This document shows positions 1 to 60,216 of a stretch of 60,216 nucleotides of DNA, piece after piece. The notes beneath the pieces are model-generated. The model did no database searches. It saw nothing but the letters and a program-made list of their open reading frames with translations, and had not been told where the DNA came from. Position 1 is the first letter of the stretch; the number at the start of each line of letters is the position of its first letter. The stretch lies in the IMG/VR virus record IMGVR_UViG_3300044783_000109, positions 1 to 60,216 of that record. One strand, written 5' to 3'. Made by a program: the position numbers and the translations under genes. Source of the DNA: a virus.

Positions 1-127
1 GCCGTCCGCGCCACCGGGCCGGTCATAAATGCGGTAGTAGATGTACCGGTACCCCGCGCGGATCTCGAAGTTCCACACCGGCTGCGATAGGATTCCAGCT
101 TCGGCCCGCACCTCGAGCCCCTCGGTG
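1..127. repeat. Terminal overlap copy A (identical to 60090..60216)
   Basis: Read directly: first 127 nt equal the last 127 nt base for base. The length is typical of an assembler k-mer overlap on a circular molecule. Confidence 0.95.
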
Positions 128-750
128 TCGAGGGAGTCTTCTGTCGAGGCGCTGTTGCGCGCCCTTGCGCGCGTGTAGCCGCCCGCGACCCTTCCGGAGG
201 CGAAGAGGCTTGCGATGTGGCGCAGGCCGGCCTCGATATCTAACCGCCCCTCGGGGCCAACGGTGTGGACGTCGATTTCGGCATCGCCGTCCTCAACGTC
301 CAGCACCGAGTTTCTGTAGAGGAGACTGAGCCCACCAGCGAAGCGAACGCGCCGCGAGATCCCCTCCAGCCTGGAGGGTGGGAGCGCGCGGTTCCACGAG
401 CTCCAGAGGTAGCCGGCCGAAAGCCTCCAGGTGGAGATCCTCGAGTCGGCAACGCCGGCAAACCTGCCGGACTCGGTCACGAGCGATTCCGAGTCGATCG
501 TCGCCGCGTGGTGCCCATGAAAGACGACGTCCCACCCGAGGCCAGCTCCGTAGGCCGGTTCGTCGAACACCTCGCCCAAGCCCTCGAAGCGCTCGGTGAA
601 TGTGCCGGCGGAGAATGAAAAGTGGGGGACGTTGAAGATGTATGGGGCGTCTGGCTGAGGCTCGTTCCACCGTTGCCAGTCGTCCTGACCGACGGCGAGA
701 TGGGGGAAGACGAGCATTGCGAGAAGGAGCGCGAGCGCTTTGACAGCCAT
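1..750 (-). CDS. Secreted beta-barrel outer-membrane-protein-like protein, first 250 codons; ORF wraps the junction and ends at 60042 (265 aa total)
   Basis: Minus frame is open over all of 1..750 (no tta/cta/tca in phase). It is absent from the ORF track because it runs off the window edge. ATG at 750-748; N-terminus MAVKALALLLAMLVFPHLAVG looks like a signal peptide. The joined product ends ...IEFRFPF (terminal-Phe OMP signature). Confidence 0.7.
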   Translation of the reverse strand, partial: MAVKALALLLAMLVFPHLAVGQDDWQRWNEPQPDAPYIFNVPHFSFSAGTFTERFEGLGEVFDEPAYGAGLGWDVVFHGHHAATIDSESLVTESGRFAGVADSRISTWRLSAGYLWSSWNRALPPSRLEGISRRVRFAGGLSLLYRNSVLDVEDGDAEIDVHTVGPEGRLDIEAGLRHIASLFASGRVAGGYTRARARNSASTEDSLDTEGLEVRAEAGILSQPVWNFEIRAGYRYIYYRIYDRPGGADG

Positions 751-859
751 ACCTATCCAACTGCGCCTATCTCGCCCCGAGGTCCATGGCGCGTCACCCT
801 CTCTCCTCTCTGGGCTGCTCCGCTTCACCGCGCCTCCGAGCACTCGAGGCGCAAGGGAA

Positions 860-889
860 AGATTACGCCCTGGCGGGAGAGGAAGTCAA
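860..889 (-). promoter_or_regulatory. Candidate sigma-70-type promoter for the OMP/lipoprotein operon
   Basis: Minus strand reads TTGACT-N18-TAATCT about 110 nt upstream of the ATG at 750. Confidence 0.3.
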
Positions 890-898
890 GTGGGTGCA

Positions 899-927
899 TT
901 GCCCGGGCCGCGCCGGCATCGTAGACT
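899..927 (+). promoter_or_regulatory. Candidate promoter for the dockerin-like gene
   Basis: TTGCCC-N17-TAGACT in the divergent intergenic region, about 55 nt upstream of the ATG at 982. Confidence 0.3.
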
Positions 928-981
928 CCAGGAAGGGTAGGGCGGAGAGGGAAGCAAAGAAGAAGAAGGAAGAAGAGAACC

Positions 982-1329
982 ATGCGACTCAGCGCTTTCG
1001 TGCTGGCCGGCGTCCTATTCTGCGCGCACCTCTGTGCCGGGATCATCGACATCTCGGAGATCATCAAAAGAGGCGATTCCAATCACTCCGGGGTGGTCAA
1101 CATGTCGGACGTCGTCTACCTGAATTCGTACCTCTTCAACGGAGGGCCGGCGCCTCAGTGCATGAACGAAGCGGACGCTCAGCATGATGGACGGGTCGAC
1201 GTTTCAGATCCCATCTATCTGTTGAATTGGCTCTACTCGGGCGGTCCTGCTCCTCCTGCTCCAGGGCCCTTCAACACGAGCTGCACGACCTCGAGCGCCC
1301 CGGTCATCTCCTGCAACGTCGGCTGTTAA
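982..1329 (+). CDS. Small secreted protein with two dockerin/EF-hand-like repeats
   Basis: N-terminal hydrophobic signal (MRLSAFVLAGVLFCAHLCAG). Two repeats, GDSNHSGVVNMSDVVYLNSYLFNGGPAP and DAQHDGRVDVSDPIYLLNWLYSGGPAPP, match the D-x-N/D-x-D-G-x-V-x-x-x-D Ca-binding dockerin pattern. Cys-rich tail. Confidence 0.7.
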   Translation: MRLSAFVLAGVLFCAHLCAGIIDISEIIKRGDSNHSGVVNMSDVVYLNSYLFNGGPAPQCMNEADAQHDGRVDVSDPIYLLNWLYSGGPAPPAPGPFNTSCTTSSAPVISCNVGC

Positions 1330-2102
1330 AGCATCACGAGGTGCCCGCGGATCCGCGAACGGTGCAGGAGCAAGCGACCCCGCCGCTCGAGCGCATCGAT
1401 GGTCGCCGGTGGACAGCCGCTGTCGCGCATGCAGGAGTCCCACAGCATGTTCTCCTCCGAGCGCCCGAGGTGCCGGTAGACCGTGGCAAGCCTGGCCGCT
1501 GACCGCGCCACGTTGAGCCGTCGCCCATCCTTCTGAACGTGGAGCCCGGCGTTGTCGAGCGAACGCATGGCCGCGACGACTGCGCCGACGTTCACCTGGC
1601 ACGTAGCAAGCCCGATGTGCCAGAGGGATCGGCTCATGTCATTCCCCACTACCGGCTTTGAAATGAGCCGCGTGTAAATCTCTGCCGCCGCCAGGAATTT
1701 CCCGTGGTAGAGCTGGATCGACGCCTCGAGCGCGATGCGTTGGGCGAGGATCTTGGATGTCTCATCATCCGCTTCGGCGAATGGTTCGAACATTTCATCT
1801 GTCGACCGCGTCTCGATCGACGGCACGAACCCGCGGACGATTTTGTTTTCCACCTTCAGGATCCGATGGACGGCTGAGCGCAACCTGTCACCAGGGAGCG
1901 GCGGGGATTCCTTTCGCTCGAGCTCTGCCGCCTGGAATGCCAGGCTCGCTTCGCGTAGCCGACCCTGGAGCGATCGAAGCATTCCCTGGAGGCTCCGCGA
2001 GAACCAGGTGACCGAGCCTCGAAGCTCTTCGCTCGAGGCATTGAGATCTCCGATTTCGTAGAGCCGCTGAGACCAACCCTCCGGGATTCCACGGTAGATC
2101 AT
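1326..2102 (-). CDS. Hypothetical protein translationally coupled to the integrase (258 aa)
   Basis: ORF track. Its ATG overlaps the integrase stop (ATGA at 2099-2102). No motif recognised. Confidence 0.6.
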   Translation of the reverse strand: MIYRGIPEGWSQRLYEIGDLNASSEELRGSVTWFSRSLQGMLRSLQGRLREASLAFQAAELERKESPPLPGDRLRSAVHRILKVENKIVRGFVPSIETRSTDEMFEPFAEADDETSKILAQRIALEASIQLYHGKFLAAAEIYTRLISKPVVGNDMSRSLWHIGLATCQVNVGAVVAAMRSLDNAGLHVQKDGRRLNVARSAARLATVYRHLGRSEENMLWDSCMRDSGCPPATIDALERRGRLLLHRSRIRGHLVML

Positions 2103-3049
2103 GCCTTGCCTTTCTCATTCTCGTCCCTTGCTTCCTTGCGTTTCTCCTCGAGCTTCTTGACGCCGTTTATGAGGTCGGCCTCGATAACGATGTTGTACCG
2201 ATCGAAGATGCTCTCCGTCGCTCGGCCCATCAGGTCCATCGACACGCTGCGCGACATGCCCGACTGATCGAAGCGCCTGGCCGCCGTTCGGCAGAGGTCA
2301 TGGACCAAGCGCCCAGGGAGGCCGGCCTTTCGGCACGCCGTCTTCCACGCCTTGCGGTAGTCGCCCACCTGGCGGGCATCAGGGTAGCGCCAGAAGACCC
2401 AGGGGATTACGCGCCCGAGCTTGATCTCCATCCCCTTCGTGTCGCGGAGCTGATCGAGGATGAGTGTCCGGAATTCGTTGAGCACCGCGAAGGGCCAGCA
2501 GCGCCCCTCTCCGCATTTCGTCTCCCCCGGGTCCACGCGGATCATCCCGCCGACGAGGTCCACGTTCGCATTCCACGTCAGGCGCCGTGCGTCGTCCGCC
2601 CTCCAGCCAGTGAGGAAAAGGAACTGCATGTACGGCGCGAGGTCCCCTGGAAGGAGCCGGCAAACCTCCCGGAACTGCCCGTCCTCGAAGAATCCCTTCC
2701 TCACGTTGTTGAGGCGGATCGTCGGGAACGGCGGGCACTTCGCCTCGCCGGCAATCTCGAGGAGGTGGAACCCGCGCTTCAGCGCGATGAGTTCGTTTCG
2801 GACCGTGCTGCCAGCCGCCTTCGGTTCCTTCTCGGATCCCTCCATGCGCTTCCTGGTGTAGGCCAGGAGCTGGGAGTAGCCGATGCCGGCGAGGTCCGTC
2901 TCGGTGCCGAAGTGGGCGGAGAGATGGGCGAAGGACTGCTTGACTCGCTGCGCCGTTTTTTTCCCAGAAATCGCGTAGTCGGCAAGGATTGCGTCAAGCG
3001 CGTTCGCGAGCGTGGCCACTTTCTTCCCTCGTTCCGATGCCTGGAACAA
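2099..3049 (-). CDS. int: Tyrosine recombinase / phage integrase
   Basis: C-terminal catalytic pattern: TGWRADDARRL (Arg), HDLCRTAA (H-x-x-R), GRATESIFDRYN (Tyr). The start at 3049 is TTG, so the exact start is uncertain. Confidence 0.85.
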   Translation of the reverse strand: MFQASERGKKVATLANALDAILADYAISGKKTAQRVKQSFAHLSAHFGTETDLAGIGYSQLLAYTRKRMEGSEKEPKAAGSTVRNELIALKRGFHLLEIAGEAKCPPFPTIRLNNVRKGFFEDGQFREVCRLLPGDLAPYMQFLFLTGWRADDARRLTWNANVDLVGGMIRVDPGETKCGEGRCWPFAVLNEFRTLILDQLRDTKGMEIKLGRVIPWVFWRYPDARQVGDYRKAWKTACRKAGLPGRLVHDLCRTAARRFDQSGMSRSVSMDLMGRATESIFDRYNIVIEADLINGVKKLEEKRKEARDENEKGKA

Positions 3050-3177
3050 CGGTTCTTTAGACCGATGTTCCTACCATTCTCCCGGAAGTTAGGGCAACCA
3101 ACACCACGCTCCAGGCCCTAAACTCGTATACACCTCAGATAGGCAAAGCTTCTAACCAACCTCTTGCATTCTGTCAA

Positions 3178-3438
3178 GTGGGAAGATACCCTAAGCTCTC
3201 GATGACGGACTGGCTCTCAGAATTCGACGACACGCCTTTCGGGAAAAGGCCTCGCCGGAGGAAGCCCGGACAATGGTCGCTTTCGTTCTCTCAGTGTCGC
3301 AGGTGCAGCAGAACGACCGTGCCCCATCAGGGGGGCGGATACTGCCGCTACTGCTACACCACAGTCTGGCGCAAGAGAAACAAGGCATCTTCTGCCCAAA
3401 AAGCGCGGCCGACAAAGAAATCGAAAAATGCCCATTGA
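3178..3438 (+). CDS. Zinc-ribbon protein with basic tail (86 aa); paralogue of 57299..57559
   Basis: GTG start. KPGQWS...C-x2-C...PH...G-x-C-x2-CY motif shared with the 57299 ORF, which has the same length. Confidence 0.6.
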   Translation: MGRYPKLSMTDWLSEFDDTPFGKRPRRRKPGQWSLSFSQCRRCSRTTVPHQGGGYCRYCYTTVWRKRNKASSAQKARPTKKSKNAH

Positions 3439-3462
3439 CACGTATGCTCTAATCGATATACT
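3435..3462 (+). promoter_or_regulatory. Near-consensus sigma-70-type promoter facing the early region
   Basis: TTGACA (3435-3440), 16-nt spacer, TATACT (3457-3462). Confidence 0.5.
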
Positions 3463-3532
3463 GCAAGCCATGCGGTTAGGCTTGCCACGAACGTAATTGT
3501 AGCGCTGGCTAAGTAGCTGGCGCAAAGGCTTA

Positions 3533-3563
3533 GGAAACCAGGCGTTAGAGCGCCTTGGTTTCC
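3533..3563 (-). terminator. Strong hairpin downstream of the tRNA (possible tRNA transcript end; no clear U-run)
   Basis: GGAAACCA/TGGTTTCC plus GGCG/CGCC arms around loop TTAGAG, 57 nt beyond the tRNA 3' end. Confidence 0.3.
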
Positions 3564-3619
3564 TGAAGGCAACCGCAGGTCACAAAGATGTGTTCGAAGG
3601 AATCAGAACCGGATTTCCT

Positions 3620-3696
3620 TGGTATCCCCGGCCCGGATCGAACGGGCGACCTCCGAATTAGGAATTCGGCGTTCTATCCAACTGAACTACGGGGAC
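3620..3696 (-). tRNA. tRNA-Arg (anticodon CCU), CCA encoded
   Basis: Hand-folded cloverleaf: acceptor GTCCCCG/CGGGGAT (G1-U72 wobble), D stem GTTC/GAAC, anticodon stem CCGAA/TTCGG with loop TTCCTAA, T arm GCCCG-TTCGATC-CGGGC, then A-CCA. Confidence 0.9.
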
Positions 3697-3710
3697 GCAA
3701 TCGAGCCGAC

Positions 3711-3739
3711 AGCGTAGCTTCTGAGGCGCATGCTGTCAA
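3711..3739 (-). promoter_or_regulatory. Candidate promoter for the tRNA
   Basis: Minus strand TTGACA-N17-TACGCT. The -10 element ends about 14 nt upstream of tRNA position 1. Confidence 0.45.
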
Positions 3740-4209
3740 CGAGCAATCATTTTGGGAAGCGCCATCAGAAACCGCAGCGCCAGGCGCGGCTGAGGCCGTA
3801 AATAGTTGCAGCCGTTGCGGTAGAGAGAAACCGCTCGTGGAGGCCTCATGAGCCAGTTGCACCGATTCAGGAAGGCTGCTTCGGCCCTCGCTGCCCTTCG
3901 TCACTGGCGACGAGACAACCTGGCAGCCCTTCCTTTTTTCTCCCACTCGGCAGTTGTCCCGGCATGCGGCCCCGAGACGCGCGACCCCGCTGGACATGAG
4001 CAGCGGCACGGTCGGTTTCGGGCCCGCTTCTTTTTCCCCCGTCGGTTGCCCCTGACCACGCGGTGTCCGACCCCAGTTCAGCTGAGAAACTCGCTGATGC
4101 CCTCAGACCCCAAAGCCAGTCGGCCCCGCGTGCCCTTCCCTCGCCCGCCCGGAGCAACTCGAAGGGCGCCGGGCGGGCCTCACCTTGGCCCCTACTTTTC
4201 TCGTCTGTG

Positions 4210-4244
4210 CGCTGGAGCCAGTACCACCGGCTCCAGCGTTTTTT
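4210..4244 (+). terminator. Rho-independent terminator
   Basis: Perfect 10-bp stem CGCTGGAGCC/GGCTCCAGCG, 9-nt loop, followed immediately by TTTTTT. Confidence 0.75.
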
Positions 4245-4365
4245 GTCAACCAGCCCGCTCGGCGTTCCCATGCACTCGGAAGCCAACAACCGCTCCGGGC
4301 GGGCCCTTCACTACGAAAACGAAACTGCACGCACCGGAAGTGGTTCGCGGCGCGTGCTCTCCAGA

Positions 4366-4401
4366 GGGCGGCGGCCTCGTCGGTCGTCGCCCGATCTTTT
4401 T
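4366..4401 (+). terminator. Rho-independent terminator-like hairpin
   Basis: 11-bp GC-rich stem (GGGCGGCGGCC/GGTCGTCGCCC, with two G-U pairs), 5-nt loop, then GATC-TTTTT. Confidence 0.55.
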
Positions 4402-4476
4402 CTCACTCGAGGCCCCAAAGAAAAGGGCCGCTCATGCGAACGGGAAGAACGCGAGCGACCCAGAAAGGCAGGACGA

Positions 4477-4629
4477 ATGGTAACCATGTGTCGAGCTGAA
4501 CGCAAGAGGGCAGCCAGGCGCGAGAGCTTCCGCGACGCGTGGGACGTGATCGCGCCTGTGCTTTTCGTTGCGCTCGCAATCGCCGGCTACACGATCCTCG
4601 CGCTGTGGATCGGCGGAGGTGGCAAATGA
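4477..4629 (+). CDS. Small membrane protein (50 aa, one TM helix)
   Basis: Internal ATG of track ORF 4063..4629, preceded by AAAGGCAGGA. Hydrophobic helix VIAPVLFVALAIAGYTILALWIGG. First gene of the coupled plus-strand chain. Confidence 0.55.
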   Translation: MVTMCRAERKRAARRESFRDAWDVIAPVLFVALAIAGYTILALWIGGGGK

Positions 4630-4880
4630 CCAGCACGCACGACCTTCGCCGCGGACTCATCGACGTGATCCATTTTCACCACTGCGAGTTCGGTGACGGA
4701 TACGAGATCGAGTTCTACGGTTCGGGAATCGACTTCTGCCTGAAGCTCAAGAAGCGAGACGCAGAAACGCTCCGCGATCAGCTCATGGCCATGCTGCCAG
4801 CGCCGCTCGGCGCTTCGGCGGTCGCGGACAGCGCTGGGGCCTCGGAGCCGACGGCGGGCGAGGCGGTGTCTCATGGATGA
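4626..4880 (+). CDS. Hypothetical protein (84 aa)
   Basis: ATGA overlap with the upstream stop; GC-rich third positions. Confidence 0.6.
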   Translation: MTSTHDLRRGLIDVIHFHHCEFGDGYEIEFYGSGIDFCLKLKKRDAETLRDQLMAMLPAPLGASAVADSAGASEPTAGEAVSHG

Positions 4881-5151
4881 GCCCAGTATTGAAAAGTCCT
4901 TCCGCAAGTTCTTGGCGCTCTACGGTCCGATCCTACAGCTCAGCGCGCCGGCTGTTCCTGATTCCGTTCTCAGCGTCGCATTCAGCCACGGCTTCCTGGA
5001 CGGCTACGCAGCCGCGTCCAACGACACGCTAAGTTCTCTCCGCGAGAGTGAGAGCAGAACCCGGACGCACAAGCCAGGTGCTTCGCTCGTCGCGGACGCC
5101 CCCACGAACGGCGCCGAGACGGCCGCGGTGGGAGAGGAGGTGGCGCGATGA
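4873..5151 (+). CDS. Hypothetical protein (92 aa)
   Basis: ORF track; overlaps its neighbours by a few nt. Confidence 0.55.
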   Translation: MDEPSIEKSFRKFLALYGPILQLSAPAVPDSVLSVAFSHGFLDGYAAASNDTLSSLRESESRTRTHKPGASLVADAPTNGAETAAVGEEVAR

Positions 5152-5351
5152 CCAAGGGAGAGCTTCGCAAGGCGCGAAAGTCGGCGGTGGCTACAGGGCA
5201 GCCGTGGACAGCGGTTCAGGAGGACGGCCGGATCGTTCAAGGGCGGGTCAGGACCAGGCGCGAGGAGGCCCGGCACGCTCGGGGCATGCATCGCTGGGCG
5301 CGAACTTACGACTCGCTCAACGGTGCGCCGGAAAGTGACGGTGACCGATGA
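5148..5351 (+). CDS. Hypothetical basic protein (67 aa)
   Basis: ORF track; ATGA overlaps at both ends. Confidence 0.55.
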   Translation: MTKGELRKARKSAVATGQPWTAVQEDGRIVQGRVRTRREEARHARGMHRWARTYDSLNGAPESDGDR

Positions 5352-5653
5352 ACAGGCACGCGCCGCTTCCATGGTTCGGGTCGCGGGCTAACCGCTCTTT
5401 GGTGATGTCAGGGCGCATGACCTCCGTCGCGGAGTGCCTGTCCAGGCTGAATGGCGAAGCGGATGCCGAGTACATCGTTCAGGCCTGCAATGCCTTCCCC
5501 GCTTTGCTCGCAGCGCTCAGGCGCATTGCCTGGGAGCCGATTGGGCCGGCAGATGCGAGTCACCGAGAGGTCCTCGATGCGGTCACAGAAATTGCCCGCG
5601 CCGCCGTGCTCCTGGCCGAGCCCGCCGCGGCCCGGGAGGTGACGACGCCATGA
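5348..5653 (+). CDS. Hypothetical protein (101 aa)
   Basis: ORF track; ATGA coupling. Confidence 0.6.
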   Translation: MNRHAPLPWFGSRANRSLVMSGRMTSVAECLSRLNGEADAEYIVQACNAFPALLAALRRIAWEPIGPADASHREVLDAVTEIARAAVLLAEPAAAREVTTP

Positions 5654-5913
5654 GCGCTACCGTCTACCTCTGCTCCCCCACGAACAGCACGCTGTTCACC
5701 TCGTGCTGCCACGTAGCAATCCTGGACGATCAGCCGGCGTGCCCGAAGTGCGGAACCGAGGTGCTGCCGGAGACAGGGCCCGGGCGCTGGGAGGCTGCAT
5801 ACGGACCCATTCGGCGGGGCCACGGACGATATGGTTCTCCGGTGTCCGCGTCAACCCCAGAGCCTCTCCACGACTACGAGGCGCAGATAGCGACGCCAGA
5901 GGAGTCGCGATGA
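5650..5913 (+). CDS. Cys-rich (zinc-ribbon-like) hypothetical protein (87 aa)
   Basis: Internal ATG of track ORF 5434..5913 in an ATGA overlap. Contains CC-H ... CPKC. Confidence 0.55.
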   Translation: MSATVYLCSPTNSTLFTSCCHVAILDDQPACPKCGTEVLPETGPGRWEAAYGPIRRGHGRYGSPVSASTPEPLHDYEAQIATPEESR

Positions 5914-6131
5914 TGGACAAGAAGCACTGCGTAGGTTGCCGCGAAAACTTCTACAACGGCAACAACAGCCTGGGCATCCAGGAATGCTGGATGCTCAAGA
6001 GTGCCAAGCTGATCCTGCGGAAGGCAGTTCACAGGGATCAGCGTGCACCTTGGAATCAGACGGCGACCGAAAAGCCCAGCTGTTACCGGAGTCAGGACTA
6101 CATCTATGTTGGCCCGGAGGTGACGCGATGA
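5910..6131 (+). CDS. Hypothetical protein (73 aa)
   Basis: ATGATG start overlapping the upstream stop; CVGC motif. Confidence 0.55.
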   Translation: MMDKKHCVGCRENFYNGNNSLGIQECWMLKSAKLILRKAVHRDQRAPWNQTATEKPSCYRSQDYIYVGPEVTR

Positions 6132-6235
6132 GGTTCGCCAACGTCCTCCTTGCCATCGCGATTCTTATCGCGGTTCTCATTCTCGTCTTCTGGCGCGCCA
6201 TCGCCGAGGTCCTCGTCGGGGGGCTCGCGCCATGA
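6128..6235 (+). CDS. Micro-ORF, single-TM peptide (35 aa)
   Basis: ATGA overlaps at both ends; sequence MRFANVLLAIAILIAVLILVFW. Below the 60-aa track cut-off as an independent ORF. Confidence 0.45.
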   Translation: MRFANVLLAIAILIAVLILVFWRAIAEVLVGGLAP

Positions 6236-6483
6236 CCTGGGAGGAAATGTGCCAACACCACGCAATTGGCGAAGCCGACGAGCGCGAACGCTGCGAAGAG
6301 CTGCTACAGCGCCACGGGCCGGCGCTGTTTGCCAGGTCCCCACAGATTGTCAGTACCCCACAGAGCCAAGTCGAAATGCAACGCTGCAACAGGTGCTTGC
6401 GTTGGCACGAATCCAAACTGCTATTCGGGGAGGTGCGGATCTGCCGGCAATGTTTCAAGACGGTCAACGGGAGGGCTCCATGA
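6232..6483 (+). CDS. Zinc-ribbon hypothetical protein (83 aa)
   Basis: ORF track; CNRC ... CRQC pairs. Confidence 0.6.
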   Translation: MTWEEMCQHHAIGEADERERCEELLQRHGPALFARSPQIVSTPQSQVEMQRCNRCLRWHESKLLFGEVRICRQCFKTVNGRAP

Positions 6484-6698
6484 AAGCCAGCGAGATCGAG
6501 ATCGGCGGTGTGTACACGGCGAAGGTCTCGGGAAAGCTGGTGCCCGTCCGCGTGCTCGGCGTTTGCCGTCTGAGCTTCGGGGGCGCTCAGGCCTGGCGCT
6601 GCCGGAACGAACTCACCAACCGCGAGATCACCGTCCGCTCGTGCCAGCGCTTTCGCGCGGCCGTCGCGGAAGTCAGAAGGGAGACGCCATCCACATGA
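6480..6698 (+). CDS. Hypothetical protein (72 aa)
   Basis: ATGA-coupled internal start of track ORF 6150..6698. Confidence 0.6.
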   Translation: MKASEIEIGGVYTAKVSGKLVPVRVLGVCRLSFGGAQAWRCRNELTNREITVRSCQRFRAAVAEVRRETPST

Positions 6699-6847
6699 AA
6701 CGCATCAACATCAACCCGCCCCCCTACGCCGGCGGCCAAGGCCGGACGGCCGAAGAGATCGAGGAGATCGGAGCCGCCATGCTCTGGCTCCTCCCTCTGC
6801 TCGTGGTGCTCATCATCTGGTCGCTGTTCAGCGGAGGTCGCTCGTGA
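6695..6847 (+). CDS. Small membrane protein (50 aa)
   Basis: ATGA-coupled; C-terminal helix MLWLLPLLVVLIIWSLF. Confidence 0.5.
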   Translation: MKRININPPPYAGGQGRTAEEIEEIGAAMLWLLPLLVVLIIWSLFSGGRS

Positions 6848-7125
6848 ACGGCGTGCCGGCCGAGGACCAGCTCATCACGTGCCCCGCGTGTGGCAAGCTC
6901 TTTTTCTTCGCGCGCACGCCAGCGGGTGCAGCAATGCCTTTGGACGCCAAGCCGATCAAGCAAGGCTACTCCGTCCCGGATCTCAAAGAGGGCGAGACGG
7001 ATCATACCTGCGCCCCCGCTGGCTTTCCGGTCTTCACTACACATTGGGGAACCTGTTCCGATCCGGACCGCTTCCGCAGGGAGCACAAGAGCTACAAGAA
7101 GGCGCCGGCCGGGGATGGGGGGTAG
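6844..7125 (+). CDS. Zinc-ribbon hypothetical protein (93 aa)
   Basis: GTGA-coupled GTG start; CPACG ... H-x-C ... C pattern. Confidence 0.6.
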   Translation: MNGVPAEDQLITCPACGKLFFFARTPAGAAMPLDAKPIKQGYSVPDLKEGETDHTCAPAGFPVFTTHWGTCSDPDRFRREHKSYKKAPAGDGG

Positions 7126-7944
7126 ATGGCCGCTCCGAAATATCCGCCTCGCACTCCGGGTGTCACCCGACTGACGCAGAGCACCATCGAGCGGTACCTC
7201 CGCTGTGGCATCCGCTACGAACTCGAGATGGACGAGCGCCATCGCTACGCCACGGTGAAGATGATGATCGGCTCGGGCGTCGCGGCGGCCGCGGCGGCGG
7301 ACAAGCGGGCGAAGATGGCGACCGGGGAAGGCATCCCGCTCGGCGAGCTCGTGGAACGCTCGGTCGCCGCTTACGAGCAGGAGCTGGAGCAAAGCGATGT
7401 CCCGGAGTCGAACCTCGAGATAAACCAGGGGATGGACGACTCGGCGGACGCCGCGCGAGAGTACGGACTCCGCGTCTCTCCCAAGATCACCGATGTTCTT
7501 TTCGTCGAGCAGCCGATCGTCGCGGCGCTCGGCGCCTCGCTCGAGATCGCGGGCACGCCGGACGGAATAACCGGCGACGGACTGGGCGACGACAAGGTGG
7601 GCAAGGCGTGGACGCAAGAGATGGCAGACCGCTCGCGCCAGATCTCGCTCTACGACTTCCTCCACGGGGCTCTCCTCGGGTATCGGCCGCGGCGGCGCTG
7701 GATCGATAACGTGTTTCGGACGGCGAAGGGCTGGAGCTCGCAGCGGATCTACACGGATCGCACGCCGGAGGAGCTGGCGGACATGATCCGGATCGTCGAG
7801 ATCGCAAGAGCTGGCATAGAGGCGGGGCATTTCCTCCCGGCAGCGGAGGGAGCGTGGCACTGCTCGGCCTCCTGGTGTCCGCATTTCGCAAGGGGCTGCC
7901 CAGTCACGCAAGGAAAGTCAACCCAACAGGAAAGGATCGCATGA
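7126..7944 (+). CDS. PD-(D/E)XK exonuclease, Cas4/RecB-like, with Fe-S-type Cys cluster
   Basis: N-terminal Cys (RYLRCG). Motif GTPDGI...LGDDKVGK (D...D-x-K). C-terminal WHCSASWCPHFARGC (C-x5-C-x6-C). Sits immediately upstream of RecT. Confidence 0.7.
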   Translation: MAAPKYPPRTPGVTRLTQSTIERYLRCGIRYELEMDERHRYATVKMMIGSGVAAAAAADKRAKMATGEGIPLGELVERSVAAYEQELEQSDVPESNLEINQGMDDSADAAREYGLRVSPKITDVLFVEQPIVAALGASLEIAGTPDGITGDGLGDDKVGKAWTQEMADRSRQISLYDFLHGALLGYRPRRRWIDNVFRTAKGWSSQRIYTDRTPEELADMIRIVEIARAGIEAGHFLPAAEGAWHCSASWCPHFARGCPVTQGKSTQQERIA

Positions 7945-9137
7945 CACACACAACGAGAGAAGCGGGCGACGAGGCACAGCCGCAGCAACCAAGGGCCGGG
8001 AGGGACATCTCCCAGAAGCTCGTGGGGCGAGTGGCGGAGCGATTCGGCATTGCGCCGGAGGCTCTGCTCACGGTTTTGAGGGACACGGTGTTTCATCCTG
8101 GATACGACAAGGAGAAGCGCCCACTAACGCCGTTCTCCGATGCCGAGCTCGCGGCTGCGCTCGTCCTGGTCGAGAAGTACGAGCTTGACCCGTTCTGCAA
8201 AGAGATCTACGTCACTCGCACGCGCGGGAAGCTCCTCGTCATCGTTCCGATCGATGGCTGGATCAAGATCGCGAACCGCGAGAAGCGATATCACGGTTGC
8301 AAGTTCGCTGACAAGTGGGACGCGAATGGGAAGCTCGTTTCGATCACCTGCTGGATCAAGGTCGCTGGCCGCGAATGGCCCATCGAAGTCACGGAGTATC
8401 TGGACGAGTGCTACCGGGTTACCGACCCATGGGATTCCCACCCGCATCGGATGCTCCAGTGGAAGGTTTTCATCCAGTGCTGCCGCGTGGCGTTCGGCAT
8501 CTCCGGGCTTCTCGACGATGATGAGGCGGGGAAGATTATCGATTTGGAAGGGGCGAGCGCTGCGAGGACGCAGCAAGCCCGATACCTTGCGGAGCCGGCC
8601 ATGGACTTCACGGCCGAAGCGCCGAAGCGGGAGTACCTGGCGCAACATGATCCGCTCGAGGCGACGAGGCCGAACGGCGGGCTGCACAAATTGCCGCCCC
8701 GCACCGAGGCCGAGCCCTCTGCCATCCGAGAGCGCAACGAGAATCTCAGGGCCGAGACCGAGCGGGCGCCGCGCCAGGTGCGGGAGGCCGGCAACGGGAA
8801 ACCTGTCGAGCGGTCGGCCGAGGCGAGCGCCGAGCAACTGGCGGAGAACCGGCGGCTCGATGCGGAGATGCGCCAGAATATGGCGAGTGAGCGCACGCCC
8901 GCTCCCCGCGAGGCGGGGGAGGAGCCGATGGGAGAGTTCCCGCCCGTCGACGACCCGGCGGGCCCGACGAAGGAAGAGCTGTTCGACGTGTGGAACGAGC
9001 TCCGGAATAAGCTCGACGGGAAGCAGATCGTTGCCGTGCGCCAGAAGATCGGCGGCCAGTACGTCAACGCCAAGGCCACGCCGCAGCTCTTGAGGCAGGC
9101 GATCGCGGCGGCCGAAAGCATTCTCGCCGCGAGGTAG
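7941..9137 (+). CDS. recT: RecT-family single-strand annealing protein with long acidic/basic C-terminal extension
   Basis: ATGA-coupled ATG inside track ORF 7854..9137. RecT-like core: KYELDPFCKEIYV...IVPIDGWIKIANR... Confidence 0.8.
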   Translation: MTHTTREAGDEAQPQQPRAGRDISQKLVGRVAERFGIAPEALLTVLRDTVFHPGYDKEKRPLTPFSDAELAAALVLVEKYELDPFCKEIYVTRTRGKLLVIVPIDGWIKIANREKRYHGCKFADKWDANGKLVSITCWIKVAGREWPIEVTEYLDECYRVTDPWDSHPHRMLQWKVFIQCCRVAFGISGLLDDDEAGKIIDLEGASAARTQQARYLAEPAMDFTAEAPKREYLAQHDPLEATRPNGGLHKLPPRTEAEPSAIRERNENLRAETERAPRQVREAGNGKPVERSAEASAEQLAENRRLDAEMRQNMASERTPAPREAGEEPMGEFPPVDDPAGPTKEELFDVWNELRNKLDGKQIVAVRQKIGGQYVNAKATPQLLRQAIAAAESILAAR

Positions 9138-9233
9138 CGACAGATACACAACCCCAATGACATCCCACAGGACCAAGTCGTTCCCGGCGCTGGGCAACTG
9201 CGGAGGAGAAGCCCAGCCCTTGGCTCATGCGCA

Positions 9234-9305
9234 TGGCTGGAGCCATCCAAGAGCGACAAAAGGGTGCCTCCGTTGGCATGGGAAAAACGTCAAAGGCTCC
9301 AGCCA
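9234..9305 (+). other. Long hairpin in the RecT / ATPase intergenic region
   Basis: 11-bp stem TGGCTGGAGCC (9234-9244) / GGCTCCAGCCA (9295-9305) enclosing 50 nt. The arms match the stem of the 4210 terminator. Confidence 0.4.
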
Positions 9306-9374
9306 GAGACCCGGGCGCGGAGGCGAGCCTGAGAAGCCGACGCGCACTTTCAACCCCTCAACACAGGAAGGAAC

Positions 9375-11624
9375 ATGAGTACGAAAATCGTCAAGGTGGT
9401 CTTGGGTGGATTCAAGCGGCTCTATCGCGCGTACGAGTTGAACGGCCCGACTCTCCTCTGCGGCGTCAACGGCGTGGGCAAGAGCGCGTGCTGGCAGGGA
9501 ATCATTTACGCGCTTTCCGGGCGGGTGCCGACCGGGAGCGTTAACGACGAGGTCGCCAAGTACTTCCCGGCCCAGGGCGGCTGGGTCGAGCTGCACGACG
9601 AGGCCGGGAACTGGATCCGGAGGGGCATCGTCAGGGATCACGACAAGGCGAAGGTCAGCGAGACGCTGGAGGTGTCGGGCACGCCGGAGGGGCGCCAGCC
9701 GGATCTCGCTCCGTGGTACGCGGCGGACGCGGTGCTCAACCTGTCGAAGTTCCTGGGGCTCAGCGAGGAGAAGCGTCGAGAGTTCACCCTCCGCCTCTGC
9801 GGCTCGAGCGAGGCCGACACGTCGACCCTTATGGCCGAACTCGAAGGCGAGTACGCGCGAGAGATTGCCGGGGAGGCGGCGACGCCCTCGAGCTTCGAGC
9901 AGCCGGAGCACATCAAGGCCGAGACGATGGAGCTGTGGCGCGCGTGGGCTCGTCGGCTCGGGCTGCGCGAGGTCCTCCGGAGTCACATCGTGGCGGGGCG
10001 GTCTCTGACGGAAACCTGCCTCAAGCTGAGCGACGCGGCGAAGGAAGAGCGGCTGACCGCCGGGAAGGCGGCGAAGGACGCGCGTGCCGCCTCCAGGGAG
10101 CTCGAGAAGGAGGCGAAGGGCGCGCGTGCCGCCTCCAGGGAGCTCGAGAAGGAGGCGAAGGGCGCGCGTGCGGCGGCCGACGAGATCAGGACTCGGAGCG
10201 CTGAGGTCGAGGCCTTGCGGCACGACCTCGCGAGGGCCCAACAGCGGGCGGCCGGTGCGGCGGAGGTTCAGAAGTCGTTCAACGCCGCGACTGCCGACCT
10301 CGAGAAGGTGTCGGGCGAGCTCTACCGGGCCAAGCAAGTCGTCGCCGGCCTGCCGCTGCTGGGCGAACGGCCGGTTCCACCCGAGGGCGATCATCGGAGG
10401 GAGGAGGCATTCCGGCTGGCGGGCGTGGCGCAGATGGAACTGACGGGGGCGCTGAAGCTCGTCGCGGCTCTGACGGAGGACGAGAAGGCGCTCGACCACG
10501 CGGATGAGGATGCGGGCAAGGCGCTGGAGGACCTGGAGACGCATCGCGCGTCGAAACTCGGGCGCGTCGTCGGGCTCCTCGGGGAGATCCCGGACTCGGC
10601 GGACCCGGGGATGCCCGAACTGCGGGCGGCCGTCGACGACCTCTCCGCCGAATGGCAAGCGCGGCTGACGCGGTTCGTGGACGACGAGTCGGCGGCGCGT
10701 GCGAAGCTCGAGGCGATCCGCGCCCGCCGTTCCGACTGGCGGGCCGATGCCATCGCGGTGACCGCCGCAGAGGAGGAGGCGCGAGCGCGGGTCAAGGCGC
10801 AGTCGCAGGTCCTGGCCGAGCTCGAAAAGGCGCAGTCTGGTTCGGCTATCGCGCATCGAACTGCCTCCGCCGAGTACGAAGCCCGGGCGAAGGCTCGACG
10901 CGAGGCCGAGACGCGTGCGCTGCAGCTCGGGGCGGCTTGGAAGAAGGCATCAGAATCCGAGGCGTCGGCGAAGGCCAGGCTGGCGGAGGTCGGGACGCCC
11001 TCGAGCACGGCCGCCGATATCGAGATCCGGCTCGACACCGCGCAGGCGGCTCTGGAGCGGGCGGAGAAGGCGGCTGGAGCGGTCGCGGCGTACAACGCGG
11101 CCATCCAGCGGGCGGAGCAGAACAAGGTGCTGGAGGCCTCGTGGAAGGCGCTTGAGGGGGCGCTTAAGACGGTGAGGGAGAAACTCATCGGCGCCGCCAC
11201 CGCACCGATCGTCGATGTCATGAACGAGGTGCTGGTAGCCGCCCAGCGTCCAGAGCGGGCGTACCTCAAGCTCGAGAATGAGAGGGGCCGGCCGATCTTC
11301 GAGCTCGGCTGGGTTCATGAGGGTCAGCCTGTTGCCGTCGGTCCGTTGTCGACCGGCGAGAACGCAGTCTTCTGCGCCGCCCTGAGCCTGGCCATCACGC
11401 TGCGCTCGGAAGGCCGGAGGGTGCTGCTGTTCGACGCGACGAACGTGACGGAGAACAACCGGGAGCCCTTCCTCGCCACGCTCGCCCCCTGGGCGGAGCA
11501 GCTGGACGCCCTGGTTGTGGAGGTCGCGGCGATGTCGCCGCCCGAGGTGTCGGACGCCTGGACCGTCCTGGAGCTCACGGCGCAGAGCGGTAAGGAGGTG
11601 ACGGCCTCGCCGGCCGCCGCCTGA
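9375..11624 (+). CDS. SMC/SbcC/Rad50-like ATPase with long coiled coil (749 aa)
   Basis: Walker A GVNGVGKS near the N-terminus. About 500 aa rich in Ala/Glu/Arg (coiled-coil-like). C-terminal LSTGE signature and VLLFDA Walker B. Confidence 0.8.
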   Translation: MSTKIVKVVLGGFKRLYRAYELNGPTLLCGVNGVGKSACWQGIIYALSGRVPTGSVNDEVAKYFPAQGGWVELHDEAGNWIRRGIVRDHDKAKVSETLEVSGTPEGRQPDLAPWYAADAVLNLSKFLGLSEEKRREFTLRLCGSSEADTSTLMAELEGEYAREIAGEAATPSSFEQPEHIKAETMELWRAWARRLGLREVLRSHIVAGRSLTETCLKLSDAAKEERLTAGKAAKDARAASRELEKEAKGARAASRELEKEAKGARAAADEIRTRSAEVEALRHDLARAQQRAAGAAEVQKSFNAATADLEKVSGELYRAKQVVAGLPLLGERPVPPEGDHRREEAFRLAGVAQMELTGALKLVAALTEDEKALDHADEDAGKALEDLETHRASKLGRVVGLLGEIPDSADPGMPELRAAVDDLSAEWQARLTRFVDDESAARAKLEAIRARRSDWRADAIAVTAAEEEARARVKAQSQVLAELEKAQSGSAIAHRTASAEYEARAKARREAETRALQLGAAWKKASESEASAKARLAEVGTPSSTAADIEIRLDTAQAALERAEKAAGAVAAYNAAIQRAEQNKVLEASWKALEGALKTVREKLIGAATAPIVDVMNEVLVAAQRPERAYLKLENERGRPIFELGWVHEGQPVAVGPLSTGENAVFCAALSLAITLRSEGRRVLLFDATNVTENNREPFLATLAPWAEQLDALVVEVAAMSPPEVSDAWTVLELTAQSGKEVTASPAAA
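10080..10172 (+). repeat. In-frame 42-bp tandem duplication (2 full copies plus the start of a third) inside the ATPase coiled coil
   Basis: GCGCGTGCCGCCTCCAGGGAGCTCGAGAAGGAGGCGAAGGGC occurs at 10080-10121 and 10122-10163. It encodes ARAASRELEKEAKG twice. Confidence 0.9.
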
Positions 11625-11656
11625 GCTGAATCGTCGGTGGAGAGAGACTGGTGATG

Positions 11657-11686
11657 GGCGCCGCCGTGGAGAGAGCTGGCGGCGCC
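11657..11686 (+). terminator. GC hairpin just after the ATPase stop (terminator-like, no U-run)
   Basis: 9-bp stem GGCGCCGCC/GGCGGCGCC with a 12-nt loop. Confidence 0.3.
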
Positions 11687-11717
11687 TGACTTCAAAAGAA
11701 AGTCGGAGAGACATAAC

Positions 11718-12446
11718 GTGGCAAAGAGGTTCAAGCCCGGGCGGATGATTTCGGAGTCAATCTTGGACTCCGGAGACCTCATCGACCTGCCCTACTGGGC
11801 GGACAAACTCTGGCTCGGACTCATCCTGTTGGCGGACAATAGCGGCTGGATCCGTGCAGACTCCCACCGACTCCGTGCACGTTGCATGCTCAAGCGTGCT
11901 CACAGGATGCCCGCTCTCGCTCAGGTCGAGCGCGCTATAAGCACGTTCGTAGCACGGTCCATGCTCGTTCCGTGCCGAATGGAAGGCGTAAGTGGTTACA
12001 GATTAACAAACTTCTCCGCCGGACAGCGACTTCGTGACCGCACAAGTTCCAAAAATAGGCACGGAGATGGAGATGGAGATGGAGATGGAGATGGAGAGGG
12101 AGGCGATTGCAAAACAATCGCGCACGAAAAGCCGACAGCGGAGGAGCCCAAAAGGTCCGCTCCAGCAGAACCAATCTCACCCGTCCAGGTGGGCATCGTG
12201 GAGTTCTACGAGGTCCAGTTCTGCATGCCTGCCTGGGAGGCTCGTGAGGTCGTAGATACTCTCCGCCCGACTGAGGCGGATCTCCCGGGCTGGGCTGACG
12301 CGCTCAGGGCGGCGAAGGCATCAAATCTCAGGGACTTTCGGGCCTACGTCCGCTCGCGGGCGAAAAAATTCCGGACTGCCGAAGAGGCGTTCGGTAAGCC
12401 AGTGGGAGATTTTGCGGCCATCAATTGGGAGGAGCTTGTGAAGTGA
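11718..12446 (+). CDS. Replisome-organiser-like protein (242 aa) with Gly-Asp linker
   Basis: GTG start after GGAGAG. N-terminal region resembles phage replisome-organiser N-domains. Central GDGDGDGDGDGEG linker. Followed by a G39P-like ORF. Confidence 0.45.
   Translation: MAKRFKPGRMISESILDSGDLIDLPYWADKLWLGLILLADNSGWIRADSHRLRARCMLKRAHRMPALAQVERAISTFVARSMLVPCRMEGVSGYRLTNFSAGQRLRDRTSSKNRHGDGDGDGDGDGEGGDCKTIAHEKPTAEEPKRSAPAEPISPVQVGIVEFYEVQFCMPAWEAREVVDTLRPTEADLPGWADALRAAKASNLRDFRAYVRSRAKKFRTAEEAFGKPVGDFAAINWEELVK
12063..12098 (+). repeat. Hexanucleotide microsatellite (GGAGAT)x5 + GGAGAG
   Basis: Read directly. Flanked by A-tracts and a 7-bp inverted repeat GCGATTG/CAATCGC. Confidence 0.95.
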
Positions 12447-12889
12447 GAACATGGACGCAAGATCAAGTGCGGACATTTGTTGCAACCTTCAATGCCTACT
12501 GGCCAAACTCGATCAAGCCGCACGAGTCCGAGCTCGTCAAGACTTGGACGAGCGTGGCGCAGATCTACGATCCGCAGGTTGCCATGGCAGCTCTGAGGGA
12601 CATCTTCGAGGGCCAGGAAAAGCGCTTTGCTCCAACGCCCGCCAGCTTCAAAGGCGTTGCGCGGGGAATGCAGGATTACATCACCGGCGAAAGCCGCCGT
12701 CTGCTCGAGCGCCAGCAAGGCAGGGTGCAGACGTTCACGGGCAAGGAGATTGCGGCGGACGATGCGTTTTGGGAGGGGATATACGATCGGGCGGACGACG
12801 CGAAGCACCTTGAGACGCTCCACCATGTCCGGGAAACGTTACAGGCAGGGAAGCCGATCTGGGCTGGGATTGGAAGGGTGGCCTCATGA
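12443..12889 (+). CDS. Possible helicase-loader (SPP1 G39P-like) protein
   Basis: GTGA-coupled GTG (alternative TTG at 12425). Pattern ...FNAYWPN...W...YD...V..AL......FAPTPASF resembles the loader-and-inhibitor-of-G40P family. Confidence 0.4.
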   Translation: MRTWTQDQVRTFVATFNAYWPNSIKPHESELVKTWTSVAQIYDPQVAMAALRDIFEGQEKRFAPTPASFKGVARGMQDYITGESRRLLERQQGRVQTFTGKEIAADDAFWEGIYDRADDAKHLETLHHVRETLQAGKPIWAGIGRVAS

Positions 12890-13056
12890 AGCCTGACGTG
12901 CAAGCGCCAGCAACCACACAGTTGCGACAGGAATCGCCCACACGCTGCGAAGCGAAGGTCGTTCGACCCATGACACCACAACAAGCTCTTTCAGGCCTTG
13001 AGCGGCCACGTGGGCGTTTTGCGACCGCGGCCAACGATGTGAAAACAACGCGATGA
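12886..13056 (+). CDS. Micro-ORF (56 aa), unannotated in the track
   Basis: ATGA overlaps at both ends (12886-12889 and 13053-13056); it fills the only gap in the chain. Sequence MKPDVQAPATTQLRQESPTRCEAKVV... Confidence 0.5.
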   Translation: MKPDVQAPATTQLRQESPTRCEAKVVRPMTPQQALSGLERPRGRFATAANDVKTTR

Positions 13057-13658
13057 ACGCACGCCCGACCGACGCGCCACAAAAGGCGAGAGCCATGACC
13101 GCGTGGGACGCCCAACGGACGATCATGATCGGACGCATCCGCCGCCACTTCGTCTTGCCCAACTACACGCCGGCCGACTGGTGGGAGTGCGACGTCTTCG
13201 AGGTGTCGGCCGCCGGCTACTTCCGCGAGTACGAGGTGAAGCTCACGCGCGCCGACTTCAAGGTCGACCGGCAGAAGGAGCGACGCCGTTGGGACGTCGA
13301 GGCCGGGGCGGTCCGGACGCTGGAGCCGCAGCGCAAGCACGAGCTGCTGGCTGCGGCCGACCGGCGGGGCCCGCGTCAGTTCTGGTTCGTCACTCCAGTG
13401 GGGTTGATCACACGCCTTGAGCTTCCGCCGTGGGCCGGTCTGATCGAGCTCCAGCCAGTGGGTGGGCCGAGCTCTCGACGGTGGGCGACGACGGAGGTGG
13501 TGGCGGCCCCGCGGCTGCACCGGCAGAAGCTGGAGGGGCGGACGTTGGAACACGCGCGCGGCGTCTGCTACTACCGGCTGCACAACCTGATGATCTATCG
13601 GCGGCTTGGCGACCGCCTGGATGTCGCTGAGTCCAAGGCGGTGGAGGTTGCCGAATGA
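13053..13658 (+). CDS. PD-(D/E)XK-fold protein, MmcB-like
   Basis: ECDVFEV...YFREYEVKLTRADF...PRQFWFVTPVGL resembles the D...E-x-K plus FYF-xxP layout of MmcB-like DNA repair proteins. Confidence 0.45.
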   Translation: MNARPTDAPQKARAMTAWDAQRTIMIGRIRRHFVLPNYTPADWWECDVFEVSAAGYFREYEVKLTRADFKVDRQKERRRWDVEAGAVRTLEPQRKHELLAAADRRGPRQFWFVTPVGLITRLELPPWAGLIELQPVGGPSSRRWATTEVVAAPRLHRQKLEGRTLEHARGVCYYRLHNLMIYRRLGDRLDVAESKAVEVAE

Positions 13659-14128
13659 AACCGCTCGAGATGTCGGCCGCCGAGTTCCAGGCGCTCGCGA
13701 GGAAAGGGAAGCTTGGCGGGAAGAAGGACCCGTGGATCCGACGGGCGAAGCCGGAGGATCGGACAGAGGACGGGATCGGCTTCGCATCGGTCGCCGAGCT
13801 CAGCCGCTACCGCGAGCTGAAAGCGCTGCGGGCGGCGCGCAAGGTTCTGTGGTGGTGCAGGCAGCCGGTGTTCGATCTGGGGGGCGTCGAGTACCGCCCG
13901 GACTTCCTCGTCGGCTGGGCCGCCCGACCGGACACGGCGAAGGACGGCGAGTGCTGGCGCTATCCGTTTCCTGAAGAAACAAGGGCGCTGAACTACGGGC
14001 CCCACCTCGTGACCGTCGAGGAGGTGAAGGGGAAGAGAGCGCCGCCGGAAACGATCCGGCGGTGGAAGCGCAACGCCGCCCAGATGCAGGCGCTGTGGGG
14101 TCTCCGGGTGGAGGTGATTCTGAGATGA
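13655..14128 (+). CDS. DUF1064-like putative Holliday-junction resolvase/endonuclease
   Basis: GIGFASVAELSRYRELKALRAA...QPVFDL...YRPDFLV...VEEVKGKR...WKRNAAQMQALWGLRVEVI matches the DUF1064 layout. Confidence 0.65.
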   Translation: MKPLEMSAAEFQALARKGKLGGKKDPWIRRAKPEDRTEDGIGFASVAELSRYRELKALRAARKVLWWCRQPVFDLGGVEYRPDFLVGWAARPDTAKDGECWRYPFPEETRALNYGPHLVTVEEVKGKRAPPETIRRWKRNAAQMQALWGLRVEVILR

Positions 14129-14201
14129 GCCCAGAGCAAAAAAAGGAGATGGGGCGTGTGGCAGTGAGATTTCAACCAACACTTTTCAACAGGAGGCTTC
14201 A

Positions 14202-14672
14202 ATGAGCGTCACGATAGATCAGGCGATGGCCTTCGTCGAGGTTCTAAGCAAGGGCGCGCCCGCGGTGCATTTCAAGGCGATCATCGGCGCCGGCAAGGTC
14301 GCCACTGCGGAGGACTTCCTCCACGCGACCGAGCCATGCTGCGTTCGCGCGGAGGATCTTCTCGCGGCGATCGACGAGTACACAGGGGCACTCAGAGGAG
14401 TCGTCGAGCAGAACCGCGTGAAGATCGAACAGCGGCGGCTGGAGGATGAGCAACGGGAGGCCGAGCGGATCGAGGACGAGCGGCGCAACTCGATCCCGGG
14501 CACGACGGTGGAGGACCTGGCGGCTCTTCAGCGGAATGGGAAGAAGTCCGTCGAGGAGGGGACTCCGGACGAGGTCGTCAAGGACCTGGACCGCGACCCC
14601 GATCGGAGCTACTTGATAAAGACGATCAAGACGCGGAAGGTCGTCAAGAAGCGCAGGCGGGCCCATGCCTGA
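14202..14672 (+). CDS. Hypothetical protein (156 aa), charged C-terminal half
   Basis: ORF track; AGGAGG 7 nt upstream of the ATG. Confidence 0.6.
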   Translation: MSVTIDQAMAFVEVLSKGAPAVHFKAIIGAGKVATAEDFLHATEPCCVRAEDLLAAIDEYTGALRGVVEQNRVKIEQRRLEDEQREAERIEDERRNSIPGTTVEDLAALQRNGKKSVEEGTPDEVVKDLDRDPDRSYLIKTIKTRKVVKKRRRAHA

Positions 14673-14922
14673 CAGCCCACCACGCTGCGACGAGTGCGCC
14701 CACTGGGTCCGGAGCCGCAGGCCGCGCATTGACCTGTATCTCGCCTCGACCGCCACGGAAATCGCTGGGCACGACGTCGGCGTCTGCACAAACGAGCGTT
14801 CGGGGCCGAGGCAGCTTCGCCGCGGAGAAGCCGACCGATCGCTGCCGCTGTACGTGCGGGCGGACGCGAGCTGCGAGGCGTTCACGCGGCGGGCGTATCC
14901 GTGCGGGAGGCGCGGTTACTGA
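14665..14922 (+). CDS. Cys-containing hypothetical protein (85 aa)
   Basis: ORF track; CDEC motif. Confidence 0.5.
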   Translation: MPDSPPRCDECAHWVRSRRPRIDLYLASTATEIAGHDVGVCTNERSGPRQLRRGEADRSLPLYVRADASCEAFTRRAYPCGRRGY

Positions 14923-14923
14923 A

Positions 14924-15229
14924 ATGTGCGAGCACGGAACCAACACACTCGTCCGCGTACGCATTCCAGCGGACCTCTCCTGTAGCGGCCGCGCGAAGTG
15001 GAAGCGGATGAGGATCGACGCCTGCATCGCTCCGCTCGTGAGGGCGCTCCAGGAGGGCGGCGTAAACATGCGGGGCTCGTGCTGTGGCCACGGGGAAGGC
15101 CCAGGGTCGATCGACCTCGAGGACGGACGGACAGTCGTAATCCTGTCGAAGGATCAAGCGAGGCGGCAGGTGTTCATTGACCAGTTCCACGGAAAGCAAC
15201 CAACCAACACGAAAGGACACCGACCATGA
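14924..15229 (+). CDS. Conserved-looking phage protein with SCCGHG motif (101 aa)
   Basis: Internal ATG of track ORF 14729..15229, 2 nt after the upstream stop. Sequence RIDACIAPLVRALQEGGVNMRGSCCGHGEGPG. Confidence 0.6.
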   Translation: MCEHGTNTLVRVRIPADLSCSGRAKWKRMRIDACIAPLVRALQEGGVNMRGSCCGHGEGPGSIDLEDGRTVVILSKDQARRQVFIDQFHGKQPTNTKGHRP

Positions 15230-15519
15230 GCACTCAAGACTGGACACCCGGCGAGCGCCGCGAGATCGACCGCGCGTTGCGGAATTTCTGGCCCGGGCAA
15301 ATGGACGCGAAGATGGGGGAGTACAGGCACGCGCTCGAGGGGCTTGGCGTCGGGTATGAGCGGGTGCTGGTGGCGCTGAAGGCGCTGGCGAGGCGGCCGC
15401 CGTCGATTGAGCAGGTGGTGGCGGAGATTCGGGCTAACAACGCTGCCTTCGCGGAACGTTTTGAGAAGGGCGAGGTGGAGATTCCGGAGGTTGAGGTTCA
15501 CGAGGCCGCCGCGCCATGA
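15226..15519 (+). CDS. Hypothetical protein (97 aa)
   Basis: ORF track; ATGA coupling. Confidence 0.6.
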   Translation: MSTQDWTPGERREIDRALRNFWPGQMDAKMGEYRHALEGLGVGYERVLVALKALARRPPSIEQVVAEIRANNAAFAERFEKGEVEIPEVEVHEAAAP

Positions 15520-15746
15520 GCAAGTCAGTCTCTGCCAAGTCCAGCCGCCGTCCGACGCTGCGCGAGGTGCGCGAACTGGATGAGCGCATTGAGTCCCTGA
15601 TAAAGATATGCAGAGGATTACGAGAGGAATTGGCAGCACTGGAGAGACGCACCAATCGCGTGCGCCTCGAATGCTCTGAAGATTATATCTGGCCCTGGAT
15701 TTCCCGCGCCCGCGTGCGGCGGATACTGAGGGGGGAGGAGAAGTGA
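15516..15746 (+). CDS. Small putative DNA-binding protein; paralogue of 23407..23619
   Basis: Shares RPT-x-RE ... EC-x2-D-x3-PW(I/V)S-x2-R(V/I)R-x3-RG(E/D) with the ORF preceding the sigma factors. Confidence 0.6.
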   Translation: MSKSVSAKSSRRPTLREVRELDERIESLIKICRGLREELAALERRTNRVRLECSEDYIWPWISRARVRRILRGEEK

Positions 15747-16045
15747 GCGATTGCATGCCGGCCGTCTTCCGGGGTGGACCAATCGATGGAGACAAATCCG
15801 GCGTTGGAATTCTCGACGACGGCACTCTCCCAGAAGCATTCTGGCTCAGTATGCGGAAGCGTCGCTGCAAGCCGAGGGCCTACGCGCTCTATCGCCGCGA
15901 CGGGACGATCGAGGATGGGCGCCACGTCTTTCGCTACGTGCGTTCGGGGACGCACGAGAACGATCCGGAGGTGCGTCAGGCAATCGAGGAGGAGTGGAAG
16001 GAAGCCAAGGCGGCGCACCTTGCGAAAAAGGAGGTGCGGCCGTGA
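15743..16045 (+). CDS. Hypothetical protein (100 aa)
   Basis: GTGA-coupled GTG start. Confidence 0.55.
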   Translation: MSDCMPAVFRGGPIDGDKSGVGILDDGTLPEAFWLSMRKRRCKPRAYALYRRDGTIEDGRHVFRYVRSGTHENDPEVRQAIEEEWKEAKAAHLAKKEVRP

Positions 16046-16587
16046 CCTGCTCCGAGTACCTCGACGCCCACGAAGCTGGGCACATAAAGAAGCTCCGGAT
16101 GGACCTGGCAAACGCCTTCTATGCCGGCGTCGAGCAGGGCCAGCTGCGCCGCGGCTTCGATCGCGCCTACCTGGATGCGGTGAAGTCAGACAACGAAGTG
16201 CTTAGGAGGGCCCTGGAGCTTTCGCAGGAGGCAAACCATGTCTGTATCGATGCAGAGATCAAAATCCGCGCGGCCGTCCGCAAGCACCGTGACGCCCGCG
16301 GGCACGACCGCTGCTGGCTGAACGACCTCGAGCTCTACCGCGCCCTGGGCGAGCCCGTGCCGGACGATCCGGGGCTGCCGTCGCACGGAGAGTTCATGAT
16401 GCGCTGCGAGGAGTACTTCGCCGGGCAGTGTCGACTGAGAAGGGAGGGCGAGGGCCGCCTCGGCATCTCCAACCCCAAGGCGCACTACACATGCCCGCAC
16501 TGCCAGCGCACGGTGCGGCACGCTGACGACAAGGGCTGTGGAATTCGAGCGTGTACGCCGTGCGCCCAGAAACGAGGTGAGCTGTGA
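16042..16587 (+). CDS. Hypothetical protein (181 aa) with HDRCWLND motif and C-terminal Cys pairs
   Basis: GTGA-coupled GTG inside track ORF 15751..16587. C-terminal CPHC ... CTPC. Confidence 0.6.
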   Translation: MTCSEYLDAHEAGHIKKLRMDLANAFYAGVEQGQLRRGFDRAYLDAVKSDNEVLRRALELSQEANHVCIDAEIKIRAAVRKHRDARGHDRCWLNDLELYRALGEPVPDDPGLPSHGEFMMRCEEYFAGQCRLRREGEGRLGISNPKAHYTCPHCQRTVRHADDKGCGIRACTPCAQKRGEL

Positions 16588-16862
16588 TCTGCTGCGGTTC
16601 CGAGCGCACGAGCGCCTACTGCCCACACTGCGGGAAGAAGCTCACGGATAAACACGGGCTCGAAGGTCTCGTGGCGCAGTGTCACAAAGTTGTAAAACGT
16701 ACCGTCACGGAGGCCCGCAAGTGGGAAGCGAGGGCGCTCGATGGCAGTAACAGGCACGCAGAGAGGTGGGGCAAATCTGCCCGCGCCTCTTCGGTGAAGT
16801 GGGGCGAGTGGGCGAAGCTTCTTGAGGAACTGATGCAAACAAAGGCAACGAAAGGAGAGTGA
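16584..16862 (+). CDS. Zinc-ribbon hypothetical protein (92 aa)
   Basis: GTGA-coupled; CCGS...CPHCG. Confidence 0.55.
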   Translation: MICCGSERTSAYCPHCGKKLTDKHGLEGLVAQCHKVVKRTVTEARKWEARALDGSNRHAERWGKSARASSVKWGEWAKLLEELMQTKATKGE

Positions 16863-16865
16863 GCG

Positions 16866-17078
16866 ATGGAAGGTATAGGCACCGTAAAAGAATCAGAGAC
16901 ACTGGAGGAGTGGAAAGTTGCGTGTCTTGCCGCCAGAAGATTCGAGAAGCGGTTCCATCATATGTGCGCGATGATTTACGATGAGACGCTCTGCCCTCAC
17001 ACCAAACAGCCGGAGGATGTCCTGTGGGACATCCTGAAGGAAGCGAAGGCATTGGCGAAACGTTTTTACTTTGACTGA
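16866..17078 (+). CDS. Hypothetical protein (70 aa)
   Basis: ORF track. Confidence 0.55.
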   Translation: MEGIGTVKESETLEEWKVACLAARRFEKRFHHMCAMIYDETLCPHTKQPEDVLWDILKEAKALAKRFYFD

Positions 17079-17090
17079 AAAGGATTCCGC

Positions 17091-17246
17091 ATGAAACCAG
17101 CACCCAGCCCCGTCGAGACCTTGGCCCGCGCATTTGCGGCGCTGACGAAACGCCAGAAGTCCAACCTGCTGTACCATCTTAAGGCGAAACGGAAATGGCT
17201 CTGTGGCACGGCGGCGCATTTGTTTTGGCGTGACGACGCCATCTGA
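17091..17246 (+). CDS. Micro-ORF (51 aa), unannotated in the track
   Basis: ATG preceded by AAAGGA. Sequence MKPAPSPVETLARAFAALTKRQKSNLLYHLKAKRKW... Confidence 0.45.
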   Translation: MKPAPSPVETLARAFAALTKRQKSNLLYHLKAKRKWLCGTAAHLFWRDDAI

Positions 17247-17273
17247 CCTGCCCAGGGAGGCGGCGCCCGTGCG

Positions 17274-17456
17274 GTGCCAAAATGCTTGTTTATGGACCAC
17301 CAACCATCTCATGCGGTGATGGCCACATTGCAACGGTTGAAGAATGCGCTTCCTTGTTATCCAGAAAGTGTTTACCTGGATGCCTTAAGTGATGCCACGC
17401 CCTCCCAGGTTCGCGCCGCGATACGCCGGGCGTGCGGAGGGGGCAAGATTGATTAA
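17274..17456 (+). CDS. Hypothetical protein (60 aa) whose 3' end lies in direct-repeat copy 1
   Basis: GTG start 13 nt after GGGAGG. Ends ...AAIRRACGGGKID*. Confidence 0.45.
   Translation: MPKCLFMDHQPSHAVMATLQRLKNALPCYPESVYLDALSDATPSQVRAAIRRACGGGKID
17421..17441 (+). repeat. 21-bp direct repeat, copy 1 (ATACGCCGGGCGTGCGGAGGG)
   Basis: Identical to 17891..17911. Contains the palindrome ACGCC-G-GGCGT. Confidence 0.95.
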
Positions 17457-17890
17457 CCGAGGTGGCTGCTTGCTGGATAGACAGCGTAAAGCCGAACACA
17501 CAAGGCGGCGGGGACGAAGCCGTGGGAGCCGAGAGGCACAGCCGGCCAGGAGAACTGTAAATGGCGATAGATCGTAGTACATGCCCTACGAGCACTCTTG
17601 GATTTGAGCGCCAAGACCTCAGCGCAACTCGGGTAGTACCGAGGGAATTCCACCACGGCCTAATACGCCAGCGATGCTCTCCTGGGAGGCGTGAGCCGTC
17701 AGTACCAGGATCTCTCGCCAGCCACCTCTTTGAAATGTGCGGTGCGCGAATGCGACCGGAAGTGATCGGACAAGCTCGGGTAGGTACGAACGGGAGGCTG
17801 TGGATGAATCCTTCCACGGCATGCCTGGACCTCTGTGGCTTTATTACGGCTGGACTGCGCCGATCTGCTGAAGTCCAGGCCGCACTTTTT
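17442..17890 (+). other. 449-bp lower-GC non-coding spacer between the direct repeats (candidate inserted element / ncRNA locus)
   Basis: The only ORF here (17561..17920) has mixed third-position usage, unlike its neighbours. Features: 10-bp long-range pairing 17459-17468/17719-17728, several hairpins, and an end reading CACTTTTT. Confidence 0.5.
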
Positions 17891-17911
17891 ATACGCCGGG
17901 CGTGCGGAGGG
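17891..17911 (+). repeat. 21-bp direct repeat, copy 2
   Basis: Identical to copy 1. In phase it reads IRRACGGKL*, and its stop overlaps the next ATG (ATGA at 17917-17920). Confidence 0.95.
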
Positions 17912-17916
17912 AAGCT

Positions 17917-18015
17917 ATGAGCGTTGTTTTATTCACTTGGTTATTCACTTGGCTGGGTGGATTTGGAATCGGCATATTCGTTGGTTGGATTGTGTTTACA
18001 CAAAGGAAGCCATGA
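17917..18015 (+). CDS. Micro-ORF, hydrophobic peptide (32 aa) with internal 12-bp tandem duplication
   Basis: ATGA overlaps at both ends. Sequence MSVVLFTWLFTWLGGFGIGIFVGWIVFTQRKP. TTATTCACTTGG is repeated twice. AT-richer than its surroundings. Confidence 0.45.
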   Translation: MSVVLFTWLFTWLGGFGIGIFVGWIVFTQRKP

Positions 18016-18230
18016 GCGAGAGATTCTGGCCAACAATCGCCAGCGTCCGAGATCTGCAAGACTGCCTACTCTACCGCGGGCATGACGAGATACTTATTCG
18101 ACGTTGGGATATTGACACTATTTTGCGCGCTTACGTGTCGCTTGTTGATATGTCAACAGTCCAGCGCAACAGGGTGATCGCCGAGATTCGGCGCGGGCCG
18201 AAGGTGCCGCTGAAAGGAACGAAGCCATGA
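18012..18230 (+). CDS. Hypothetical protein (72 aa)
   Basis: ATGA-coupled internal ATG of track ORF 17835..18230. Confidence 0.55.
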   Translation: MSERFWPTIASVRDLQDCLLYRGHDEILIRRWDIDTILRAYVSLVDMSTVQRNRVIAEIRRGPKVPLKGTKP

Positions 18231-18589
18231 CCCACGACGGCGGTTTTCAGCGACTGGTGAATGTGTGCAAAGCGTGTGCATTTACGCCAGAGGGTACGGC
18301 AAAGCTTGCTGTGGAATTCGACAAGGCCCTTTCCGCCGCCGATCCTGGCGCGGTCACGGAGATCATCGAGGCCGCGAAACAGGCATTGAGCGTCTATGAT
18401 AAACGAGCAGAGTTGTTTCACCGAGAACATTTCCCGGATGCCATGGGGCAATTAGCAGACGCCCTGGCCCGGCTCGCGCCGAAGGTGCCGGCGGCTGATT
18501 GCGGGAGATGCAAAGGGAGCGGAGTTGATCCGCGCAAGCTTTCTGAAACATGTAGCGTCTGCGGCGGCGACGGGAAGGAGAAGCGATGA
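18227..18589 (+). CDS. Protein with DnaJ-type CxxCxGxG zinc-finger pair (120 aa)
   Basis: CGRCKGSG and CSVCGGDG near the C-terminus. Confidence 0.65.
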   Translation: MTHDGGFQRLVNVCKACAFTPEGTAKLAVEFDKALSAADPGAVTEIIEAAKQALSVYDKRAELFHREHFPDAMGQLADALARLAPKVPAADCGRCKGSGVDPRKLSETCSVCGGDGKEKR

Positions 18590-18813
18590 GCGAGCGTTGG
18601 CGCGAGGCGTACCGTGATTGGTGGCTACGTGTTGGCGAGCATGCCGCCGGCTCCGGTACGGAGGTCGGCTTTCAGGCCGGCTACCATGCTCGCGGCGAGG
18701 ACGTGGATATTCTCCAGGCGCAGCTTGACGAAATGCGGCTGGACCGCGATGGGCTCTTGCGCGAGATCGAGCGGCTCGAGGCCCAGCGGGCTGGGGAGGA
18801 GTCAGCGAAATGA
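18586..18813 (+). CDS. Hypothetical protein (75 aa)
   Basis: ORF track; ATGA coupling. Confidence 0.55.
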   Translation: MSERWREAYRDWWLRVGEHAAGSGTEVGFQAGYHARGEDVDILQAQLDEMRLDRDGLLREIERLEAQRAGEESAK

Positions 18814-19034
18814 ACGAAGTGAAAATCCGCAAGGTCAGTAACGGCTACGTCGTGCAAGGCGCGAGCTACGACAGCGAAGATGTCTACGTCACCCTCGATG
18901 ACGTGATGGAGGATCTGCTTATGCGCTTTGAAGGGCGGTACCCAGACGCTGGCGGCGAGTGCTACGGCCGCGTCACGATCGATCGCACGGAGCCGGCCGC
19001 GCCGGCTGGGAGGACCGACCATGGCGAGCAGTGA
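18810..19034 (+). CDS. Hypothetical protein (74 aa)
   Basis: ORF track; ATGA coupling. Confidence 0.55.
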   Translation: MNEVKIRKVSNGYVVQGASYDSEDVYVTLDDVMEDLLMRFEGRYPDAGGECYGRVTIDRTEPAAPAGRTDHGEQ

Positions 19035-19596
19035 GCCGTTGACGGCGGTAGAGCTGAAGGTGATCGAGGCGCGATTCAACTCCGTCATCCATTCTGACAC
19101 CACTGCCGGAGTGGTGACGGACACCGGCACGGAGAAACGCTGCGCCGGGACGAACGCCGACGGCCTGCGCCTGGTGGAGGAGGTGCGGCGGCTGCGAGTC
19201 CGGCTCGAGGCGGCGGAGAAGGAGCGCGACGCCCTGCGCGTCGAGCATTTCGCAGCGGAGAATGGGCGGGCTGTGGCGGAGAGGGAGCGCGACGAGGCGC
19301 GAATTGAGGTTGAGGTTCTTGCTGCTATATCTGACCAGCAACAGAAGTGGCTGGAGGACAAGAGGATTCAGCCCCAACAGTTACTTTATGAACGTGAACG
19401 ATTCTTGTTAAAGCTGGTGAAGGAGCGCGACGCCCTCCGCGCCGAGCTGGCAACAGCTCGCGGCATGGTAGATACCTGGCATTCACGAGCCGAGTCGCAC
19501 AGAGCGGCAGCAGACTTCACTGAGCAGGACAATGCGAGGGTCCGCGCCCGCGTCAAGGAACTGGAATCGTTTCTCTCTGCGTACAAAGGAATATGA
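19021..19596 (+). CDS. Coiled-coil hypothetical protein (191 aa)
   Basis: Internal ATG of track ORF 18928..19596. Contains heptad-like charged repeats. Confidence 0.6.
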   Translation: MASSEPLTAVELKVIEARFNSVIHSDTTAGVVTDTGTEKRCAGTNADGLRLVEEVRRLRVRLEAAEKERDALRVEHFAAENGRAVAERERDEARIEVEVLAAISDQQQKWLEDKRIQPQQLLYERERFLLKLVKERDALRAELATARGMVDTWHSRAESHRAAADFTEQDNARVRARVKELESFLSAYKGI

Positions 19597-19656
19597 GCAC
19601 CGAAAACAAAAGGAATGACCTGCCGGGCCGTTAGTAGGCACGCGAGGTAACCGACA

Positions 19657-19920
19657 ATGGCAAAGAGGCGCAAGGGACAACGCGAACGAGAGGCTGGAAA
19701 ACGCCGTAGGCGTGTCGTCGTATCTCGATACGACGGAGCCGCGTGGAGGAGGTTGAAGCTCGGTCGCAAAAAGTCAGGGATCGACCTGGCGAAGTTCCTC
19801 GCAGCAAAGCCTCGATGCCATCAGCGTGTGGCCGATAGCCGAACACCGGACGGGCTGGCGAGCACTGGAGTCTCCACTGTAGGTCCAGCCTCCCGGCAGG
19901 TTTCTCAAGGAGAAGCATGA
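19657..19920 (+). CDS. Basic hypothetical protein (87 aa)
   Basis: ORF track; ATGA overlap with the next gene. Composition is only moderately protein-like. Confidence 0.35.
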   Translation: MAKRRKGQREREAGKRRRRVVVSRYDGAAWRRLKLGRKKSGIDLAKFLAAKPRCHQRVADSRTPDGLASTGVSTVGPASRQVSQGEA

Positions 19921-20138
19921 ATCCAGAAATCGAAAAGTACAAGCGAATCAGGGCTGCCCGCGAAGAATGGTTTGGATCGCGTGAGGGCAAGGACTGTGCG
20001 GAGGTTTGCCGCCTCTCGGCCGAGCCAGGACAAGAGAGCTTTCTCCAGCTCGAATTGGAGCGGGCCTGGCTGGCAGGGTTCAGTGCGCGCGACAGAATGG
20101 CGGATGGCGAAGGAAAGGCGAAAGGAGAACCATGTTGA
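19917..20138 (+). CDS. Hypothetical protein (73 aa)
   Basis: ORF track. Confidence 0.55.
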   Translation: MNPEIEKYKRIRAAREEWFGSREGKDCAEVCRLSAEPGQESFLQLELERAWLAGFSARDRMADGEGKAKGEPC

Positions 20139-20350
20139 AAACGACCTGCAATGAGAAGGCGAGCCACCGAGCGTTTTGGCCCGGTTGTGAGCCAATCGAT
20201 ATTTGCCAGAAGCATGTGGTGCAGCTCCGGAATGTTGCCGCGGCGCTAGGATTCTATTGCCACACAGAACCGGTCGATGACGACGAGGTGCGCTGCGCGC
20301 AGAAGGTTCCAGCGCAGCCCGCCGCGGGCGAAGGGGCGGGGGCGCCGTGA
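20132..20350 (+). CDS. Hypothetical Cys-containing protein (72 aa)
   Basis: ATG after AAAGGAGAACC, inside track ORF 20006..20350. Confidence 0.55.
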   Translation: MLKTTCNEKASHRAFWPGCEPIDICQKHVVQLRNVAAALGFYCHTEPVDDDEVRCAQKVPAQPAAGEGAGAP

Positions 20351-20514
20351 AGCGCAAAAAACGCAGCACAAGACTGTGCCCGCGCTGCCTTGGACGTGGC
20401 ACCATCATGTACAGAGCCGGCTTTCGTGGAGGCGGCACGAAGCGTTGCTATGATTGCAATGGCGTCGGGTACATTCCCGCCCCCGCCGCCGGGCGGAGCG
20501 AGGAGAAGCCGTGA
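20347..20514 (+). CDS. Micro-ORF (55 aa) with DnaJ-type CxxCxGxG pair, unannotated in the track
   Basis: GTGA overlaps at both ends. Motifs CPRCLGRG and CYDCNGVG. Confidence 0.5.
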   Translation: MKRKKRSTRLCPRCLGRGTIMYRAGFRGGGTKRCYDCNGVGYIPAPAAGRSEEKP

Positions 20515-20711
20515 AAATCTACTACACAGAAATGTGCGTTCGCCACAAGCGCAAGATTGCTAAGCTATGGACTGGCCACGTAGAGCACGATCACGGCTCA
20601 CAGAAAACAACTGCTGGGTTCTGCTCAAAGGAATGCTCTTTGAGAGCGGTCTCCCGCGCAGACGGCTGTTGCGGGGCGTGGAAGAAGTGGATGGGGAGGA
20701 TCGAGGCATGA
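20511..20711 (+). CDS. Hypothetical Cys-rich protein (66 aa)
   Basis: GTGA-coupled GTG inside track ORF 20454..20711. Confidence 0.5.
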   Translation: MKIYYTEMCVRHKRKIAKLWTGHVEHDHGSQKTTAGFCSKECSLRAVSRADGCCGAWKKWMGRIEA

Positions 20712-20723
20712 GCGCAAATTGAC

Positions 20724-21053
20724 ATGAACATGCACATTGATGATTTTGAGCGTGGGCAATTTGTTGTCGTGACTGGATGCATCTATAACCCAGAAGATAG
20801 GAGTCTGCGTGGTGAGATCCTGGAGGTTCTCCATGTCGATCTTCCGTTCATCTTGGTGGAGGATCGATCGAGTACTATACGGAGATTTGTACGCAAGAGA
20901 CATCTGGATACTCGGGAGTGGAAGTTCAAGATACCATCTTCAGAGTACGTCAAGTTGAAGCTGGAGGAAGCTGCTGAATCTGATCGAAGGTCTGAAGCTT
21001 TGCGAATGGCGCAACAGAGAGAGAATTCACTTAGATGGAGGATCAAGCCGTGA
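20724..21053 (+). CDS. Hypothetical protein (109 aa), AT-richer gene
   Basis: ORF track. Confidence 0.55.
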   Translation: MNMHIDDFERGQFVVVTGCIYNPEDRSLRGEILEVLHVDLPFILVEDRSSTIRRFVRKRHLDTREWKFKIPSSEYVKLKLEEAAESDRRSEALRMAQQRENSLRWRIKP

Positions 21054-21286
21054 GCGCAACCCCGCCCGACGCGATTCAGAAGCAGCTCGAGGAGCGGTTG
21101 AACTTACATCTGCAAAGGACCGAGTTTGAGCCATTGCTGGAAGATGCCGATGACCTCGCCCGTGAATGCGCGGCACTCCGGCGCCTGTGCGGCGAAGCGC
21201 GTGATTTCATCGGTGGCGGTAGCCACGAGCTACTGACGCGACTCGACAACGCATTTGCCGGCCTGCCGGTCGAGGAGGCGCGATGA
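21050..21286 (+). CDS. Hypothetical protein (78 aa)
   Basis: GTGA-coupled GTG in track ORF 21035..21286. Confidence 0.55.
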   Translation: MSATPPDAIQKQLEERLNLHLQRTEFEPLLEDADDLARECAALRRLCGEARDFIGGGSHELLTRLDNAFAGLPVEEAR

Positions 21287-21483
21287 GAGCAGAACGCGCA
21301 AAGCAGAATCGGCTTTTGAAGGCGCAGAGCGATTGTCTGCGGATCTTCCAGCCTGTGATCTGGACGGAGCAGGTGATACGTAACATCGTCGAGCACGCCT
21401 ATAACGCTGGCTGGATCGAGTGTGAGCGGCAATCGAAGAAGAGAAAACCGAAACCAAAACTCAACCCAAAGAAAGGAACGTGA
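21283..21483 (+). CDS. Hypothetical protein with Lys-rich tail (66 aa)
   Basis: ORF track; ATGA coupling. Confidence 0.55.
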   Translation: MRAERAKQNRLLKAQSDCLRIFQPVIWTEQVIRNIVEHAYNAGWIECERQSKKRKPKPKLNPKKGT

Positions 21484-22625
21484 ACGTGCTACAAGAAATC
21501 AACTCCGAGCTGACTGCCGCCCTGGGCAAAGTAAGGGACTTCGACGAGCTGACTCAACAGTACGCCGCGTGCGTCGAGGAGCGGAATCGCGCGCGGGTGC
21601 AGCTCGAGGCGGCGACGGCCGAGCGCGACTCGGCGCTGACAGCGAACGTCGGCCTGACTGCCAAAATCACCGAGCTGGGAGAGGCGCTCTCCACATGCGA
21701 GGCGAGGGTGAAAGACCTCGAGCGCCAGCTGGAGGAGGCGACGGCTCCACCGACGGAGCCCGTGCCAGAGCCTCAGCCGACACCAACCCCTCCACCTCCG
21801 CCAGAGCCTGAGCCGGCGCCTGCCGCGCCCTTCCTCTTCTCGGACAACTTCGCGACGCTGCCCGATACCGGGCGCTACGTCGTGGCCGCGCCGTCAGGAC
21901 TCAACCTCTACTCGGTCGGCGGCAACGTCCTGACCGTCCGTGTGAAGAGCGACCAGCCGCACGACGGGAACAACCGTCGCCGGACGGAATTCCGAGAGCG
22001 CGACACCACGCAGTCGAAGCAGATCCCGCGGCGCGAAAAGTTCCGTACCGTCTGCTGGTATTCAGCCTGGCTGCAAATCGTGAAGGCCGACTTCCCGCTG
22101 TCGGACATGAAGTTCTTGCCATTCCAGTGGCACGCGAGCGCCGACAAATCACTCGGCGAGCCCGACACCTCGCCGCCGCTGTCGGCCGAGATCCGCAACG
22201 GCCGCGTGAAGTTCGTCCAGAGGTCCTCGGACGTCAAGATTCTCACGACCTCCCCGCCGGCCGTCGACATTATCGAGGGGCCGACCAACGGCGTTGGCGC
22301 TCCGATCCCGCTGACCGACCTGTACGACAAGTGGGGCCATTTCCTCGTCCGCGCCGTCTGGGACTGGCGGACGCCCGGCAAGGACTACGGCGACGGGCTT
22401 GCGGCCGCTGGCGATCTGAAAATCTGGTTCAACGGCGCCCTGCTCTGGGACAAGGCGGGCCCGAACTGCTACCGCGACGAGCTCGGGCCGTACTTCAACT
22501 TTGGACTGTACGCTCCGCCGTTTGCGCTGGCGGAAGACCCAGCGCCTGGGCAGTCGCGGACGGTCAAGGTGCGGGATCTGCGGATCGGCGGGCCGGAGAG
22601 CAAGCTTGAGGACTTCCTCGGATGA
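21480..22625 (+). CDS. Coiled-coil + Pro-rich linker + polysaccharide-lyase-like (PL20/ConA-like) domain protein
   Basis: N-terminal coiled coil, PTEPVPEPQPTPTPPPPPEPEP linker, then R-T-E ... Y ... QWH ... PP ... WGHF ... IWFNG ... YFNFGLY. This is the pattern of the Pfam Polysacc_lyase-type fold. Confidence 0.6.
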   Translation: MNVLQEINSELTAALGKVRDFDELTQQYAACVEERNRARVQLEAATAERDSALTANVGLTAKITELGEALSTCEARVKDLERQLEEATAPPTEPVPEPQPTPTPPPPPEPEPAPAAPFLFSDNFATLPDTGRYVVAAPSGLNLYSVGGNVLTVRVKSDQPHDGNNRRRTEFRERDTTQSKQIPRREKFRTVCWYSAWLQIVKADFPLSDMKFLPFQWHASADKSLGEPDTSPPLSAEIRNGRVKFVQRSSDVKILTTSPPAVDIIEGPTNGVGAPIPLTDLYDKWGHFLVRAVWDWRTPGKDYGDGLAAAGDLKIWFNGALLWDKAGPNCYRDELGPYFNFGLYAPPFALAEDPAPGQSRTVKVRDLRIGGPESKLEDFLG

Positions 22626-23410
22626 CCTCTCAAGAGATCGCTGAGCCCAACACGATCCTCAAGGGCCTCGTCGGCAGCACCATCCACGGAACGGCGGTCA
22701 ACGACGGCCACGAGGACCAGGATTTCATGGGCGTCTGCCTCGAGCCGCCGGAGTGCGTGATCGGCTTCCGCCGGTTCGAGCAGTGGACGTGGAGATCGAA
22801 GCCGCAGGGCGAGCGGTCGATGGCAGGCGATACCGACCTCGTCATCTACTCCCTCCGCAAGTTCGCGCAGCTGGCCCTCGGCGGCAATCCCTCGGTGCTC
22901 CTCCTCCTTTTCGTCCCGCCCGAGAAGTGCGAGATCCGGCTCGGCCGTGGGGCGCAGCTGCAGGAGTTGGCCCCGGCCTTCGCCGCGCGTTCTGCAGGTC
23001 GGGCGTATCTCGGATATATGACGCAGCAGCACCGGCGCCTCGAGCACGATCTGGGGCAGAAGCCGAACCGCCCTGAGCTGGTGGAGAAGTACGGGTTCGA
23101 CACGAAGTACGCGATGCAGATCCTCCGCCTCGGGTTCCAGGGAATCGAGTTCCTCACCACCGGTCGGCTGCAGCTGCCCATGGAGGAGCGGATCCGGACG
23201 CACCTCCGTGGCGTGCGCCTCGGCGCGCGCACGCTCGTCGAGGTGCTCGAGGAAGCGTCGGTTCTCGAGGCGGGGATCAAGGCGCTGTGCGAATTGGGCC
23301 CGCTGCCGGCTGAGCCCGATCGGGAGCGCGTCGAGCGATTTGTCATCGACAGCTATGTCGAGTGGTGGAAGGCGAAGTCGCTGTTCAGCGTGGAGGCGAG
23401 AGGAAGATGA
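22622..23410 (+). CDS. RlaP-type (PF10127-like) nucleotidyltransferase
   Basis: GSTIHGTAVNDGHEDQDFMGV (G-S...D-x-D), KFAQLALGGNPSVLLLLF, YLGYMTQQ, YGFDTKYAMQILRL. Confidence 0.6.
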   Translation: MTSQEIAEPNTILKGLVGSTIHGTAVNDGHEDQDFMGVCLEPPECVIGFRRFEQWTWRSKPQGERSMAGDTDLVIYSLRKFAQLALGGNPSVLLLLFVPPEKCEIRLGRGAQLQELAPAFAARSAGRAYLGYMTQQHRRLEHDLGQKPNRPELVEKYGFDTKYAMQILRLGFQGIEFLTTGRLQLPMEERIRTHLRGVRLGARTLVEVLEEASVLEAGIKALCELGPLPAEPDRERVERFVIDSYVEWWKAKSLFSVEARGR

Positions 23411-23619
23411 CAACCGACGGCAACCCCAAGAAGCGACTCCGCCCGACACGCCGCGAATACCTCGCGCTGAAAACTCTGTGCGCCCAAGCGCAGGAGCGGC
23501 TACGGAAGTTCTCGCGCCGCTTGGATCTCATCGAATGTGCGTGCGACGATGCCTTGTTTCCGTGGGTCAGCGCCAAGCGCATCCGGGCGCTGGCCAGAGG
23601 AGACATCATGGAGCCGTGA
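23407..23619 (+). CDS. Small putative DNA-binding protein; paralogue of 15516..15746
   Basis: ATGA-coupled ATG. C-terminus IECACDDALFPWVSAKRIRALARGD. Confidence 0.6.
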   Translation: MTTDGNPKKRLRPTRREYLALKTLCAQAQERLRKFSRRLDLIECACDDALFPWVSAKRIRALARGDIMEP

Positions 23620-23620
23620 G

Positions 23621-24211
23621 GTGAAGAAGAAGCTGAAGAGGAGGAGCAAGCGCAGGGATGCTCTGTTCGAGCGCCACACGCCTCTGGCCCAACACATAGC
23701 TGGCGTGCGCCTGCGCAGACTGCCGCTCCACAACCAGACGGATGATGTTCTTACGGCCGCGCTCTACGGGCTGTACGATGCGACACTCCGATGGGAGCCC
23801 GAGCGCGGTGCGGCGTTCCACACCTACGCGGCAAGGCGCATCAACGGCGAGATCACGGATCGGCTGCGCCAGCTCGACTGGGTCCACCCGCGGGTGCGAC
23901 GGCGCAACCCCGGGTTCCGCATGTACCGCTTGCCCATCGGCAGGGAGGGCGGCGTGGCGCGGGGCTACACGCTCGAGGCTCCTCGCGGCCGGCAGACCCT
24001 CGACGCGGTGGACGAGCGGGAGGCGTTCGAGGCGCTCATCCGTCCGTTGCAAAGGAGGGAACGGGCGGTCCTCCGCCTCAAGTACGCGCGGGGCATGAAT
24101 CTCGAAGAGATTGGGCACGCGATACAGCTCAGCCCCTCGCGCGTCTGCCAGGTGCACGGCGAGGCGCTCGCTCGCCTGCGCGCGAGCCTCGAGAAGAAGG
24201 GAGCGTCTTGA
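23621..24211 (+). CDS. Sigma-70-family factor 1 (regions 2 and 4 only)
   Basis: GTG 7 nt after GGAG. Region 2-like: AALYGLYDATLRWEPERGAAFHTYAARRINGEITD. Region 4 HTH: RERAVLRLKYARGMNLEEIGHAIQLSPSRVCQVHGEAL. Confidence 0.8.
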   Translation: MKKKLKRRSKRRDALFERHTPLAQHIAGVRLRRLPLHNQTDDVLTAALYGLYDATLRWEPERGAAFHTYAARRINGEITDRLRQLDWVHPRVRRRNPGFRMYRLPIGREGGVARGYTLEAPRGRQTLDAVDEREAFEALIRPLQRRERAVLRLKYARGMNLEEIGHAIQLSPSRVCQVHGEALARLRASLEKKGAS

Positions 24212-24873
24212 AGCGCGGTTCAAAACCAAGGTCCAAGCCGCGGCGGCATCCAGCGCAGAAGTATCGGCCGCGTCGGCCGCTGACGCCCGCTCAGCAACAG
24301 CGCGTGGAAGAAAACCTCGGGCTCGTCTACGCCGTCGCCCGCCGCTACCACTGCGAGTACCTCGAGCAGGAGGATATCGTTCAGAACGGTATGCTGGGCC
24401 TCATGCGAGCCGCGCAGTGTTTCCAGCGGCGGAGGAAGATTCGGTTCTCGACCTATGCCACGTTTTGGATTCGCTCGAGCATCCTCACACAGATCGATCG
24501 ACGGCAGAAATCGAATCGCAACGCGCGCCTGCTCGCCTCCACTCAGCGCTTTCGCCCGCGCGACCCAAGCGTTGAGCAGTCGGCGTTCGAGCCGCGGGAC
24601 CCCAAAGCCGGTCCGGCGGAGCTGGCTGAGAGCCGAGACGTGTCGCCCTTTCTCGCCCGAGCCCTGGCGCGGATGAGCAGGCGAAACCGCGAGATCGTCA
24701 TCCGTCGTGTTGTGGGTGGCGAGACATTCCACGCGATCGCCGATGACTTTGGGCTGTCGAGGCAGCGGGTGCAGCAGCTGGTCAAGCGCGCGCTGGAGCA
24801 CGCGGCCAGGTGGATAGCGCACGCGCAGGAGCGGGCGCGGTTTGCGGCGGGGACGAGTAGAATCCAAGAGTAG
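24208..24873 (+). CDS. Sigma-70-family factor 2 (regions 2 and 4)
   Basis: Region 2: EDIVQNGMLGLMRAAQCFQRRRKIRFSTYATFWIRSSI. Region 4: RNREIVIRRVVGGETFHAIADDFGLSRQRVQQLVKRAL. Proposed TTG start in a TTGA overlap (start uncertain). Confidence 0.75.
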   Translation: MKRGSKPRSKPRRHPAQKYRPRRPLTPAQQQRVEENLGLVYAVARRYHCEYLEQEDIVQNGMLGLMRAAQCFQRRRKIRFSTYATFWIRSSILTQIDRRQKSNRNARLLASTQRFRPRDPSVEQSAFEPRDPKAGPAELAESRDVSPFLARALARMSRRNREIVIRRVVGGETFHAIADDFGLSRQRVQQLVKRALEHAARWIAHAQERARFAAGTSRIQE

Positions 24874-24895
24874 GACACAACCAAGGAGTGACCGT

Positions 24896-25096
24896 ATGGA
24901 AGGCAAGCTCTCCGAATACCAGGCAGAGAAGATGATCGAGGAGTGTTTCGGGCACGTCGGCGCCGTCGAGTGCATCGACAAGGTCTGGGTCGATGGGAAG
25001 CCATTCCCTCTCCCGAAGCATTCAGAGGAAATATCTCGGGAAGATTTCTGGCGGCGAGCTGGGTTCCACGGCGAGCCGCCGGAGAGGATCAAATGA
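24896..25096 (+). CDS. Hypothetical protein (66 aa)
   Basis: ATG after AAGGAG, inside track ORF 24842..25096. Confidence 0.55.
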   Translation: MEGKLSEYQAEKMIEECFGHVGAVECIDKVWVDGKPFPLPKHSEEISREDFWRRAGFHGEPPERIK

Positions 25097-25449
25097 TTAC
25101 GGGGGACGGCATTCTGTTCATCGAACCTTCATCTGAAGTTTCGCTTGAGCCACTTATCGACGAGATCACGCTCAAGATGGTTGACGCTTGGCGTGGTCGC
25201 CGGACTGCACCGCCAGGGGAATGGTGGCGTGGAGTTCATACCTGTGCATGTGGAGTTAGGAGCGACAACAAGCCTCACTTCGTTGGCGAGAACAAGGACA
25301 TACTCACAAACTCGCTTTGCGTGCACTACATCGCGTTCCATCGAGACGAGGTGCCTCCAGAGGAGATCGAGAAGGTGGCGAGGTTGGAGGTGGTTGGCGA
25401 TGACCCGACAGATGAGGAGCTTCATTGGCCGCCTGAGAGGATTCGGTGA
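25093..25449 (+). CDS. Hypothetical protein (118 aa) with HTCACG ... CVHY motif
   Basis: ATGA-coupled ATG in track ORF 24943..25449. Confidence 0.6.
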   Translation: MITGDGILFIEPSSEVSLEPLIDEITLKMVDAWRGRRTAPPGEWWRGVHTCACGVRSDNKPHFVGENKDILTNSLCVHYIAFHRDEVPPEEIEKVARLEVVGDDPTDEELHWPPERIR

Positions 25450-25841
25450 TGGACATGCCAAGCTTGGAGTTTTGGCAGCGCTGCGGGGTGTTCGCGATCG
25501 TCATCACGTTCATCACTATTGATCTGGCTGTGTGCGATCCGTGGGCGACGGAACGTCTCTTCAAGAGGATCTCCGCCGCCTGGCATCGCTGGCGGCTGAA
25601 GATGTGCTGCCGTCGCTTCGTCGGGAAACTTCATTGTGCCATCGATGAGTGCGAGCAATCGGACGGATCCTTCCTCCTAACGCTTACGTTTCCAAACGGG
25701 ACGCCTGACGATGAGGTCGTTCGGCTTTCTGTGGATCTCGTGGATGCAATTGATAACTATCACCGGGCCCTTGGCGGGTCCGGCTTGAAGGTGGTTGATA
25801 GCAAGCGCTCTCTCAACATGAAACCAGAAGGGACTCCATGA
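25446..25841 (+). CDS. Hypothetical protein (131 aa), N-terminal hydrophobic segment
   Basis: GTGA-coupled; segment CGVFAIVITFITIDLAV. Confidence 0.55.
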   Translation: MMDMPSLEFWQRCGVFAIVITFITIDLAVCDPWATERLFKRISAAWHRWRLKMCCRRFVGKLHCAIDECEQSDGSFLLTLTFPNGTPDDEVVRLSVDLVDAIDNYHRALGGSGLKVVDSKRSLNMKPEGTP

Positions 25842-26263
25842 CCGTCGCAACCGAAATGCCCATCAAGCACGTCCTCCGCACGCTCGAGTGGCTCAAGACG
25901 AAACAGATTCTGCCCGAGCGGATCGAAGCCGTCGGCGTGGCGATAAAAATCATCGCGGAGATCGATCGCACGTACAGCCGCCTGCGCGAGCAGGCGACGA
26001 AGATGCTCACTATCCGCGCGGAGCGCGACCAGCTCGCGGCGCGCCTCGAGAAGGTGGAGCTGGAGAGGTCCATGATGCTCGCCGCAGCAGAGGAAGCGCA
26101 GCGCCATACCGAGGAGTTCGTCCGGCAGACGGAGGCGACTGTCAAGGAGGCGCTGGGAATGCAGCGAGCGGAGCTGCAGGAGATCCATGGGGTGGTCCAG
26201 GGGGCGCTCAGTAGGTTGGGGTTTGCCGCGGGGATGGGGGAGGAGGTGGCGGACCATGTATAA
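25838..26263 (+). CDS. Coiled-coil hypothetical protein (141 aa)
   Basis: ORF track; ATGA coupling. Confidence 0.6.
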   Translation: MTVATEMPIKHVLRTLEWLKTKQILPERIEAVGVAIKIIAEIDRTYSRLREQATKMLTIRAERDQLAARLEKVELERSMMLAAAEEAQRHTEEFVRQTEATVKEALGMQRAELQEIHGVVQGALSRLGFAAGMGEEVADHV

Positions 26264-26777
26264 ACCCATGTTCACCTGCGACCTCTGCGGCAAGCTGGTC
26301 GAAGAATGCACCCGGTTCAGCGTGCAGAGGGCCACCGAGGACGAGGATAACAGGAAGTGCTCGCGCGGCATTCTTGTCCGACAGGTCGATGCCTGCCGTG
26401 AATGCCATGTGGCCCCCATTGTGAAGCTTGCAGACGCCGCGGGGCTTCCGGCGATCCCGGCGCGCACCAATAACGAGCATAGGAAAAAGGAACCGGTGAC
26501 CGTGATCCCAGACTACGAACGTCTGATCAAGTACCTTTTCGACAATCCAGAGGCTGCGTGCTCTATGGGAATTGTCGATTCTTTCCACAAAGGTCGGTAC
26601 GTGCGCGTCAGCATCACCAGAAGGGATCTTCAAGGGCTCTCGCAGCAGGAAGGCCGCGGCCAAAGACTGGAGGATGCGTTGAAGGATTTGTACCGGACGC
26701 TCTCTCCGGAAGCTTCAAAAAGTGGCGGAGAGTGCATTGACAATCCCGACGTTGCAGAATGGATCAAGAAGTCATGA
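26256..26777 (+). CDS. Zinc-ribbon hypothetical protein (173 aa)
   Basis: Internal ATG of track ORF 26187..26777. CDLCG ... CREC. Confidence 0.6.
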   Translation: MYKPMFTCDLCGKLVEECTRFSVQRATEDEDNRKCSRGILVRQVDACRECHVAPIVKLADAAGLPAIPARTNNEHRKKEPVTVIPDYERLIKYLFDNPEAACSMGIVDSFHKGRYVRVSITRRDLQGLSQQEGRGQRLEDALKDLYRTLSPEASKSGGECIDNPDVAEWIKKS

Positions 26778-26995
26778 ACCACCGCGAGCTATTCCGTTTC
26801 GCCTTGAACGCAGTCGCCCTCTCGGGTGTATTTATGTACGGCGCTTTCGTGGTTGGACTCTGCGAGGCTTTATTTCGACCGCCAGACTGGAAGTTCCTTC
26901 TCGGCGTCGCGTGGGTCCTTGCAGTGACCGCGATTTGCGGTGCCGCGACAATCCCGGATTGGCGGAACTGTTGGACAAAGGAGTTTGACGAATGA
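26774..26995 (+). CDS. Two-TM membrane protein (73 aa)
   Basis: ATGA-coupled ATG. Two hydrophobic helices: ALNAVALSGVFMYGAFVVGL and FLLGVAWVLAVTAICGAA. Confidence 0.55.
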   Translation: MNHRELFRFALNAVALSGVFMYGAFVVGLCEALFRPPDWKFLLGVAWVLAVTAICGAATIPDWRNCWTKEFDE

Positions 26996-27354
26996 ACCGC
27001 CGCCGCTTCATCAAAGCCTGTGCGTCCCTCCTCCAACTTCCTTACTTCGTGCCCGCCGGGTCGCTCTGGCTGCCACCGGAGCGCCCGCTGGTGGAGGTTG
27101 CAAAGTTGTTCACAACCATCGATGGAGATGTGATCCGCGTGGAATACAACGACGAGAGCAAGGAGTGTGAGGCTTTCGTCATTCGCGACGACGAAGTGGT
27201 AGCTCGGATCCAGGGCAATTATGTACTGCCAGAACGGGAAAGGTTCTCGCGGCAATTCGACTCCGAAGGGTACATTTGCAGTCTCGAGACGGACCCGATG
27301 ATGAGCGCCGCGGAGCTGCGCATCTTCCCTGGCGACTACTTCCCGGAGACATAA
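26992..27354 (+). CDS. Small protein with twin-arginine (Tat)-like signal, paralogue A (120 aa)
   Basis: MNRRRFIKACASLLQLPYFVPAGSLWLPPERP. RRRFIK fits the S/T-R-R-x-F-L-K motif. Confidence 0.6.
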   Translation: MNRRRFIKACASLLQLPYFVPAGSLWLPPERPLVEVAKLFTTIDGDVIRVEYNDESKECEAFVIRDDEVVARIQGNYVLPERERFSRQFDSEGYICSLETDPMMSAAELRIFPGDYFPET

Positions 27355-27356
27355 AA

Positions 27357-27785
27357 GTGAATTCAACCCGCCGATCCTTCCTACGATCATGCGTGTCCCT
27401 TCTCGCGGCCCCCGCTTTCGTCAGGGCTTCCAGTTTGTGGCTGCCGCCCGAGAGACCGCAAGTGATCCTCCCGCAGGTGCTCGATGAGCCGCAGTTGGGG
27501 GTTAGGCGATTCCGGGTTTGCGCTCCATGCTCCGGTCGCATCGAGAGTGTCTGGATAGGCAACCGACGAGTTGCTTTCCCGATACCGAAATTCGTTGGGG
27601 CGGGCGACACGCTGTTGATCGAGGCGGCCATGCCCATTGCGGACACAACCGTACTCCATCGTGGCTGCTCGATCGTAATAGAACCCATGCGAATGGAGCT
27701 GCGAAACGAGTGGGCTATTCCATGCTGGCATGTCGACCTCGTCGACCTCGCGGAAGAAGGGTCATCCGGCGAGGCTTTGTCGTGA
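27357..27785 (+). CDS. Small protein with Tat-like signal, paralogue B (142 aa)
   Basis: GTG start 3 nt after the upstream stop. N-terminus VNSTRRSFLRSCVSLLAAPAFVRASSLWLPPERP parallels paralogue A. Confidence 0.6.
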   Translation: MNSTRRSFLRSCVSLLAAPAFVRASSLWLPPERPQVILPQVLDEPQLGVRRFRVCAPCSGRIESVWIGNRRVAFPIPKFVGAGDTLLIEAAMPIADTTVLHRGCSIVIEPMRMELRNEWAIPCWHVDLVDLAEEGSSGEALS

Positions 27786-28078
27786 CGATTCATGTGGATG
27801 AGCCCTCCGAGACGCGGCCTGCCCCGGTGCTCTCGGGGGGCGACCCTCTTTCACGCCACGGCGGTGCCCATGCCTCGCGCGCCTCCCGAGCGGTCGCCGC
27901 CCGTTTCGCCCGCCACGTTGGCCAGGCGCTCTCCCGTTGGGTCTCCGACTTCCAACTGAGGGGAATCTACCGGTTCTGCACGGCCGAACCGGAGGGTCCG
28001 AACCCGCCAACCTCTGGCCGGCCGCGCCGCCCCAAGCTGGCTGTCAGCGGCTCTTTCTGCTCGAACTACGAAGCAGGC

Positions 28079-28119
28079 ACCTTACTTCTGAGACTTTTTT
28101 ACCTAACCTTACGTCTGAG
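28079..28119 (+). repeat. Two 14-bp direct repeats ACCTTAC(T/G)TCTGAG, 27 bp apart, in an AT-rich patch upstream of terS
   Basis: 28079-28092 and 28106-28119 match at 13/14 positions, with TTTTTT between them. Confidence 0.85.
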
Positions 28120-28415
28120 CAACGATTTGCGACTCGAGTCCCTCGTCTTGGGCAGGCAAGGCAGGGCTGTCCCGCATTGGTCGGAGGCCTGCGCCTCCGC
28201 CCGAGCCCTTGGAAGGTTACCACTACTATTCCTGAAGCAGCCTTGGTGCCCCACGCTCGCGCTCATCGACTCGGCTGGTCTCGCCCTGCTGTCCGCCGCG
28301 CCGCGGGGAGAGCTTCCGCTCGAGCCGCACGTGATCCTGCCGCAAGTGGATGCGCACGTGACGAGCCTCGCGCAGCTGGTATCGCGCATCGACTTCTCGG
28401 CGCTGCGGAGGATCC

Positions 28416-28913
28416 ATGAATGGAGACTCGCAGACGACGCAGACGGAGCTCAACAGCGCGACCGACACGCAGCCCCTGGAGATCCAGCCGGAGAACATCC
28501 CGGCGAGCCCGCCGGCGCCGACTGAGCGGCGTCAACGGCTCGGCTGCTGGAGCCTCACGCCGGAGCTCATCGAGGAGTTTTGCCGGTTCGTCCAGAGCGG
28601 CGTGCCCGAGACGATCGTCGCCGGCATGCTGGAGATCCACCGCTCGACCCTGCAGCTCTGGCGGAGGCGCGGCGATCGCTATCTGCTGGACGAGGCGGCA
28701 CCCGAAGAGGACTGGATCTGCGGCCTGTTCGTCATGTCCGTCGCGCGCGCGCTCGGGAAGTACAAGGCGGTGCGCATCCGGCACCTCCATTCCTCTCCCA
28801 TGTGGGTGCGCGAGATGACAATCCTCGAGCGGAGGGACCGCGAGAACTTTGGACGCAAGGAGCCGGAGGGCGGCGACGAAGATTCATTTGATCCGGAGGA
28901 CAAGTTCCTCTAA
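28416..28913 (+). CDS. terS: Terminase small subunit (HTH-type)
   Basis: Sits directly upstream of and overlaps TerL. LTPELIEEFCRFVQSGVPETIVAGMLEIHRSTLQLWRRRG resembles the TerS DNA-binding HTH. Confidence 0.65.
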   Translation: MNGDSQTTQTELNSATDTQPLEIQPENIPASPPAPTERRQRLGCWSLTPELIEEFCRFVQSGVPETIVAGMLEIHRSTLQLWRRRGDRYLLDEAAPEEDWICGLFVMSVARALGKYKAVRIRHLHSSPMWVREMTILERRDRENFGRKEPEGGDEDSFDPEDKFL

Positions 28914-30280
28914 TGCTCGCCTACCTCCCCATTCACACACTCGCCCGGACGATCCAGCCCGGAACCTTCTGGGAGAAGTCGGACCCGGTCATTGACTCGA
29001 GCGGGCATGTCATCCGCGGCGGCATGTGGCCAACGGCGCGCAGATGGTGGGACCTCCCGAACTTCATCAAGGTGGCGGTTGCAGGCTACGGCTGGGGCAA
29101 GTCCCTGACGCTGGCCAAGCGCATGATCTCCCTCGGCCTCCAAAACTCCCCGTGCCCTGTTGCCGTAGTCAGCCCGACTTTCGTCATGGCTCGCCGAACG
29201 ATGGTTCCAACCATCTCCGAGTACCTCGAGGGCAAGCGCCAGCACTACGGGCGGCAGCTGTGGTGGAAATACAACCGAGGGTATCACGAGTTCCAGGTGC
29301 GTTTCCGCGGGCGCAGCTTCACCCTCTACATCCTCAGTGGCGAGAACCCCGACTCTCTCCGCGGTCCGAACCTTGCCGCCTTCGGAGGTGACGAGATCTT
29401 CCTCATGGACGAGTCGGTCTTCCATCAGATGGTGGCGCGCGTCCGGCACCCCGACGCCGTGCACCGAGAGATCCCTCTGGTCGGCACGCCCGAGCAACTC
29501 AACTGGGGGCACTCGCTGTGTAACGGCGACATGAAGGAAAAGCACGACGTGGGCTTCGTCCAGGCCTCGACTGCAGAGAACAAGGCGCTGGATCCAGGCT
29601 ATATCGGGCGGCTCGCCGGGTCGTTCTCGGGCAAGGCGTACGAAGCGTACGTCGAGGGACAGTTTCGGAATCTCGCCTCTGGCGTCGTTTACTACGCGTA
29701 CGATCCCGAGCAGAACGATCGGGAGGAGGACCTCCCGGCCGGCGCCGAACTCGGGGCCGGCATGGATTTCAACGCCCGCGGCCTCGAGGCTCCAATGTGC
29801 TCGGCCGTCTTCTGGGTATTCGGGAACCACATCCACTTCTTTGACGAGGTGACGCTCCCGAACTCGGACACCGAGAGCATGTGTGCCGAGCTCAAGGCCA
29901 GATACTGGGATAAGGGGCTCCGAAAGATCTACCCTGATCCGTCGGGGAAGGCGCGCCAGGCGTCAGCAAAGCGCGGGGTTACGAGCTTCAAGATCATCGA
30001 AGAGGCCGGCTTCGACGTCTTCGCGCGCTCACGCGCGCCCACGCTTATCGATCGCTACAACTCAACGAATGCGAAGCTGCGAGCCAGAGACGGCAGAGTG
30101 ACGCTCACGATTTCGAAGAATTGCCGGCGTCTCCGTGAGTACCTGTCCGCCTACTCCCACGAGCTCATGATGAGTCAGAAGCACATGCCCCACATGCTCG
30201 ACGCGTTCAGTTACCCAGTCGAACTCCTCTTTCCCATCATCCGACGTTTCGGCGGCGGGATGGACGTCGATGGATTCTAA
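28913..30280 (+). CDS. terL: Terminase large subunit
   Basis: Walker A AGYGWGKS, Walker B FGGDEIFLMDE, GTPE coupling motif. Nuclease half has GMDFN, YPDPSG, HMLDAFSY. Confidence 0.9.
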   Translation: MLAYLPIHTLARTIQPGTFWEKSDPVIDSSGHVIRGGMWPTARRWWDLPNFIKVAVAGYGWGKSLTLAKRMISLGLQNSPCPVAVVSPTFVMARRTMVPTISEYLEGKRQHYGRQLWWKYNRGYHEFQVRFRGRSFTLYILSGENPDSLRGPNLAAFGGDEIFLMDESVFHQMVARVRHPDAVHREIPLVGTPEQLNWGHSLCNGDMKEKHDVGFVQASTAENKALDPGYIGRLAGSFSGKAYEAYVEGQFRNLASGVVYYAYDPEQNDREEDLPAGAELGAGMDFNARGLEAPMCSAVFWVFGNHIHFFDEVTLPNSDTESMCAELKARYWDKGLRKIYPDPSGKARQASAKRGVTSFKIIEEAGFDVFARSRAPTLIDRYNSTNAKLRARDGRVTLTISKNCRRLREYLSAYSHELMMSQKHMPHMLDAFSYPVELLFPIIRRFGGGMDVDGF

Positions 30281-30283
30281 GCC

Positions 30284-31792
30284 ATGCCAGTAAACACCGC
30301 CCATCCACAGTACGAGGAGAACGTCAACCTCTGGAGCCGTTGCCGCACCTGCATCAAGGGCGAGGACGCGGTGAAGAAGAGACGCACGGAATTCCTCCCA
30401 GCGCTCGGCAGCGCCGCAATGCAGCGCAGGAAGCCCCACGTATACGAAGGGTACCTCGCGCGCGCCTGCTTCTACGCCGCGGCCGGGCGGACAGTCGCCG
30501 GTCTGGTCGGGCTCATCCTCCGAAAGAAGCCGAGCATCAAGTTCGGCGGCAAGGAGGAGCTGCTCAAGTCGATCGGTGCGAACGGCGAGTCGATCGAGCA
30601 GCTGATTCGCACGGACCTCCAGGAGGTGGTGGGCGTCAGCCGCATCGGCCTGCTCGTCGACGCCGCCGCGGGGGACAACGTTCGGCCCCACGTCTGCGTC
30701 TACTGGGCGGAGGACATCATCAGCTGGAAGAAGGGAGTAGTGGGGGGGAGGCTGCAGCTGATCCGCGTGGTCCTCCGCGAGGAGCGCGAAGTCGTGGGCG
30801 ATGATGAATTCGCGTACAAGTGCGAGACGCAGTACCGGGTCTTGCGGCTGGTGCTCGACACGGAGGGGCACCCCGTCTACGGCGTCGACCTCTACCAGAA
30901 GAAGACGGAGATCGACTCCTCCGGCACCCCGGTAGAGACCTACGGACAGGTGGGTGAGACGTTCATCCCCCGAGCGTTCGGTGGCGCGGCGCTGAGTGAG
31001 ATCCCGTTCGTCTTCCACAACCCCTCGTCGCTCGACAGCGAGCCGGAGGACCCGCCGCTCCTGCCGCTGGTGAACGTCAACCTCAGCCACTACCGCAACT
31101 CGGCCGACCTCGAGCACGGGCGGCACTTCACGGCGCTGCCAACACCATGGGCCAAGTGCTTCGACTCAAAGGAGGATCCGCTCGAGCTCGGCTCCACCGT
31201 CGCCTGGACGACGGACAATCCCGATGCAGAGTGCGGCTTCCTCGAGTTTACGGGCGCCGGCCTGGGGCACATCAAGGAGGGGATGCAGCACAAAGAGAGC
31301 CTGATGTCCGCCCTTGGCGCGCAGTTCCTCGAGCCGCCACGGGCCGGCGTGGAAGCGGCGGAGGCCATCCGGCTGCGGAACTCGGGGAAGGAATCGGTTT
31401 TGGCCACCATAGCGGGCACCGGCGGCGAGGCCTGGACGAAGCTGCTCCTGCACCTCGCCACCTGGATGGGCGTCAAGGACACGGCTGATATCTCGGTCTC
31501 ACTCAACACCGACTTCGACGTGCTCAAGATCACGGCGCAGGAAGTCAGCGCGCTCGGCATCGAAGTGCAGGGCGGCCGCCTCTCGTGGCAGTCGTACTTC
31601 CACTACCTCCAGAAGGGCGAGGTCTACCCTGAGAACCTGACGGCGGATGAGGAGGCGGAGCTCATCGCCCAGGGTCAACCTGGCGGCTTTGCCGGAGGCG
31701 CCCTGCCGTTCAATCCCCTGCGCCCGCGCGAGCGCCCAGCGCCGGAAGCTGAGCCCAACCCTGAGCCGGAGAAGGAACCGGTAGCCGCCTGA
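30284..31792 (+). CDS. Portal protein (DUF4055-like)
   Basis: 502 aa, immediately after TerL. N-terminal Y...W...R....G..AVK...EFLP ... Y..YL.RA.FY...GRTV.GL.GLI pattern. Confidence 0.8.
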   Translation: MPVNTAHPQYEENVNLWSRCRTCIKGEDAVKKRRTEFLPALGSAAMQRRKPHVYEGYLARACFYAAAGRTVAGLVGLILRKKPSIKFGGKEELLKSIGANGESIEQLIRTDLQEVVGVSRIGLLVDAAAGDNVRPHVCVYWAEDIISWKKGVVGGRLQLIRVVLREEREVVGDDEFAYKCETQYRVLRLVLDTEGHPVYGVDLYQKKTEIDSSGTPVETYGQVGETFIPRAFGGAALSEIPFVFHNPSSLDSEPEDPPLLPLVNVNLSHYRNSADLEHGRHFTALPTPWAKCFDSKEDPLELGSTVAWTTDNPDAECGFLEFTGAGLGHIKEGMQHKESLMSALGAQFLEPPRAGVEAAEAIRLRNSGKESVLATIAGTGGEAWTKLLLHLATWMGVKDTADISVSLNTDFDVLKITAQEVSALGIEVQGGRLSWQSYFHYLQKGEVYPENLTADEEAELIAQGQPGGFAGGALPFNPLRPRERPAPEAEPNPEPEKEPVAA

Positions 31793-31797
31793 TCTGA

Positions 31798-32928
31798 ATG
31801 GCCCCCATCTCCGAGAAGTTCGCTGACGAGTTCCTGCGCCTTGCCGTCGACGGCCAGCGCGCGGGCGAGGGCGTGCGCGCGCAGCTCCTGACGCTCCTGC
31901 GCGGAATGGAGCAGGACGTCGTCTCGGCCGTCCAGGGCTCGGACCTCAGCAGCCAGCGATCCGCGAATGACCTCATCAGAGAGATGTCCGAGATCGTGGA
32001 CACGTCGTTCGAGGGGATCAACTCGAGCATGCGACGGCAGCTGATCGAGCTGGGGAAGGCCTACCTGAAGAAGACCATCGCCGCCTCGAACAGCATCATG
32101 GGCGCCGCCGTCTTCATCTCGAAGAAGGGCGCGCCAGGGGTGGAGGCGATGGTGAAGAACCAGGTGATCCTCGGCGGGAAGCTCGAGGAGTTCTTCCAGA
32201 AGCAATCCGCCGACACTGGCTTCCGCTTCTCGCAGGAGATCCGCCGCGGGCTCATCGAGGGCCGCACGAACGACCAGATCCTCATGAGCATGCGTGGGCA
32301 GCGCACGGGGCGGCAGGTGGAGGCGCTGTTTCGCGGAAAGCCCCGCATGGTCCCCGAATATTCTGGCGGGCTGTTCGACACCTCGCGGAGGGAGCTGGCG
32401 ACGCTTGTGCGGACGGGCGTCGCGAACGTCAACAACAACGTGATGGACGAGCTCTATCAGGACAACGAGGACATCCTCCGCGGCCGCCAGGCGCTCGTGA
32501 CCTTCGATTTGCGTACGAGTCCAATCTGCCGATCGCGTTCGATGGCCGCGTGGAGTCTTGACGGCGAGCCGCTCCCCGATAGCCCTGTCCAAATCCCATT
32601 CCCAGGCACGCCCCCCTGGCATCCGAACTGTAGGACCTACCTAATTCCATTGACGAAGTCCTGGGAGCAGATCATCGAGGAGACGACGGGCAAGCGCCAG
32701 AAGGTGCTCGAGCGCGTGCCCACGACCGTGCGTTCGAGTATGGACGGCGAAGTGGCGGCCGATCAGACGTACGACCAGTGGCTCCGCAAGCGCTCGGAGG
32801 AGGACCAGAAGGAAGTGCTTGGGCCCGGCAAGTGGGAGTTGTGGAAGAAGGACCGGCTGACGATGGCGCAGCTGGTCGACCAGGCGGGCAACCCGCTGAC
32901 CATTGAGGAATTGGGAAGGCTCAACTGA
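31798..32928 (+). CDS. Head morphogenesis protein (SPP1 gp7 / Mu F-like)
   Basis: Follows the portal. Has the PPWHPNCRTYLIP motif typical of the family. Confidence 0.8.
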   Translation: MAPISEKFADEFLRLAVDGQRAGEGVRAQLLTLLRGMEQDVVSAVQGSDLSSQRSANDLIREMSEIVDTSFEGINSSMRRQLIELGKAYLKKTIAASNSIMGAAVFISKKGAPGVEAMVKNQVILGGKLEEFFQKQSADTGFRFSQEIRRGLIEGRTNDQILMSMRGQRTGRQVEALFRGKPRMVPEYSGGLFDTSRRELATLVRTGVANVNNNVMDELYQDNEDILRGRQALVTFDLRTSPICRSRSMAAWSLDGEPLPDSPVQIPFPGTPPWHPNCRTYLIPLTKSWEQIIEETTGKRQKVLERVPTTVRSSMDGEVAADQTYDQWLRKRSEEDQKEVLGPGKWELWKKDRLTMAQLVDQAGNPLTIEELGRLN

Positions 32929-33209
32929 TGGCCGACGACCCCTGCTACCCGTGGGACCGCACGGAGTTTTCACCGAAGCCCGTGCATGTCTATCCACTTT
33001 TCGGCAAACGACATAAGCTGAAGGGAACCGGTTGCTGGTGCGAGCCACGGCTCAGCATGCCGTGTCCTCAATGCGATGGTGATAAGGATTGTTGGCGCTG
33101 CCACGGCGATGGCTGGGTTGAGGCCACCGTTCCAGGCGATGCGCTAATGGTCATTCACAATGCGGTTAAAGAGTATGTTTCCAACGTTTCAACCCCAAGG
33201 GAGAAGTGA
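32928..33209 (+). CDS. Cys-rich small protein (93 aa)
   Basis: CWCEP ... CPQCDG ... CWRCHGDGW. Confidence 0.6.
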   Translation: MADDPCYPWDRTEFSPKPVHVYPLFGKRHKLKGTGCWCEPRLSMPCPQCDGDKDCWRCHGDGWVEATVPGDALMVIHNAVKEYVSNVSTPREK

Positions 33210-33212
33210 ATC

Positions 33213-34004
33213 ATGGCGAAGCTCAAGGACAACGTGAAGGATCTCACCGAGGTCGAAGAGAAATTCCGCGAGGCCTACGTCAAGGGCGATGACGGAACCT
33301 TCGTACTCGATCGCGAGGGCTCGGATGCCCCCAGACTGAAGGAGTTCCGAGAGAAAAACCTCACTCTTGAGGCCGACCTCAAGAATGCCAGGGCGCAGCT
33401 CGGGAAGCTCAAAGACATCGATCCAGAGAAGTATAAGGACGCAATCGCGGCGCTGGACAAGATCGATCAGATGGAAGAGGGCCAGCTGCTCAAGGCTGGG
33501 AAACTGGAAGAGGTACTCCAGAAGCGTACCGAAAACATGCGCTCTACCTTCGATAAGCAGCTGGCCGAGAAGGATAAAGCGTACGGAACGGAGAAGAAGG
33601 AGAAAGAGACCATTTATGGTGAGTTGGCGAAGATGAAGATCGAGGACCTGGCGGTTACCTCTCTCAATGATCTCGGCTTCAAGATTCGAAAAGGGGCCCT
33701 CGTGGACCTGAAAGCTCGGATCGACAGGGCTTGGACTCTGGACGATAGCCGCAAGCCATTCGCCTTCAAAAACGGGAACCACAAGGATCCAGAATTCGGG
33801 AGCAAGGGCGGAGAGCCGATCAGCATGCCGGAATGGCTTCAGAAGACCTTCGAAGATGCCCCGCATCTCCTCGAACCATCTCAGGGAGGCGGGGCCCAGG
33901 GCGGCGGCAAGGGGGGCGCATCTGGTGGTCCGGTCAAAGACCACGACGGCCTCCTGGAAAACATCAAGGAAGTCGCGAAAGGCTCAAAGAAATTCGAAGC
34001 CTGA
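33213..34004 (+). CDS. Scaffolding protein
   Basis: Charged, coiled-coil-like 263-aa protein between the MuF-like gene and the capsid gene. Confidence 0.65.
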   Translation: MAKLKDNVKDLTEVEEKFREAYVKGDDGTFVLDREGSDAPRLKEFREKNLTLEADLKNARAQLGKLKDIDPEKYKDAIAALDKIDQMEEGQLLKAGKLEEVLQKRTENMRSTFDKQLAEKDKAYGTEKKEKETIYGELAKMKIEDLAVTSLNDLGFKIRKGALVDLKARIDRAWTLDDSRKPFAFKNGNHKDPEFGSKGGEPISMPEWLQKTFEDAPHLLEPSQGGGAQGGGKGGASGGPVKDHDGLLENIKEVAKGSKKFEA

Positions 34005-34058
34005 GACAAGAAGGTTGCCTCGGGTCGCGGAACTACCTAAGCTCCCGTACATAGCCAC

Positions 34059-34108
34059 TACTCAGCGGCGCTGAGTAACTGGCCCGTGCACCATCAGCGG
34101 CGCTGATG
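34059..34108 (+). other. Two near-identical short hairpins in the scaffold-capsid spacer
   Basis: TACTCAGC-GGC-GCTGAGTA (34059-34077) and CATCAGC-GGC-GCTGATG (34092-34108). They share the core TCAGCGGCGCTGA. Confidence 0.7.
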
Positions 34109-34209
34109 ACTGCATTGGAAATGTTCCGCGACCTGCGGCGCAGGCCTGCGGCCCTCCGGCGGAGGGGTGATCAACCAAAGATCGGCCCTCATTACCCCCG
34201 GAGGGATCA

Positions 34210-35370
34210 GTGGCGCAGGACTTTACGGCCATCGTGCCGCAGATTTGGGCGCAGTTTGCGCTCATGCTTCGCGAGAACGCTCTCATGAGCCGCCTCGTGA
34301 ATACGGCATATTCGAAGGAAGCTGGCGAGAATGGATCGACCGTGAAGGTCCCCGTCGGCTCGGACATGACAGTCGGAGATGTCACGCCAGGCGCGACCTC
34401 CCCGGCGGTCACAACGGAGCTGAAGCCGACCACGGTTGACGTGGCCATCACCTCCTGGAAGGAAGTCTCCTGGGCCATCACCGACCTCGAAGGTCGGCAG
34501 ATCCGCGCCGGAGTCACCCCCGAGGCGCTCAAGCGCGCTGCCAGGGCGCTCACGAACATCGTCGATACGGCGATTTTCGCGAACTACAAGAAGGTCGCTG
34601 GATACTTCGGCACCGCCGGAACAACCCCCTTCAGTCAGGCGGACTTGGCCGACACTTCGGACGTCACCGGAGTCCGCGCCGTCCTCAACAAGCAACTCTG
34701 CCCGATCGAGGATGACCTGCGGCATCTTGTCCTCGATCCCGATGCGGACGGAAAGGCACTAACGCGGCGCGCTCTCCAGGATGCGAGCTGGAGCGGCAAG
34801 ATGGATGCCATCATAGATGGCCGCCTCAATCGCCGGCTCGGCTTCAACTTCTGGATGGACCAGAACGTTCCGAAGCACACGAGTACCCCACTGTCCGCCG
34901 GAGCCGCGACCGTGAACGGAGCGCATGCGACCCTCGGCGTGACGACCATCTCCATTGCGAAGGCCACTGGCACTTCGCCCCTCGTCAAGGGAGACATCAT
35001 CCTTTTCACCGGAGATCCACAAACCTATGTGGTCACCGCCGATGTGACCCTCGCGGTCGGAAACACGAACGTCACCGTCTTCCCCGGGCTCAAGGTCACG
35101 AAGGCCGGAGGCGAGACGATGACGCTGAAGGCCACGCACGTCGTGAACCTGGCTTTCCATCGCGATGCCTTCGCGTTCGTCTCGCGTCCGCTCGCGCCCC
35201 CGATGCTCGAAGATTCCAAGCGGAACTTCTACAGCGAGGTGGATCCGGTCAGCGGGCTCTCCTTCACCGTCGAGATCAAGCGAGAGCACTACCGCGATCG
35301 GTGCGCAGTGAGCCTCAACTTCGGCACGGACACCATCTACCCCGAGATGGCTTCACGGCTCGCCGGCTGA
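34210..35370 (+). CDS. Major capsid protein (P22-coat-like family by N-terminal motif)
   Basis: GTG after GGAGGG; 386 aa. IVPQIWAQFALMLRENALMSRLVNTAYSKEAGENGSTVKVPV resembles the PF11651-type N-terminus. Position between scaffold and connectors. Confidence 0.75.
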   Translation: MAQDFTAIVPQIWAQFALMLRENALMSRLVNTAYSKEAGENGSTVKVPVGSDMTVGDVTPGATSPAVTTELKPTTVDVAITSWKEVSWAITDLEGRQIRAGVTPEALKRAARALTNIVDTAIFANYKKVAGYFGTAGTTPFSQADLADTSDVTGVRAVLNKQLCPIEDDLRHLVLDPDADGKALTRRALQDASWSGKMDAIIDGRLNRRLGFNFWMDQNVPKHTSTPLSAGAATVNGAHATLGVTTISIAKATGTSPLVKGDIILFTGDPQTYVVTADVTLAVGNTNVTVFPGLKVTKAGGETMTLKATHVVNLAFHRDAFAFVSRPLAPPMLEDSKRNFYSEVDPVSGLSFTVEIKREHYRDRCAVSLNFGTDTIYPEMASRLAG

Positions 35371-35389
35371 AACTTCTTGTTGATGCTGG

Positions 35390-35422
35390 GCTGGCGAGGC
35401 GCCCTGCCCGCTCCTCGCCAGC
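35390..35422 (+). terminator. Terminator-like hairpin after the capsid gene
   Basis: 10-bp stem GCTGGCGAGG/CCTCGCCAGC followed by a T-rich tract. Confidence 0.5.
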
Positions 35423-35534
35423 CGCTTCAACTCTTCTTCGATTCCTATTCCTGGAGGGAGGCTATGTACGATCGAGCGCAGGTGCGGCTGCTTAGGCTGG
35501 TCTGCGTCACCGTCGCGGCCGCGGAGGGCGATCG

Positions 35535-36065
35535 ATGGCCCAGGTGATCATCATCACCACGCCAAAGGGCGCGACCTCCAACGCCTACTGCGACGAGGAC
35601 AAGGCGACGGTCATCCTCCTGCAGCATCGCCTCCACTCCTCGAAGTGGGAGGCGGCGACCATCGACGAGCAGCGGGCGGCGCTCATCTGGGCCACACGAC
35701 TGATCGACAGCTCCTTCGACTTCGACGGCTACCGCGTGACGAAGGAGCAGGCGCTGCGCATGCCCCGCTCGGGTCTGATCGACGACGACGGGTATCAGAT
35801 CGACCCCGACACGATTCCGGTCATTCTCGAGCGCGGGACAGCCGAGTATGCGGCGGCGCTCGTCAAGGAAGACCGAACGGCCGACCCCGACCTCCTCGGC
35901 AAGGGTTTTACCAGCGTGAGCCTGGGCGAGATCAGCGTCGATGTCGGCTCGAGGCAGTCGATGCAGCTGGTTCCGGAGTACGTGGCGGAAATCCTCCGGC
36001 CGATCGCAAGGCTGAGGGCGAGCGTCCGCAAGGGCGGGCGCGTCGTCGAAGTGGTGAGGGCCTGA
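35535..36065 (+). CDS. Head-tail adaptor (gp6-like)
   Basis: NAYCDEDKA...W......E..AALIWATRLIDSSFDFDG pattern plus position after the capsid. Confidence 0.55.
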   Translation: MAQVIIITTPKGATSNAYCDEDKATVILLQHRLHSSKWEAATIDEQRAALIWATRLIDSSFDFDGYRVTKEQALRMPRSGLIDDDGYQIDPDTIPVILERGTAEYAAALVKEDRTADPDLLGKGFTSVSLGEISVDVGSRQSMQLVPEYVAEILRPIARLRASVRKGGRVVEVVRA

Positions 36066-36067
36066 CC

Positions 36068-36436
36068 ATGGGAGTGCTCGACGCGCCGATGAAGGTGGTG
36101 GCACAGACGGTGGTCAGCGCGCTCGTCACCGGCAAGGCCATCCTCCGCCGGCGAACAACCTCCTACAACCGGACGACCGGCGTCGAGTCGGTGACGGAGG
36201 TGGATCACGAGGTCAAGGTCTCGCCCTCGATGGGCTACAAGCTGAGCGAGATCGACGGCCGGTCGATCCTGCGTGGCGACTTCCGCGTGATCCTGCCGGC
36301 GGCCGAGCTCGAGGTCGAGCCCGACCCGCTGACCGATCTCCTGGTCCGCGGCGGCCTTGCCTACAAGGTGATTTCGGCCCACCCGATTTCGAGCGGCGAC
36401 GAAAACGCGGCGTTCGTGCTGCAGCTGAGGAAGTGA
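36068..36436 (+). CDS. Head-closure / head-tail joining protein (by position)
   Basis: 122-aa ORF (internal ATG of track ORF 35645..36436) between the adaptor and the gp10-like gene. Confidence 0.4.
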   Translation: MGVLDAPMKVVAQTVVSALVTGKAILRRRTTSYNRTTGVESVTEVDHEVKVSPSMGYKLSEIDGRSILRGDFRVILPAAELEVEPDPLTDLLVRGGLAYKVISAHPISSGDENAAFVLQLRK

Positions 36437-36437
36437 A

Positions 36438-36899
36438 GTGAGCTTCTCGACCGACATCTCAAAGTTCGTGAAGAAGACGGGGCTCCGCGCCGACCTGGTC
36501 GTCCGCAAGTTGGGCCTCGACGCCTACGCAGGCGTGCTCAAGCGCTCGCCGGTCGACACCGGGCGATTTCGTGGCAGCTGGCGTGTTGCGGTCGGCGGCG
36601 CCGATGGCTCGGTCAACCCGCCGGTTGCCGATCCCCCAGGTGGAGGAAAGGCCCGAAGCTCAGGACCTCAAAACGGCTCGGAGCCGGACGGACGCGAGCG
36701 GGCGTACGCCGAGGCGAAGCTCCTGGCCGCGAAGTTCGGCAAGGACCTCGTGATCTCCAACAACCTGCCGTATGCGATCCCGCTCGAGCGCGGCCCGCCC
36801 AGCCCGACTTCTAAGCAGGCACCGACGGGCGTGCTGCGCGTCACGCGCGACGACGTGTTCCACAAGTTCGCCGAAACAGTCAAGAGCGTCAGCGGATGA
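36438..36899 (+). CDS. HK97 gp10-family neck/tail-completion protein
   Basis: SPVDTGRFRGSWRV and NNLPYAIPLERG...SKQAP-GV motifs. Confidence 0.7.
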   Translation: MSFSTDISKFVKKTGLRADLVVRKLGLDAYAGVLKRSPVDTGRFRGSWRVAVGGADGSVNPPVADPPGGGKARSSGPQNGSEPDGRERAYAEAKLLAAKFGKDLVISNNLPYAIPLERGPPSPTSKQAPTGVLRVTRDDVFHKFAETVKSVSG

Positions 36900-36905
36900 C
36901 AATGA

Positions 36906-37328
36906 ATGGCAGCGGTAGATTTACGCAAGGTCCGCCAGGTGCTGAGAGAGAAGTTGCTGACCGTCCCTGGCATCCCCGCCACGGCTCTCCACGAGGCGGA
37001 GAACCGGCCGATCGTCCCGCCCGGTCCGGAGACGCCGCTGTGGATCCGCGAGAAGATGGTTCCGATTGCCGAGCCGTTGGTGGCTACCGGCCAGACGCGC
37101 ACGCGCGGGTACATGCAGTGGGACGTCGTGGCACCCGCCGGCCGCGGGACGGAGGAGGTGGAGGATCTCACGACGGCCATCCTCGCGACGTTCAAGCGGC
37201 AGGTGCTCAACTCCCAAGGAATCCAGGTCTACATCTACGACACCGACAGGGCGCAGGGACGGAAGGAGTCGGAGATCTGGTGGTCAAAACCAGTCTTCGT
37301 CTACTGGGCGGTCCACGCCATCACATGA
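36906..37328 (+). CDS. Tail-terminator-like protein (DUF4128-like)
   Basis: ENRPIVPPGPETPLWIRE ... RGYMQWDVVAP-G-G pattern and position. Confidence 0.5.
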   Translation: MAAVDLRKVRQVLREKLLTVPGIPATALHEAENRPIVPPGPETPLWIREKMVPIAEPLVATGQTRTRGYMQWDVVAPAGRGTEEVEDLTTAILATFKRQVLNSQGIQVYIYDTDRAQGRKESEIWWSKPVFVYWAVHAIT

Positions 37329-37343
37329 AAAGCGGTGAGGTGA

Positions 37344-39965
37344 ATGGCTCTCGGTAAGACACGCTTTCACTTCAGCGGCACGGTCGCAGCGACGAACACC
37401 TCAGCGGTGGACGCTGGTTGGAATACGTCGGACCAGGTTGTCCGTCGGCGCCTGCTCTACTGGAAGACGACGGGTACGCCTGGTGCCGGGAGCACCATCA
37501 ACTTAGCGGCGAATCAAAAGGAGATCGATCGACAGTACGAAGGGTTTCAGCTCCCCGCGGGCGTCGTCTTTAACAACTCTCGGCACGTGAAGGGCCAGTT
37601 GATGGTCCGGGAGGTCAACACTAATGATGACGTCACAGAGCTTTGGACTTGCCTGAAGATCGTCTCTGCCGACGGGGCGACAGTCCGGTGCGTGCTGATG
37701 GATTTTGGGCACTACAGCGGAATCAGCACGGAGTTCAGCACTGGTTTTACCAACCGGAAGATTTTCAACGGCCAGACACTCACCCTTGGAACGGAGTACA
37801 CAACGGTCGAGGGCGATCGTTTGCTTCTCGAGGTCGGACCGTTCGCCCTCACGGGCGGGACGACGCCCGCCTTTGCCGGCACCTATGGCTCGAACGGCTC
37901 AAGCGCTCCGGAAGACAACACGTCGACCGGCACGCTGGTTGGGTGGATCGAATTCGATTTTGAGTTCGCTCCGCTTGCGACCGAGCTTGCGCGGCCCGAG
38001 CGGTTCTTTCTTGGGAATGCGGCCGCGCCTGTAACCCCGACGGTGGTTGGCAGCGGGTGGGGCGCGTCGGGAAGCGCGCAGTATTCCAAGCTCGAGGCGG
38101 AGCAACAGACGGGAGACGCGCTCACGGTTGGCCAGCGCCTGGCATTCACTGCCGGTCAGAAGACGCTCGACCGCGGGCTCGTGAGTGACATCCTCGCCGA
38201 CGGAATTGTTTTCACCACTTCCGTGAATGTTTACGGCCAGGTCCAGGGACGTGAGTTCGCAACGGCCGACAACGTCACGCACGTCGTTACGGGCATCCAT
38301 GTCATCTCTGCGGACGGGACTTCCATCCTTGCGACCTTGCTCTCCGTCAACTCGCAAGGTACGGGCGTTGAGTTCCTTGCCTCGGGACTCCGCAACAAGA
38401 CAATCATGAGCGGCGTTCCGCTCACCGCAGGTTACACGACCGTCAACGGAACACCTGCCAGGCTCCTGATTGAAATCGGAGGAGTCGATACTTCGGGGGC
38501 GACGCCTGAAGTGCAGTATCTTTACGGCACCAACGGCATTCCAGTGGGCGAGAACGAGCTGGACGAGGCGTCGGGTGTCGGGTGGATTGAATTCACGATC
38601 GCCGTTCCGGTTGTTACCGGGCAGGTCCGCACGTTCGCGGCGTCGATGTCCTGCACGGCGGACTTGTCGTGCGCTTTGCGCCTCGATCTGGTGCTGGCCG
38701 CCGTCGTGGGCGTGACGGCCGACCTGGTGGCGAAAATCAACGCCGATCGCCCACTTGCGGCATCTCTTCAAGGAACGGCCGACCTCAGCGCGAGCCTCAA
38801 ACCAGATCGCCAGTTCTCCGCCACGCTCGTGGTAACCTCGGATCTCTCCGGTGCGGCGAACGTCGAGCGGCCCCTCGCGGCCAACCTGGTGGCCACTGCT
38901 GACCTTGCGGCCAAGATCACCGGCACCGTGTTCCTGGCAGCGAACCTCGCGGCCACGGCCGATCTGGTGGTTGCCGTAGCGGCCACGCGAAACCTCGCAG
39001 CGTCCTTGCAGGCTGACGCCGCCCTTGTCGCAGCCGTGGCGGTCGATCGGACGGTCTCTGCGGCTCTCCAGGCCACGGCAGACCTCCTGGCCCGGGCGAA
39101 CGTCGATCGCCACCTTGCCGCCAACCTCGTGGCTACGGCCGACCTCCTCGCGAGGATCCAGTCAGAGCTTCGCTTCGCGGCGGCGCTCAGCGCGACAGCC
39201 GACCTCGCAGCTCGCATAGACGCCACCCGCACCTTGGCCGCCGCTCTCCAGGCGGAGGCAACTCTGGCAGCGCTCATCAGCGTCGACCGACCGCTCGCCG
39301 CCGCCCTGCTCGCTACGGTCGACCTTGCTGTCGACCTCGCCACCCTGGGTCAGGTGACGTTTGCCGCGTCCCTGGTGGCAACCGCAGACCTCGCGGCGGC
39401 CCTGCGTGCGGAACGGCCGCTCGCTGCGTCCATGGTGGCGAGCGTCGACCTGCTCGCCCGCCTGGAGGCCTTCCGTGGCCTCGCCGCCTCCCTGCAGGCT
39501 GAGGCCAACATCGACAGCCGGATCAACGTCGATCGCACTCTGGCCGCGCCGGTCGCTGCCTCGGTCGACCTCGCGGCGAGGCTCGCGGCAGAGCGGCCGT
39601 TCGCCGCGTCGATGGTCTGCACGGCCGACCTCCTGGCTTCCATCCGGGCGGATCGCAACTTTGCCGCCGCGCTCCAGGCGGATGCAAACCTTGCTGCCCG
39701 TGTGGACGTCGATCGAGGCTTTGCCTGCGGGCTCTCGGGCGACGCGAACATTTCCGTCGGCCTCATCCGCAGCGTGCCACTGGCGGCCGCGCTCGTGGCC
39801 GACGCCAACCTCGTGGTCTCGCTCGTCGTGAGCGACGAGCCGCTGCCCTTCCAGGAGGGAAACACATCTGTGTGGACTGTTCCGGCGCTCCATTCCACGT
39901 GGGAGGTGCCAGCGCTCGATTCTACGTGGGAGGTCCCAAGCGTGCCGGCCACTTGGACGGCGTGA
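37344..39965 (+). CDS. 873-aa virion-module protein: duplicated ~210-aa N-terminal domain + 20 tandem 20-residue repeats + short TW-x-VP repeats
   Basis: ORF track. Both N-terminal domains end in GWIEF. Repeat consensus is roughly LAA-L-ATADL-A-I--DR-. Antisense ORFs are shadows. Confidence 0.8.
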   Translation: MALGKTRFHFSGTVAATNTSAVDAGWNTSDQVVRRRLLYWKTTGTPGAGSTINLAANQKEIDRQYEGFQLPAGVVFNNSRHVKGQLMVREVNTNDDVTELWTCLKIVSADGATVRCVLMDFGHYSGISTEFSTGFTNRKIFNGQTLTLGTEYTTVEGDRLLLEVGPFALTGGTTPAFAGTYGSNGSSAPEDNTSTGTLVGWIEFDFEFAPLATELARPERFFLGNAAAPVTPTVVGSGWGASGSAQYSKLEAEQQTGDALTVGQRLAFTAGQKTLDRGLVSDILADGIVFTTSVNVYGQVQGREFATADNVTHVVTGIHVISADGTSILATLLSVNSQGTGVEFLASGLRNKTIMSGVPLTAGYTTVNGTPARLLIEIGGVDTSGATPEVQYLYGTNGIPVGENELDEASGVGWIEFTIAVPVVTGQVRTFAASMSCTADLSCALRLDLVLAAVVGVTADLVAKINADRPLAASLQGTADLSASLKPDRQFSATLVVTSDLSGAANVERPLAANLVATADLAAKITGTVFLAANLAATADLVVAVAATRNLAASLQADAALVAAVAVDRTVSAALQATADLLARANVDRHLAANLVATADLLARIQSELRFAAALSATADLAARIDATRTLAAALQAEATLAALISVDRPLAAALLATVDLAVDLATLGQVTFAASLVATADLAAALRAERPLAASMVASVDLLARLEAFRGLAASLQAEANIDSRINVDRTLAAPVAASVDLAARLAAERPFAASMVCTADLLASIRADRNFAAALQADANLAARVDVDRGFACGLSGDANISVGLIRSVPLAAALVADANLVVSLVVSDEPLPFQEGNTSVWTVPALHSTWEVPALDSTWEVPSVPATWTA
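38634..39842 (+). repeat. Coding tandem-repeat array, ~60-bp period, 20 degenerate units
   Basis: Protein residues 431-833 parse into 18 units of 20 aa plus one of 22 and one of 21. Confidence 0.85.
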
Positions 39966-39989
39966 ACCGAAGGAAACCAGGAGGCACGA

Positions 39990-40406
39990 ATGCCATTCTC
40001 GACCGCGATTGATAACTCGATCCTCGATCACTTCTTCACCAAGGCCACGTGGGCGGCGCGGACGGCCAACGCGACGTGGATCGGGCTGAGCTCGACGACC
40101 CCCACGAAGGCCGGAGGCAACGTCACGGAGCCTTCAGGCGGAGCGTACGCACGCGTGCAGCTGACCGCGGCCGAGGTGGACACCGCGGCCTCGAGCGCCA
40201 CGACGTCGAATGCCGAGCAGGCGTTCGCGCAGGCGTCGGCCGACTGGGTTGCCGGCGCCGATCTGACGCACCTCGTCCTTATGGACGCGTCGAGCGCCGG
40301 GACATTCCTCGCCTTCAAGGCGCTGACCACGGCGAAGCCTGTTCTGAGCGGCGACACGGCCAAGATTCCAGCGGGTGATCTGGACGCAGCGATCGGCGGA
40401 ACGTAA
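39990..40406 (+). CDS. Hypothetical virion-module protein (138 aa)
   Basis: ORF track. N-terminus MPFSTAIDNSILDHFF...; no function recognised. Confidence 0.65.
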   Translation: MPFSTAIDNSILDHFFTKATWAARTANATWIGLSSTTPTKAGGNVTEPSGGAYARVQLTAAEVDTAASSATTSNAEQAFAQASADWVAGADLTHLVLMDASSAGTFLAFKALTTAKPVLSGDTAKIPAGDLDAAIGGT

Positions 40407-40464
40407 TCGACTGAGGCGTTAGCAGCACGGAAGTCCAACCAATAAAGGAAGGAAAGAAAACACA

Positions 40465-40845
40465 ATGGATCTCGTCGAGAGAAAAAAGCAGTACGAGGCG
40501 CAGGTGCGGGCGGTGTACGAGAGGAAGGATCAGCTGCTGAAGGCCTCGCGTGGCAAGAAGGCGCTGCGCCCGACGATCGACCGGCTGGCCGAAGCGTGGG
40601 AGGAGATGGTCGCCGTCGCCTACGACCAGGACCGGTTCTCGGTCTTGGCTCAATACTGCCCGCCGGACGAAAAAGGCAAGGCGAAGAAGGCGTTTTACGA
40701 CGACTACTGCGCGAAGGCCGGACCGCGCATTGCGGCGCTGACCGAACAGGCGAAGCAGCTGGAGACGGAGCTGGCGAAGCTCTCGGCAGAGTCCAAGGCG
40801 GCGGAGCTGGCGACGGCCGCAGCCAAGGCCTCGGCCGCCCCCTGA
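40465..40845 (+). CDS. Coiled-coil hypothetical protein (126 aa)
   Basis: ORF track; AAGGAAGGAAAG upstream. Confidence 0.6.
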   Translation: MDLVERKKQYEAQVRAVYERKDQLLKASRGKKALRPTIDRLAEAWEEMVAVAYDQDRFSVLAQYCPPDEKGKAKKAFYDDYCAKAGPRIAALTEQAKQLETELAKLSAESKAAELATAAAKASAAP

Positions 40846-40859
40846 GAACCTGACGCCCC

Positions 40860-41153
40860 ATGGCCCACCGCGCACCTGAAGAGCTGGTCAAAACCCCTTA
40901 CGAGGAGGTGCTCTGCGACTTCGACCTGACGAAGCGCCTGAAGGAGGGTGAGACCATCGGCCTGTTCTCCGAGCAGAACATCACGGTCGTTCCGAGCGAT
41001 GTCACGGTCGTAAACGTGGCGGTGTTGACCCCACGTGTGCAGGTGAAGCTGGCCGGCGGCGCGGCCGGTGGAGAGTACGAGGTCAACGGCAAGCTCGTGA
41101 CCAGCTTGCAGAAGCTCGAGGTCCAAGGCGCGCTGAAGGTCAGAAACCCTTAG
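40860..41153 (+). CDS. Hypothetical protein (97 aa), beta-rich
   Basis: ORF track. Confidence 0.6.
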   Translation: MAHRAPEELVKTPYEEVLCDFDLTKRLKEGETIGLFSEQNITVVPSDVTVVNVAVLTPRVQVKLAGGAAGGEYEVNGKLVTSLQKLEVQGALKVRNP

Positions 41154-41179
41154 AGAAGAAGAATGGATAGGAGCCCCAC

Positions 41180-42343
41180 ATGGCCTTTGAAACAATCGTC
41201 GGAGTCGTCGAAGCCTACGTCGCCGAGGTCACGCGCGGAACGACGCCAACCACTCCAACGCTGAAGACCTTCCGCCGCACGAGCAGCGACATCGACCTTG
41301 AGAAGGACATCGTGGAGTCGCAGGAGATCCGCGCCACCCGCGGGGAGTCGGAGTGCCGGCACTCGTTCAACCGCGTGGCCGGCTCCCTTGGTTTCGAGTG
41401 GTCGCTCCAGGCGTACGACGACTTCATAGAGTACGCGCTGGGCGGCACCTGGGCGACCGTCGCGCACGCGGCGGTGAACATCCAGGCCGTGGCGTCGACG
41501 AAGAAGTTCATCCGTGCCTCGGGCAGCTGGATCGTCGATGGCTACCGCCCGGGGATGCTCGTCAACGGCGCGGGCTTCACCGCCGGCGCGAACAACGTGG
41601 CGCTCGCGCGGATCAAAACGCTGACCGCCACCGACATGGAGGTGGATGCGACGCTCGTCGACGAGGCCTCGACCTCCGGTCGGACCATCAGCGTGCCTGG
41701 CAAGTGCATCGAGGTGGCGAAGACGCTGAAGACGGTGACGCTCGAGCGCCAGTTCCAGACGCTCGCGAAGTACCAGGCGCGCCGCGGCGTCATGGTCGCC
41801 AAGTGGAACCAGACGATCAACCTCCAAACGATGGTCGGCGGCACGTTCGAGCTGCTTGGTATGTCGGCCGATCCCATCGGGTCCGCCAGCGTCTCCGGAT
41901 CTGCTCCGACCGACGCTCCGGCAAGCTCTCCGTTCGCAGCATTCGACGGCGCGCTGTTCGAGGCCGGCTCGGCCATCGGCATCATGTCGTCCCTCAACTG
42001 GACGCAGGACAACCAGGCGAGCCTCAGTGGCGTCATCGGCAGCAAGTTCTCACCCGGCATCTTCGAGAGCATTGCCAAGTTCACCGGCTCGCTCACCGCG
42101 CTCTTCGAGAGCGGCACGCTGCTGAACGAGTTCATCAACGAGGCGGCGCCAGCCCTGTGGCTGAAGCTGAATGACCCAAACGCCACGGACTACGTGAACA
42201 TCATGTTCCACCGCCTGAAGTACACGGGCGGCAAGGTCAACGTTCCTCAGCAGGGGCCGGTGGACGTCGCCCTGCCCTTCAAGTTTTTGGAGAACCCGAC
42301 GTACAAGACGGCCATCACCATTCAACGTTCGAACGCGGTGTAG
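41180..42343 (+). CDS. Major tail (tube) protein with inserted domain
   Basis: 387 aa, directly upstream of the chaperone/tape-measure set. Carries a ~52-aa module also present in the host-specificity protein. Confidence 0.6.
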   Translation: MAFETIVGVVEAYVAEVTRGTTPTTPTLKTFRRTSSDIDLEKDIVESQEIRATRGESECRHSFNRVAGSLGFEWSLQAYDDFIEYALGGTWATVAHAAVNIQAVASTKKFIRASGSWIVDGYRPGMLVNGAGFTAGANNVALARIKTLTATDMEVDATLVDEASTSGRTISVPGKCIEVAKTLKTVTLERQFQTLAKYQARRGVMVAKWNQTINLQTMVGGTFELLGMSADPIGSASVSGSAPTDAPASSPFAAFDGALFEAGSAIGIMSSLNWTQDNQASLSGVIGSKFSPGIFESIAKFTGSLTALFESGTLLNEFINEAAPALWLKLNDPNATDYVNIMFHRLKYTGGKVNVPQQGPVDVALPFKFLENPTYKTAITIQRSNAV

Positions 42344-42372
42344 TCCCGCAAGTCTACCCAAGGGAGAAACCC

Positions 42373-42786
42373 ATGCCTGACCTTTCCAAGATGGACACCG
42401 CCCGAACGGCCGAGGACGGCGCCGTCCTCGAGCCGCTTTTTGACGGGTCGAAGATCATCGACGAGACGACGAAGAAGCCGGCGTGGATCCGCCTGCGCGG
42501 CGTCGATTCGCGTGAGAGCGTGGCTGCACAGCATGCGGTCATGAATCGGCAGCTCAAAAAGCACCTCGGGCGAAAGAGCGAGGTGAAGACCACGTCGGAG
42601 GAGCTGGACGTTCAGTCGATCGACCTGCTGGCGAAGGCCACCATGTCTTGGGGCGGGTGGTACCTCGAGGGCAAGGAGTTCGTCTGCAACGTCGACAACG
42701 CGCGCCTCCTCTACACGCGCTTCCCGTGGATCCGCGAGCAGGCGCAGGAGTTCGTCAATGACCGTGCAAACTACCTGGGAAACTGA
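42373..42786 (+). CDS. Tail assembly chaperone (G-like)
   Basis: Position upstream of the tape measure. Ends with the slippery heptamer followed by TGA. Confidence 0.75.
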   Translation: MPDLSKMDTARTAEDGAVLEPLFDGSKIIDETTKKPAWIRLRGVDSRESVAAQHAVMNRQLKKHLGRKSEVKTTSEELDVQSIDLLAKATMSWGGWYLEGKEFVCNVDNARLLYTRFPWIREQAQEFVNDRANYLGN

Positions 42787-43178
42787 TCGAGGGCCTCCTC
42801 GCGTATGCCGAGGGGGTCTTTCACCTCCAGTGTCCCCTGGGCGAGGGGACGGAGGTGACGTTTGACACGCACTACAGGCAGATCGCGCATACGAAGGGGC
42901 TTGACCCGGAGGAATTCCTTGCCGAGAAGATCGGCGCGGAACTTCCAGTGGACCTCGAATGGATCTTCAGCACCTTCCTCGACCTCTCGAGCTCGCGCGG
43001 GTCGAACGGCTACACGGCCAACCGCCTCACGTATTCGGAGATTGGGGCGTGGTGCGACCTCGCGGGCATCTCGCTCGACCCGTGGGAAGTGGATGTCCTT
43101 CGCAAGCTCGACACCGTCTACATGAAGGCGTTCCATGCCGGACCTCGCAGAACTGGAACTCAGGATCAAAAGCCTTGA
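42373..43178 (+). CDS. Tail assembly chaperone GT-like fusion product (via -1 frameshift at 42777-42783)
   Basis: After slippage the reading continues GGG AAA CTG ATC GAG ... into the ORF that the track starts at 42855. That part resembles DUF1799-type chaperones (LEWIFSTFLDLSSSRGSNGY...YSEIGAWCDLAGI). Confidence 0.65.
42777..42783 (+). promoter_or_regulatory. -1 programmed ribosomal frameshift slippery site G_GGA_AAC
   Basis: X_XXY_YYZ heptamer in the correct phase, 1 nt before the G stop. The -1 frame is open from 42762 to 43178. Confidence 0.75.
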
Positions 43179-45393
43179 GGCAGAAACAGCCAGCAGGCGG
43201 CTGAAGGATCTCGAGGCGCAGAGCAAGAGAAATGAGACGGCTGCCGGCGGGCTAAGCTCTGCCTTTGGTGGGCTGGTTGGGAAGCTGAAGTCAGCCTTCG
43301 ACAGCATCTTCTCACTGAAGAGTGCGCTCATTGGGCTTACGGCTGCCCTTGGCGTGCGTCAGATTTTCAGCTTTGTGACCGGGGTGGCGGACCTGGGCGA
43401 CAAGCTGCTGAAGACCAGCCAGGAGGTTGGGCTGTCCGTGGAGTTCCTTTCGAAGCTCAGGTTTGCGGCGGAGCAGTCTGGCACGTCGCTCGAAGAGTTG
43501 TCGCAGGCGTTCGTCATCCTGCAAGACGGGCTCGCACAGTTCCGATCTACCGGGCAAGGTCCAGCCGCCGGAGCGATCGCGCGTCTGGGCGATGATTTTG
43601 AGGACGCCGTCTTGAGCGGCGAGGACCTGGAGCCGCTACTGCTCCGGCTGGTGCGGGACTTCGGGCAGGTCGAGGACGCTGCTCAGCGCATTCAAATCGT
43701 GCGCGACCTTTTCGGACGTGGTGGGGCCAAGTTCATCCAGCTCTTCGGCGAAGGCGATAAGGGGATCGAGGCGCTGCTCGGCCGGGCGAAAAGATTTGGC
43801 GACGAATGGACAGAGGAGAGCGCGCGAGCGGCCGACAACTTCAGCGACTCCCTCAACGCCATGGGCAATGCGCTCAGCGCCACGTTTGAGAACGTGCTCA
43901 AGCCGCTGTTCCAGCCGCTGGCAGACTTCTTTAACGGACTGGCGGAGCGCATAGCTGACAACCGCGACACCGTCGAGGACTTTTTCATCGGCATCCTTCG
44001 TGCGGCGGACAGATCCATCCCAGCGATTGTGGACATGTTCAATGACCTCTTCGAATCGATTAAGTCGGTCGCTCAACCATTCATCGCGCTGAGGACTTCA
44101 TTCGTAAAGTTGCAGCTTTCAGAAACACCGACTCCATTTGGCAGCGCCAAAAGAGACCTTGACGCAATCGATGCCCAGATCGGGCGCCTCAATTCCGACA
44201 TTGCCAACATCCAACGGGGCAAGCGCGGACCAGGGTTCTTTGGCGATTCTCAACCGGTGTCCGACCTGTTGTTCCCAATCGATACGAGCCCAGAGCAACT
44301 CGAAAAGCTGAAGATGCTTCGCCAGGAGCTGACCGACAAGTACGACGCGCAAATGGTGAAGGTCAGGGAGCTTAGCCAGGAGCTCATAAGCCTTCAGGCG
44401 TTAGAGCATGGCTTCAACATCCCGTCGAAGAACACCGGCCCTCTCGCTGGCGCCATCGCGGAGCTGGAGGCACAGAGTGCGGCGTTGAAGGCCGCAAGGT
44501 TCTCCGGCCCGCCACTACCTCCTGGAATTGATGGTCTTGGTCAGCCGATCGATCGGCCTGAGTTGGAAGGCGTAGGCGGGCGAGCTCCAGCCAGGAGGTT
44601 CCTCACGGCGAACGACAAGATGATTCGCGCGCTGGAGGAAGAGCGGGCTGCACTCGGGCAGACGGATGACCAGCGCGAGCTGTCGATCGCCCTTCGCAAG
44701 CTGGAGGACAACGCGACGATAAAGGAGCGCGCAAACATCGACGCGCTGAAGGAGAAGTACTCGGATCTGTTCAACTCACTGAGAGAAGCCGAGAAGCTCA
44801 GGAGCGCAGTCGTTAATAGCTTCAAAGCTATTGGCAACGCCGCAGGGCAGGCGGCGTCGGATGTTCTCTTCTTTGAGCAGTCGGTCGGGGATGCCATGAA
44901 TAGCCTCTACAGGTCACTCGCCAGCCAAGCTCTTCAAAAAGCGATTGGCGAACTGTTCGATGCCTTGGGTGATGCTGTTGGTGGTCTCTCTAAAAGCGGA
45001 GGTGGCGGCGGAGGCTCCGGCCCTGGCGGGGAGTACACCCCAGGCGATTTGGGTTACACAGCGAATGCCCGCGGGAACGTTTTTCAGAACGAGCAGGTCG
45101 TGCCCTTCGCCCTCGGCGGCTTCCCCGGAAGCGGGGTGTTCACCGCCCCCACCTACTTCCCCATGCGTGGCGGTCGGACGGGCCTCGCCGGCGAGGCGGG
45201 GCCCGAGGTGGCGATCGCTCCGCTGACCAGGACTCCCAGCGGCCGACTTGGAGTTGAGTCCGTGAAGTCGTCCGAATCGGATCGTCCAGCCATCTGGGCA
45301 CCGGTTTTCAATGTTTACGCGAATGACTATGATTCCTTCCGTCGGTCGAAGAAGCAGGTCATGCAAGACCTTAGGGATTTCGCAGGCGGGTAG
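43135..45393 (+). CDS. Tail tape-measure protein
   Basis: 752 aa, Ala/Leu/Gly-rich and helical. N-terminal region resembles the tape-measure core. C-terminal Gly-rich tract. Confidence 0.85.
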   Translation: MPDLAELELRIKSLEAETASRRLKDLEAQSKRNETAAGGLSSAFGGLVGKLKSAFDSIFSLKSALIGLTAALGVRQIFSFVTGVADLGDKLLKTSQEVGLSVEFLSKLRFAAEQSGTSLEELSQAFVILQDGLAQFRSTGQGPAAGAIARLGDDFEDAVLSGEDLEPLLLRLVRDFGQVEDAAQRIQIVRDLFGRGGAKFIQLFGEGDKGIEALLGRAKRFGDEWTEESARAADNFSDSLNAMGNALSATFENVLKPLFQPLADFFNGLAERIADNRDTVEDFFIGILRAADRSIPAIVDMFNDLFESIKSVAQPFIALRTSFVKLQLSETPTPFGSAKRDLDAIDAQIGRLNSDIANIQRGKRGPGFFGDSQPVSDLLFPIDTSPEQLEKLKMLRQELTDKYDAQMVKVRELSQELISLQALEHGFNIPSKNTGPLAGAIAELEAQSAALKAARFSGPPLPPGIDGLGQPIDRPELEGVGGRAPARRFLTANDKMIRALEEERAALGQTDDQRELSIALRKLEDNATIKERANIDALKEKYSDLFNSLREAEKLRSAVVNSFKAIGNAAGQAASDVLFFEQSVGDAMNSLYRSLASQALQKAIGELFDALGDAVGGLSKSGGGGGGSGPGGEYTPGDLGYTANARGNVFQNEQVVPFALGGFPGSGVFTAPTYFPMRGGRTGLAGEAGPEVAIAPLTRTPSGRLGVESVKSSESDRPAIWAPVFNVYANDYDSFRRSKKQVMQDLRDFAGG

Positions 45394-45405
45394 CCAGCGC
45401 AACCA

Positions 45406-46386
45406 ATGGCAAGTTTTCACGAAGTACAGTTCCCGACAAACATAAGCTACGGATCGAGAGGTGGACCTCGATTTTCGACGGAGATCATCAAGAAGCGCAG
45501 CGGATCGGAGGAACGCGTCGCTCGCTGGGGATACCCCATGCACGTCTACAACGTGCGCTATGGGCTTCGCTCTTACGAGGACCTGCAGGCGGTCAAGGAC
45601 TTCTTCATCAAGCGCCTCGGGCCTGCCCATGGGTTTCGTTACAGGGATCCTACGGACTTCACGACCATGGCGAACCCAAGCCTACCAACGGACTTCCGCA
45701 ACGGATCAACTCCTGTCTTCAGCGACGTCGTGATTGCCAACGGGGATGGTTCGACGAAAACATTCCAGCTGCTAAAAAAGTACTCCGACGCCGTCGTCAC
45801 GCGCACGCGGAATATCTACAAGCCGGTCACCGGAACGGTCAAGAGCGGAGTCAACGGGGCGGAGAAGGCCATCACGACCGACTGGACTGTGGATGTGACG
45901 ACTGGGCTACTCACGTATGGGACAGCCCCTCCAAATGGCCAGAGTGTGACCGCCGGTTTCGAGTTTGATGTCCCGGTCCGTTTCGACGACTCCCTGGACG
46001 AGGGCATGATCCTCAACCTCCAGCAATTTGCAGCAGGCGATTTTCCTGATCTTCCACTTGTCGAGGAGTTCGCTCCGAGCGTGACGTCCGACGAGTACTT
46101 CTATGGAGGGGCAGCCGACCTTGCGTTCTCGGTAGACATAACAATCTCTTCGCTCACTGGGAGGTTTGTGCGGCTGAATCCTGCCGGTCCATCCTTGTCG
46201 GTCAAGCTTCCGGATGCCATTGATCTTGAGGATGGAGGTACGTGGTTCTTCCTCGCCAATATCTCAAGCAACGCCTTGGCGATCAAGAACAGCGGGGGCA
46301 CGACCGTCTTCACGCTGAATGCGAATACCGGAGCGGAGCTTCTCCTCGGAACGTTTGGCGGGGTGAAGACCTGGTATGGATTCTGA
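45406..46386 (+). CDS. Distal tail protein, DUF2460 / RcGTA g12-like, with extra C-terminal domain
   Basis: MASFHEVQFPTNISYGSRGGPRFSTEII...RWGYPMHVYNVRYGLRS matches the DUF2460 N-terminus. Confidence 0.8.
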   Translation: MASFHEVQFPTNISYGSRGGPRFSTEIIKKRSGSEERVARWGYPMHVYNVRYGLRSYEDLQAVKDFFIKRLGPAHGFRYRDPTDFTTMANPSLPTDFRNGSTPVFSDVVIANGDGSTKTFQLLKKYSDAVVTRTRNIYKPVTGTVKSGVNGAEKAITTDWTVDVTTGLLTYGTAPPNGQSVTAGFEFDVPVRFDDSLDEGMILNLQQFAAGDFPDLPLVEEFAPSVTSDEYFYGGAADLAFSVDITISSLTGRFVRLNPAGPSLSVKLPDAIDLEDGGTWFFLANISSNALAIKNSGGTTVFTLNANTGAELLLGTFGGVKTWYGF

Positions 46387-46627
46387 GCAGCCCCTCCTAC
46401 TCAAGAAGGCAGAGGTTCACCCGCGGCTGGAGCCTGGAACCTGGGGCTACGTGAGGCGCGACCGCGCCAGCGAGGCGGTCATGAGCTGCCCAGTGTGCGG
46501 CAAATGCTCTCACATCCGTGACCATCGGGTCTCAGGCGATGGATCGGTCACGCCGTCGATTCGCTGCCCGCACGCTGGCTGCGCGTTCGATGCGCACGTC
46601 CGCCTGGACGACTGGGGGCCCGGATGA
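46376..46627 (+). CDS. Small zinc-ribbon protein (83 aa)
   Basis: CPVCG ... H ... PSIRCPH-GC-F-AH ... W pattern. Confidence 0.55.
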   Translation: MDSEQPLLLKKAEVHPRLEPGTWGYVRRDRASEAVMSCPVCGKCSHIRDHRVSGDGSVTPSIRCPHAGCAFDAHVRLDDWGPG

Positions 46628-46956
46628 TCACGCGCGCAAAGTTTATGGGGGGCGCGCAAGACCTGACACCTGGGGCTGACTTTTTTCTCGTGCCTGAGGC
46701 TGGGAAATTCGCTCGCGTGACTCAAAGTGTCGCGTCCGTGAAGGCGAAGCTGCCGCCGGCGACAGGCTACCCACAGAAGGGCGGATCCATCGCGTTCGTC
46801 TTCAACAATCACGCAACCAATACGCTCACACTGGCGGACAACGGCGGGAACGTGATCGCGAGTCTGACGCCTGGGCAAATGGCAATCGTGCTGCTCTACG
46901 GGAACACGACCGCCAACGGCTTGTGGTCGGTCATCATCAGGAACAAAAAGACGTGA
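46624..46956 (+). CDS. Hypothetical protein (110 aa), homologous to the C-terminal domain of the DUF2460 protein
   Basis: FARVTQSVASVKAKLP...GGSIAFVFNNHATNTLTLADNGGNVI aligns with FVRLNPAGPSLSVKLP...GGTWFFLANISSNALAIKNSGGTTV. Confidence 0.6.
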   Translation: MITRAKFMGGAQDLTPGADFFLVPEAGKFARVTQSVASVKAKLPPATGYPQKGGSIAFVFNNHATNTLTLADNGGNVIASLTPGQMAIVLLYGNTTANGLWSVIIRNKKT

Positions 46957-49793
46957 TCATCGCCGAGTTCAACTCATTCGATCACGTGTCGGCCGGCACG
47001 TTCGCAGATCAATTAGGCTTCCAGCAGTACGGCCTGGAATTCCCAACCACGAGCGGCTGGACGGGCACGGTCACGATGGTCACCGGCTGGGACGGAACTG
47101 GCCAAGCGATCAGCGCGCCTGCCGGGGTGCTGTACACGATCCCAAGCTCCGGTGGGATAACCCTCAACACGTTCGATGTCGCAATCGTGCGGGTCCGCTT
47201 CAAGCCCCTCTCCCTGGCTTCGGAGCGGACCATTCTTTCCATTCGAAACGGTGGGGTGGACGAGATCCACCTCATGCTCACGACTGGTGGATTCCTCAAG
47301 GTTGACCCTGGCGACGAATCGACCGCTGGGCCATGGACCTCTGCGAAGCACACGGCTCTTGTTGTCGGCACTTGGTACAACATCGAGTTTGGGGTTTATG
47401 TCCACGATACGGCCGGGCAGGTGCGCGTCCGCCTCAACGGCATCTTTGTTTCTGACCTGAAGCTCGACAACGTCGATACGCACGGAGCCGCTCCTTCTCC
47501 GGCTACGACCAAGTTCAACCGCATTCGCATCGACAATGCAGATGGGGTCTACGACGACTTCTATCTGAAGCTCGGAAACGGCAGCCTCCTCGAGGAGGAG
47601 TTCCTCACGACCAAGAGCGGAAATCCGAAAGTTCTGACGCTCTTCCCGATCGGGCCCGGAACTTACGAGGAGTGGTCTGGAACTGGCGGGGCAGGCACGC
47701 ACTTCCAAGACATCGACGACGTGACGGCCGACGGCGACACGACAGTTTTGACAACTGGAAGTAAAGGCGCCAGGGAGTCGTGGAGGTTCCAGGGACTGGT
47801 TGCTCCGGGCTCGATCACGACCACACCGACGACGCCTCAGCAGCCTGGGCAAACAGCGCCAGGAAATTTCTCTTCGGATCTTTGGGAGACGACGTTCCAG
47901 GCGCTGCCAGTCCACCAGCAGGGGCAGTACCACATGGACATCGACGACGACTTCAGCCTGCTCTCCCCTGGCAGGCTTCAGGCTGACCTGACGGTTACTG
48001 GACCGGGCGGGCGCAAGCGCACAGAAATCGGTCTGTGGGATCCGGCTGAGTCCTCGGAGATTCTCCTCAAGGATCCAGTCGGCTCTACGCGATGGTACTC
48101 ATGGGGTTTCGAGCTGCCTTCCAATTGGGTGCAGTCGGTCCACAAATCGGTGATCACGCAGTGGTACGAAAGTCAGGATCCGCCAGTTCTCAATCCTCCG
48201 ATGTCACTTGAGGTTGTCAGGACAGAGATCAGGGTTGTCCAAAGCCTTCTGACCGGCCGGCGCATTTTGGCCAGAATTCCGGATGTAATTGGCAAGACCC
48301 ATCGCTTCGAGGTGAAGGCCAAGTGGTCGAACACCACCTCTGGCTACTTCTTGATGTGGCACAACGGCGTGCAGATCATCAATCAGCAGAACTTTGCGAA
48401 CGTGAATCACCCATCGCCCGGCGTGTTCTTCAAGATGGGTGTGTATCTGCCGGGCGTGCCGAACGGTAATTACCCAGTCGGCTTCAACCGGAAGATCATC
48501 CTCAACTACTACTTCCGCGGGTCGAAGCAAGCCGACAGCGCCGACCAGGTGGCGGACGTTGCTGTTCAAGCTCCTCCGGTCACAGCGTCCCTGCCAACAC
48601 AGGTTCCGATTGTCCTCTCGGGGATTCTCGCTGTCGGCACCGTCTACTACGCACGGAACAACGTTAGTGCGGAGAAGATCCGCCACTTCTTCCGCATCAA
48701 CGCAGTGGACTATTACCACTCGGCAGCCCCGGTGGAAGTCCAGATAAATTACAAGTACGAGAATAAGCTGTGGATTCTTTCTCCATCCACAGGCCAACAA
48801 TGGTCTGCGCAGGAGCTGAACACAGCAGAGGCTGGGCTCTCGCGCTATACCGATGGCAATAGCGATCACGTGAGGATTTCTCAAGGCGTGGTTCTGGCCA
48901 TGGTGATCGACGCGAAGGATCCAGAAGTCGACAGCCCGGAGGATGCGGATCTGCCTGGGGCGATATCGCTTCTCACGCAGAAGACGCACCGCCTGGCCAG
49001 CCTTTGGAAGATCCAACGCGAGGACGGCAAGGTCTTCAGGTTTGCCGATCACAACGCACAGATCATTTTCGACGGAGCCACGTACAAGCCGGCTGGCGGA
49101 TTCGACGCTTCGGCGCGCCGAAAAGAAAGTGGGTTGCGTGTCGCCAACCTGGAGATCAGGGGCGCGCTCACGTCGGATGACATCACCGTCAATGACTTAC
49201 GGGCTGGGCGGTACAGAAATGCGAAGATCACTGAGTACCTCGTTGATTGGAAGTATCCGTGGGCAGGGTCGATGGAGACTTCGGTCTACTGGATTGCCGA
49301 TGTGAAGTTCAGCGGATCGGGCTTCATCGTGCAGCTCGCAGGAACGCCGCAAAGGCTGCGCGTTGGGGTTGGGAGCTACTACTCGCGATCTTGTCGCTAC
49401 GACCTTGGAAACGCACGGTGCAAGGTCAATCTTTTTGCACTGACGCTGTTTAACTGCGAAGTCGTTACTGTTGTCGACCAAAGGAACTTTACCGCGACGC
49501 ACCCTGCGCTTGCGGGTCTCCCTGACGACTGGTTCAATTTTGGGCGGCTGGTCTTCACCTCTGGTGACAACATAAATCTCGTGTCGGACGTCAAGGGATT
49601 CTTGACGGCTACGAGTCAGTTCGAAATCCAGCTCGAAGCTCACTTCACAATTGCTCCTGGCGTCTTCTTCAACGTCGAGCCTGGATGCAACAAGCTGTTC
49701 ACAGGCGACTGCACGACAAAATACAACAACAGAATAAATTTCGGCGGCTTTCCCTTCCTGCCAGGGAGTGACCGAGTGCTGAAAACACCATGA
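46953..49793 (+). CDS. Tail hub protein: LamG-like + polysaccharide-lyase-like domains fused to a DUF2163/BR0599 (RcGTA g13-like) C-terminal region
   Basis: GTGA-coupled GTG (track start 46923). LamG-like: VGTWYNIEFGVYVH...VRVRLNG. Lyase-like: RKRTE...ITQWYES...PP...HRFEV...MWHNG...FFKMGVY. C-terminal: LASLWKIQREDGKVFRF-DHN...GGFPFLPG. Confidence 0.75.
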   Translation: MIIAEFNSFDHVSAGTFADQLGFQQYGLEFPTTSGWTGTVTMVTGWDGTGQAISAPAGVLYTIPSSGGITLNTFDVAIVRVRFKPLSLASERTILSIRNGGVDEIHLMLTTGGFLKVDPGDESTAGPWTSAKHTALVVGTWYNIEFGVYVHDTAGQVRVRLNGIFVSDLKLDNVDTHGAAPSPATTKFNRIRIDNADGVYDDFYLKLGNGSLLEEEFLTTKSGNPKVLTLFPIGPGTYEEWSGTGGAGTHFQDIDDVTADGDTTVLTTGSKGARESWRFQGLVAPGSITTTPTTPQQPGQTAPGNFSSDLWETTFQALPVHQQGQYHMDIDDDFSLLSPGRLQADLTVTGPGGRKRTEIGLWDPAESSEILLKDPVGSTRWYSWGFELPSNWVQSVHKSVITQWYESQDPPVLNPPMSLEVVRTEIRVVQSLLTGRRILARIPDVIGKTHRFEVKAKWSNTTSGYFLMWHNGVQIINQQNFANVNHPSPGVFFKMGVYLPGVPNGNYPVGFNRKIILNYYFRGSKQADSADQVADVAVQAPPVTASLPTQVPIVLSGILAVGTVYYARNNVSAEKIRHFFRINAVDYYHSAAPVEVQINYKYENKLWILSPSTGQQWSAQELNTAEAGLSRYTDGNSDHVRISQGVVLAMVIDAKDPEVDSPEDADLPGAISLLTQKTHRLASLWKIQREDGKVFRFADHNAQIIFDGATYKPAGGFDASARRKESGLRVANLEIRGALTSDDITVNDLRAGRYRNAKITEYLVDWKYPWAGSMETSVYWIADVKFSGSGFIVQLAGTPQRLRVGVGSYYSRSCRYDLGNARCKVNLFALTLFNCEVVTVVDQRNFTATHPALAGLPDDWFNFGRLVFTSGDNINLVSDVKGFLTATSQFEIQLEAHFTIAPGVFFNVEPGCNKLFTGDCTTKYNNRINFGGFPFLPGSDRVLKTP

Positions 49794-50242
49794 GCGACGT
49801 AGCTTCAGTGGATATCGACGTTAGGGCAAGGATCGTCCAGGCGGCTCGAAGTCTCATCGGAGTCAAGTACGTCCATCAGGGGCGATCGCGCTTCGGTATC
49901 GACTGCGCCGGCGTCGTGGTCCACGCTGGGGCGGCTACCGGAATCCCAATCGAAGACCACACTGTCTACCCTGGAGGGCTCAACCTCAATCTCATGCTCG
50001 AGTACCTGAGCAAGAACGCAATCAAAACGATGGGCAAGTGCGTTCCGGCCGTGTCGATCCCTCGTGGCAGCATAGTCCTGTTCCTCCATCCACGCATTCA
50101 ACTCTGCCACGTTGGGATTAAAACTGAAGGCGCGTCCATGGTCCACTCCTGGAAATCGACGGGGAAGGTGACCGAAACGCCAATCGATTCACGTTGGCAT
50201 CGGGTCCTCGAGAGCGTGTGGGATTTCAAGGGGGTCTCGTAG
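49790..50242 (+). CDS. NlpC/P60-family peptidase (RcGTA g14-like)
   Basis: GIDCAGVVVHA (catalytic Cys) and LCHVGI (His). Confidence 0.8.
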   Translation: MSDVASVDIDVRARIVQAARSLIGVKYVHQGRSRFGIDCAGVVVHAGAATGIPIEDHTVYPGGLNLNLMLEYLSKNAIKTMGKCVPAVSIPRGSIVLFLHPRIQLCHVGIKTEGASMVHSWKSTGKVTETPIDSRWHRVLESVWDFKGVS

Positions 50243-50243
50243 C

Positions 50244-53200
50244 ATGGCCACCGTTTTTCTCGGAGCCGTAGGGACTGCGGTTGGCGGACCTTTTGGGGGA
50301 GCTATCGGTTCTATCCTTGGCTCCTATCTGGACAAGCGCTTCATCCTTCCGGCCCTGTTTCCAAAGGACGACCCCAGGGGCCCGCGCCTTGGGGAGTTCC
50401 GTCTTCAGACGGCCGACGAAGGCTCGCCAATGAACATGTGCTTCGGTGAGGCCGTGAGGGTCTCTGGCACAGTAATTTGGCTTTCTGATCTCATCCCAGA
50501 GAAGCGAACAGATTCGGCCGGTGGGTTCCTTGGATGCGGAGGAGAGAAGACGCGCAAGACGAAGTACTCGGCGCATATCGCTGTCGGGGTGTGCGATCGG
50601 CGCATCGAGGCGGTGGAAAAAATCTGGGCCGATGGAAAGTTGATTTACACCGGACGCTTTGGTGAGCCAGAGGTCTCGTTCGAATCGAGTCTGATCTACG
50701 GGACGATCGACATCAGGCGATCCTTCATCGACGGGACGAAGAAGCGAACCGGCACCGTTTCCGGGAATTACTCCGTGGGCGCAAAGAGCTTCGTGGCGGC
50801 CATCGACACGACCAAGATGACACCACGGCAGGGCGAGCTATTCAAGGTCGCGCCCGATGGATTTGAGTACGTGATCCAGAACGTCCCTGTCGTCTCTGGC
50901 GGGCTCGCGACGATCGAGTTTGAGCCTGGGGCATTGCAGACGTTCGACAATGCCGAGGTTATCACGTGGATGGCGGCCATCCAGAAAGAGCGCCGCCTCT
51001 ACATCGTCTCGACCGATCCAGAAGTAGACCTCGCCGGACAGTTCGACGTGACCACCGGAGTTCGGATCAAGGTCGGAGAAACGGTGAACGTAAGCGGGTC
51101 GGTCTACCCAAGCAATAACGGGGATTTCCGAGTCCTTGGAGTTGGCGGGTTCCTCTCGGTTGACAATACGTTTCTCGTCGGCAATGCGATCAGCGTTCTC
51201 AATCCATTCGCCGTGCCGTTCAATGTTGGCACCTCGGTCATAGCGCTGGTCCAGGAAGCCCCGACGGCGCTCTCTGGCATCGCTGACGACATTCGAACCT
51301 ACGTTGGCGACGAGACGCAAGTCCCAGACTCTCTTATCGAGAGTGTGGAATTCGAGGTGGCAAGCACTGGTGATCGAGGGATCATTTTCAACGGGCTTGT
51401 GAGCGTGAATGGAACGACAGACACGTATACACGGGCTTCCGGTAGCTGGTTTGCTGATGGCTTCACAGTCGGGATGCTTGTGAGTGGCAGCGAATTCAAC
51501 ACCGGCGCAAACAACGTCACCAACGCGCTCATCTTGGCGTTGACAGAGACGGCCATGACCGTCGATGCCAACCTCACCACAGAAAGTTCGAACAAAGCAA
51601 CGATCAAGGTCACTGGCTCGATCGACAACACGCCTTCCTATCGTGGCCATGCTTACGTGGTCTTCGAGAAGCTACTACTCTCGAACTTCGGGAATAGAAT
51701 CCCTAATTTCGAGTTCCTCATCCGCGAGCGCACTGGTCGAACGGTTGGTCAAACCATAGGGCTGATACTCGCGGGTGCCGACTTCACGAGTTCAGAATTT
51801 GACGTGGCGTCCGTCCAGGACGTGCTGGGTGGGTATGCCTTCAAGGGGGTTCAGGAGGCGGCCCAGGTCTTGCAGCCAATGCTCTTGGCGTACAACCTTG
51901 GAGCGCAAGAGCGAAGCGGCGTCCTCACATTCCTGAAGGTTACCGATTCTCCCCTGGTCACCATCGCAGACGGGGACCTTGGGGCGCGCGCCGATGGGGA
52001 CGCGGCGGAGCAGGATCCGGTCGCCATCACTCAGGTGCACGAGATCAACCTGCCGCGTGAGCTGCACGTGAAGTACCAGGATGCCGAACGGAACTACCAG
52101 GTCGGTGACCAGGTCGCGCGAAGCCTCAACTCCCGGTTCAATGCGGTGCAGACGCTCGATCTCCAGCTCTCCCTGACGGCGTCTGACGCGCGGAAGATTG
52201 CCGAGAGAATCCTGCACGTCGCCCTGGCTGGCCGGTATGAGGTCGAAGTCGATTTGCCGCCGTCGAAGATAGGGCTGAGGGAGCAGGATGCCCTGAGCTT
52301 CAACGCCTACGCTAAGGCCTGGAAGGCATTCTGCTTGAAGCTCGACCGCGGTGAGAACTACCTGCTAAAGGCACAGGCGGTTTACGAGGAGCCGGCGGCC
52401 TTCATTCAGAGCGGCGACTTCGACAAGAACTTCGGGATCCCTACTGGCGGCTCAGTCCCGGACGTCCCCGGCCCAGGAATCATGGACCTCCAATTCATTG
52501 ACTGGGCTCCTCTGGGGCCCGGCCGCACAAATATCGGAGACGGAGAGTTCGGGTTCTACATGGCGGCCTCGCTCTATGACCCCAACCAAGAGTTTACGTC
52601 GGAGCTGCTGATCGAGTCTTCGGACGGTGGAGTGACGTACCGCGAGCGCGGGTTCTTGGGCTTCGAATCGGTAATGGGCAGGGCAGCCGGAGCGCTCGGG
52701 ATCGGCCTGCCAGACACGTGGGATCGAGGTAACAAGGTCACGGTGTTCCTGCAGGAGGGGAGCCTCACGAGCGTCTCGGAGGCTGAGGTCTACGCCGGCA
52801 GGAACCTCTGTATCATCGGTGACGAGATTCTCGCATTCAGCACGGCTACGTTGGTTGGGACCAACACCTACGAGCTGAGCAACCTCCTTCGAGGGCGCAG
52901 GAATACAGAGAGCAAGATCGACCAGCACGAGATCGCTGATCGGTTCATACTCCTGGACGAGACGAACATAACGTTCATCACCGTACCGCAGTTTGCCTAT
53001 CTCCAGACCTGGCGCTACAAGCTGGTTTCGCCCGGGGTGTTGCCGGCTTCTGAGGAGCCTGGTGGTCTGGCTGGCGCCACGGTAAACGACCCAGCGGAGG
53101 ATCACACGGTGACCGCCGGGGCGCTCACGTGCTTCTCGCCCACATGGGTACGTGGTGCGCGAAACGTGTCGAACGACCTGACGATCACCTGGGCGTATCG

Positions 53201-53453
53201 GTCGAGGGCGCTCACCCGCGCTTTCGGTCCGCAGGCGACTCCGCTTGTGGAGTCGACAGAAAAATACGAGGTGGACATCCTGGACACCAACGGTGTTGTG
53301 AAGCGGACGATTTCGAGCACAAGTCCGACTGCGTCCTACACAGCGGCACAACAGGGAGACGACGGGTTTACGCCAGGCAACTCGATCACGGTGGAAGTCT
53401 TTCAAATTGGTGGAGTAGTTCGGAGAGGAAGAGGAGAGAGGAAGACGATATAG
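50244..53453 (+). CDS. Host-specificity / central tail fibre protein (RcGTA g15 / lambda J-like)
   Basis: 1069 aa. Gly-rich N-terminus, then RL.EFRLQTADEGSPMNMCFGE.RVSGTVIWL...KYSAHIAVGVC...IEAVEKIWADGKLIY, typical of this family. Confidence 0.8.
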   Translation: MATVFLGAVGTAVGGPFGGAIGSILGSYLDKRFILPALFPKDDPRGPRLGEFRLQTADEGSPMNMCFGEAVRVSGTVIWLSDLIPEKRTDSAGGFLGCGGEKTRKTKYSAHIAVGVCDRRIEAVEKIWADGKLIYTGRFGEPEVSFESSLIYGTIDIRRSFIDGTKKRTGTVSGNYSVGAKSFVAAIDTTKMTPRQGELFKVAPDGFEYVIQNVPVVSGGLATIEFEPGALQTFDNAEVITWMAAIQKERRLYIVSTDPEVDLAGQFDVTTGVRIKVGETVNVSGSVYPSNNGDFRVLGVGGFLSVDNTFLVGNAISVLNPFAVPFNVGTSVIALVQEAPTALSGIADDIRTYVGDETQVPDSLIESVEFEVASTGDRGIIFNGLVSVNGTTDTYTRASGSWFADGFTVGMLVSGSEFNTGANNVTNALILALTETAMTVDANLTTESSNKATIKVTGSIDNTPSYRGHAYVVFEKLLLSNFGNRIPNFEFLIRERTGRTVGQTIGLILAGADFTSSEFDVASVQDVLGGYAFKGVQEAAQVLQPMLLAYNLGAQERSGVLTFLKVTDSPLVTIADGDLGARADGDAAEQDPVAITQVHEINLPRELHVKYQDAERNYQVGDQVARSLNSRFNAVQTLDLQLSLTASDARKIAERILHVALAGRYEVEVDLPPSKIGLREQDALSFNAYAKAWKAFCLKLDRGENYLLKAQAVYEEPAAFIQSGDFDKNFGIPTGGSVPDVPGPGIMDLQFIDWAPLGPGRTNIGDGEFGFYMAASLYDPNQEFTSELLIESSDGGVTYRERGFLGFESVMGRAAGALGIGLPDTWDRGNKVTVFLQEGSLTSVSEAEVYAGRNLCIIGDEILAFSTATLVGTNTYELSNLLRGRRNTESKIDQHEIADRFILLDETNITFITVPQFAYLQTWRYKLVSPGVLPASEEPGGLAGATVNDPAEDHTVTAGALTCFSPTWVRGARNVSNDLTITWAYRSRALTRAFGPQATPLVESTEKYEVDILDTNGVVKRTISSTSPTASYTAAQQGDDGFTPGNSITVEVFQIGGVVRRGRGERKTI

Positions 53454-53456
53454 CCA

Positions 53457-54149
53457 ATGCCTACTAACCAAGTTGGGCTGGATTACCTCGTAGAGAATCA
53501 GAATGCAGCGGAGATCCTCGTCAACGAAGGCCTTGACAAGATCGATGCCCTTATTCGTCTGTCGATCAAAGATCGAGACCTTGCGACTCCGCCCGGCTCG
53601 CCAGCGCACGGTGACCGCTACATCGTCGCCACTTCTCCAACTGGCCTCTGGGCTGGCCAGGCGGGGAAGCTGGCCGTGTGGTTTAACACCGCCTGGAAGT
53701 TCTTCACCGTGAAGGAGGGGTGGGAACTCTGGATTGATGACGAGAACAAGCTGCTCGTCTTCGACGGCTCGGCCTATCTTCAGATCGCTCGGAAGCAGTT
53801 GATACGGTTCCGTCAAATCAGGACGGTTGACAACCCCGGGGCCGCCGAAGATCGGTCCATGTTCTTTACCGACACGGCTATCACGGTTACAAAGTTGGCG
53901 GCGGTCCTCAAGGGCTCGGCCTCGCCGTCAGTCACGTGGACCATCCGCTACGACGCCGACCGCAACGCGACGGGTACGGAAGTGGTGACCGGCGGTACGA
54001 CGACGACATCGACGACGACGGGGAGCATCGTATCGAGCTTCAGCGACCCTACGATTCCGGCCAACTCTTTCGTCTGGCTCGAGACGACGGCCAAGAGCGG
54101 GACGGTGGATGAAATGAATGTCACCGTTACCTTCACGGAGGACGACTAA
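53457..54149 (+). CDS. DUF2793-like tail fibre-associated protein
   Basis: PPGSPAHGDRYIV...GLWAGQAGKLAVWFNTAWKFF..KEGW.LW......LLVFDGS. Confidence 0.7.
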   Translation: MPTNQVGLDYLVENQNAAEILVNEGLDKIDALIRLSIKDRDLATPPGSPAHGDRYIVATSPTGLWAGQAGKLAVWFNTAWKFFTVKEGWELWIDDENKLLVFDGSAYLQIARKQLIRFRQIRTVDNPGAAEDRSMFFTDTAITVTKLAAVLKGSASPSVTWTIRYDADRNATGTEVVTGGTTTTSTTTGSIVSSFSDPTIPANSFVWLETTAKSGTVDEMNVTVTFTEDD

Positions 54150-54152
54150 GCT

Positions 54153-54593
54153 ATGGTCGACATCAGCCTCATGCAGTTCCTCTCCATTGCGCTTCTCATC
54201 CTGCACGTCGCCAGCTTCGCCTGGGCCTTCCGGATACTAAGGCGAATCGGCTTCGGCCGCCGGCAGATTTGGATATTCCTCATCGCCGGTGCTTCGATCT
54301 TGGTTAGGGACGGATGGGTGATTGCCATGCTTGCCCGCGAGAATCCTTCGCCAACGGCTTTGGACTGGTTCGGCGTGCGGATGGCGAGCTTGATCACCAC
54401 GCTTCTTATGGTGGCCATGCTTTGGGGTTACGCCAGTAGGCTCGGCGCGCTCGAAAAGCGCGAGCCAAGTACGATCGGAGAAATGCGGGCCCTGAACGGC
54501 AGGTTTTTCCGCGAGGGGAAAGAGTCAGTAGCACGTATCGACGAAAAGACAAGCAGGCTTAGGGAAAGTCTCTCCGATGGAATCAAGACTTGA
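54153..54593 (+). CDS. Multi-TM membrane protein (holin candidate)
   Basis: Three to four hydrophobic helices followed by a charged tail. Position after the tail genes and before the hydrolase. Confidence 0.4.
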   Translation: MVDISLMQFLSIALLILHVASFAWAFRILRRIGFGRRQIWIFLIAGASILVRDGWVIAMLARENPSPTALDWFGVRMASLITTLLMVAMLWGYASRLGALEKREPSTIGEMRALNGRFFREGKESVARIDEKTSRLRESLSDGIKT

Positions 54594-55032
54594 GGTGATG
54601 ATGGAGGCACTCGAAGGACTCAGGCGCGAACTCTCTGCATTCCAGGTGCAAACTGGAAGAGAGATTGGCGCACTCGACACCAAGCACAGCATCATCTTCG
54701 CACGCATGGAGGAAACGCTCAGGCGCCTCGGAGACCTCGTCGAGGAGGTCGCGCTTACGGTCAGCGGGGATGACAACGGCAGGCTCGGGATGGTGCGCCG
54801 AGCGGACCGTAGCGAAGCGCTGATTGCCGACCTTGTGAAGCGCCTCGCCAAGGCCGAAGAGGATCTGTCGAAGCTCCGGGACTCACGCCAGGCGTGGACG
54901 CCGATGGCGATGGATCGCGCTGGCCACAGCCTCCGCTGGAAGGCGCTCCACCTCCTGATCCAAAATTGGCCAGGGATTCTCACCGGCATCGCTGGCCTGC
55001 TCGCAGCGTTGGCCGCGTGGCACAAGGGATGA
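54577..55032 (+). CDS. Coiled-coil protein with C-terminal TM anchor
   Basis: ORF track. C-terminus WPGILTGIAGLLAALAAW. Confidence 0.5.
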   Translation: MESRLEVMMEALEGLRRELSAFQVQTGREIGALDTKHSIIFARMEETLRRLGDLVEEVALTVSGDDNGRLGMVRRADRSEALIADLVKRLAKAEEDLSKLRDSRQAWTPMAMDRAGHSLRWKALHLLIQNWPGILTGIAGLLAALAAWHKG

Positions 55033-55050
55033 GAAAAGGCCCGAAGCAAC

Positions 55051-55671
55051 ATGACGGCCAAGAAAAATGAAGTTGGCACGGTCTCGCGCTACGAGGGCGC
55101 GCGCGACGGCATGCGCACGGGCGACCTCGTGGCCTTCGGCGGCAAGGGCCGGATCAGCGGACTGATCAAGCTGATCACGCGCTCTCTGGTCTCTCACGTC
55201 GGCCTGGTGCTGCGCGCCGACTTCAGCCTGGGGAAGGAGGAGAGCGTCATGTTGATCGAAAGCACGACGCTGACGAACCTGCCCGATATGGCGACCGGGC
55301 ACCTCATCAAGGGCGTGCAGATGCATTGGCTCTCGACGCGCTTGTCGGCGCACGAGGGGGAGGCCTGGTGGCACCCGCTGAAGACGCCGCTGGCGGCTGG
55401 CCGCGCAGAGGAGATGACGAGGTGGCTCCGCAAGGCGCACGCGCAGCAGCTCCCGTACGACACGATCCAGGCGATCGGCGCCGGCGTCGACTTCTGGGAC
55501 GGGCTGGGACTCACGAACGACCCCGACTTTTCGCGCCTCTTCTGCTCCGAGCTGTGCGCGCGGGCGCTGCAAATCGCCGGGCGGCTGCCGCAGGACCTGA
55601 ACCCATCGGAGGAGACGCCGGCGAGCCTACTCGCGCGGGACATCTTTCAGGCCGGAGTGGAGCTGAGGTGA
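55051..55671 (+). CDS. Permuted papain-like (YiiX/C92, DUF830-type) hydrolase; endolysin candidate
   Basis: GDLVAFGG...ISGLIK...SHVGLV (His first) ... LFCSELCARAL (Cys later), the permuted NlpC/P60 order. Confidence 0.5.
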   Translation: MTAKKNEVGTVSRYEGARDGMRTGDLVAFGGKGRISGLIKLITRSLVSHVGLVLRADFSLGKEESVMLIESTTLTNLPDMATGHLIKGVQMHWLSTRLSAHEGEAWWHPLKTPLAAGRAEEMTRWLRKAHAQQLPYDTIQAIGAGVDFWDGLGLTNDPDFSRLFCSELCARALQIAGRLPQDLNPSEETPASLLARDIFQAGVELR

Positions 55672-55871
55672 GCAAAGAAATGGATCTCCAGCTTGAGCGC
55701 TGCCACAAAATTATGAGCTGGTGCGAGCGCGTGCTCGAGAAGCTGCTGCGTGAGAAGCACGATCGGTACACGAGCGCGACCATCCGCAGCGTAATCCACG
55801 GACTGCGGCGCCGATCCGTGAAGGCGCATGAAATTTCTCTACCACCGAAGGAGGATCAGAAAATCGAATGA
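55668..55871 (+). CDS. Hypothetical protein (about 63-67 aa)
   Basis: GTGA-coupled GTG, or ATG at 55680. ATGA overlap with the methylase gene. Confidence 0.5.
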   Translation: MSKEMDLQLERCHKIMSWCERVLEKLLREKHDRYTSATIRSVIHGLRRRSVKAHEISLPPKEDQKIE

Positions 55872-57235
55872 AGATCAGGGACCGCATAAAGGAACTGCGC
55901 CGCGTGCCGGCGCGGGAGCTGCTGCCGAATGCTCAGAACTGGAGGACGCACCCAGCGAAGCAAAAGACCGCCCTCTCGGAGATACTCGCGGACGTCGGAT
56001 ATGCAGACGCGCTGATCGCGCGAGAGCTTCCGGACGGACGGCTCGTGCTCATCGATGGCCACCTGCGGGCGGAGACGACGCCGGAGATGGACGTGCCGGT
56101 CCTCGTGCTCGACGTGACGGAAGATGAGTCGCGGAAGTTGCTTGCGACGATCGATCCGCTGGCCGCCATGGCGCAGTCGGATGAAGACGCGCTCAAGGGC
56201 CTCCTCGAGTCGATCGAGACGGACAACGATGGGCTGAAAGAGTTTTTCGAAGACGTCGGCCGCCGGGACCAGGAGATGAAGGAGCTGCTCGAGCGCATTG
56301 AGGCCGAGGGCGAGGCGGTGACCGAAGCGCTCGACGTTCACGCAGGCGCCGACGTGGAGGAGCCGGAGACGCCAGGGCTGCCGCTCGTGGCGAAGACCAA
56401 GCGCGGGGATATCTATCAGCTCGGGCCTCACCGGCTCATGTGCGGCGACAGCTCGAGCGCGGAGGACCTCGATGCGCTGCTCGCTGGCGCGCAGATCCAC
56501 TTGGTGAACACCGACCCTCCGTACAACGTGAACGTCGAGCCGCGGTCAAACAACGCGATCGCCGCCGGCCAGAACACCAAGGGCTTTCACCATCAGGGCC
56601 TCGACCTTGCGAGAGATCCGACGAAGGCCTTCCCCACTGGCCCGATGCGAGCGAGGGACCGAGCGCTGAAGAATGACTTTCTGAAGCCCGAGGAATTCGA
56701 CATCCTCCTTCGAAAGTGGTTCGGAAACCTCGCGCGCGTCCTCCTCCCGGGCCGGAGCTTCTACATCTGGGGTGGGTACGGCAACTGGAAGAACTACCCG
56801 GCGGCGATCGCGGAGCAAGGTCTCTACTTCAGCCAGGGCATCATCTGGGACAAGGAGCATCCGGTACTCACACGGAAGGATTTCATGGGCTCGTTCGAGT
56901 GCTGTTTCTACGGATGGCGGGAGGGCGCCGCTCACTACTTTGCGCCGGGCATCAACAACGCGCGCGATCTTTGGCACGTGAAGAAGGTGAATCCGCAAAA
57001 CATGGTGCACCTCACCGAGAAGCCGGTGAAACTCGCGGCGCTCGCCATGGAGTACTCGTCGCGACCGGGCGAGAACGTCCTCGATCTTTTCGGCGGCAGC
57101 GGCTCGACCTTGATTGCGGGCCAGCAGATGGGGCGCTCGTGCTACCTGATGGAGATCGACGAGCTGTACTGCGACGTGATCGTCGAGCGCTACGAGCGGT
57201 TCACTGGCAAGAAGGCGGAACTCGTAGCCGGCTGA
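55868..57235 (+). CDS. ParB-like nuclease domain fused to a DNA methyltransferase (beta-class, DPPY)
   Basis: N-terminal LIDGHLRAE ParB-N-like region. TDPPYN catalytic motif upstream of the FGGSGSTLIAG AdoMet motif. Confidence 0.85.
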   Translation: MKIRDRIKELRRVPARELLPNAQNWRTHPAKQKTALSEILADVGYADALIARELPDGRLVLIDGHLRAETTPEMDVPVLVLDVTEDESRKLLATIDPLAAMAQSDEDALKGLLESIETDNDGLKEFFEDVGRRDQEMKELLERIEAEGEAVTEALDVHAGADVEEPETPGLPLVAKTKRGDIYQLGPHRLMCGDSSSAEDLDALLAGAQIHLVNTDPPYNVNVEPRSNNAIAAGQNTKGFHHQGLDLARDPTKAFPTGPMRARDRALKNDFLKPEEFDILLRKWFGNLARVLLPGRSFYIWGGYGNWKNYPAAIAEQGLYFSQGIIWDKEHPVLTRKDFMGSFECCFYGWREGAAHYFAPGINNARDLWHVKKVNPQNMVHLTEKPVKLAALAMEYSSRPGENVLDLFGGSGSTLIAGQQMGRSCYLMEIDELYCDVIVERYERFTGKKAELVAG

Positions 57236-57269
57236 AGGGTCTCAGGCCGAGGCCTCGCGTGGCCAGCTT

Positions 57270-57298
57270 GACCAGCGTGATCCCCCATCGGTATCCTT
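57270..57298 (+). promoter_or_regulatory. Candidate promoter for the 57299 zinc-ribbon gene
   Basis: TTGACC-N18-TATCCT immediately upstream of the ATG. This would give a nearly leaderless transcript, so the call is weak. Confidence 0.25.
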
Positions 57299-57559
57299 TT
57301 GGCAATGCAGCCGAAGCTGAAGCCCGGCCAGTGGTCTCAAAAATACGCAAGGTGTAAAACCTGCGGCACTAAGGACAAGCCGCATCACGCGAACGGCGAG
57401 TGCAAGGACTGCTATCGCGCGACCTTCCAGCGGAAACTCTATGCTCTCCGCAAGAAGACCTGGACTCCGGAGCAGTGGGAGAAGCGAAGGGAGCAGGTGC
57501 GGCTGGCCTCCACGAGGTTTCGCCAAAGGCGAAAAAGGAAGGCGAAGAGCGCCAAGTAG
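57299..57559 (+). CDS. Zinc-ribbon protein with basic tail (86 aa); paralogue of 3178..3438
   Basis: KPGQWSQKYARCKTCGTKDKPHHANGECKDCY aligns with the 3178 ORF. Confidence 0.6.
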   Translation: MAMQPKLKPGQWSQKYARCKTCGTKDKPHHANGECKDCYRATFQRKLYALRKKTWTPEQWEKRREQVRLASTRFRQRRKRKAKSAK

Positions 57560-57730
57560 ATCCGCGCTCCAGCGCCGAGCTACGCACTCCGGCCCATTGA
57601 ATCTTCCAGAATGCCGTTGTCATTTCGTCATCTAAACAGCAAGATTGTTGCCCTGGATTGACGAAGCAACACAAGTCCCCGCGAGCCCACAGAGCCTCGC
57701 TGGGCTCAGGCCAACAGGAAGGAATGTCCG

Positions 57731-58249
57731 ATGATTTTCTACGACCTCGCGATCGGCGCCGGCAATCGTATGCCCGCCCGACAGCAAGACACGGCGAAGC
57801 TCCTGCCCTCCGCGATCGACATCTTCCGCGAGCTGCTCGAAAAGAACGGCCCGCTCTTCAGGGTGCCGTTGCCGACGGTCGAGGGGCTCCAACTGCAGTG
57901 GCGCACCATCCAAAGCGGCGCGGCGATGGCTACCTTTTGGTGGCACGATATGGGCGTCAGGTCCTCGGGCCTGGTCGCCGGCCTGGATGCGGAGGCCGAT
58001 TCGCGGTGCCTTGAATCGCTGCAGGAGATGCTCACCCCGGCTGGGCCCCTTGCACCCCCATTGGGGAGCGACTTACTTTCGGTTACGGAGCGGCCGTTGA
58101 TAGCGTCGGCCGTCCTGCCCTCGGGTGTTCTGGCCGAGCCGGAGATGCTCGGGCTCATCAGCGACGCGGAAACCTGCCTGGCCGCGGCCTACTTCCTCTC
58201 GATGGAAGGGGAACCGCATGGCTTGGAAAAGGCCCCGCGCGCCGGGTGA
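57731..58249 (+). CDS. Hypothetical protein (172 aa)
   Basis: ORF track; AGGAAGGA 8 nt upstream; GC-rich third positions. Confidence 0.6.
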   Translation: MIFYDLAIGAGNRMPARQQDTAKLLPSAIDIFRELLEKNGPLFRVPLPTVEGLQLQWRTIQSGAAMATFWWHDMGVRSSGLVAGLDAEADSRCLESLQEMLTPAGPLAPPLGSDLLSVTERPLIASAVLPSGVLAEPEMLGLISDAETCLAAAYFLSMEGEPHGLEKAPRAG

Positions 58250-58415
58250 TCGCGTGGTCGGCGCGCGGGCTTGGAATGGAGTCGAGGTAGAAAGCCCATC
58301 TGCCGGTGCCCACAGCTGGGCCCGCCAGACGGGCCGATCGAGAGATCATCCAGGGGATCGGCTGGAGGGGCGGGTCGGCTTGAGGGAGAAAGTTCCAGGA
58401 CGGCTTGGTGGCGGC

Positions 58416-58712
58416 TCAATCTCCGCCGGGAAACCCCAGCTCCAGGCCGATGTCTAACTCGCGAACATCCACCTTTAGTTGCCGGCAGACGGATCTCATT
58501 TCGTCCCAGCTCACCGTCCTCTTATTCTCCGGTGGGTATGCAACGGCAGAGAAGTTCCCATCCTTCGTCACGCGCGTGATGACCATGTATTCCCGTGCGA
58601 TGCTCCCACGTACACGAGTATTCATCGGCTCCATCCGCACCTCAACGTGATGGTGCTTGCGGAGAGCGACAAGAAACTGCTCGAAGGTTGGAACCCTCCA
58701 AGGGTAGGTCAT
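58416..58712 (-). CDS. Hypothetical protein (98 aa), downstream partner of the HicB-like gene
   Basis: Starts 6 nt after the HicB-like stop. Lower-GC gene. The C-terminal ...PPENKRTVSWDEMRSVCRQLKV is only loosely HicA-like. Confidence 0.5.
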   Translation of the reverse strand: MTYPWRVPTFEQFLVALRKHHHVEVRMEPMNTRVRGSIAREYMVITRVTKDGNFSAVAYPPENKRTVSWDEMRSVCRQLKVDVRELDIGLELGFPGGD

Positions 58713-58718
58713 TCGGTG

Positions 58719-59048
58719 CTACCGCAGGAGCATCGCTCCCATGGACCTGCAAGGCTCGGCCTCTTCAACGTGCTCAAGCTCAAACGCTATTGCCTCGAGC
58801 GGGCATCCTCGATCCTTCAAACGATTGAACGTTTCCCAGTGTTCTTTGGGAGCAGGCTCAAGGCCATCAAATGGCAGGCGGCCTTCTTTCTGTGCGAAGT
58901 CGACGTGGGCTGCGTAGATGTTTTTGATCGCGTCCCGAAGCTCCTCGAAAGTAGGAGCCTGGGTCACGATGTCGCACTCGAGAAACTGTGCTACATAGCA
59001 GTCCTGCCCTGGAGAAATGAGGATCTGAAAATTCCTCCCGTGATCCAT
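58719..59048 (-). CDS. HicB-like (UPF0150-fold) antitoxin-like protein (109 aa)
   Basis: Internal ATG preceded by AAAGGA. ILISPGQDCYVAQFLECDIVTQAPTFEELRDAIKNIYAAHVDF matches the HicB N-domain pattern. The longer track start lies inside the predicted promoter. Confidence 0.5.
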   Translation of the reverse strand: MDHGRNFQILISPGQDCYVAQFLECDIVTQAPTFEELRDAIKNIYAAHVDFAQKEGRLPFDGLEPAPKEHWETFNRLKDRGCPLEAIAFELEHVEEAEPCRSMGAMLLR

Positions 59049-59150
59049 TGCGGGATATCCTTTCTTGGGTGAAGCGATGCCTTGCGTCTCCGCGCCGCAA
59101 GAGAAGAGCGAGTGGGGTTTCTCTTCACCTTCGACGTTCTGTCGACTGCG

Positions 59151-59180
59151 ACTGTAGGGCCGAATGCCCATCCATGTCAA
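59151..59180 (-). promoter_or_regulatory. Candidate promoter for the HicB-like operon
   Basis: Minus strand TTGACA-N18-TACAGT. Confidence 0.35.
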
Positions 59181-59578
59181 CCGAGAAGCGCCGCAGTTTG
59201 ACTTCCGTTAATTGATGGTTGGCTTGGAATTACGGCTGAAGAGGGCCGAGAACCCTCACCTGAAGTCTTCCAATGCGCCGCAGCTCGGACTTGCCGAGAA
59301 AGCGCCCAGCCCGCTGGCCTGCCCGGATGTGTCGTCTGGGACCGGGGCGGACGGGGCGGCCAGGGGGTGAATGTAGGGGAGGAAATGGGATGGCAGCAGT
59401 CGGCGCCTTGAAAAATGACCGGCGGGTTTCGACACCCGCTGCGTCTGAGCTATACCCACTTGAAAACGGTTCGGGTAGGGGCCGGGTCAGCTCCCTGACC
59501 TCCGGGTGTGACGCCGGCTGCTCTTTTTAACGACCCTCGCGGTTCACCGTTCTTCCTTCGCGTCCTTCCGCGATGCGG

Positions 59579-60019
59579 TCAATTCATATCACCAATCCCA
59601 TTCCTTGGGGTGGAAGTCAATGGGGTAACCCGCCGACCTTCCCTCACGAGTTCCACCATTCGCTCGTGGAGACGCGCTTCAAATCTGCCGACTGAAAGCT
59701 GGAAAAGGAAAACCTTCTTGGCGACGACTTCCATCCTCGTCTTCTTCTCGTCCACTCGATCGAGGAAGACCGCTACCCTTTCGCCAAAGCTGAAGGCCGA
59801 CAGCCCCCTCTCAGCGAGGAGAATGCCATCCTTCTCGAAGCTCCCGGCCACCGAAAGGTCCAGGTCGTTTGCAACCCTGGGGAGTAGCCTCCAAAGCTCC
59901 TCGAATGACGCGAAGTAGTTCACCGTGATGCCCGACCCTCGGGCGGCGCGTGCGTCCGCCAGCGTGTTGCAGCCGGCAAGGTGGAGGAGGAGGGAAAGAA
60001 GAAGGAACGAATTCTTCAT
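59579..60019 (-). CDS. Lipoprotein (146 aa)
   Basis: Internal ATG preceded by AAGGA. MKNSFLLLSLLLHLAGC gives a signal peptide with a canonical L-A-G-C lipobox. Starts 22 nt downstream of the OMP-like stop. Confidence 0.7.
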   Translation of the reverse strand: MKNSFLLLSLLLHLAGCNTLADARAARGSGITVNYFASFEELWRLLPRVANDLDLSVAGSFEKDGILLAERGLSAFSFGERVAVFLDRVDEKKTRMEVVAKKVFLFQLSVGRFEARLHERMVELVREGRRVTPLTSTPRNGIGDMN

Positions 60020-60041
60020 GGGCAAGATCCTTCGCTCTTCC

Positions 60042-60216
60042 TCAAAAAGGGAACCGGAACTCGATGAAGCCGAGCTGGATTTCGCTGATGCCGTCCGCGC
60101 CACCGGGCCGGTCATAAATGCGGTAGTAGATGTACCGGTACCCCGCGCGGATCTCGAAGTTCCACACCGGCTGCGATAGGATTCCAGCTTCGGCCCGCAC
60201 CTCGAGCCCCTCGGTG
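60042..60216 (-). CDS. 3' end of the junction-spanning OMP-like gene (60090-60216 duplicates 1-127; the unique tail is 60042-60089)
   Basis: In phase with 1..750 across the overlap. Reads ...GISEIQLGFIEFRFPF then TGA at 60044-60042. Confidence 0.7.
   Translation of the reverse strand, partial: TEGLEVRAEAGILSQPVWNFEIRAGYRYIYYRIYDRPGGADGISEIQLGFIEFRFPF
60090..60216. repeat. Terminal overlap copy B (identical to 1..127)
   Basis: Read directly; see copy A. Confidence 0.95.

Follow-up and report, generated by a model that had tools for sequence, protein, structure and literature searches.

Perfect 21-bp direct repeats around a 449-bp segment in a phage early operon: anatomy of a possible recombinational insertion

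Phage "morons" and indels between coupled genes are a concept reportedly owed to Hendrix and Juhala. A moron is an inserted unit of promoter, ORF, and terminator that separates two genes which would otherwise adjoin. Campbell-type integration at a short identity, whether an att core or a stretch used by a single-strand-annealing recombinase, likewise leaves an insert flanked by direct repeats. The ultra-small mobile elements of mycobacteriophages known as MPME1 and MPME2 (MPMEs) encode a small ORF, roughly 120 codons long. Their inverted repeats are designated IR-L and IR-R, a 6-bp sequence is added beside IR-L, and identical copies are present in several genomes (PMC3029335). The PeSL cassettes of T4-type phages are mobile regulatory units of promoter and stem-loop terminator that occur many times per genome, in hyperplastic regions; PeSL repeats bracket ORFan DNA, and it has been proposed that recombination can excise and reinsert mini-circles (Arbiol et al. 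2010, PMC2839356).

The locus described here lies in a viral contig (IMGVR_UViG_3300044783_000109) that was analysed over its whole length of 60,216 nucleotides, hereafter the window. A 449-nt spacer on the plus strand (17442-17890) is bracketed by two exact copies of the 21-mer ATACGCCGGGCGTGCGGAGGG, at 17421-17441 and 17891-17911. By analogy, the locus resembles a recombinational insertion in a phage operon, of the moron or indel type, and its mechanism would be like the repeat-mediated shuffling of the PeSL type. As in a moron, an extra segment of atypical composition, with its own ORF and a terminator-like 3' hairpin, lies between genes that would have been coupled in the ancestor. In contrast to a moron, the segment showed no promoter, its ORF is not self-contained but continues into the duplicated 3' end of the adjacent gene, and it is flanked by a perfect 21-bp duplication, which is not a defining moron feature; furthermore, no moron-less genome was found among those searched. 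Reinsertion of a PeSL-type mini-circle would yield the order repeat-spacer-repeat, and the repeat here bears a regulatory signal, a Shine-Dalgarno (SD) sequence, but the motif consists of an SD plus coding sequence, is present in two copies only, and has no promoter match. The spacer is like the MPMEs, which lie within phage genes, in its size of about 440 bp and in having a small ORF of similar codon number, whereas it lacks inverted repeats, has a 21-bp duplication, and is present as a single copy; in addition, no similarity to MPMEs was detected, either by blastn among 50,697 phage records or as a PHROG match for the 119-aa ORF. With Campbell-type integration the locus shares an insert flanked by repeats of a shared sequence, in a phage that encodes both RecT and a tyrosine integrase, but neither a donor circle nor attP arm-type sites nor a neighbouring integrase was found, and the insert measures only 449 bp.

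A repeat scan of the whole window showed that its ends are identical over 127 nt (1-127 and 60090-60216), which indicates an assembly overlap; the phage genome is therefore circular and complete, at about 60,089 bp. An independent Logan assembly (SRR35362033) matches 16.9 kb of the window and differs from it at a single position, distant from the locus; the repeat-spacer-repeat arrangement is therefore not an assembly artefact. The tyrosine integrase gene (2099-3049, minus strand) adjoins a complete tRNA-Arg(CCU) gene (3620-3696, minus strand), the only gene found by ARAGORN, and this arrangement suggests that the phage is temperate and that its attP region probably lies between the two. The genome also carries a RecT gene (7854-9137), and its large terminase is just 46% identical to those of the nearest GenBank phages. 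A polysaccharide lyase gene (21486-22625) and an RlaP nucleotidyltransferase gene (22622-23410) were identified, with two adjoining sigma-70-like genes (regions 2 and 4; 23621-24211 and 24304-24873) downstream of them, and the phage probably redirects host RNA polymerase through its own sigma factors.

The locus is set in a plus-strand run of small, translationally coupled ORFan genes, here called the early operon. The upstream ORFan gene (17274-17456, plus strand) encodes 60 aa from a GTG at 17274 or 54 aa from an ATG at 17292, the latter being the JGI call, and the downstream gene (17917-18015, plus strand) encodes a 32-aa hydrophobic peptide and has its SD inside repeat copy 2. The peptide gene contains a perfect 12-bp tandem duplication (TTATTCACTTGG twice, 17929-17952) that encodes LFTW-LFTW. 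The Logan caller left about 980 bp (17246-18227) free of genes, the 54-aa, 32-aa, and 72-aa ORFs included, while the JGI caller predicted at least the 54-aa ORF there; codon statistics were weak for all of the small ORFs within this interval.

The perfect 21-bp direct repeats of the original prediction were confirmed, and a search of the window at up to three mismatches returned no third copy. None of 100 dinucleotide shuffles contained two 21-mer matches, and the only long exact repeats in the whole window were this pair and the 127-nt terminal overlap. Local and anchored alignments detected no similarity past the edges of the 21-mer on either side, in DNA or protein, so that the edges are sharp. 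The palindrome ACGCC-G-GGCGT sits within the repeat. The repeat halves showed no enrichment elsewhere in the genome, and a genome-wide operator or promoter motif was rejected on this ground. Repeat families at 429- to 470-nt spacing prompted consideration of a diverged tandem duplication, which was rejected because the alignments were no better than those of shuffles.

As had been claimed, IRRACGG is encoded in the local frame of each copy of the repeat and is followed by GKID* after copy 1 and KL* after copy 2. Copy 1 supplies the last conserved codons of the upstream 54/60-aa ORF, whose new C-terminus, GKID*, derives from the insert; its GGAGG lies 8 nt upstream of a TTG at 17449. Copy 2 supplies the last codons of a 119-codon ORF and, with the GGAGG 6 nt upstream of the ATG at 17917, the SD of the downstream gene. 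The predicted ATGA overlap also held, the TGA after copy 2 overlapping the ATG at 17917. Copy 2 together with AAGCTATGA forms a canonical ATGA junction, and this junction, GGAGGGAAGCTATGAGC, is built like the three that follow it (GAAGCNATGA at 18006, 18221, and 18580). Four successive junctions, at 17911, 18006, 18221, and 18580, have GAAGCNATGA(G/C)C after an SD; coupling in this stretch is stereotyped. Deletion in silico of one repeat copy plus the spacer recreates the canonical junction.

The sharp edges, the canonical junction at copy 2, and the completion of the upstream ORF by copy 1 fit an event in which about 470 bp were inserted and 21 bp duplicated. Judged from this anatomy, an insertion with duplication is plausible; that part of the original prediction agrees with the data, and its proposals of a mobile element and a noncoding RNA (ncRNA) found no support. 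We tentatively prefer the reading, possible rather than probable in our view, that one recombination event placed the insert in the early operon of a novel temperate phage and that the insert has stayed translated from end to end. The 54/60-aa ORF would originally have ended ...IRRACGGKL*, overlapping the ATG of the next gene as ATGA. A 449-bp segment would have entered this junction, with duplication of 21 bp of it, after which copy 1 would leave the upstream protein nearly intact and copy 2 would keep the downstream gene supplied with its SD and coupled through ATGA. Such an event would likely have proceeded by a Campbell-type single crossover with a small circular DNA carrying the 21-mer, of the kind proposed for PeSL mini-circles in T4-type phages (PMC2839356), or by a template switch or illegitimate join, and the RecT of the phage, a single-strand-annealing recombinase, could aid either route. 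These two routes are favoured because they need nothing that is absent here, and they are not distinguishable from each other. Transposition was considered a less likely route, there being no inverted repeats, transposase, or second copy, and so was site-specific integration, as the sole integrase lies 14 kb off and nothing at its locus is like the 21-mer. At present, the insert would be neither an autonomous element nor a recognisable structured RNA, and SD-led ORFs would carry ribosomes to the original ATGA junction. The unique, sharp-edged repeat, the architecture of copy 2, the open copy-2 frame, the SD spacings, the agreement of the independent assembly, the presence of RecT and the tyrosine integrase in the genome, and the lack of an Rfam match and of a significant fold were counted in favour of a translated recombinational insertion; non-genic codons and periodicity, a pLDDT of 36, an internal hairpin, an open minus strand, the absence of a gene call, and the failure of the searches to find an empty-site allele or a donor were counted against it.

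The original prediction had seen no convincing ORF in the spacer; two SD-led ORFs were nevertheless found to tile it, namely, 42 codons from the TTG at 17449 and then 119 codons from an ATG at 17561. The first candidate (17449-17577, plus strand) is Arg rich, takes its SD from copy 1, and overlaps the start of the second by 17 nt. The second candidate (17561-17920, plus strand) starts at AGGAG-N8-ATG, shares the copy-2 frame, and terminates with IRRACGGKL* at the ATGA junction. The SD lies 8 nt from the start codon for both spacer ORFs (17449 and 17561) and 6 nt from it at 17917; the best SD, GGGAGG at 6 nt, precedes an internal ATG at 17804. In 5,000 dinucleotide shuffles of the spacer, at least 119 codons were open in the copy-2 frame in 1.1% (P = 0.011) and were open with an SD-led start in that frame in 0.06% (P = 6e-4). 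Counting every frame, 17% of shuffles were open over at least 119 codons. The 119-codon ORF is thus longer than chance predicts for its frame, but its composition is non-genic. Its codon log-odds score was -0.29 per codon, compared with means of -0.27 for spurious ORFs and +0.39 for confident genes, and was lower than that of every called gene nearby, the lowest of which scored -0.14. No 3-base periodicity was detected in it (chi-square of 8.3, P = 0.21); all 124 of the 360-nt windows taken from confident genes had a chi-square of at least 19. The ORF is absent from both the JGI and the Logan gene calls, AlphaFold2 in single-sequence mode gave its 119-aa product a pLDDT of 36, none of the spacer ORFs matched a PHROG, Pfam, or NCBIfam profile, and exact-product look-ups of the 54-aa and 119-aa ORFs returned no record. 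The product of the 119-codon ORF may be an ORFan protein of recent origin.

The minus strand is also open across the entire spacer, which occurred in 1.45% of shuffles (P = 0.0145), so that the open frames here may partly reflect composition. A minus-strand ORF of 175 aa was rejected as a gene (codon score of -0.36, pLDDT of 34, no family match, and a position antisense to the whole operon). Recoded stop codons were rejected as well, the frame-0 stops being a mix of TAA, TAG, and TGA.

Untranslated stretches in bacterial operons give rise to Rho-dependent polarity. An unexpectedly open frame with proper starts, set against a non-genic composition, is best fitted by an ORF that has been kept open to carry ribosomes through the insert and would thereby avoid such polarity. 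On these considerations of polarity, the open frame may have been retained or selected in the inserted segment, preserving translation and coupling through it.

That the insert is instead functionless, recently acquired DNA, with ORFs that arose by chance from a sequence rich in G+C and poor in TA, appears somewhat unlikely. The non-genic codon usage and periodicity are in keeping with inert DNA, as are the six frames without a homologue among 5.8 billion proteins, the absence of a structure signal, the perfect repeats, which suggest a young event, and the 17% of shuffles in which some frame was open for at least 119 codons. Against inert DNA stand the openness of the copy-2 frame specifically (P = 0.011, or P = 6e-4 with an SD-led start at the first codon) and the rarity with which phages keep 450 useless nt in a tightly coupled operon. 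It is to the same degree unlikely that the 21-bp duplication is a mere recombination scar, eventually to be lost via repeat-mediated deletion.

Relatives of the locus were sought at the DNA and protein levels, and neither an empty-site allele nor a donor sequence was found in the collections searched. A blastn search with 17200-18100 gave no match among the INPHARED phages (50,697 records) or the PLSDB plasmids, and the exact 21-mer was absent from IMG/VR, the GTDB genomes, and the JGI metagenome contigs. Four more k-mers from the spacer, searched in IMG/VR, the JGI metagenome contigs, and GTDB, revealed no related locus and one isolated 26-nt identity. Protein-guided searches for the locus in IMG/VR, with the upstream ORF, a 181-aa neighbour, RlaP, and RecT, likewise returned no related locus. 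When the upstream and downstream genes were compared with 5.8 billion proteins, a collection that includes the other proteins of this contig, they matched themselves alone, and a chimeric query that chained together every stop-free segment from the six frames of the spacer gave nothing at an E value of 10 or less in the same collection. The 181-aa neighbour, searched against 1.84 billion cluster representatives (about 15 billion proteins), shared a 60-aa domain alone, and its best match was on a 979-bp contig. This protein (16042-16587) has no full-length homologue; its residues 60 to 135, approximately, form a domain (..KHRDARGHDRCWLNDLELY..) that is present in 880 protein clusters. The 26-nt exact identity (17798-17823) is to a kinase-like gene with an HAVEGFIHRD motif in the uncultured Desulfobacterales metagenome-assembled genome CBFCZJ010000297.1 (4359-4384), and about 0.07 chance matches were expected for the 22-mer whose search led to it. 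Origin of the spacer from a kinase fragment found no support, since tblastn recovered the eight residues HAVEGFIH alone and the similarity did not extend further in DNA or protein.

The spacer had also been described as a lower-GC, structured segment, and neither description was borne out. Its GC content (0.58) equals that of the left 300 nt (0.58) and exceeds that of the right 300 nt (0.51); the genome stands at 0.62, and the spacer falls at the 19th percentile among genome windows, with an ordinary dinucleotide signature. Folding of the whole spacer gave an energy z score of -1.0 on the plus strand and -2.3 on the minus strand. Among 150-nt sliding windows covering 16500-18800 on both strands (88 tests), the lowest z score, -2.8 (17800-17949), roughly equals the chance expectation for that number of tests, so that there is no significant folding signal. 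The internal motifs that had been listed, comprising the arms of a 10-bp long-range helix, a pair of CTCGGGTAG, and an end reading CACTTTTT, are all present, but the helix and the 9-mer repeats are at chance level: the 2.5 kb scanned contained two perfect 10-bp inverted pairs, of which the helix is one, and for the CTCGGGTAG pair, whose surroundings align no better than shuffles, about 0.4 occurrences are expected by chance, by estimate. The proposed comparison with Rfam was carried out with cmscan against Rfam 15 (17200-18100, E value of 10 or less); it produced two trivial hits in all, neither to an intron family, and no match inside the spacer either at the gathering thresholds or at an E value of 10 or less.

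These results bear on the alternative of a plus-strand ncRNA or regulatory leader of about 430 to 450 nt that ends at a hairpin followed by U5, which we consider unlikely. The hairpin in question (17847-17890, plus strand; z of -2.4) is terminator-like, with a 10-bp stem, one bulge, and a 15-nt loop, followed by CAC and U5; it stops exactly at the boundary between the spacer and copy 2, that is, at the 3' edge of the insert, which would suit the end of an RNA, and it lies inside the 119-codon ORF. The loop of 15 nt is atypical, however, a 3-nt gap precedes the U run, and a consensus terminator scan did not call the hairpin. Two alternative 5' partners are available to 17875-17882, as had been predicted for the 3' end of the spacer, and a further segment (17809-17829, plus strand; UCCUUCC...GCAUGCCUGG) is predicted to form base pairs with copy 2 that take in the SD. 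This segment is a possible anti-SD for copy 2; neither it nor the hairpin is statistically secure. A leader of this kind could, as an equally unlikely part of the same proposal, sequester the copy-2 SD and tune downstream transcription and translation. The non-genic composition also accords with an RNA. Against it are the lack of any Rfam family at an E value of 10 or less, the weak folding of the whole spacer on the plus strand and of the best window once 88 tests are taken into account, and the lack of a sigma-70-like promoter on the plus strand of 15000-20000, where the promoter type of the host may differ. Homologues, and with them the support of covariation, were absent. The ncRNA cassette of the original prediction is accordingly not upheld.

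More unlikely still is a non-autonomous mobile or integrative cassette, with the 21-mer as an att core or an unusually long target-site duplication, moved by a recombinase encoded elsewhere, for example, the tyrosine integrase of the phage. Target-site duplications of IS- and MITE-type elements are typically 2 to 15 bp, and to our knowledge 21 bp exceeds the duplications made by most known prokaryotic transposons. Perfect direct repeats with sharp edges, the palindrome within the repeat, the occurrence of a tyrosine integrase in the genome, and a size near the 439 bp of the mycobacteriophage MPMEs (PMC3029335) all speak for a cassette. No inverted repeat joins its ends, however, the left end reading GGCAAGATTGATTAACC and the right end ...GTCCAGGCCGCACTTTTT; the segment occurs once in the 60-kb genome and was not found by k-mer scan in three large DNA collections; its ORFs match no PHROG, Pfam, or NCBIfam profile; and the integrase, 14 kb distant beside tRNA-Arg, has no site like the 21-mer there at up to three mismatches. 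The spacer and its repeats could not be assigned to the IS/MITE type, as terminal inverted repeats and extra copies were not found, and with no related locus or adjacent recombinase either, the proposal of a novel mobile element was not sustained.

We regard it as quite improbable that the locus is the first copy of a new small phage cassette that inserts at coupled junctions by an SD-carrying duplication of about 21 bp, or that it encodes a novel phage RNA, about 430 nt long, with its end at the 17847-17890 hairpin; if the cassette were real, each repeat copy would serve the ORF after it, and the element would be a junction-duplicating mobile cassette.

A self-splicing intron or translational bypass element that restores a directly coupled gene at the RNA level is highly improbable: removal of one repeat plus the spacer does give a perfect ancestral junction, and the group II 5' consensus GUGCG lies inside the repeat, but no group I or group II family matched at an E value of 10 or less, boundaries within the repeat make the last exon base the same as the last intron base, which excludes group I (exon U, intron G), a GUGCG start forces the intron to end in ...GC and not in AY, 449 to 470 nt far exceed the 50 nt of the T4 gene 60 translational bypass, and the two protein versions differ in their last two to four residues alone, so that nothing needs restoring. 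Group I and group II introns are thus excluded by the Rfam result together with the splice-site logic of the sequence. A diversity-generating retroelement was also rejected, the repeat being 21 bp and perfect rather than 100 to 150 bp with adenine differences; no reverse transcriptase domain was detected among the ORFs scanned, which were part of those of the genome.

The feature itself is real, while the claims of a novel mobile element and of a structured ncRNA are unsupported, and no new element or RNA class emerges on present evidence. The main practical lesson is one of caution: in an orphan phage genome, an uncalled region flanked by perfect short repeats should not on that ground alone be taken for a mobile element or an ncRNA. 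If the preferred reading of a translated recombinational insertion is right, the locus offers a clean single-genome snapshot of a phage operon absorbing foreign DNA with its translational coupling unbroken. The junction, including its ribosome-binding site, would have been duplicated, and an open frame would bridge the insert, which bears on the origin of ORFan "proto-genes" in phages.

Repeats of other kinds were observed within two long ORFs of the genome. A 749-aa ORF contains three tandem 42-bp repeats (10061-10186). An 873-aa ORF (37344-39965) contains six diverged 54-nt repeat units (38715-39674), which are 63 to 70% identical to the reference copy and are arranged as three pairs, 60 nt apart.

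Follow-up and report, generated by a model that had tools for sequence, protein, structure and literature searches.

The 873-aa protein encoded at 37344..39965 (+ strand; an ATG-initiated ORF) in the window, i.e. the whole 60,216-nt stretch analysed here (positions 1 to 60,216 of IMG/VR virus record IMGVR_UViG_3300044783_000109), is most likely the core protein of a fibre at the phage neck, along which the small product of a neighbouring gene is probably strung. It consists of two N-terminal domains that end in GWIEF, twenty 20-aa beta repeats, and a tail of Trp mini-repeats. The repeats are shared with a family of phage proteins whose genes keep a conserved neighbourhood, in which adjacency to a gene for a Gp80-type fibre subunit goes with a repeat period of 20 or 40 aa. 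Gene context is the decisive clue in favour of a rope. In addition, no other periodic candidate is encoded close by, and the neighbouring Gp77-like protein lacks an N-terminal rope of the type found in phage Bas63. We give an even chance to the full arrangement, in which the array is a rope carrying Gp80-type beads with lectin-like domains at its far end.

Gene context and relatives

Within the virion module, the gene is placed among those for neck and tail, in agreement with a sequence-only reading that had called its product a virion-module protein. Upstream on the same (+) strand, Pfam/PHROG-type family searches place the head–tail adaptor Ad1 (35535-36065), a Neck1/HK97 gp10-like protein (36438-36899) and the tail terminator (36906-37328). 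Downstream, again on the + strand, come a 138-aa Gp80-family protein (39990..40406; PF23140, E=1e-28), the family of the GP4 fibre I or whisker subunit; an ORF for a predicted helical protein of 126 aa (40465..40845), for which Pfam, PHROG and NCBIfam give no significant family; a 97-aa Gp77-family Ig-like fibre-tail adaptor, or collar protein (40860..41153; PF23148, E=7.6e-10); and the tail tube protein (Phage_tube_2, 41180..42343; family searches). The fibre cassette is therefore flanked by the genes for the terminator and the tube of a siphovirus-type tail, and the genome as a whole is siphovirus-type with an RcGTA/phiJL001-like tail. In locus L005, a 101-aa ORF occupies the slot of the 126-aa helical protein.

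The 138-aa protein matches PDB 8jou_a by sequence (E=1.3e-3), and its AlphaFold2 model matches the folds of 8jou_a, Sf14 9c39_K and Bas63 9mt4_K/L with probability 1.0; it belongs to a family of at least 5744 members, and we propose it as the bead that assembles on the repeat array. The Gp77-like protein matches PDB 8jou_D (E=0.007, residues 11-86 aligned to 7-81) and has no N-terminal rope extension. Since these neighbours are homologues of the GP4 fibre-I protein (Gp80) and fibre-tail adaptor (Gp77), they place the 873-aa protein in a structurally described collar-whisker/fibre-I system, and they overtake the earlier view that its architecture is unlike that of described phage fibres.

Sequence and profile searches of Pfam, PHROG, NCBIfam and PDB gave no match to the 873-aa protein, and neither the protein nor its 20-kb region was matched in 50,697 phage records by tblastn or megablast. 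A word-indexed homologue search with the full-length protein returned the query as its sole match, the list of candidates having probably been filled up by Ala-rich words; an exhaustive representative search yielded 733 relatives at E <= 1e-3. The repeat module is not unique to this protein: many phage proteins from metagenomes carry it after N-terminal domains that are unrelated and often of the Laminin_G_3 type. From ~5 to >30 units are present per protein among the relatives, bearing out the earlier suggestion of variable repeat number. Three MAFFT alignments (A2, A3 and A6), in which N-terminal-domain-only, rope-only and Gp80 rows were combined, were left out for gross misalignment.

Sequence and fold of the twenty-unit array

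The array spans residues 431-832 (38634..39839, + strand), as delimited by periodicity, shuffles, the period-2.00 hydrophobic signal and AlphaFold2. The claim that residues 431-833 parse cleanly into 20 units stands as to the number of units and needs amending as to cleanness, in that 12 units from residue 431 (step 20) are followed by a two-residue insertion (VT, 671-672) and then by 8 units from residue 673. Self-identity at period 20 is 0.414, compared to 0.135 +/- 0.016 in 2000 shuffles (maximum 0.199), and a weaker 10-aa sub-period is also present (0.247). Pairwise identity between units averages 0.41 in protein (maximum 0.65) and 0.51 in DNA (maximum 0.70), and Tandem Repeats Finder (TRF) run on the DNA did not detect the 60-bp array; the units are old and diverged. 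As no two of them exceed 70% DNA identity, the notion that the repeats serve as a present-day recombination substrate is weak. The 20-residue consensus that had been read from the sequence was recovered, as [LF]-A-A-x-L-x-A-T-A-D-L-x-A-x-[LI]-x-[AV]-D-R-x, in the window and in 132 units pooled from the window and homologues. Within this unit, Asp-Arg-Pro/x recurs every 20 aa along the array, the inward positions 1, 3, 5 ... 17 produce a period-2 signal unlike a pentad pattern, and big and small residues complement one another across half-units (A7/L11, L5/A13, A3/L15, L1/V17). Side-chain volumes at half-unit positions gave no covariation signal across the 132 units, because these positions are too conserved.

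Array hydrophobicity has a power of 885 at period 2.00, compared to 23 in the alpha range (3.3-4.0). Low-confidence disorder, which the sequence-only reading had set against a periodic fold, is not what AlphaFold2 returned for the array with 15 homologues (an alignment of 16 rows): mean pLDDT is 69.9, pTM is 0.64 and mid-array pLDDT reaches 80-90; every repeat contributes two strands of 7-8 aa, 40 in total. The model supports a periodic beta architecture for the array rather than disorder, and each unit is predicted to form two 7-8-residue beta-strands joined by two 2-3-residue turns (T-A-D and D-R-x). The PDB structures nearest to this model by Foldseek are all beta-solenoids, headed by curli CsgA (8c50), at non-significant scores (best E=2.5, TM ~0.2), and BFVD holds similar predicted solenoids in proteins of uncultured phages. 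When the last six units were modelled as a chimera with the Gp80-like protein, the Gp80 part was well folded with no strand insertion, and the rope part, which had no alignment behind it, gave weak helices (pLDDT 35-56). The idea that the array and the Gp80-like protein carry complementary charges was set aside; by our own count from the sequences, both are acidic.

These data bear on two folds proposed earlier. An Ala/Leu-rich alpha-helical or coiled-coil fibre would suit the high Ala and Leu content and the weak helices of the chimera, yet it conflicts with the concentration of hydrophobic power at period 2.00, with the Asp-Arg-Pro/x conserved every 20 aa, and with the all-beta, far more confident model obtained with homologues; we regard it as scarcely credible. 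A quadrilateral beta-helix of about 20 coils, with four A(D/N)LXX faces per 20 aa as in pentapeptide-repeat proteins, fares hardly better: it was right about a periodic beta structure, and is otherwise largely refuted and very improbable. In its favour, 20 is 4 x 5, and T-A-D-L-x supplies one rule-fitting pentad per unit, so that the array shares with pentapeptide-repeat proteins a period that is a multiple of 5 and a single A-D-L-x-x pentad. The four-faced register is absent, however. Only that one pentad of the four in each unit fits, half of the centres, if spaced every 5 residues, would land where the unit is variable or polar (6 and 16, or 10 and 20), and an odd 5-residue register would break the hydrophobic signal at exactly period 2.00. 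The model has two 7-8-residue strands per unit and not four short faces, and no Pfam pentapeptide family matches at E <= 0.1. The observation that about half of the pentads fit A(D/N)LXX was itself correct, and it argues that the array is not a pentapeptide-repeat protein.

Terminal domains

The two ~210-aa domains, each ending in GWIEF, that had been noticed ahead of the array are real. Domain 1 (residues ~1-215, 37344..37988, + strand; alignment A5) and its paralogue domain 2 (residues ~216-430, 37989..38633, + strand; A5 and phmmer) are 35% identical in A5, and phmmer domain matches fall on both copies. They belong to a large family: domain 1 has hundreds of homologues, many of them standalone proteins of ~220-250 aa and some with signal peptides. 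A Pfam scan of 38 family members gave no match for any, and a profile search of the PDB with the GWIEF domain gave none. We propose that domain 1 is an uncharacterised beta-rich domain and a candidate distal binding tip. At the equivalent position, PF13385 (Laminin_G_3) scores above cut-off in 7 of 10 repeat-module homologues scanned, and more weakly in one other. The window’s own N-terminal domains do not match PF13385 in Pfam, so their analogy to lectin-like (ConA-like) tips is positional only. There are also GWIEF-domain proteins with repeat periods of 18-24 and no detectable Gp80 neighbour.

The C-terminal tail (residues 833-873, 39840..39962, + strand; TRF) carries the TWEVPxxxS mini-repeats reported earlier, as 3-4 copies of a 9-aa Trp-containing sequence (VWTVPALHS / TWEVPALDS / TWEVPSVPA / TWTA), of which TRF detects 27 bp x 2.0 copies at 39885-39938. 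Almost all homologues, as well as the small Gp80-adjacent repeat proteins, have 3-6 equivalent short C-terminal mini-repeats. AlphaFold2 pLDDT over the mini-repeats is low (36-50). We propose this tail as a candidate anchor to the collar.

Repeat period and adjacency to Gp80

The trio of repeat-protein, Gp80 and Gp77 genes recurs in independent contigs whose repeat proteins have different N-terminal domains (L003 (P0008), L005 (P0006), L007 and L008), and in L002 (P0004) the Gp80 gene directly adjoins the repeat-protein gene. Among 64 non-redundant Gp80 loci, 29 have a strongly periodic ORF next to Gp80. There are 30 such ORFs, and the period is 20 or 40 aa in all except one of them (29/30); the same periodicity is found in only 3 of 403 ORFs lying >2 kb from Gp80 (Fisher p=2e-17). 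The composition of these arrays varies widely (Ala-rich, Gly/Ser-rich or Thr/Val-rich) with the period kept, and many of them alternate A- and B-type 20-aa units, giving the period of 40. Small proteins such as L033 (194 aa) and gp18 of the Sinorhizobium phage phiM5 (198 aa) comprise little beyond repeats and Trp mini-repeats, which fits a scaffold and does not fit an autonomous receptor-binding fibre. In GP4, gp79, encoded beside gp80, has ~10-11 units of period 20. A search for rope–Gp77 fusions found only a marginal match, in P0072, unconfirmed by Pfam; for the comparison of separate ropes with N-terminally extended collars, no more than 7 loci had a collar gene that our small Gp77 profile could pick up.

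Comparison with known systems

The whiskers of Bas63 and Sf14 and fibre I of GP4 are described as dimers strung along a rope “like beads on a string”; the rope supplies what their incomplete sandwiches lack (PMC12609058, PMC11821841). Fibre I of the Ralstonia podophage GP4 has gp80 dimers on a rope anchored to the gp77 adaptor (PMC12609058, PMC11445570), and a separate, larger rope protein carries five dimers (PMC12609058). PDB 8jou contains 10 gp80 and 3 gp77 chains per fibre I; by sequence, gp78 and gp79 are absent from the PDB. The structure of GP4 fibre I (PDB 8JOU) is reportedly that of Zheng et al., J Mol Biol 2023; in the literature covered here, the GP4 rope gene is given no name.

GP4 thus offers sequence homologues, gp80 and gp77, of the two proteins encoded beside the window’s repeat protein, along with a 20-aa-period protein (gp79, the candidate rope) that adjoins gp80 and, as we propose for the window, a rope protein separate from the adaptor. 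It differs in being a podophage with its fibres on the head, whereas the window is a siphovirus-type genome. In addition, gp79 has 325 aa as compared to 873, the window protein having about twice the units, two extra N-terminal domains and the Trp mini-repeats, and no sequence similarity between the two proteins is detectable; nor did the array show similarity to any rope whose sequence is known. Bas63 (PDB 9MT4) and Sf14 (PDB 9C39) share with the window the whisker fold, judged from the predicted model of the Gp80-like protein. They have an Ig-like collar ring at the neck and whisker dimers on an extended, strand-forming rope, whose polarity (N-terminus distal, C-terminal end at the collar) is the one proposed here. 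In Bas63, however, the whisker falls outside the Gp80 family at the level of sequence, and the rope is a ~45-aa N-terminal extension of the 166-aa collar protein gp4 that holds only two dimers, at ~10-11 aa per monomer; the window’s rope would be a protein in its own right, 873 aa long and bearing terminal globular domains in addition to its 20 units.

Proposed fibre and its main rival

We propose that a single chain of the 873-aa protein makes up the core of a fibre which a long-tailed phage carries at its neck (collar), in a collar-whisker system of the GP4 Gp77/Gp80 type. Each 20-aa unit would give two short beta-strands with one hydrophobic face, and dimers of the 138-aa Gp80-like protein would be strung along the array like beads, threaded so that each Gp80 subunit would have its open beta-sandwich completed by strands of the rope. 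On this proposal the number of units would set the length of the fibre, at 20 aa per Gp80 monomer or dimer. The C-terminal Trp mini-repeats would tie the rope to a ring of Gp77-like Ig adaptors around the neck, and the two N-terminal GWIEF domains, whose place is taken by ConA-like lectin domains in relatives, would be binding modules at the free end. A directional rope passing through two-fold dimers would be expected to produce the period-40 A/B alternation. The 10 gp80 chains of PDB 8jou, set beside the ~10-11 units of gp79, also speak for a rope. Counting against a rope, footprints disagree (~10-11 aa per whisker monomer in Bas63, compared to ~20 from the GP4 count), the GWIEF-domain proteins of period 18-24 mentioned above have no detectable Gp80 neighbour, and AlphaFold2 models the isolated array, with homologues, as a self-contained stacked beta structure.

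That stack suggests instead an autonomous two-sheet beta-solenoid shaft on the same collar, with one coil (strand-arc-strand, curli-CsgA-like) per 20-aa unit, a possibility we take seriously while thinking it less probable than the rope. Its 20 coils would make a rod of ~10 nm that bears both N-terminal domains and is held at the collar by the mini-repeats. The part of the short “rope”, to which Gp77 and/or a few Gp80 subunits bind, would then fall to these mini-repeats in place of the array. The regularity of the 40 modelled strands speaks for such a shaft, as do its solenoid neighbours in PDB and BFVD, the large and small inward residues that complement each other across half-units as suits a two-sheet core, and the low pLDDT of the mini-repeats, as if they needed a partner. 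The mini-repeats, 3-6 copies of 9 aa, also resemble the Bas63 rope (4 segments of ~11 aa), and arrays of period 18-24 follow the same N-terminal domain elsewhere. Against this, the Foldseek matches are not significant and the alignment has 16 rows only, and AlphaFold2, when run on a monomer, tends to pile up repetitive strands whose true pairing is with a partner. CsgA-type solenoids (PDB 8C50) do have ~20-residue strand-turn-strand repeats; they have no sequence relation to the array, are built on Ser/Gln/Asn/Gly ladders, and come from an extracellular amyloid subunit as opposed to a phage virion module. The outward unit positions 2, 12 and 14 are mostly Ala/Val/Leu in the 132 pooled units, so a lone monomeric rod would expose a hydrophobic surface. 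A free-standing solenoid also leaves unexplained the strict tie of the 20/40-aa period to Gp80 adjacency, the A/B alternation, and the repeat-only proteins of 190-300 aa.

Significance

Chain-like fibres of small subunits threaded on a rope were reportedly first seen in cryo-EM structures of 2023-2025, and to our knowledge they come from only three phages. The 873-aa protein would be a so far undescribed variant of this recently described kind of fibre. Going further, and with confidence somewhat short of even, we suggest a very large uncatalogued family of phage ropes in which 20-aa (or A/B 40-aa) units act as a ruler, with one Gp80-type subunit per unit, fibre length set by unit number, and swappable N-terminal lectin-like tips that convert a neck whisker into a long, programmable fibre for host binding, in siphophages as well as podophages and myophages. 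Were a free-standing two-sheet solenoid correct instead, it would be a new, curli-like cross-beta type of fibre shaft, of narrower and mainly structural interest. If the rope reading is true, ropes can be recognised by a sequence signature that combines two-strand units of 20 aa with a Trp mini-repeat anchor and exchangeable tips, and thousands of “hypothetical” virion genes beside Gp80-family genes become annotatable. The rope system would then take in long-tailed phages and suggest that length is governed by a simple ruler, and the GWIEF and ConA-like lectin domains, as modular tips, would be candidate host-range determinants and engineering targets.

Repeat array and fold

The 873-aa protein is encoded on the + strand at 37344..39965 (ORF call, ATG start), and its residues 431-832 form the 20 tandem 20-residue repeats proposed in the sequence-only reading: 12 units run in steps of 20 from residue 431, followed by a 2-aa insertion (VT, residues 671-672) and eight further units from residue 673. 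Self-identity of the array at offset 20 is 0.414, whereas shuffling its residues 2000 times gave 0.135 ± 0.016 (maximum 0.199); values at offsets 40, 60, and 80 are also high, with a weaker sub-period at 10 aa (0.247). The unit consensus, [LF]-A-A-x-L-x-A-T-A-D-L-x-A-x-[LI]-x-[AV]-D-R-x, is also kept when units of the window and its relatives are pooled (132 in all). The units are old, with mean unit-versus-unit identity of 41% in protein and 51% in DNA, and Tandem Repeats Finder reports no 60-bp DNA array, only a 27-bp repeat in two copies (39885-39938) coding for the C-terminal TWEVP mini-repeats. The two ~210-aa N-terminal domains, noted earlier for their shared GWIEF ending, are indeed paralogues (35% identity). 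Irregular G-x-V-T-F units lacking the D-R turn punctuate the array at residues 525-530 and 667-672 (~38916-38933 and ~39342-39359), with a spacing of 142 aa (7 units + 2 aa). The homologue P0006 shows this spacing too, and comparable units are found in P0015, P0018, P0029, and the L007 relative, a pattern suggestive of a higher-order period or of hinges in the array.

That the array is a beta structure with two strands per unit is well supported. The hydrophobicity spectrum of residues 431-832 has a single huge peak at exactly period 2.00 (power 885), whereas power in the alpha-helical range reaches only 23, which rules out the Ala/Leu-rich helical fibre previously offered as an alternative; homologous arrays also peak in the beta range (770 for P0006, 290 for P0008). 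Given residues 421-873 and an alignment of 15 homologous arrays, AlphaFold2 returned a periodic fold rather than disorder, with 40 strands of 7-8 residues, two per unit, separated by turns of 2-3 residues (mean pLDDT 69.9, pTM 0.64; pLDDT 80-90 mid-array, 50-60 at either end, and 36-50 in the C-terminal mini-repeats). Its nearest PDB neighbours are all beta-solenoids (curli CsgA 8c50, GlmU, EtpA, EspP, tailspike, and AlgE6), none of them significant (best E=2.5, TM about 0.2), and in BFVD similar predicted rods occur only in uncharacterised proteins of uncultured phages. The quadrilateral pentapeptide-repeat rod first suggested for the array is rejected: only one in four pentads obeys the pentapeptide rule, no Pfam pentapeptide family matches, the model shows two faces per unit instead of four, and the period-2 register clashes with a 5-residue register.

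Genomic context

The window is a siphovirus-type genome, in which genes for the large terminase, portal, head morphogenesis protein, scaffold, and major capsid protein are followed by those for the adaptor Ad1, Neck1, and tail terminator, and then by the 873-aa gene. On its 3' side lie genes for proteins of 138, 126, and 97 aa, and then the tail tube, chaperone, and tape measure genes. The 138-aa protein matches Pfam Gp80 (“podophage GP4 fiber I protein”, E=1e-28) and the 97-aa protein matches Pfam Gp77 (“GP4 fiber-tail adaptor”, E=7.6e-10); both match PDB 8JOU by sequence, and the AlphaFold2 model of the 138-aa protein matches the folds of GP4 fibre I, the Sf14 neck whisker, and the Bas63 whisker, each with probability 1.0. 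The intervening 126-aa protein (40465-40845, +) is predicted to be helical and coiled-coil-like, is not significantly matched by any Pfam, PHROGs, or NCBIfam family, and could be a fibre assembly factor; in locus L005 a 101-aa ORF occupies its position. The 873-aa and Gp80-like ORFs share a reading frame, the gap between them (39963-39989) consisting of TGA and eight codons, such that stop-codon read-through would join the two proteins, although nothing suggests that it occurs.

Downstream of the tape measure gene, the distal tail (45406-54149, +) is RcGTA/phiJL001-like, with a DUF2460 protein, a 956-aa hub protein combining a polysaccharide-lyase domain with Gp84_N and BR0599, a Phage-tail_3 + Rcc01698_C match, and DUF2793. 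Phages of Alphaproteobacteria typically carry these tail families together, which would suggest an alphaproteobacterial host. Elsewhere in the window, a 749-aa protein (9375-11624, +) matched no family but looks like an SbcC/SMC-type ATPase, having a long coiled coil and the Walker A motif GVNGVGKS; its 14-aa “period” is an ordinary single tandem duplication (ARAASRELEKEAKG x2).

Periodic ORFs beside Gp80 genes

The trio of repeat protein, Gp80, and Gp77 recurs in four other loci (L003 with P0008, L005 with P0006, L007, and L008), and in L002 the repeat protein P0004 adjoins the Gp80 gene. For a wider sample, every ORF was scored for internal periodicity in 80 viral contigs encoding Gp80 relatives (64 non-redundant loci). 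Among 117 ORFs adjacent to Gp80 (≤400 bp, same strand), 30 were strongly periodic, in 29 of the 64 loci, and all had a period of 20 or 40 apart from one of period 22. At distances beyond 2 kb, only 10 of 403 ORFs were strongly periodic, with assorted periods, three of them 20 or 40 (Fisher's exact p=2e-17 for the period-20/40 counts); many loci without a periodic neighbour are short contigs cut near Gp80. The adjacent arrays vary in composition (Ala-rich, Gly/Ser-rich, or Thr/Val/Lys-rich) while keeping the period, one third alternate A-type and B-type 20-aa units to give a period of 40, and most end in Trp mini-repeats. Some of the proteins comprise little beyond repeats, e.g. a 194-aa protein in L033.

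GP4 gp79, whose gene directly follows gp80, carries a virion-associated annotation; its best period is 20, and it has about 10-11 units. In the cultured Sinorhizobium podophage phiM5 (L089, MF074189, 5001-5980), the 198-aa gp18, encoded directly after the Gp80-like gp17, is weakly 10/20-periodic and Ala/Ser/Thr-rich and ends in three Trp mini-repeats. According to the MF074189 record, gp17 was found in the virion proteome; this pair is an experimentally tractable member of the family.

Role of the 873-aa protein

In the solved GP4, Sf14, and Bas63 structures, Gp80-type whisker dimers are threaded on an elongated polypeptide, the rope. In GP4, five fibre-I dimers sit on a larger, independent rope protein interlocked with the Ig-like collar (PMC12609058), and five fibres I are held by fifteen gp77 adaptors around the head-to-tail adaptor (PMC11445570); the Sf14 whisker shows the same threading (PMC11821841). 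PDB 8JOU contains 10 gp80 and 3 gp77 chains. In the 166-aa Bas63 collar protein gp4, Cys52, Cys69, and Cys90 lie inside the Ig domain, which leaves about 45 aa of rope for four whisker monomers. The Gp77-like protein of the window has no N-terminal extension like the Bas63 collar rope, so a separate rope is needed.

It is well supported that the 873-aa protein is the long component of a neck fibre in the Gp77/Gp80 collar system. We favour, while giving it an even chance, a model in which the 20-aa units would serve as docking sites for Gp80 subunits, the C-terminal mini-repeats would anchor the chain on the Gp77 ring, with the GWIEF domains at the free end of the fibre. Known Gp80 assemblies need a rope, and the window offers no other candidate. 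Such a rope would account for the tie between the 20/40-aa period and Gp80 adjacency, for the repeat-only family members, for A/B alternation (a directional chain passing through two-fold dimers), and for the agreement between the unit number of gp79, which we infer to be the GP4 rope, and the 10 gp80 subunits of each GP4 fibre I; its polarity matches that of Bas63, whose rope precedes the collar domain on the N-terminal side. Alternatively, the array might be self-folding, forming a rod of about 10 nm with a curli-like two-sheet build, with only the mini-repeats binding Gp77 and/or a few Gp80 subunits, which we consider possible but somewhat improbable. The fairly confident AlphaFold2 array model speaks for such a rod, as does the big-small complementarity of inward residues across half-units (A7/L11, L5/A13, A3/L15, and L1/V17). 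That model, however, was built from an alignment of only 16 rows, and monomer structure predictions tend to stack strands whose true pairing is with partner proteins; moreover, Ala, Val, or Leu predominate at outward positions 2, 12, and 14, which is ill-suited to a lone soluble rod.

When six units and the Gp80-like protein were modelled by AlphaFold2 as a single-chain chimera with no rope alignment, pLDDT was 80-95 over Gp80 and 35-56 over the rope. For the docking model, Bas63 would imply a footprint of about 10-11 aa of rope per monomer, and the GP4 count with the 40-aa super-period about 20 aa, such that the 873-aa protein would carry either 20 or 10 Gp80 dimers.

The closest known system is GP4 fibre I with the Bas63/Sf14 collar-whisker, which shares with the window cassette the Gp80 subunit, the Gp77 collar, and a putative rope. 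The window differs in being from a long-tailed phage, in its separate 873-aa chain of 20 units with Trp mini-repeats, and in two uncharacterised globular domains at the predicted far end. Because bead-on-rope fibres have already been published, the fibre is not categorically new; its domain architecture, size, and host-virus type nonetheless make it more than a mere new member. The literature searched yielded no published description of a sequence signature of ropes, and the array, the GWIEF domain, and GP4 gp79 all fall outside the curated families.

Module family

A word-indexed full-length homologue search matched only the 873-aa protein itself, while 733 relatives (E ≤ 1e-3) emerged when 1.84 billion representatives were searched exhaustively with HMMER. 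These split into two independent modules, the GWIEF domain and the ATADL...DR array. The GWIEF domain has no relative in Pfam, PHROG, NCBIfam, or PDB, yet occurs in hundreds of proteins, many of them standalone at 220-250 aa and some with signal peptides or with 2-3 copies. Standalone homologues with apparent signal peptides in the GWIEF-domain alignment (A5) are P0003, P0032, P0062, P0101, P0103, and P0088; the domain may therefore not be specific to phages but serve in secreted cellular proteins as well.

The array sits behind unrelated N-terminal domains in other proteins, e.g. P0006 (851 aa, 52% identity over the array) and P0013-15, P0018, P0024, P0027, P0029, P0035, P0095, P0108, and P0110. 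The position of the GWIEF domains is held in seven of the 10 array homologues scanned with Pfam by Laminin_G_3 (ConA-like lectin) domains above the cut-off, with a weaker match in P0035. Nearly all array proteins end in 3-6 mini-repeats of 8-10 aa, often W-x-[VI]-P-x-x-G-[RK]-T, which are kept despite differing sequence in P0006, P0013, P0014, P0015, and P0147. The suggestion that the repeats are a substrate for length variation holds over evolutionary time, unit number ranging from about 5 to >30 among relatives; the window's own units, at most 70% identical in DNA, are now too diverged to be an active recombination substrate. Wide variation in unit and mini-repeat numbers is seen in the 1179-aa relative in L007 (3454-6993, +), beside a Gp80 gene 79% identical to that of the window; its N-terminal domain, of another type, is present in three copies, its units form two blocks (about 15 + 17) on either side of an insert without repeats, and it ends in six TWRPEGGR mini-repeats.

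In L090 (P0042), L092 (P0087), L093 (P0072), and L094 (P0100), the GWIEF domain precedes other beta-repeat arrays of period 18-24. Those of L090 and L092 lie in head/neck modules, directly downstream of, and with stop/start overlap to, 140-158-aa ORFs of no detectable family. These four loci may be divergent whisker-rope pairs. Glycosyltransferase genes lie near the GWIEF-array genes in L090 and L094.
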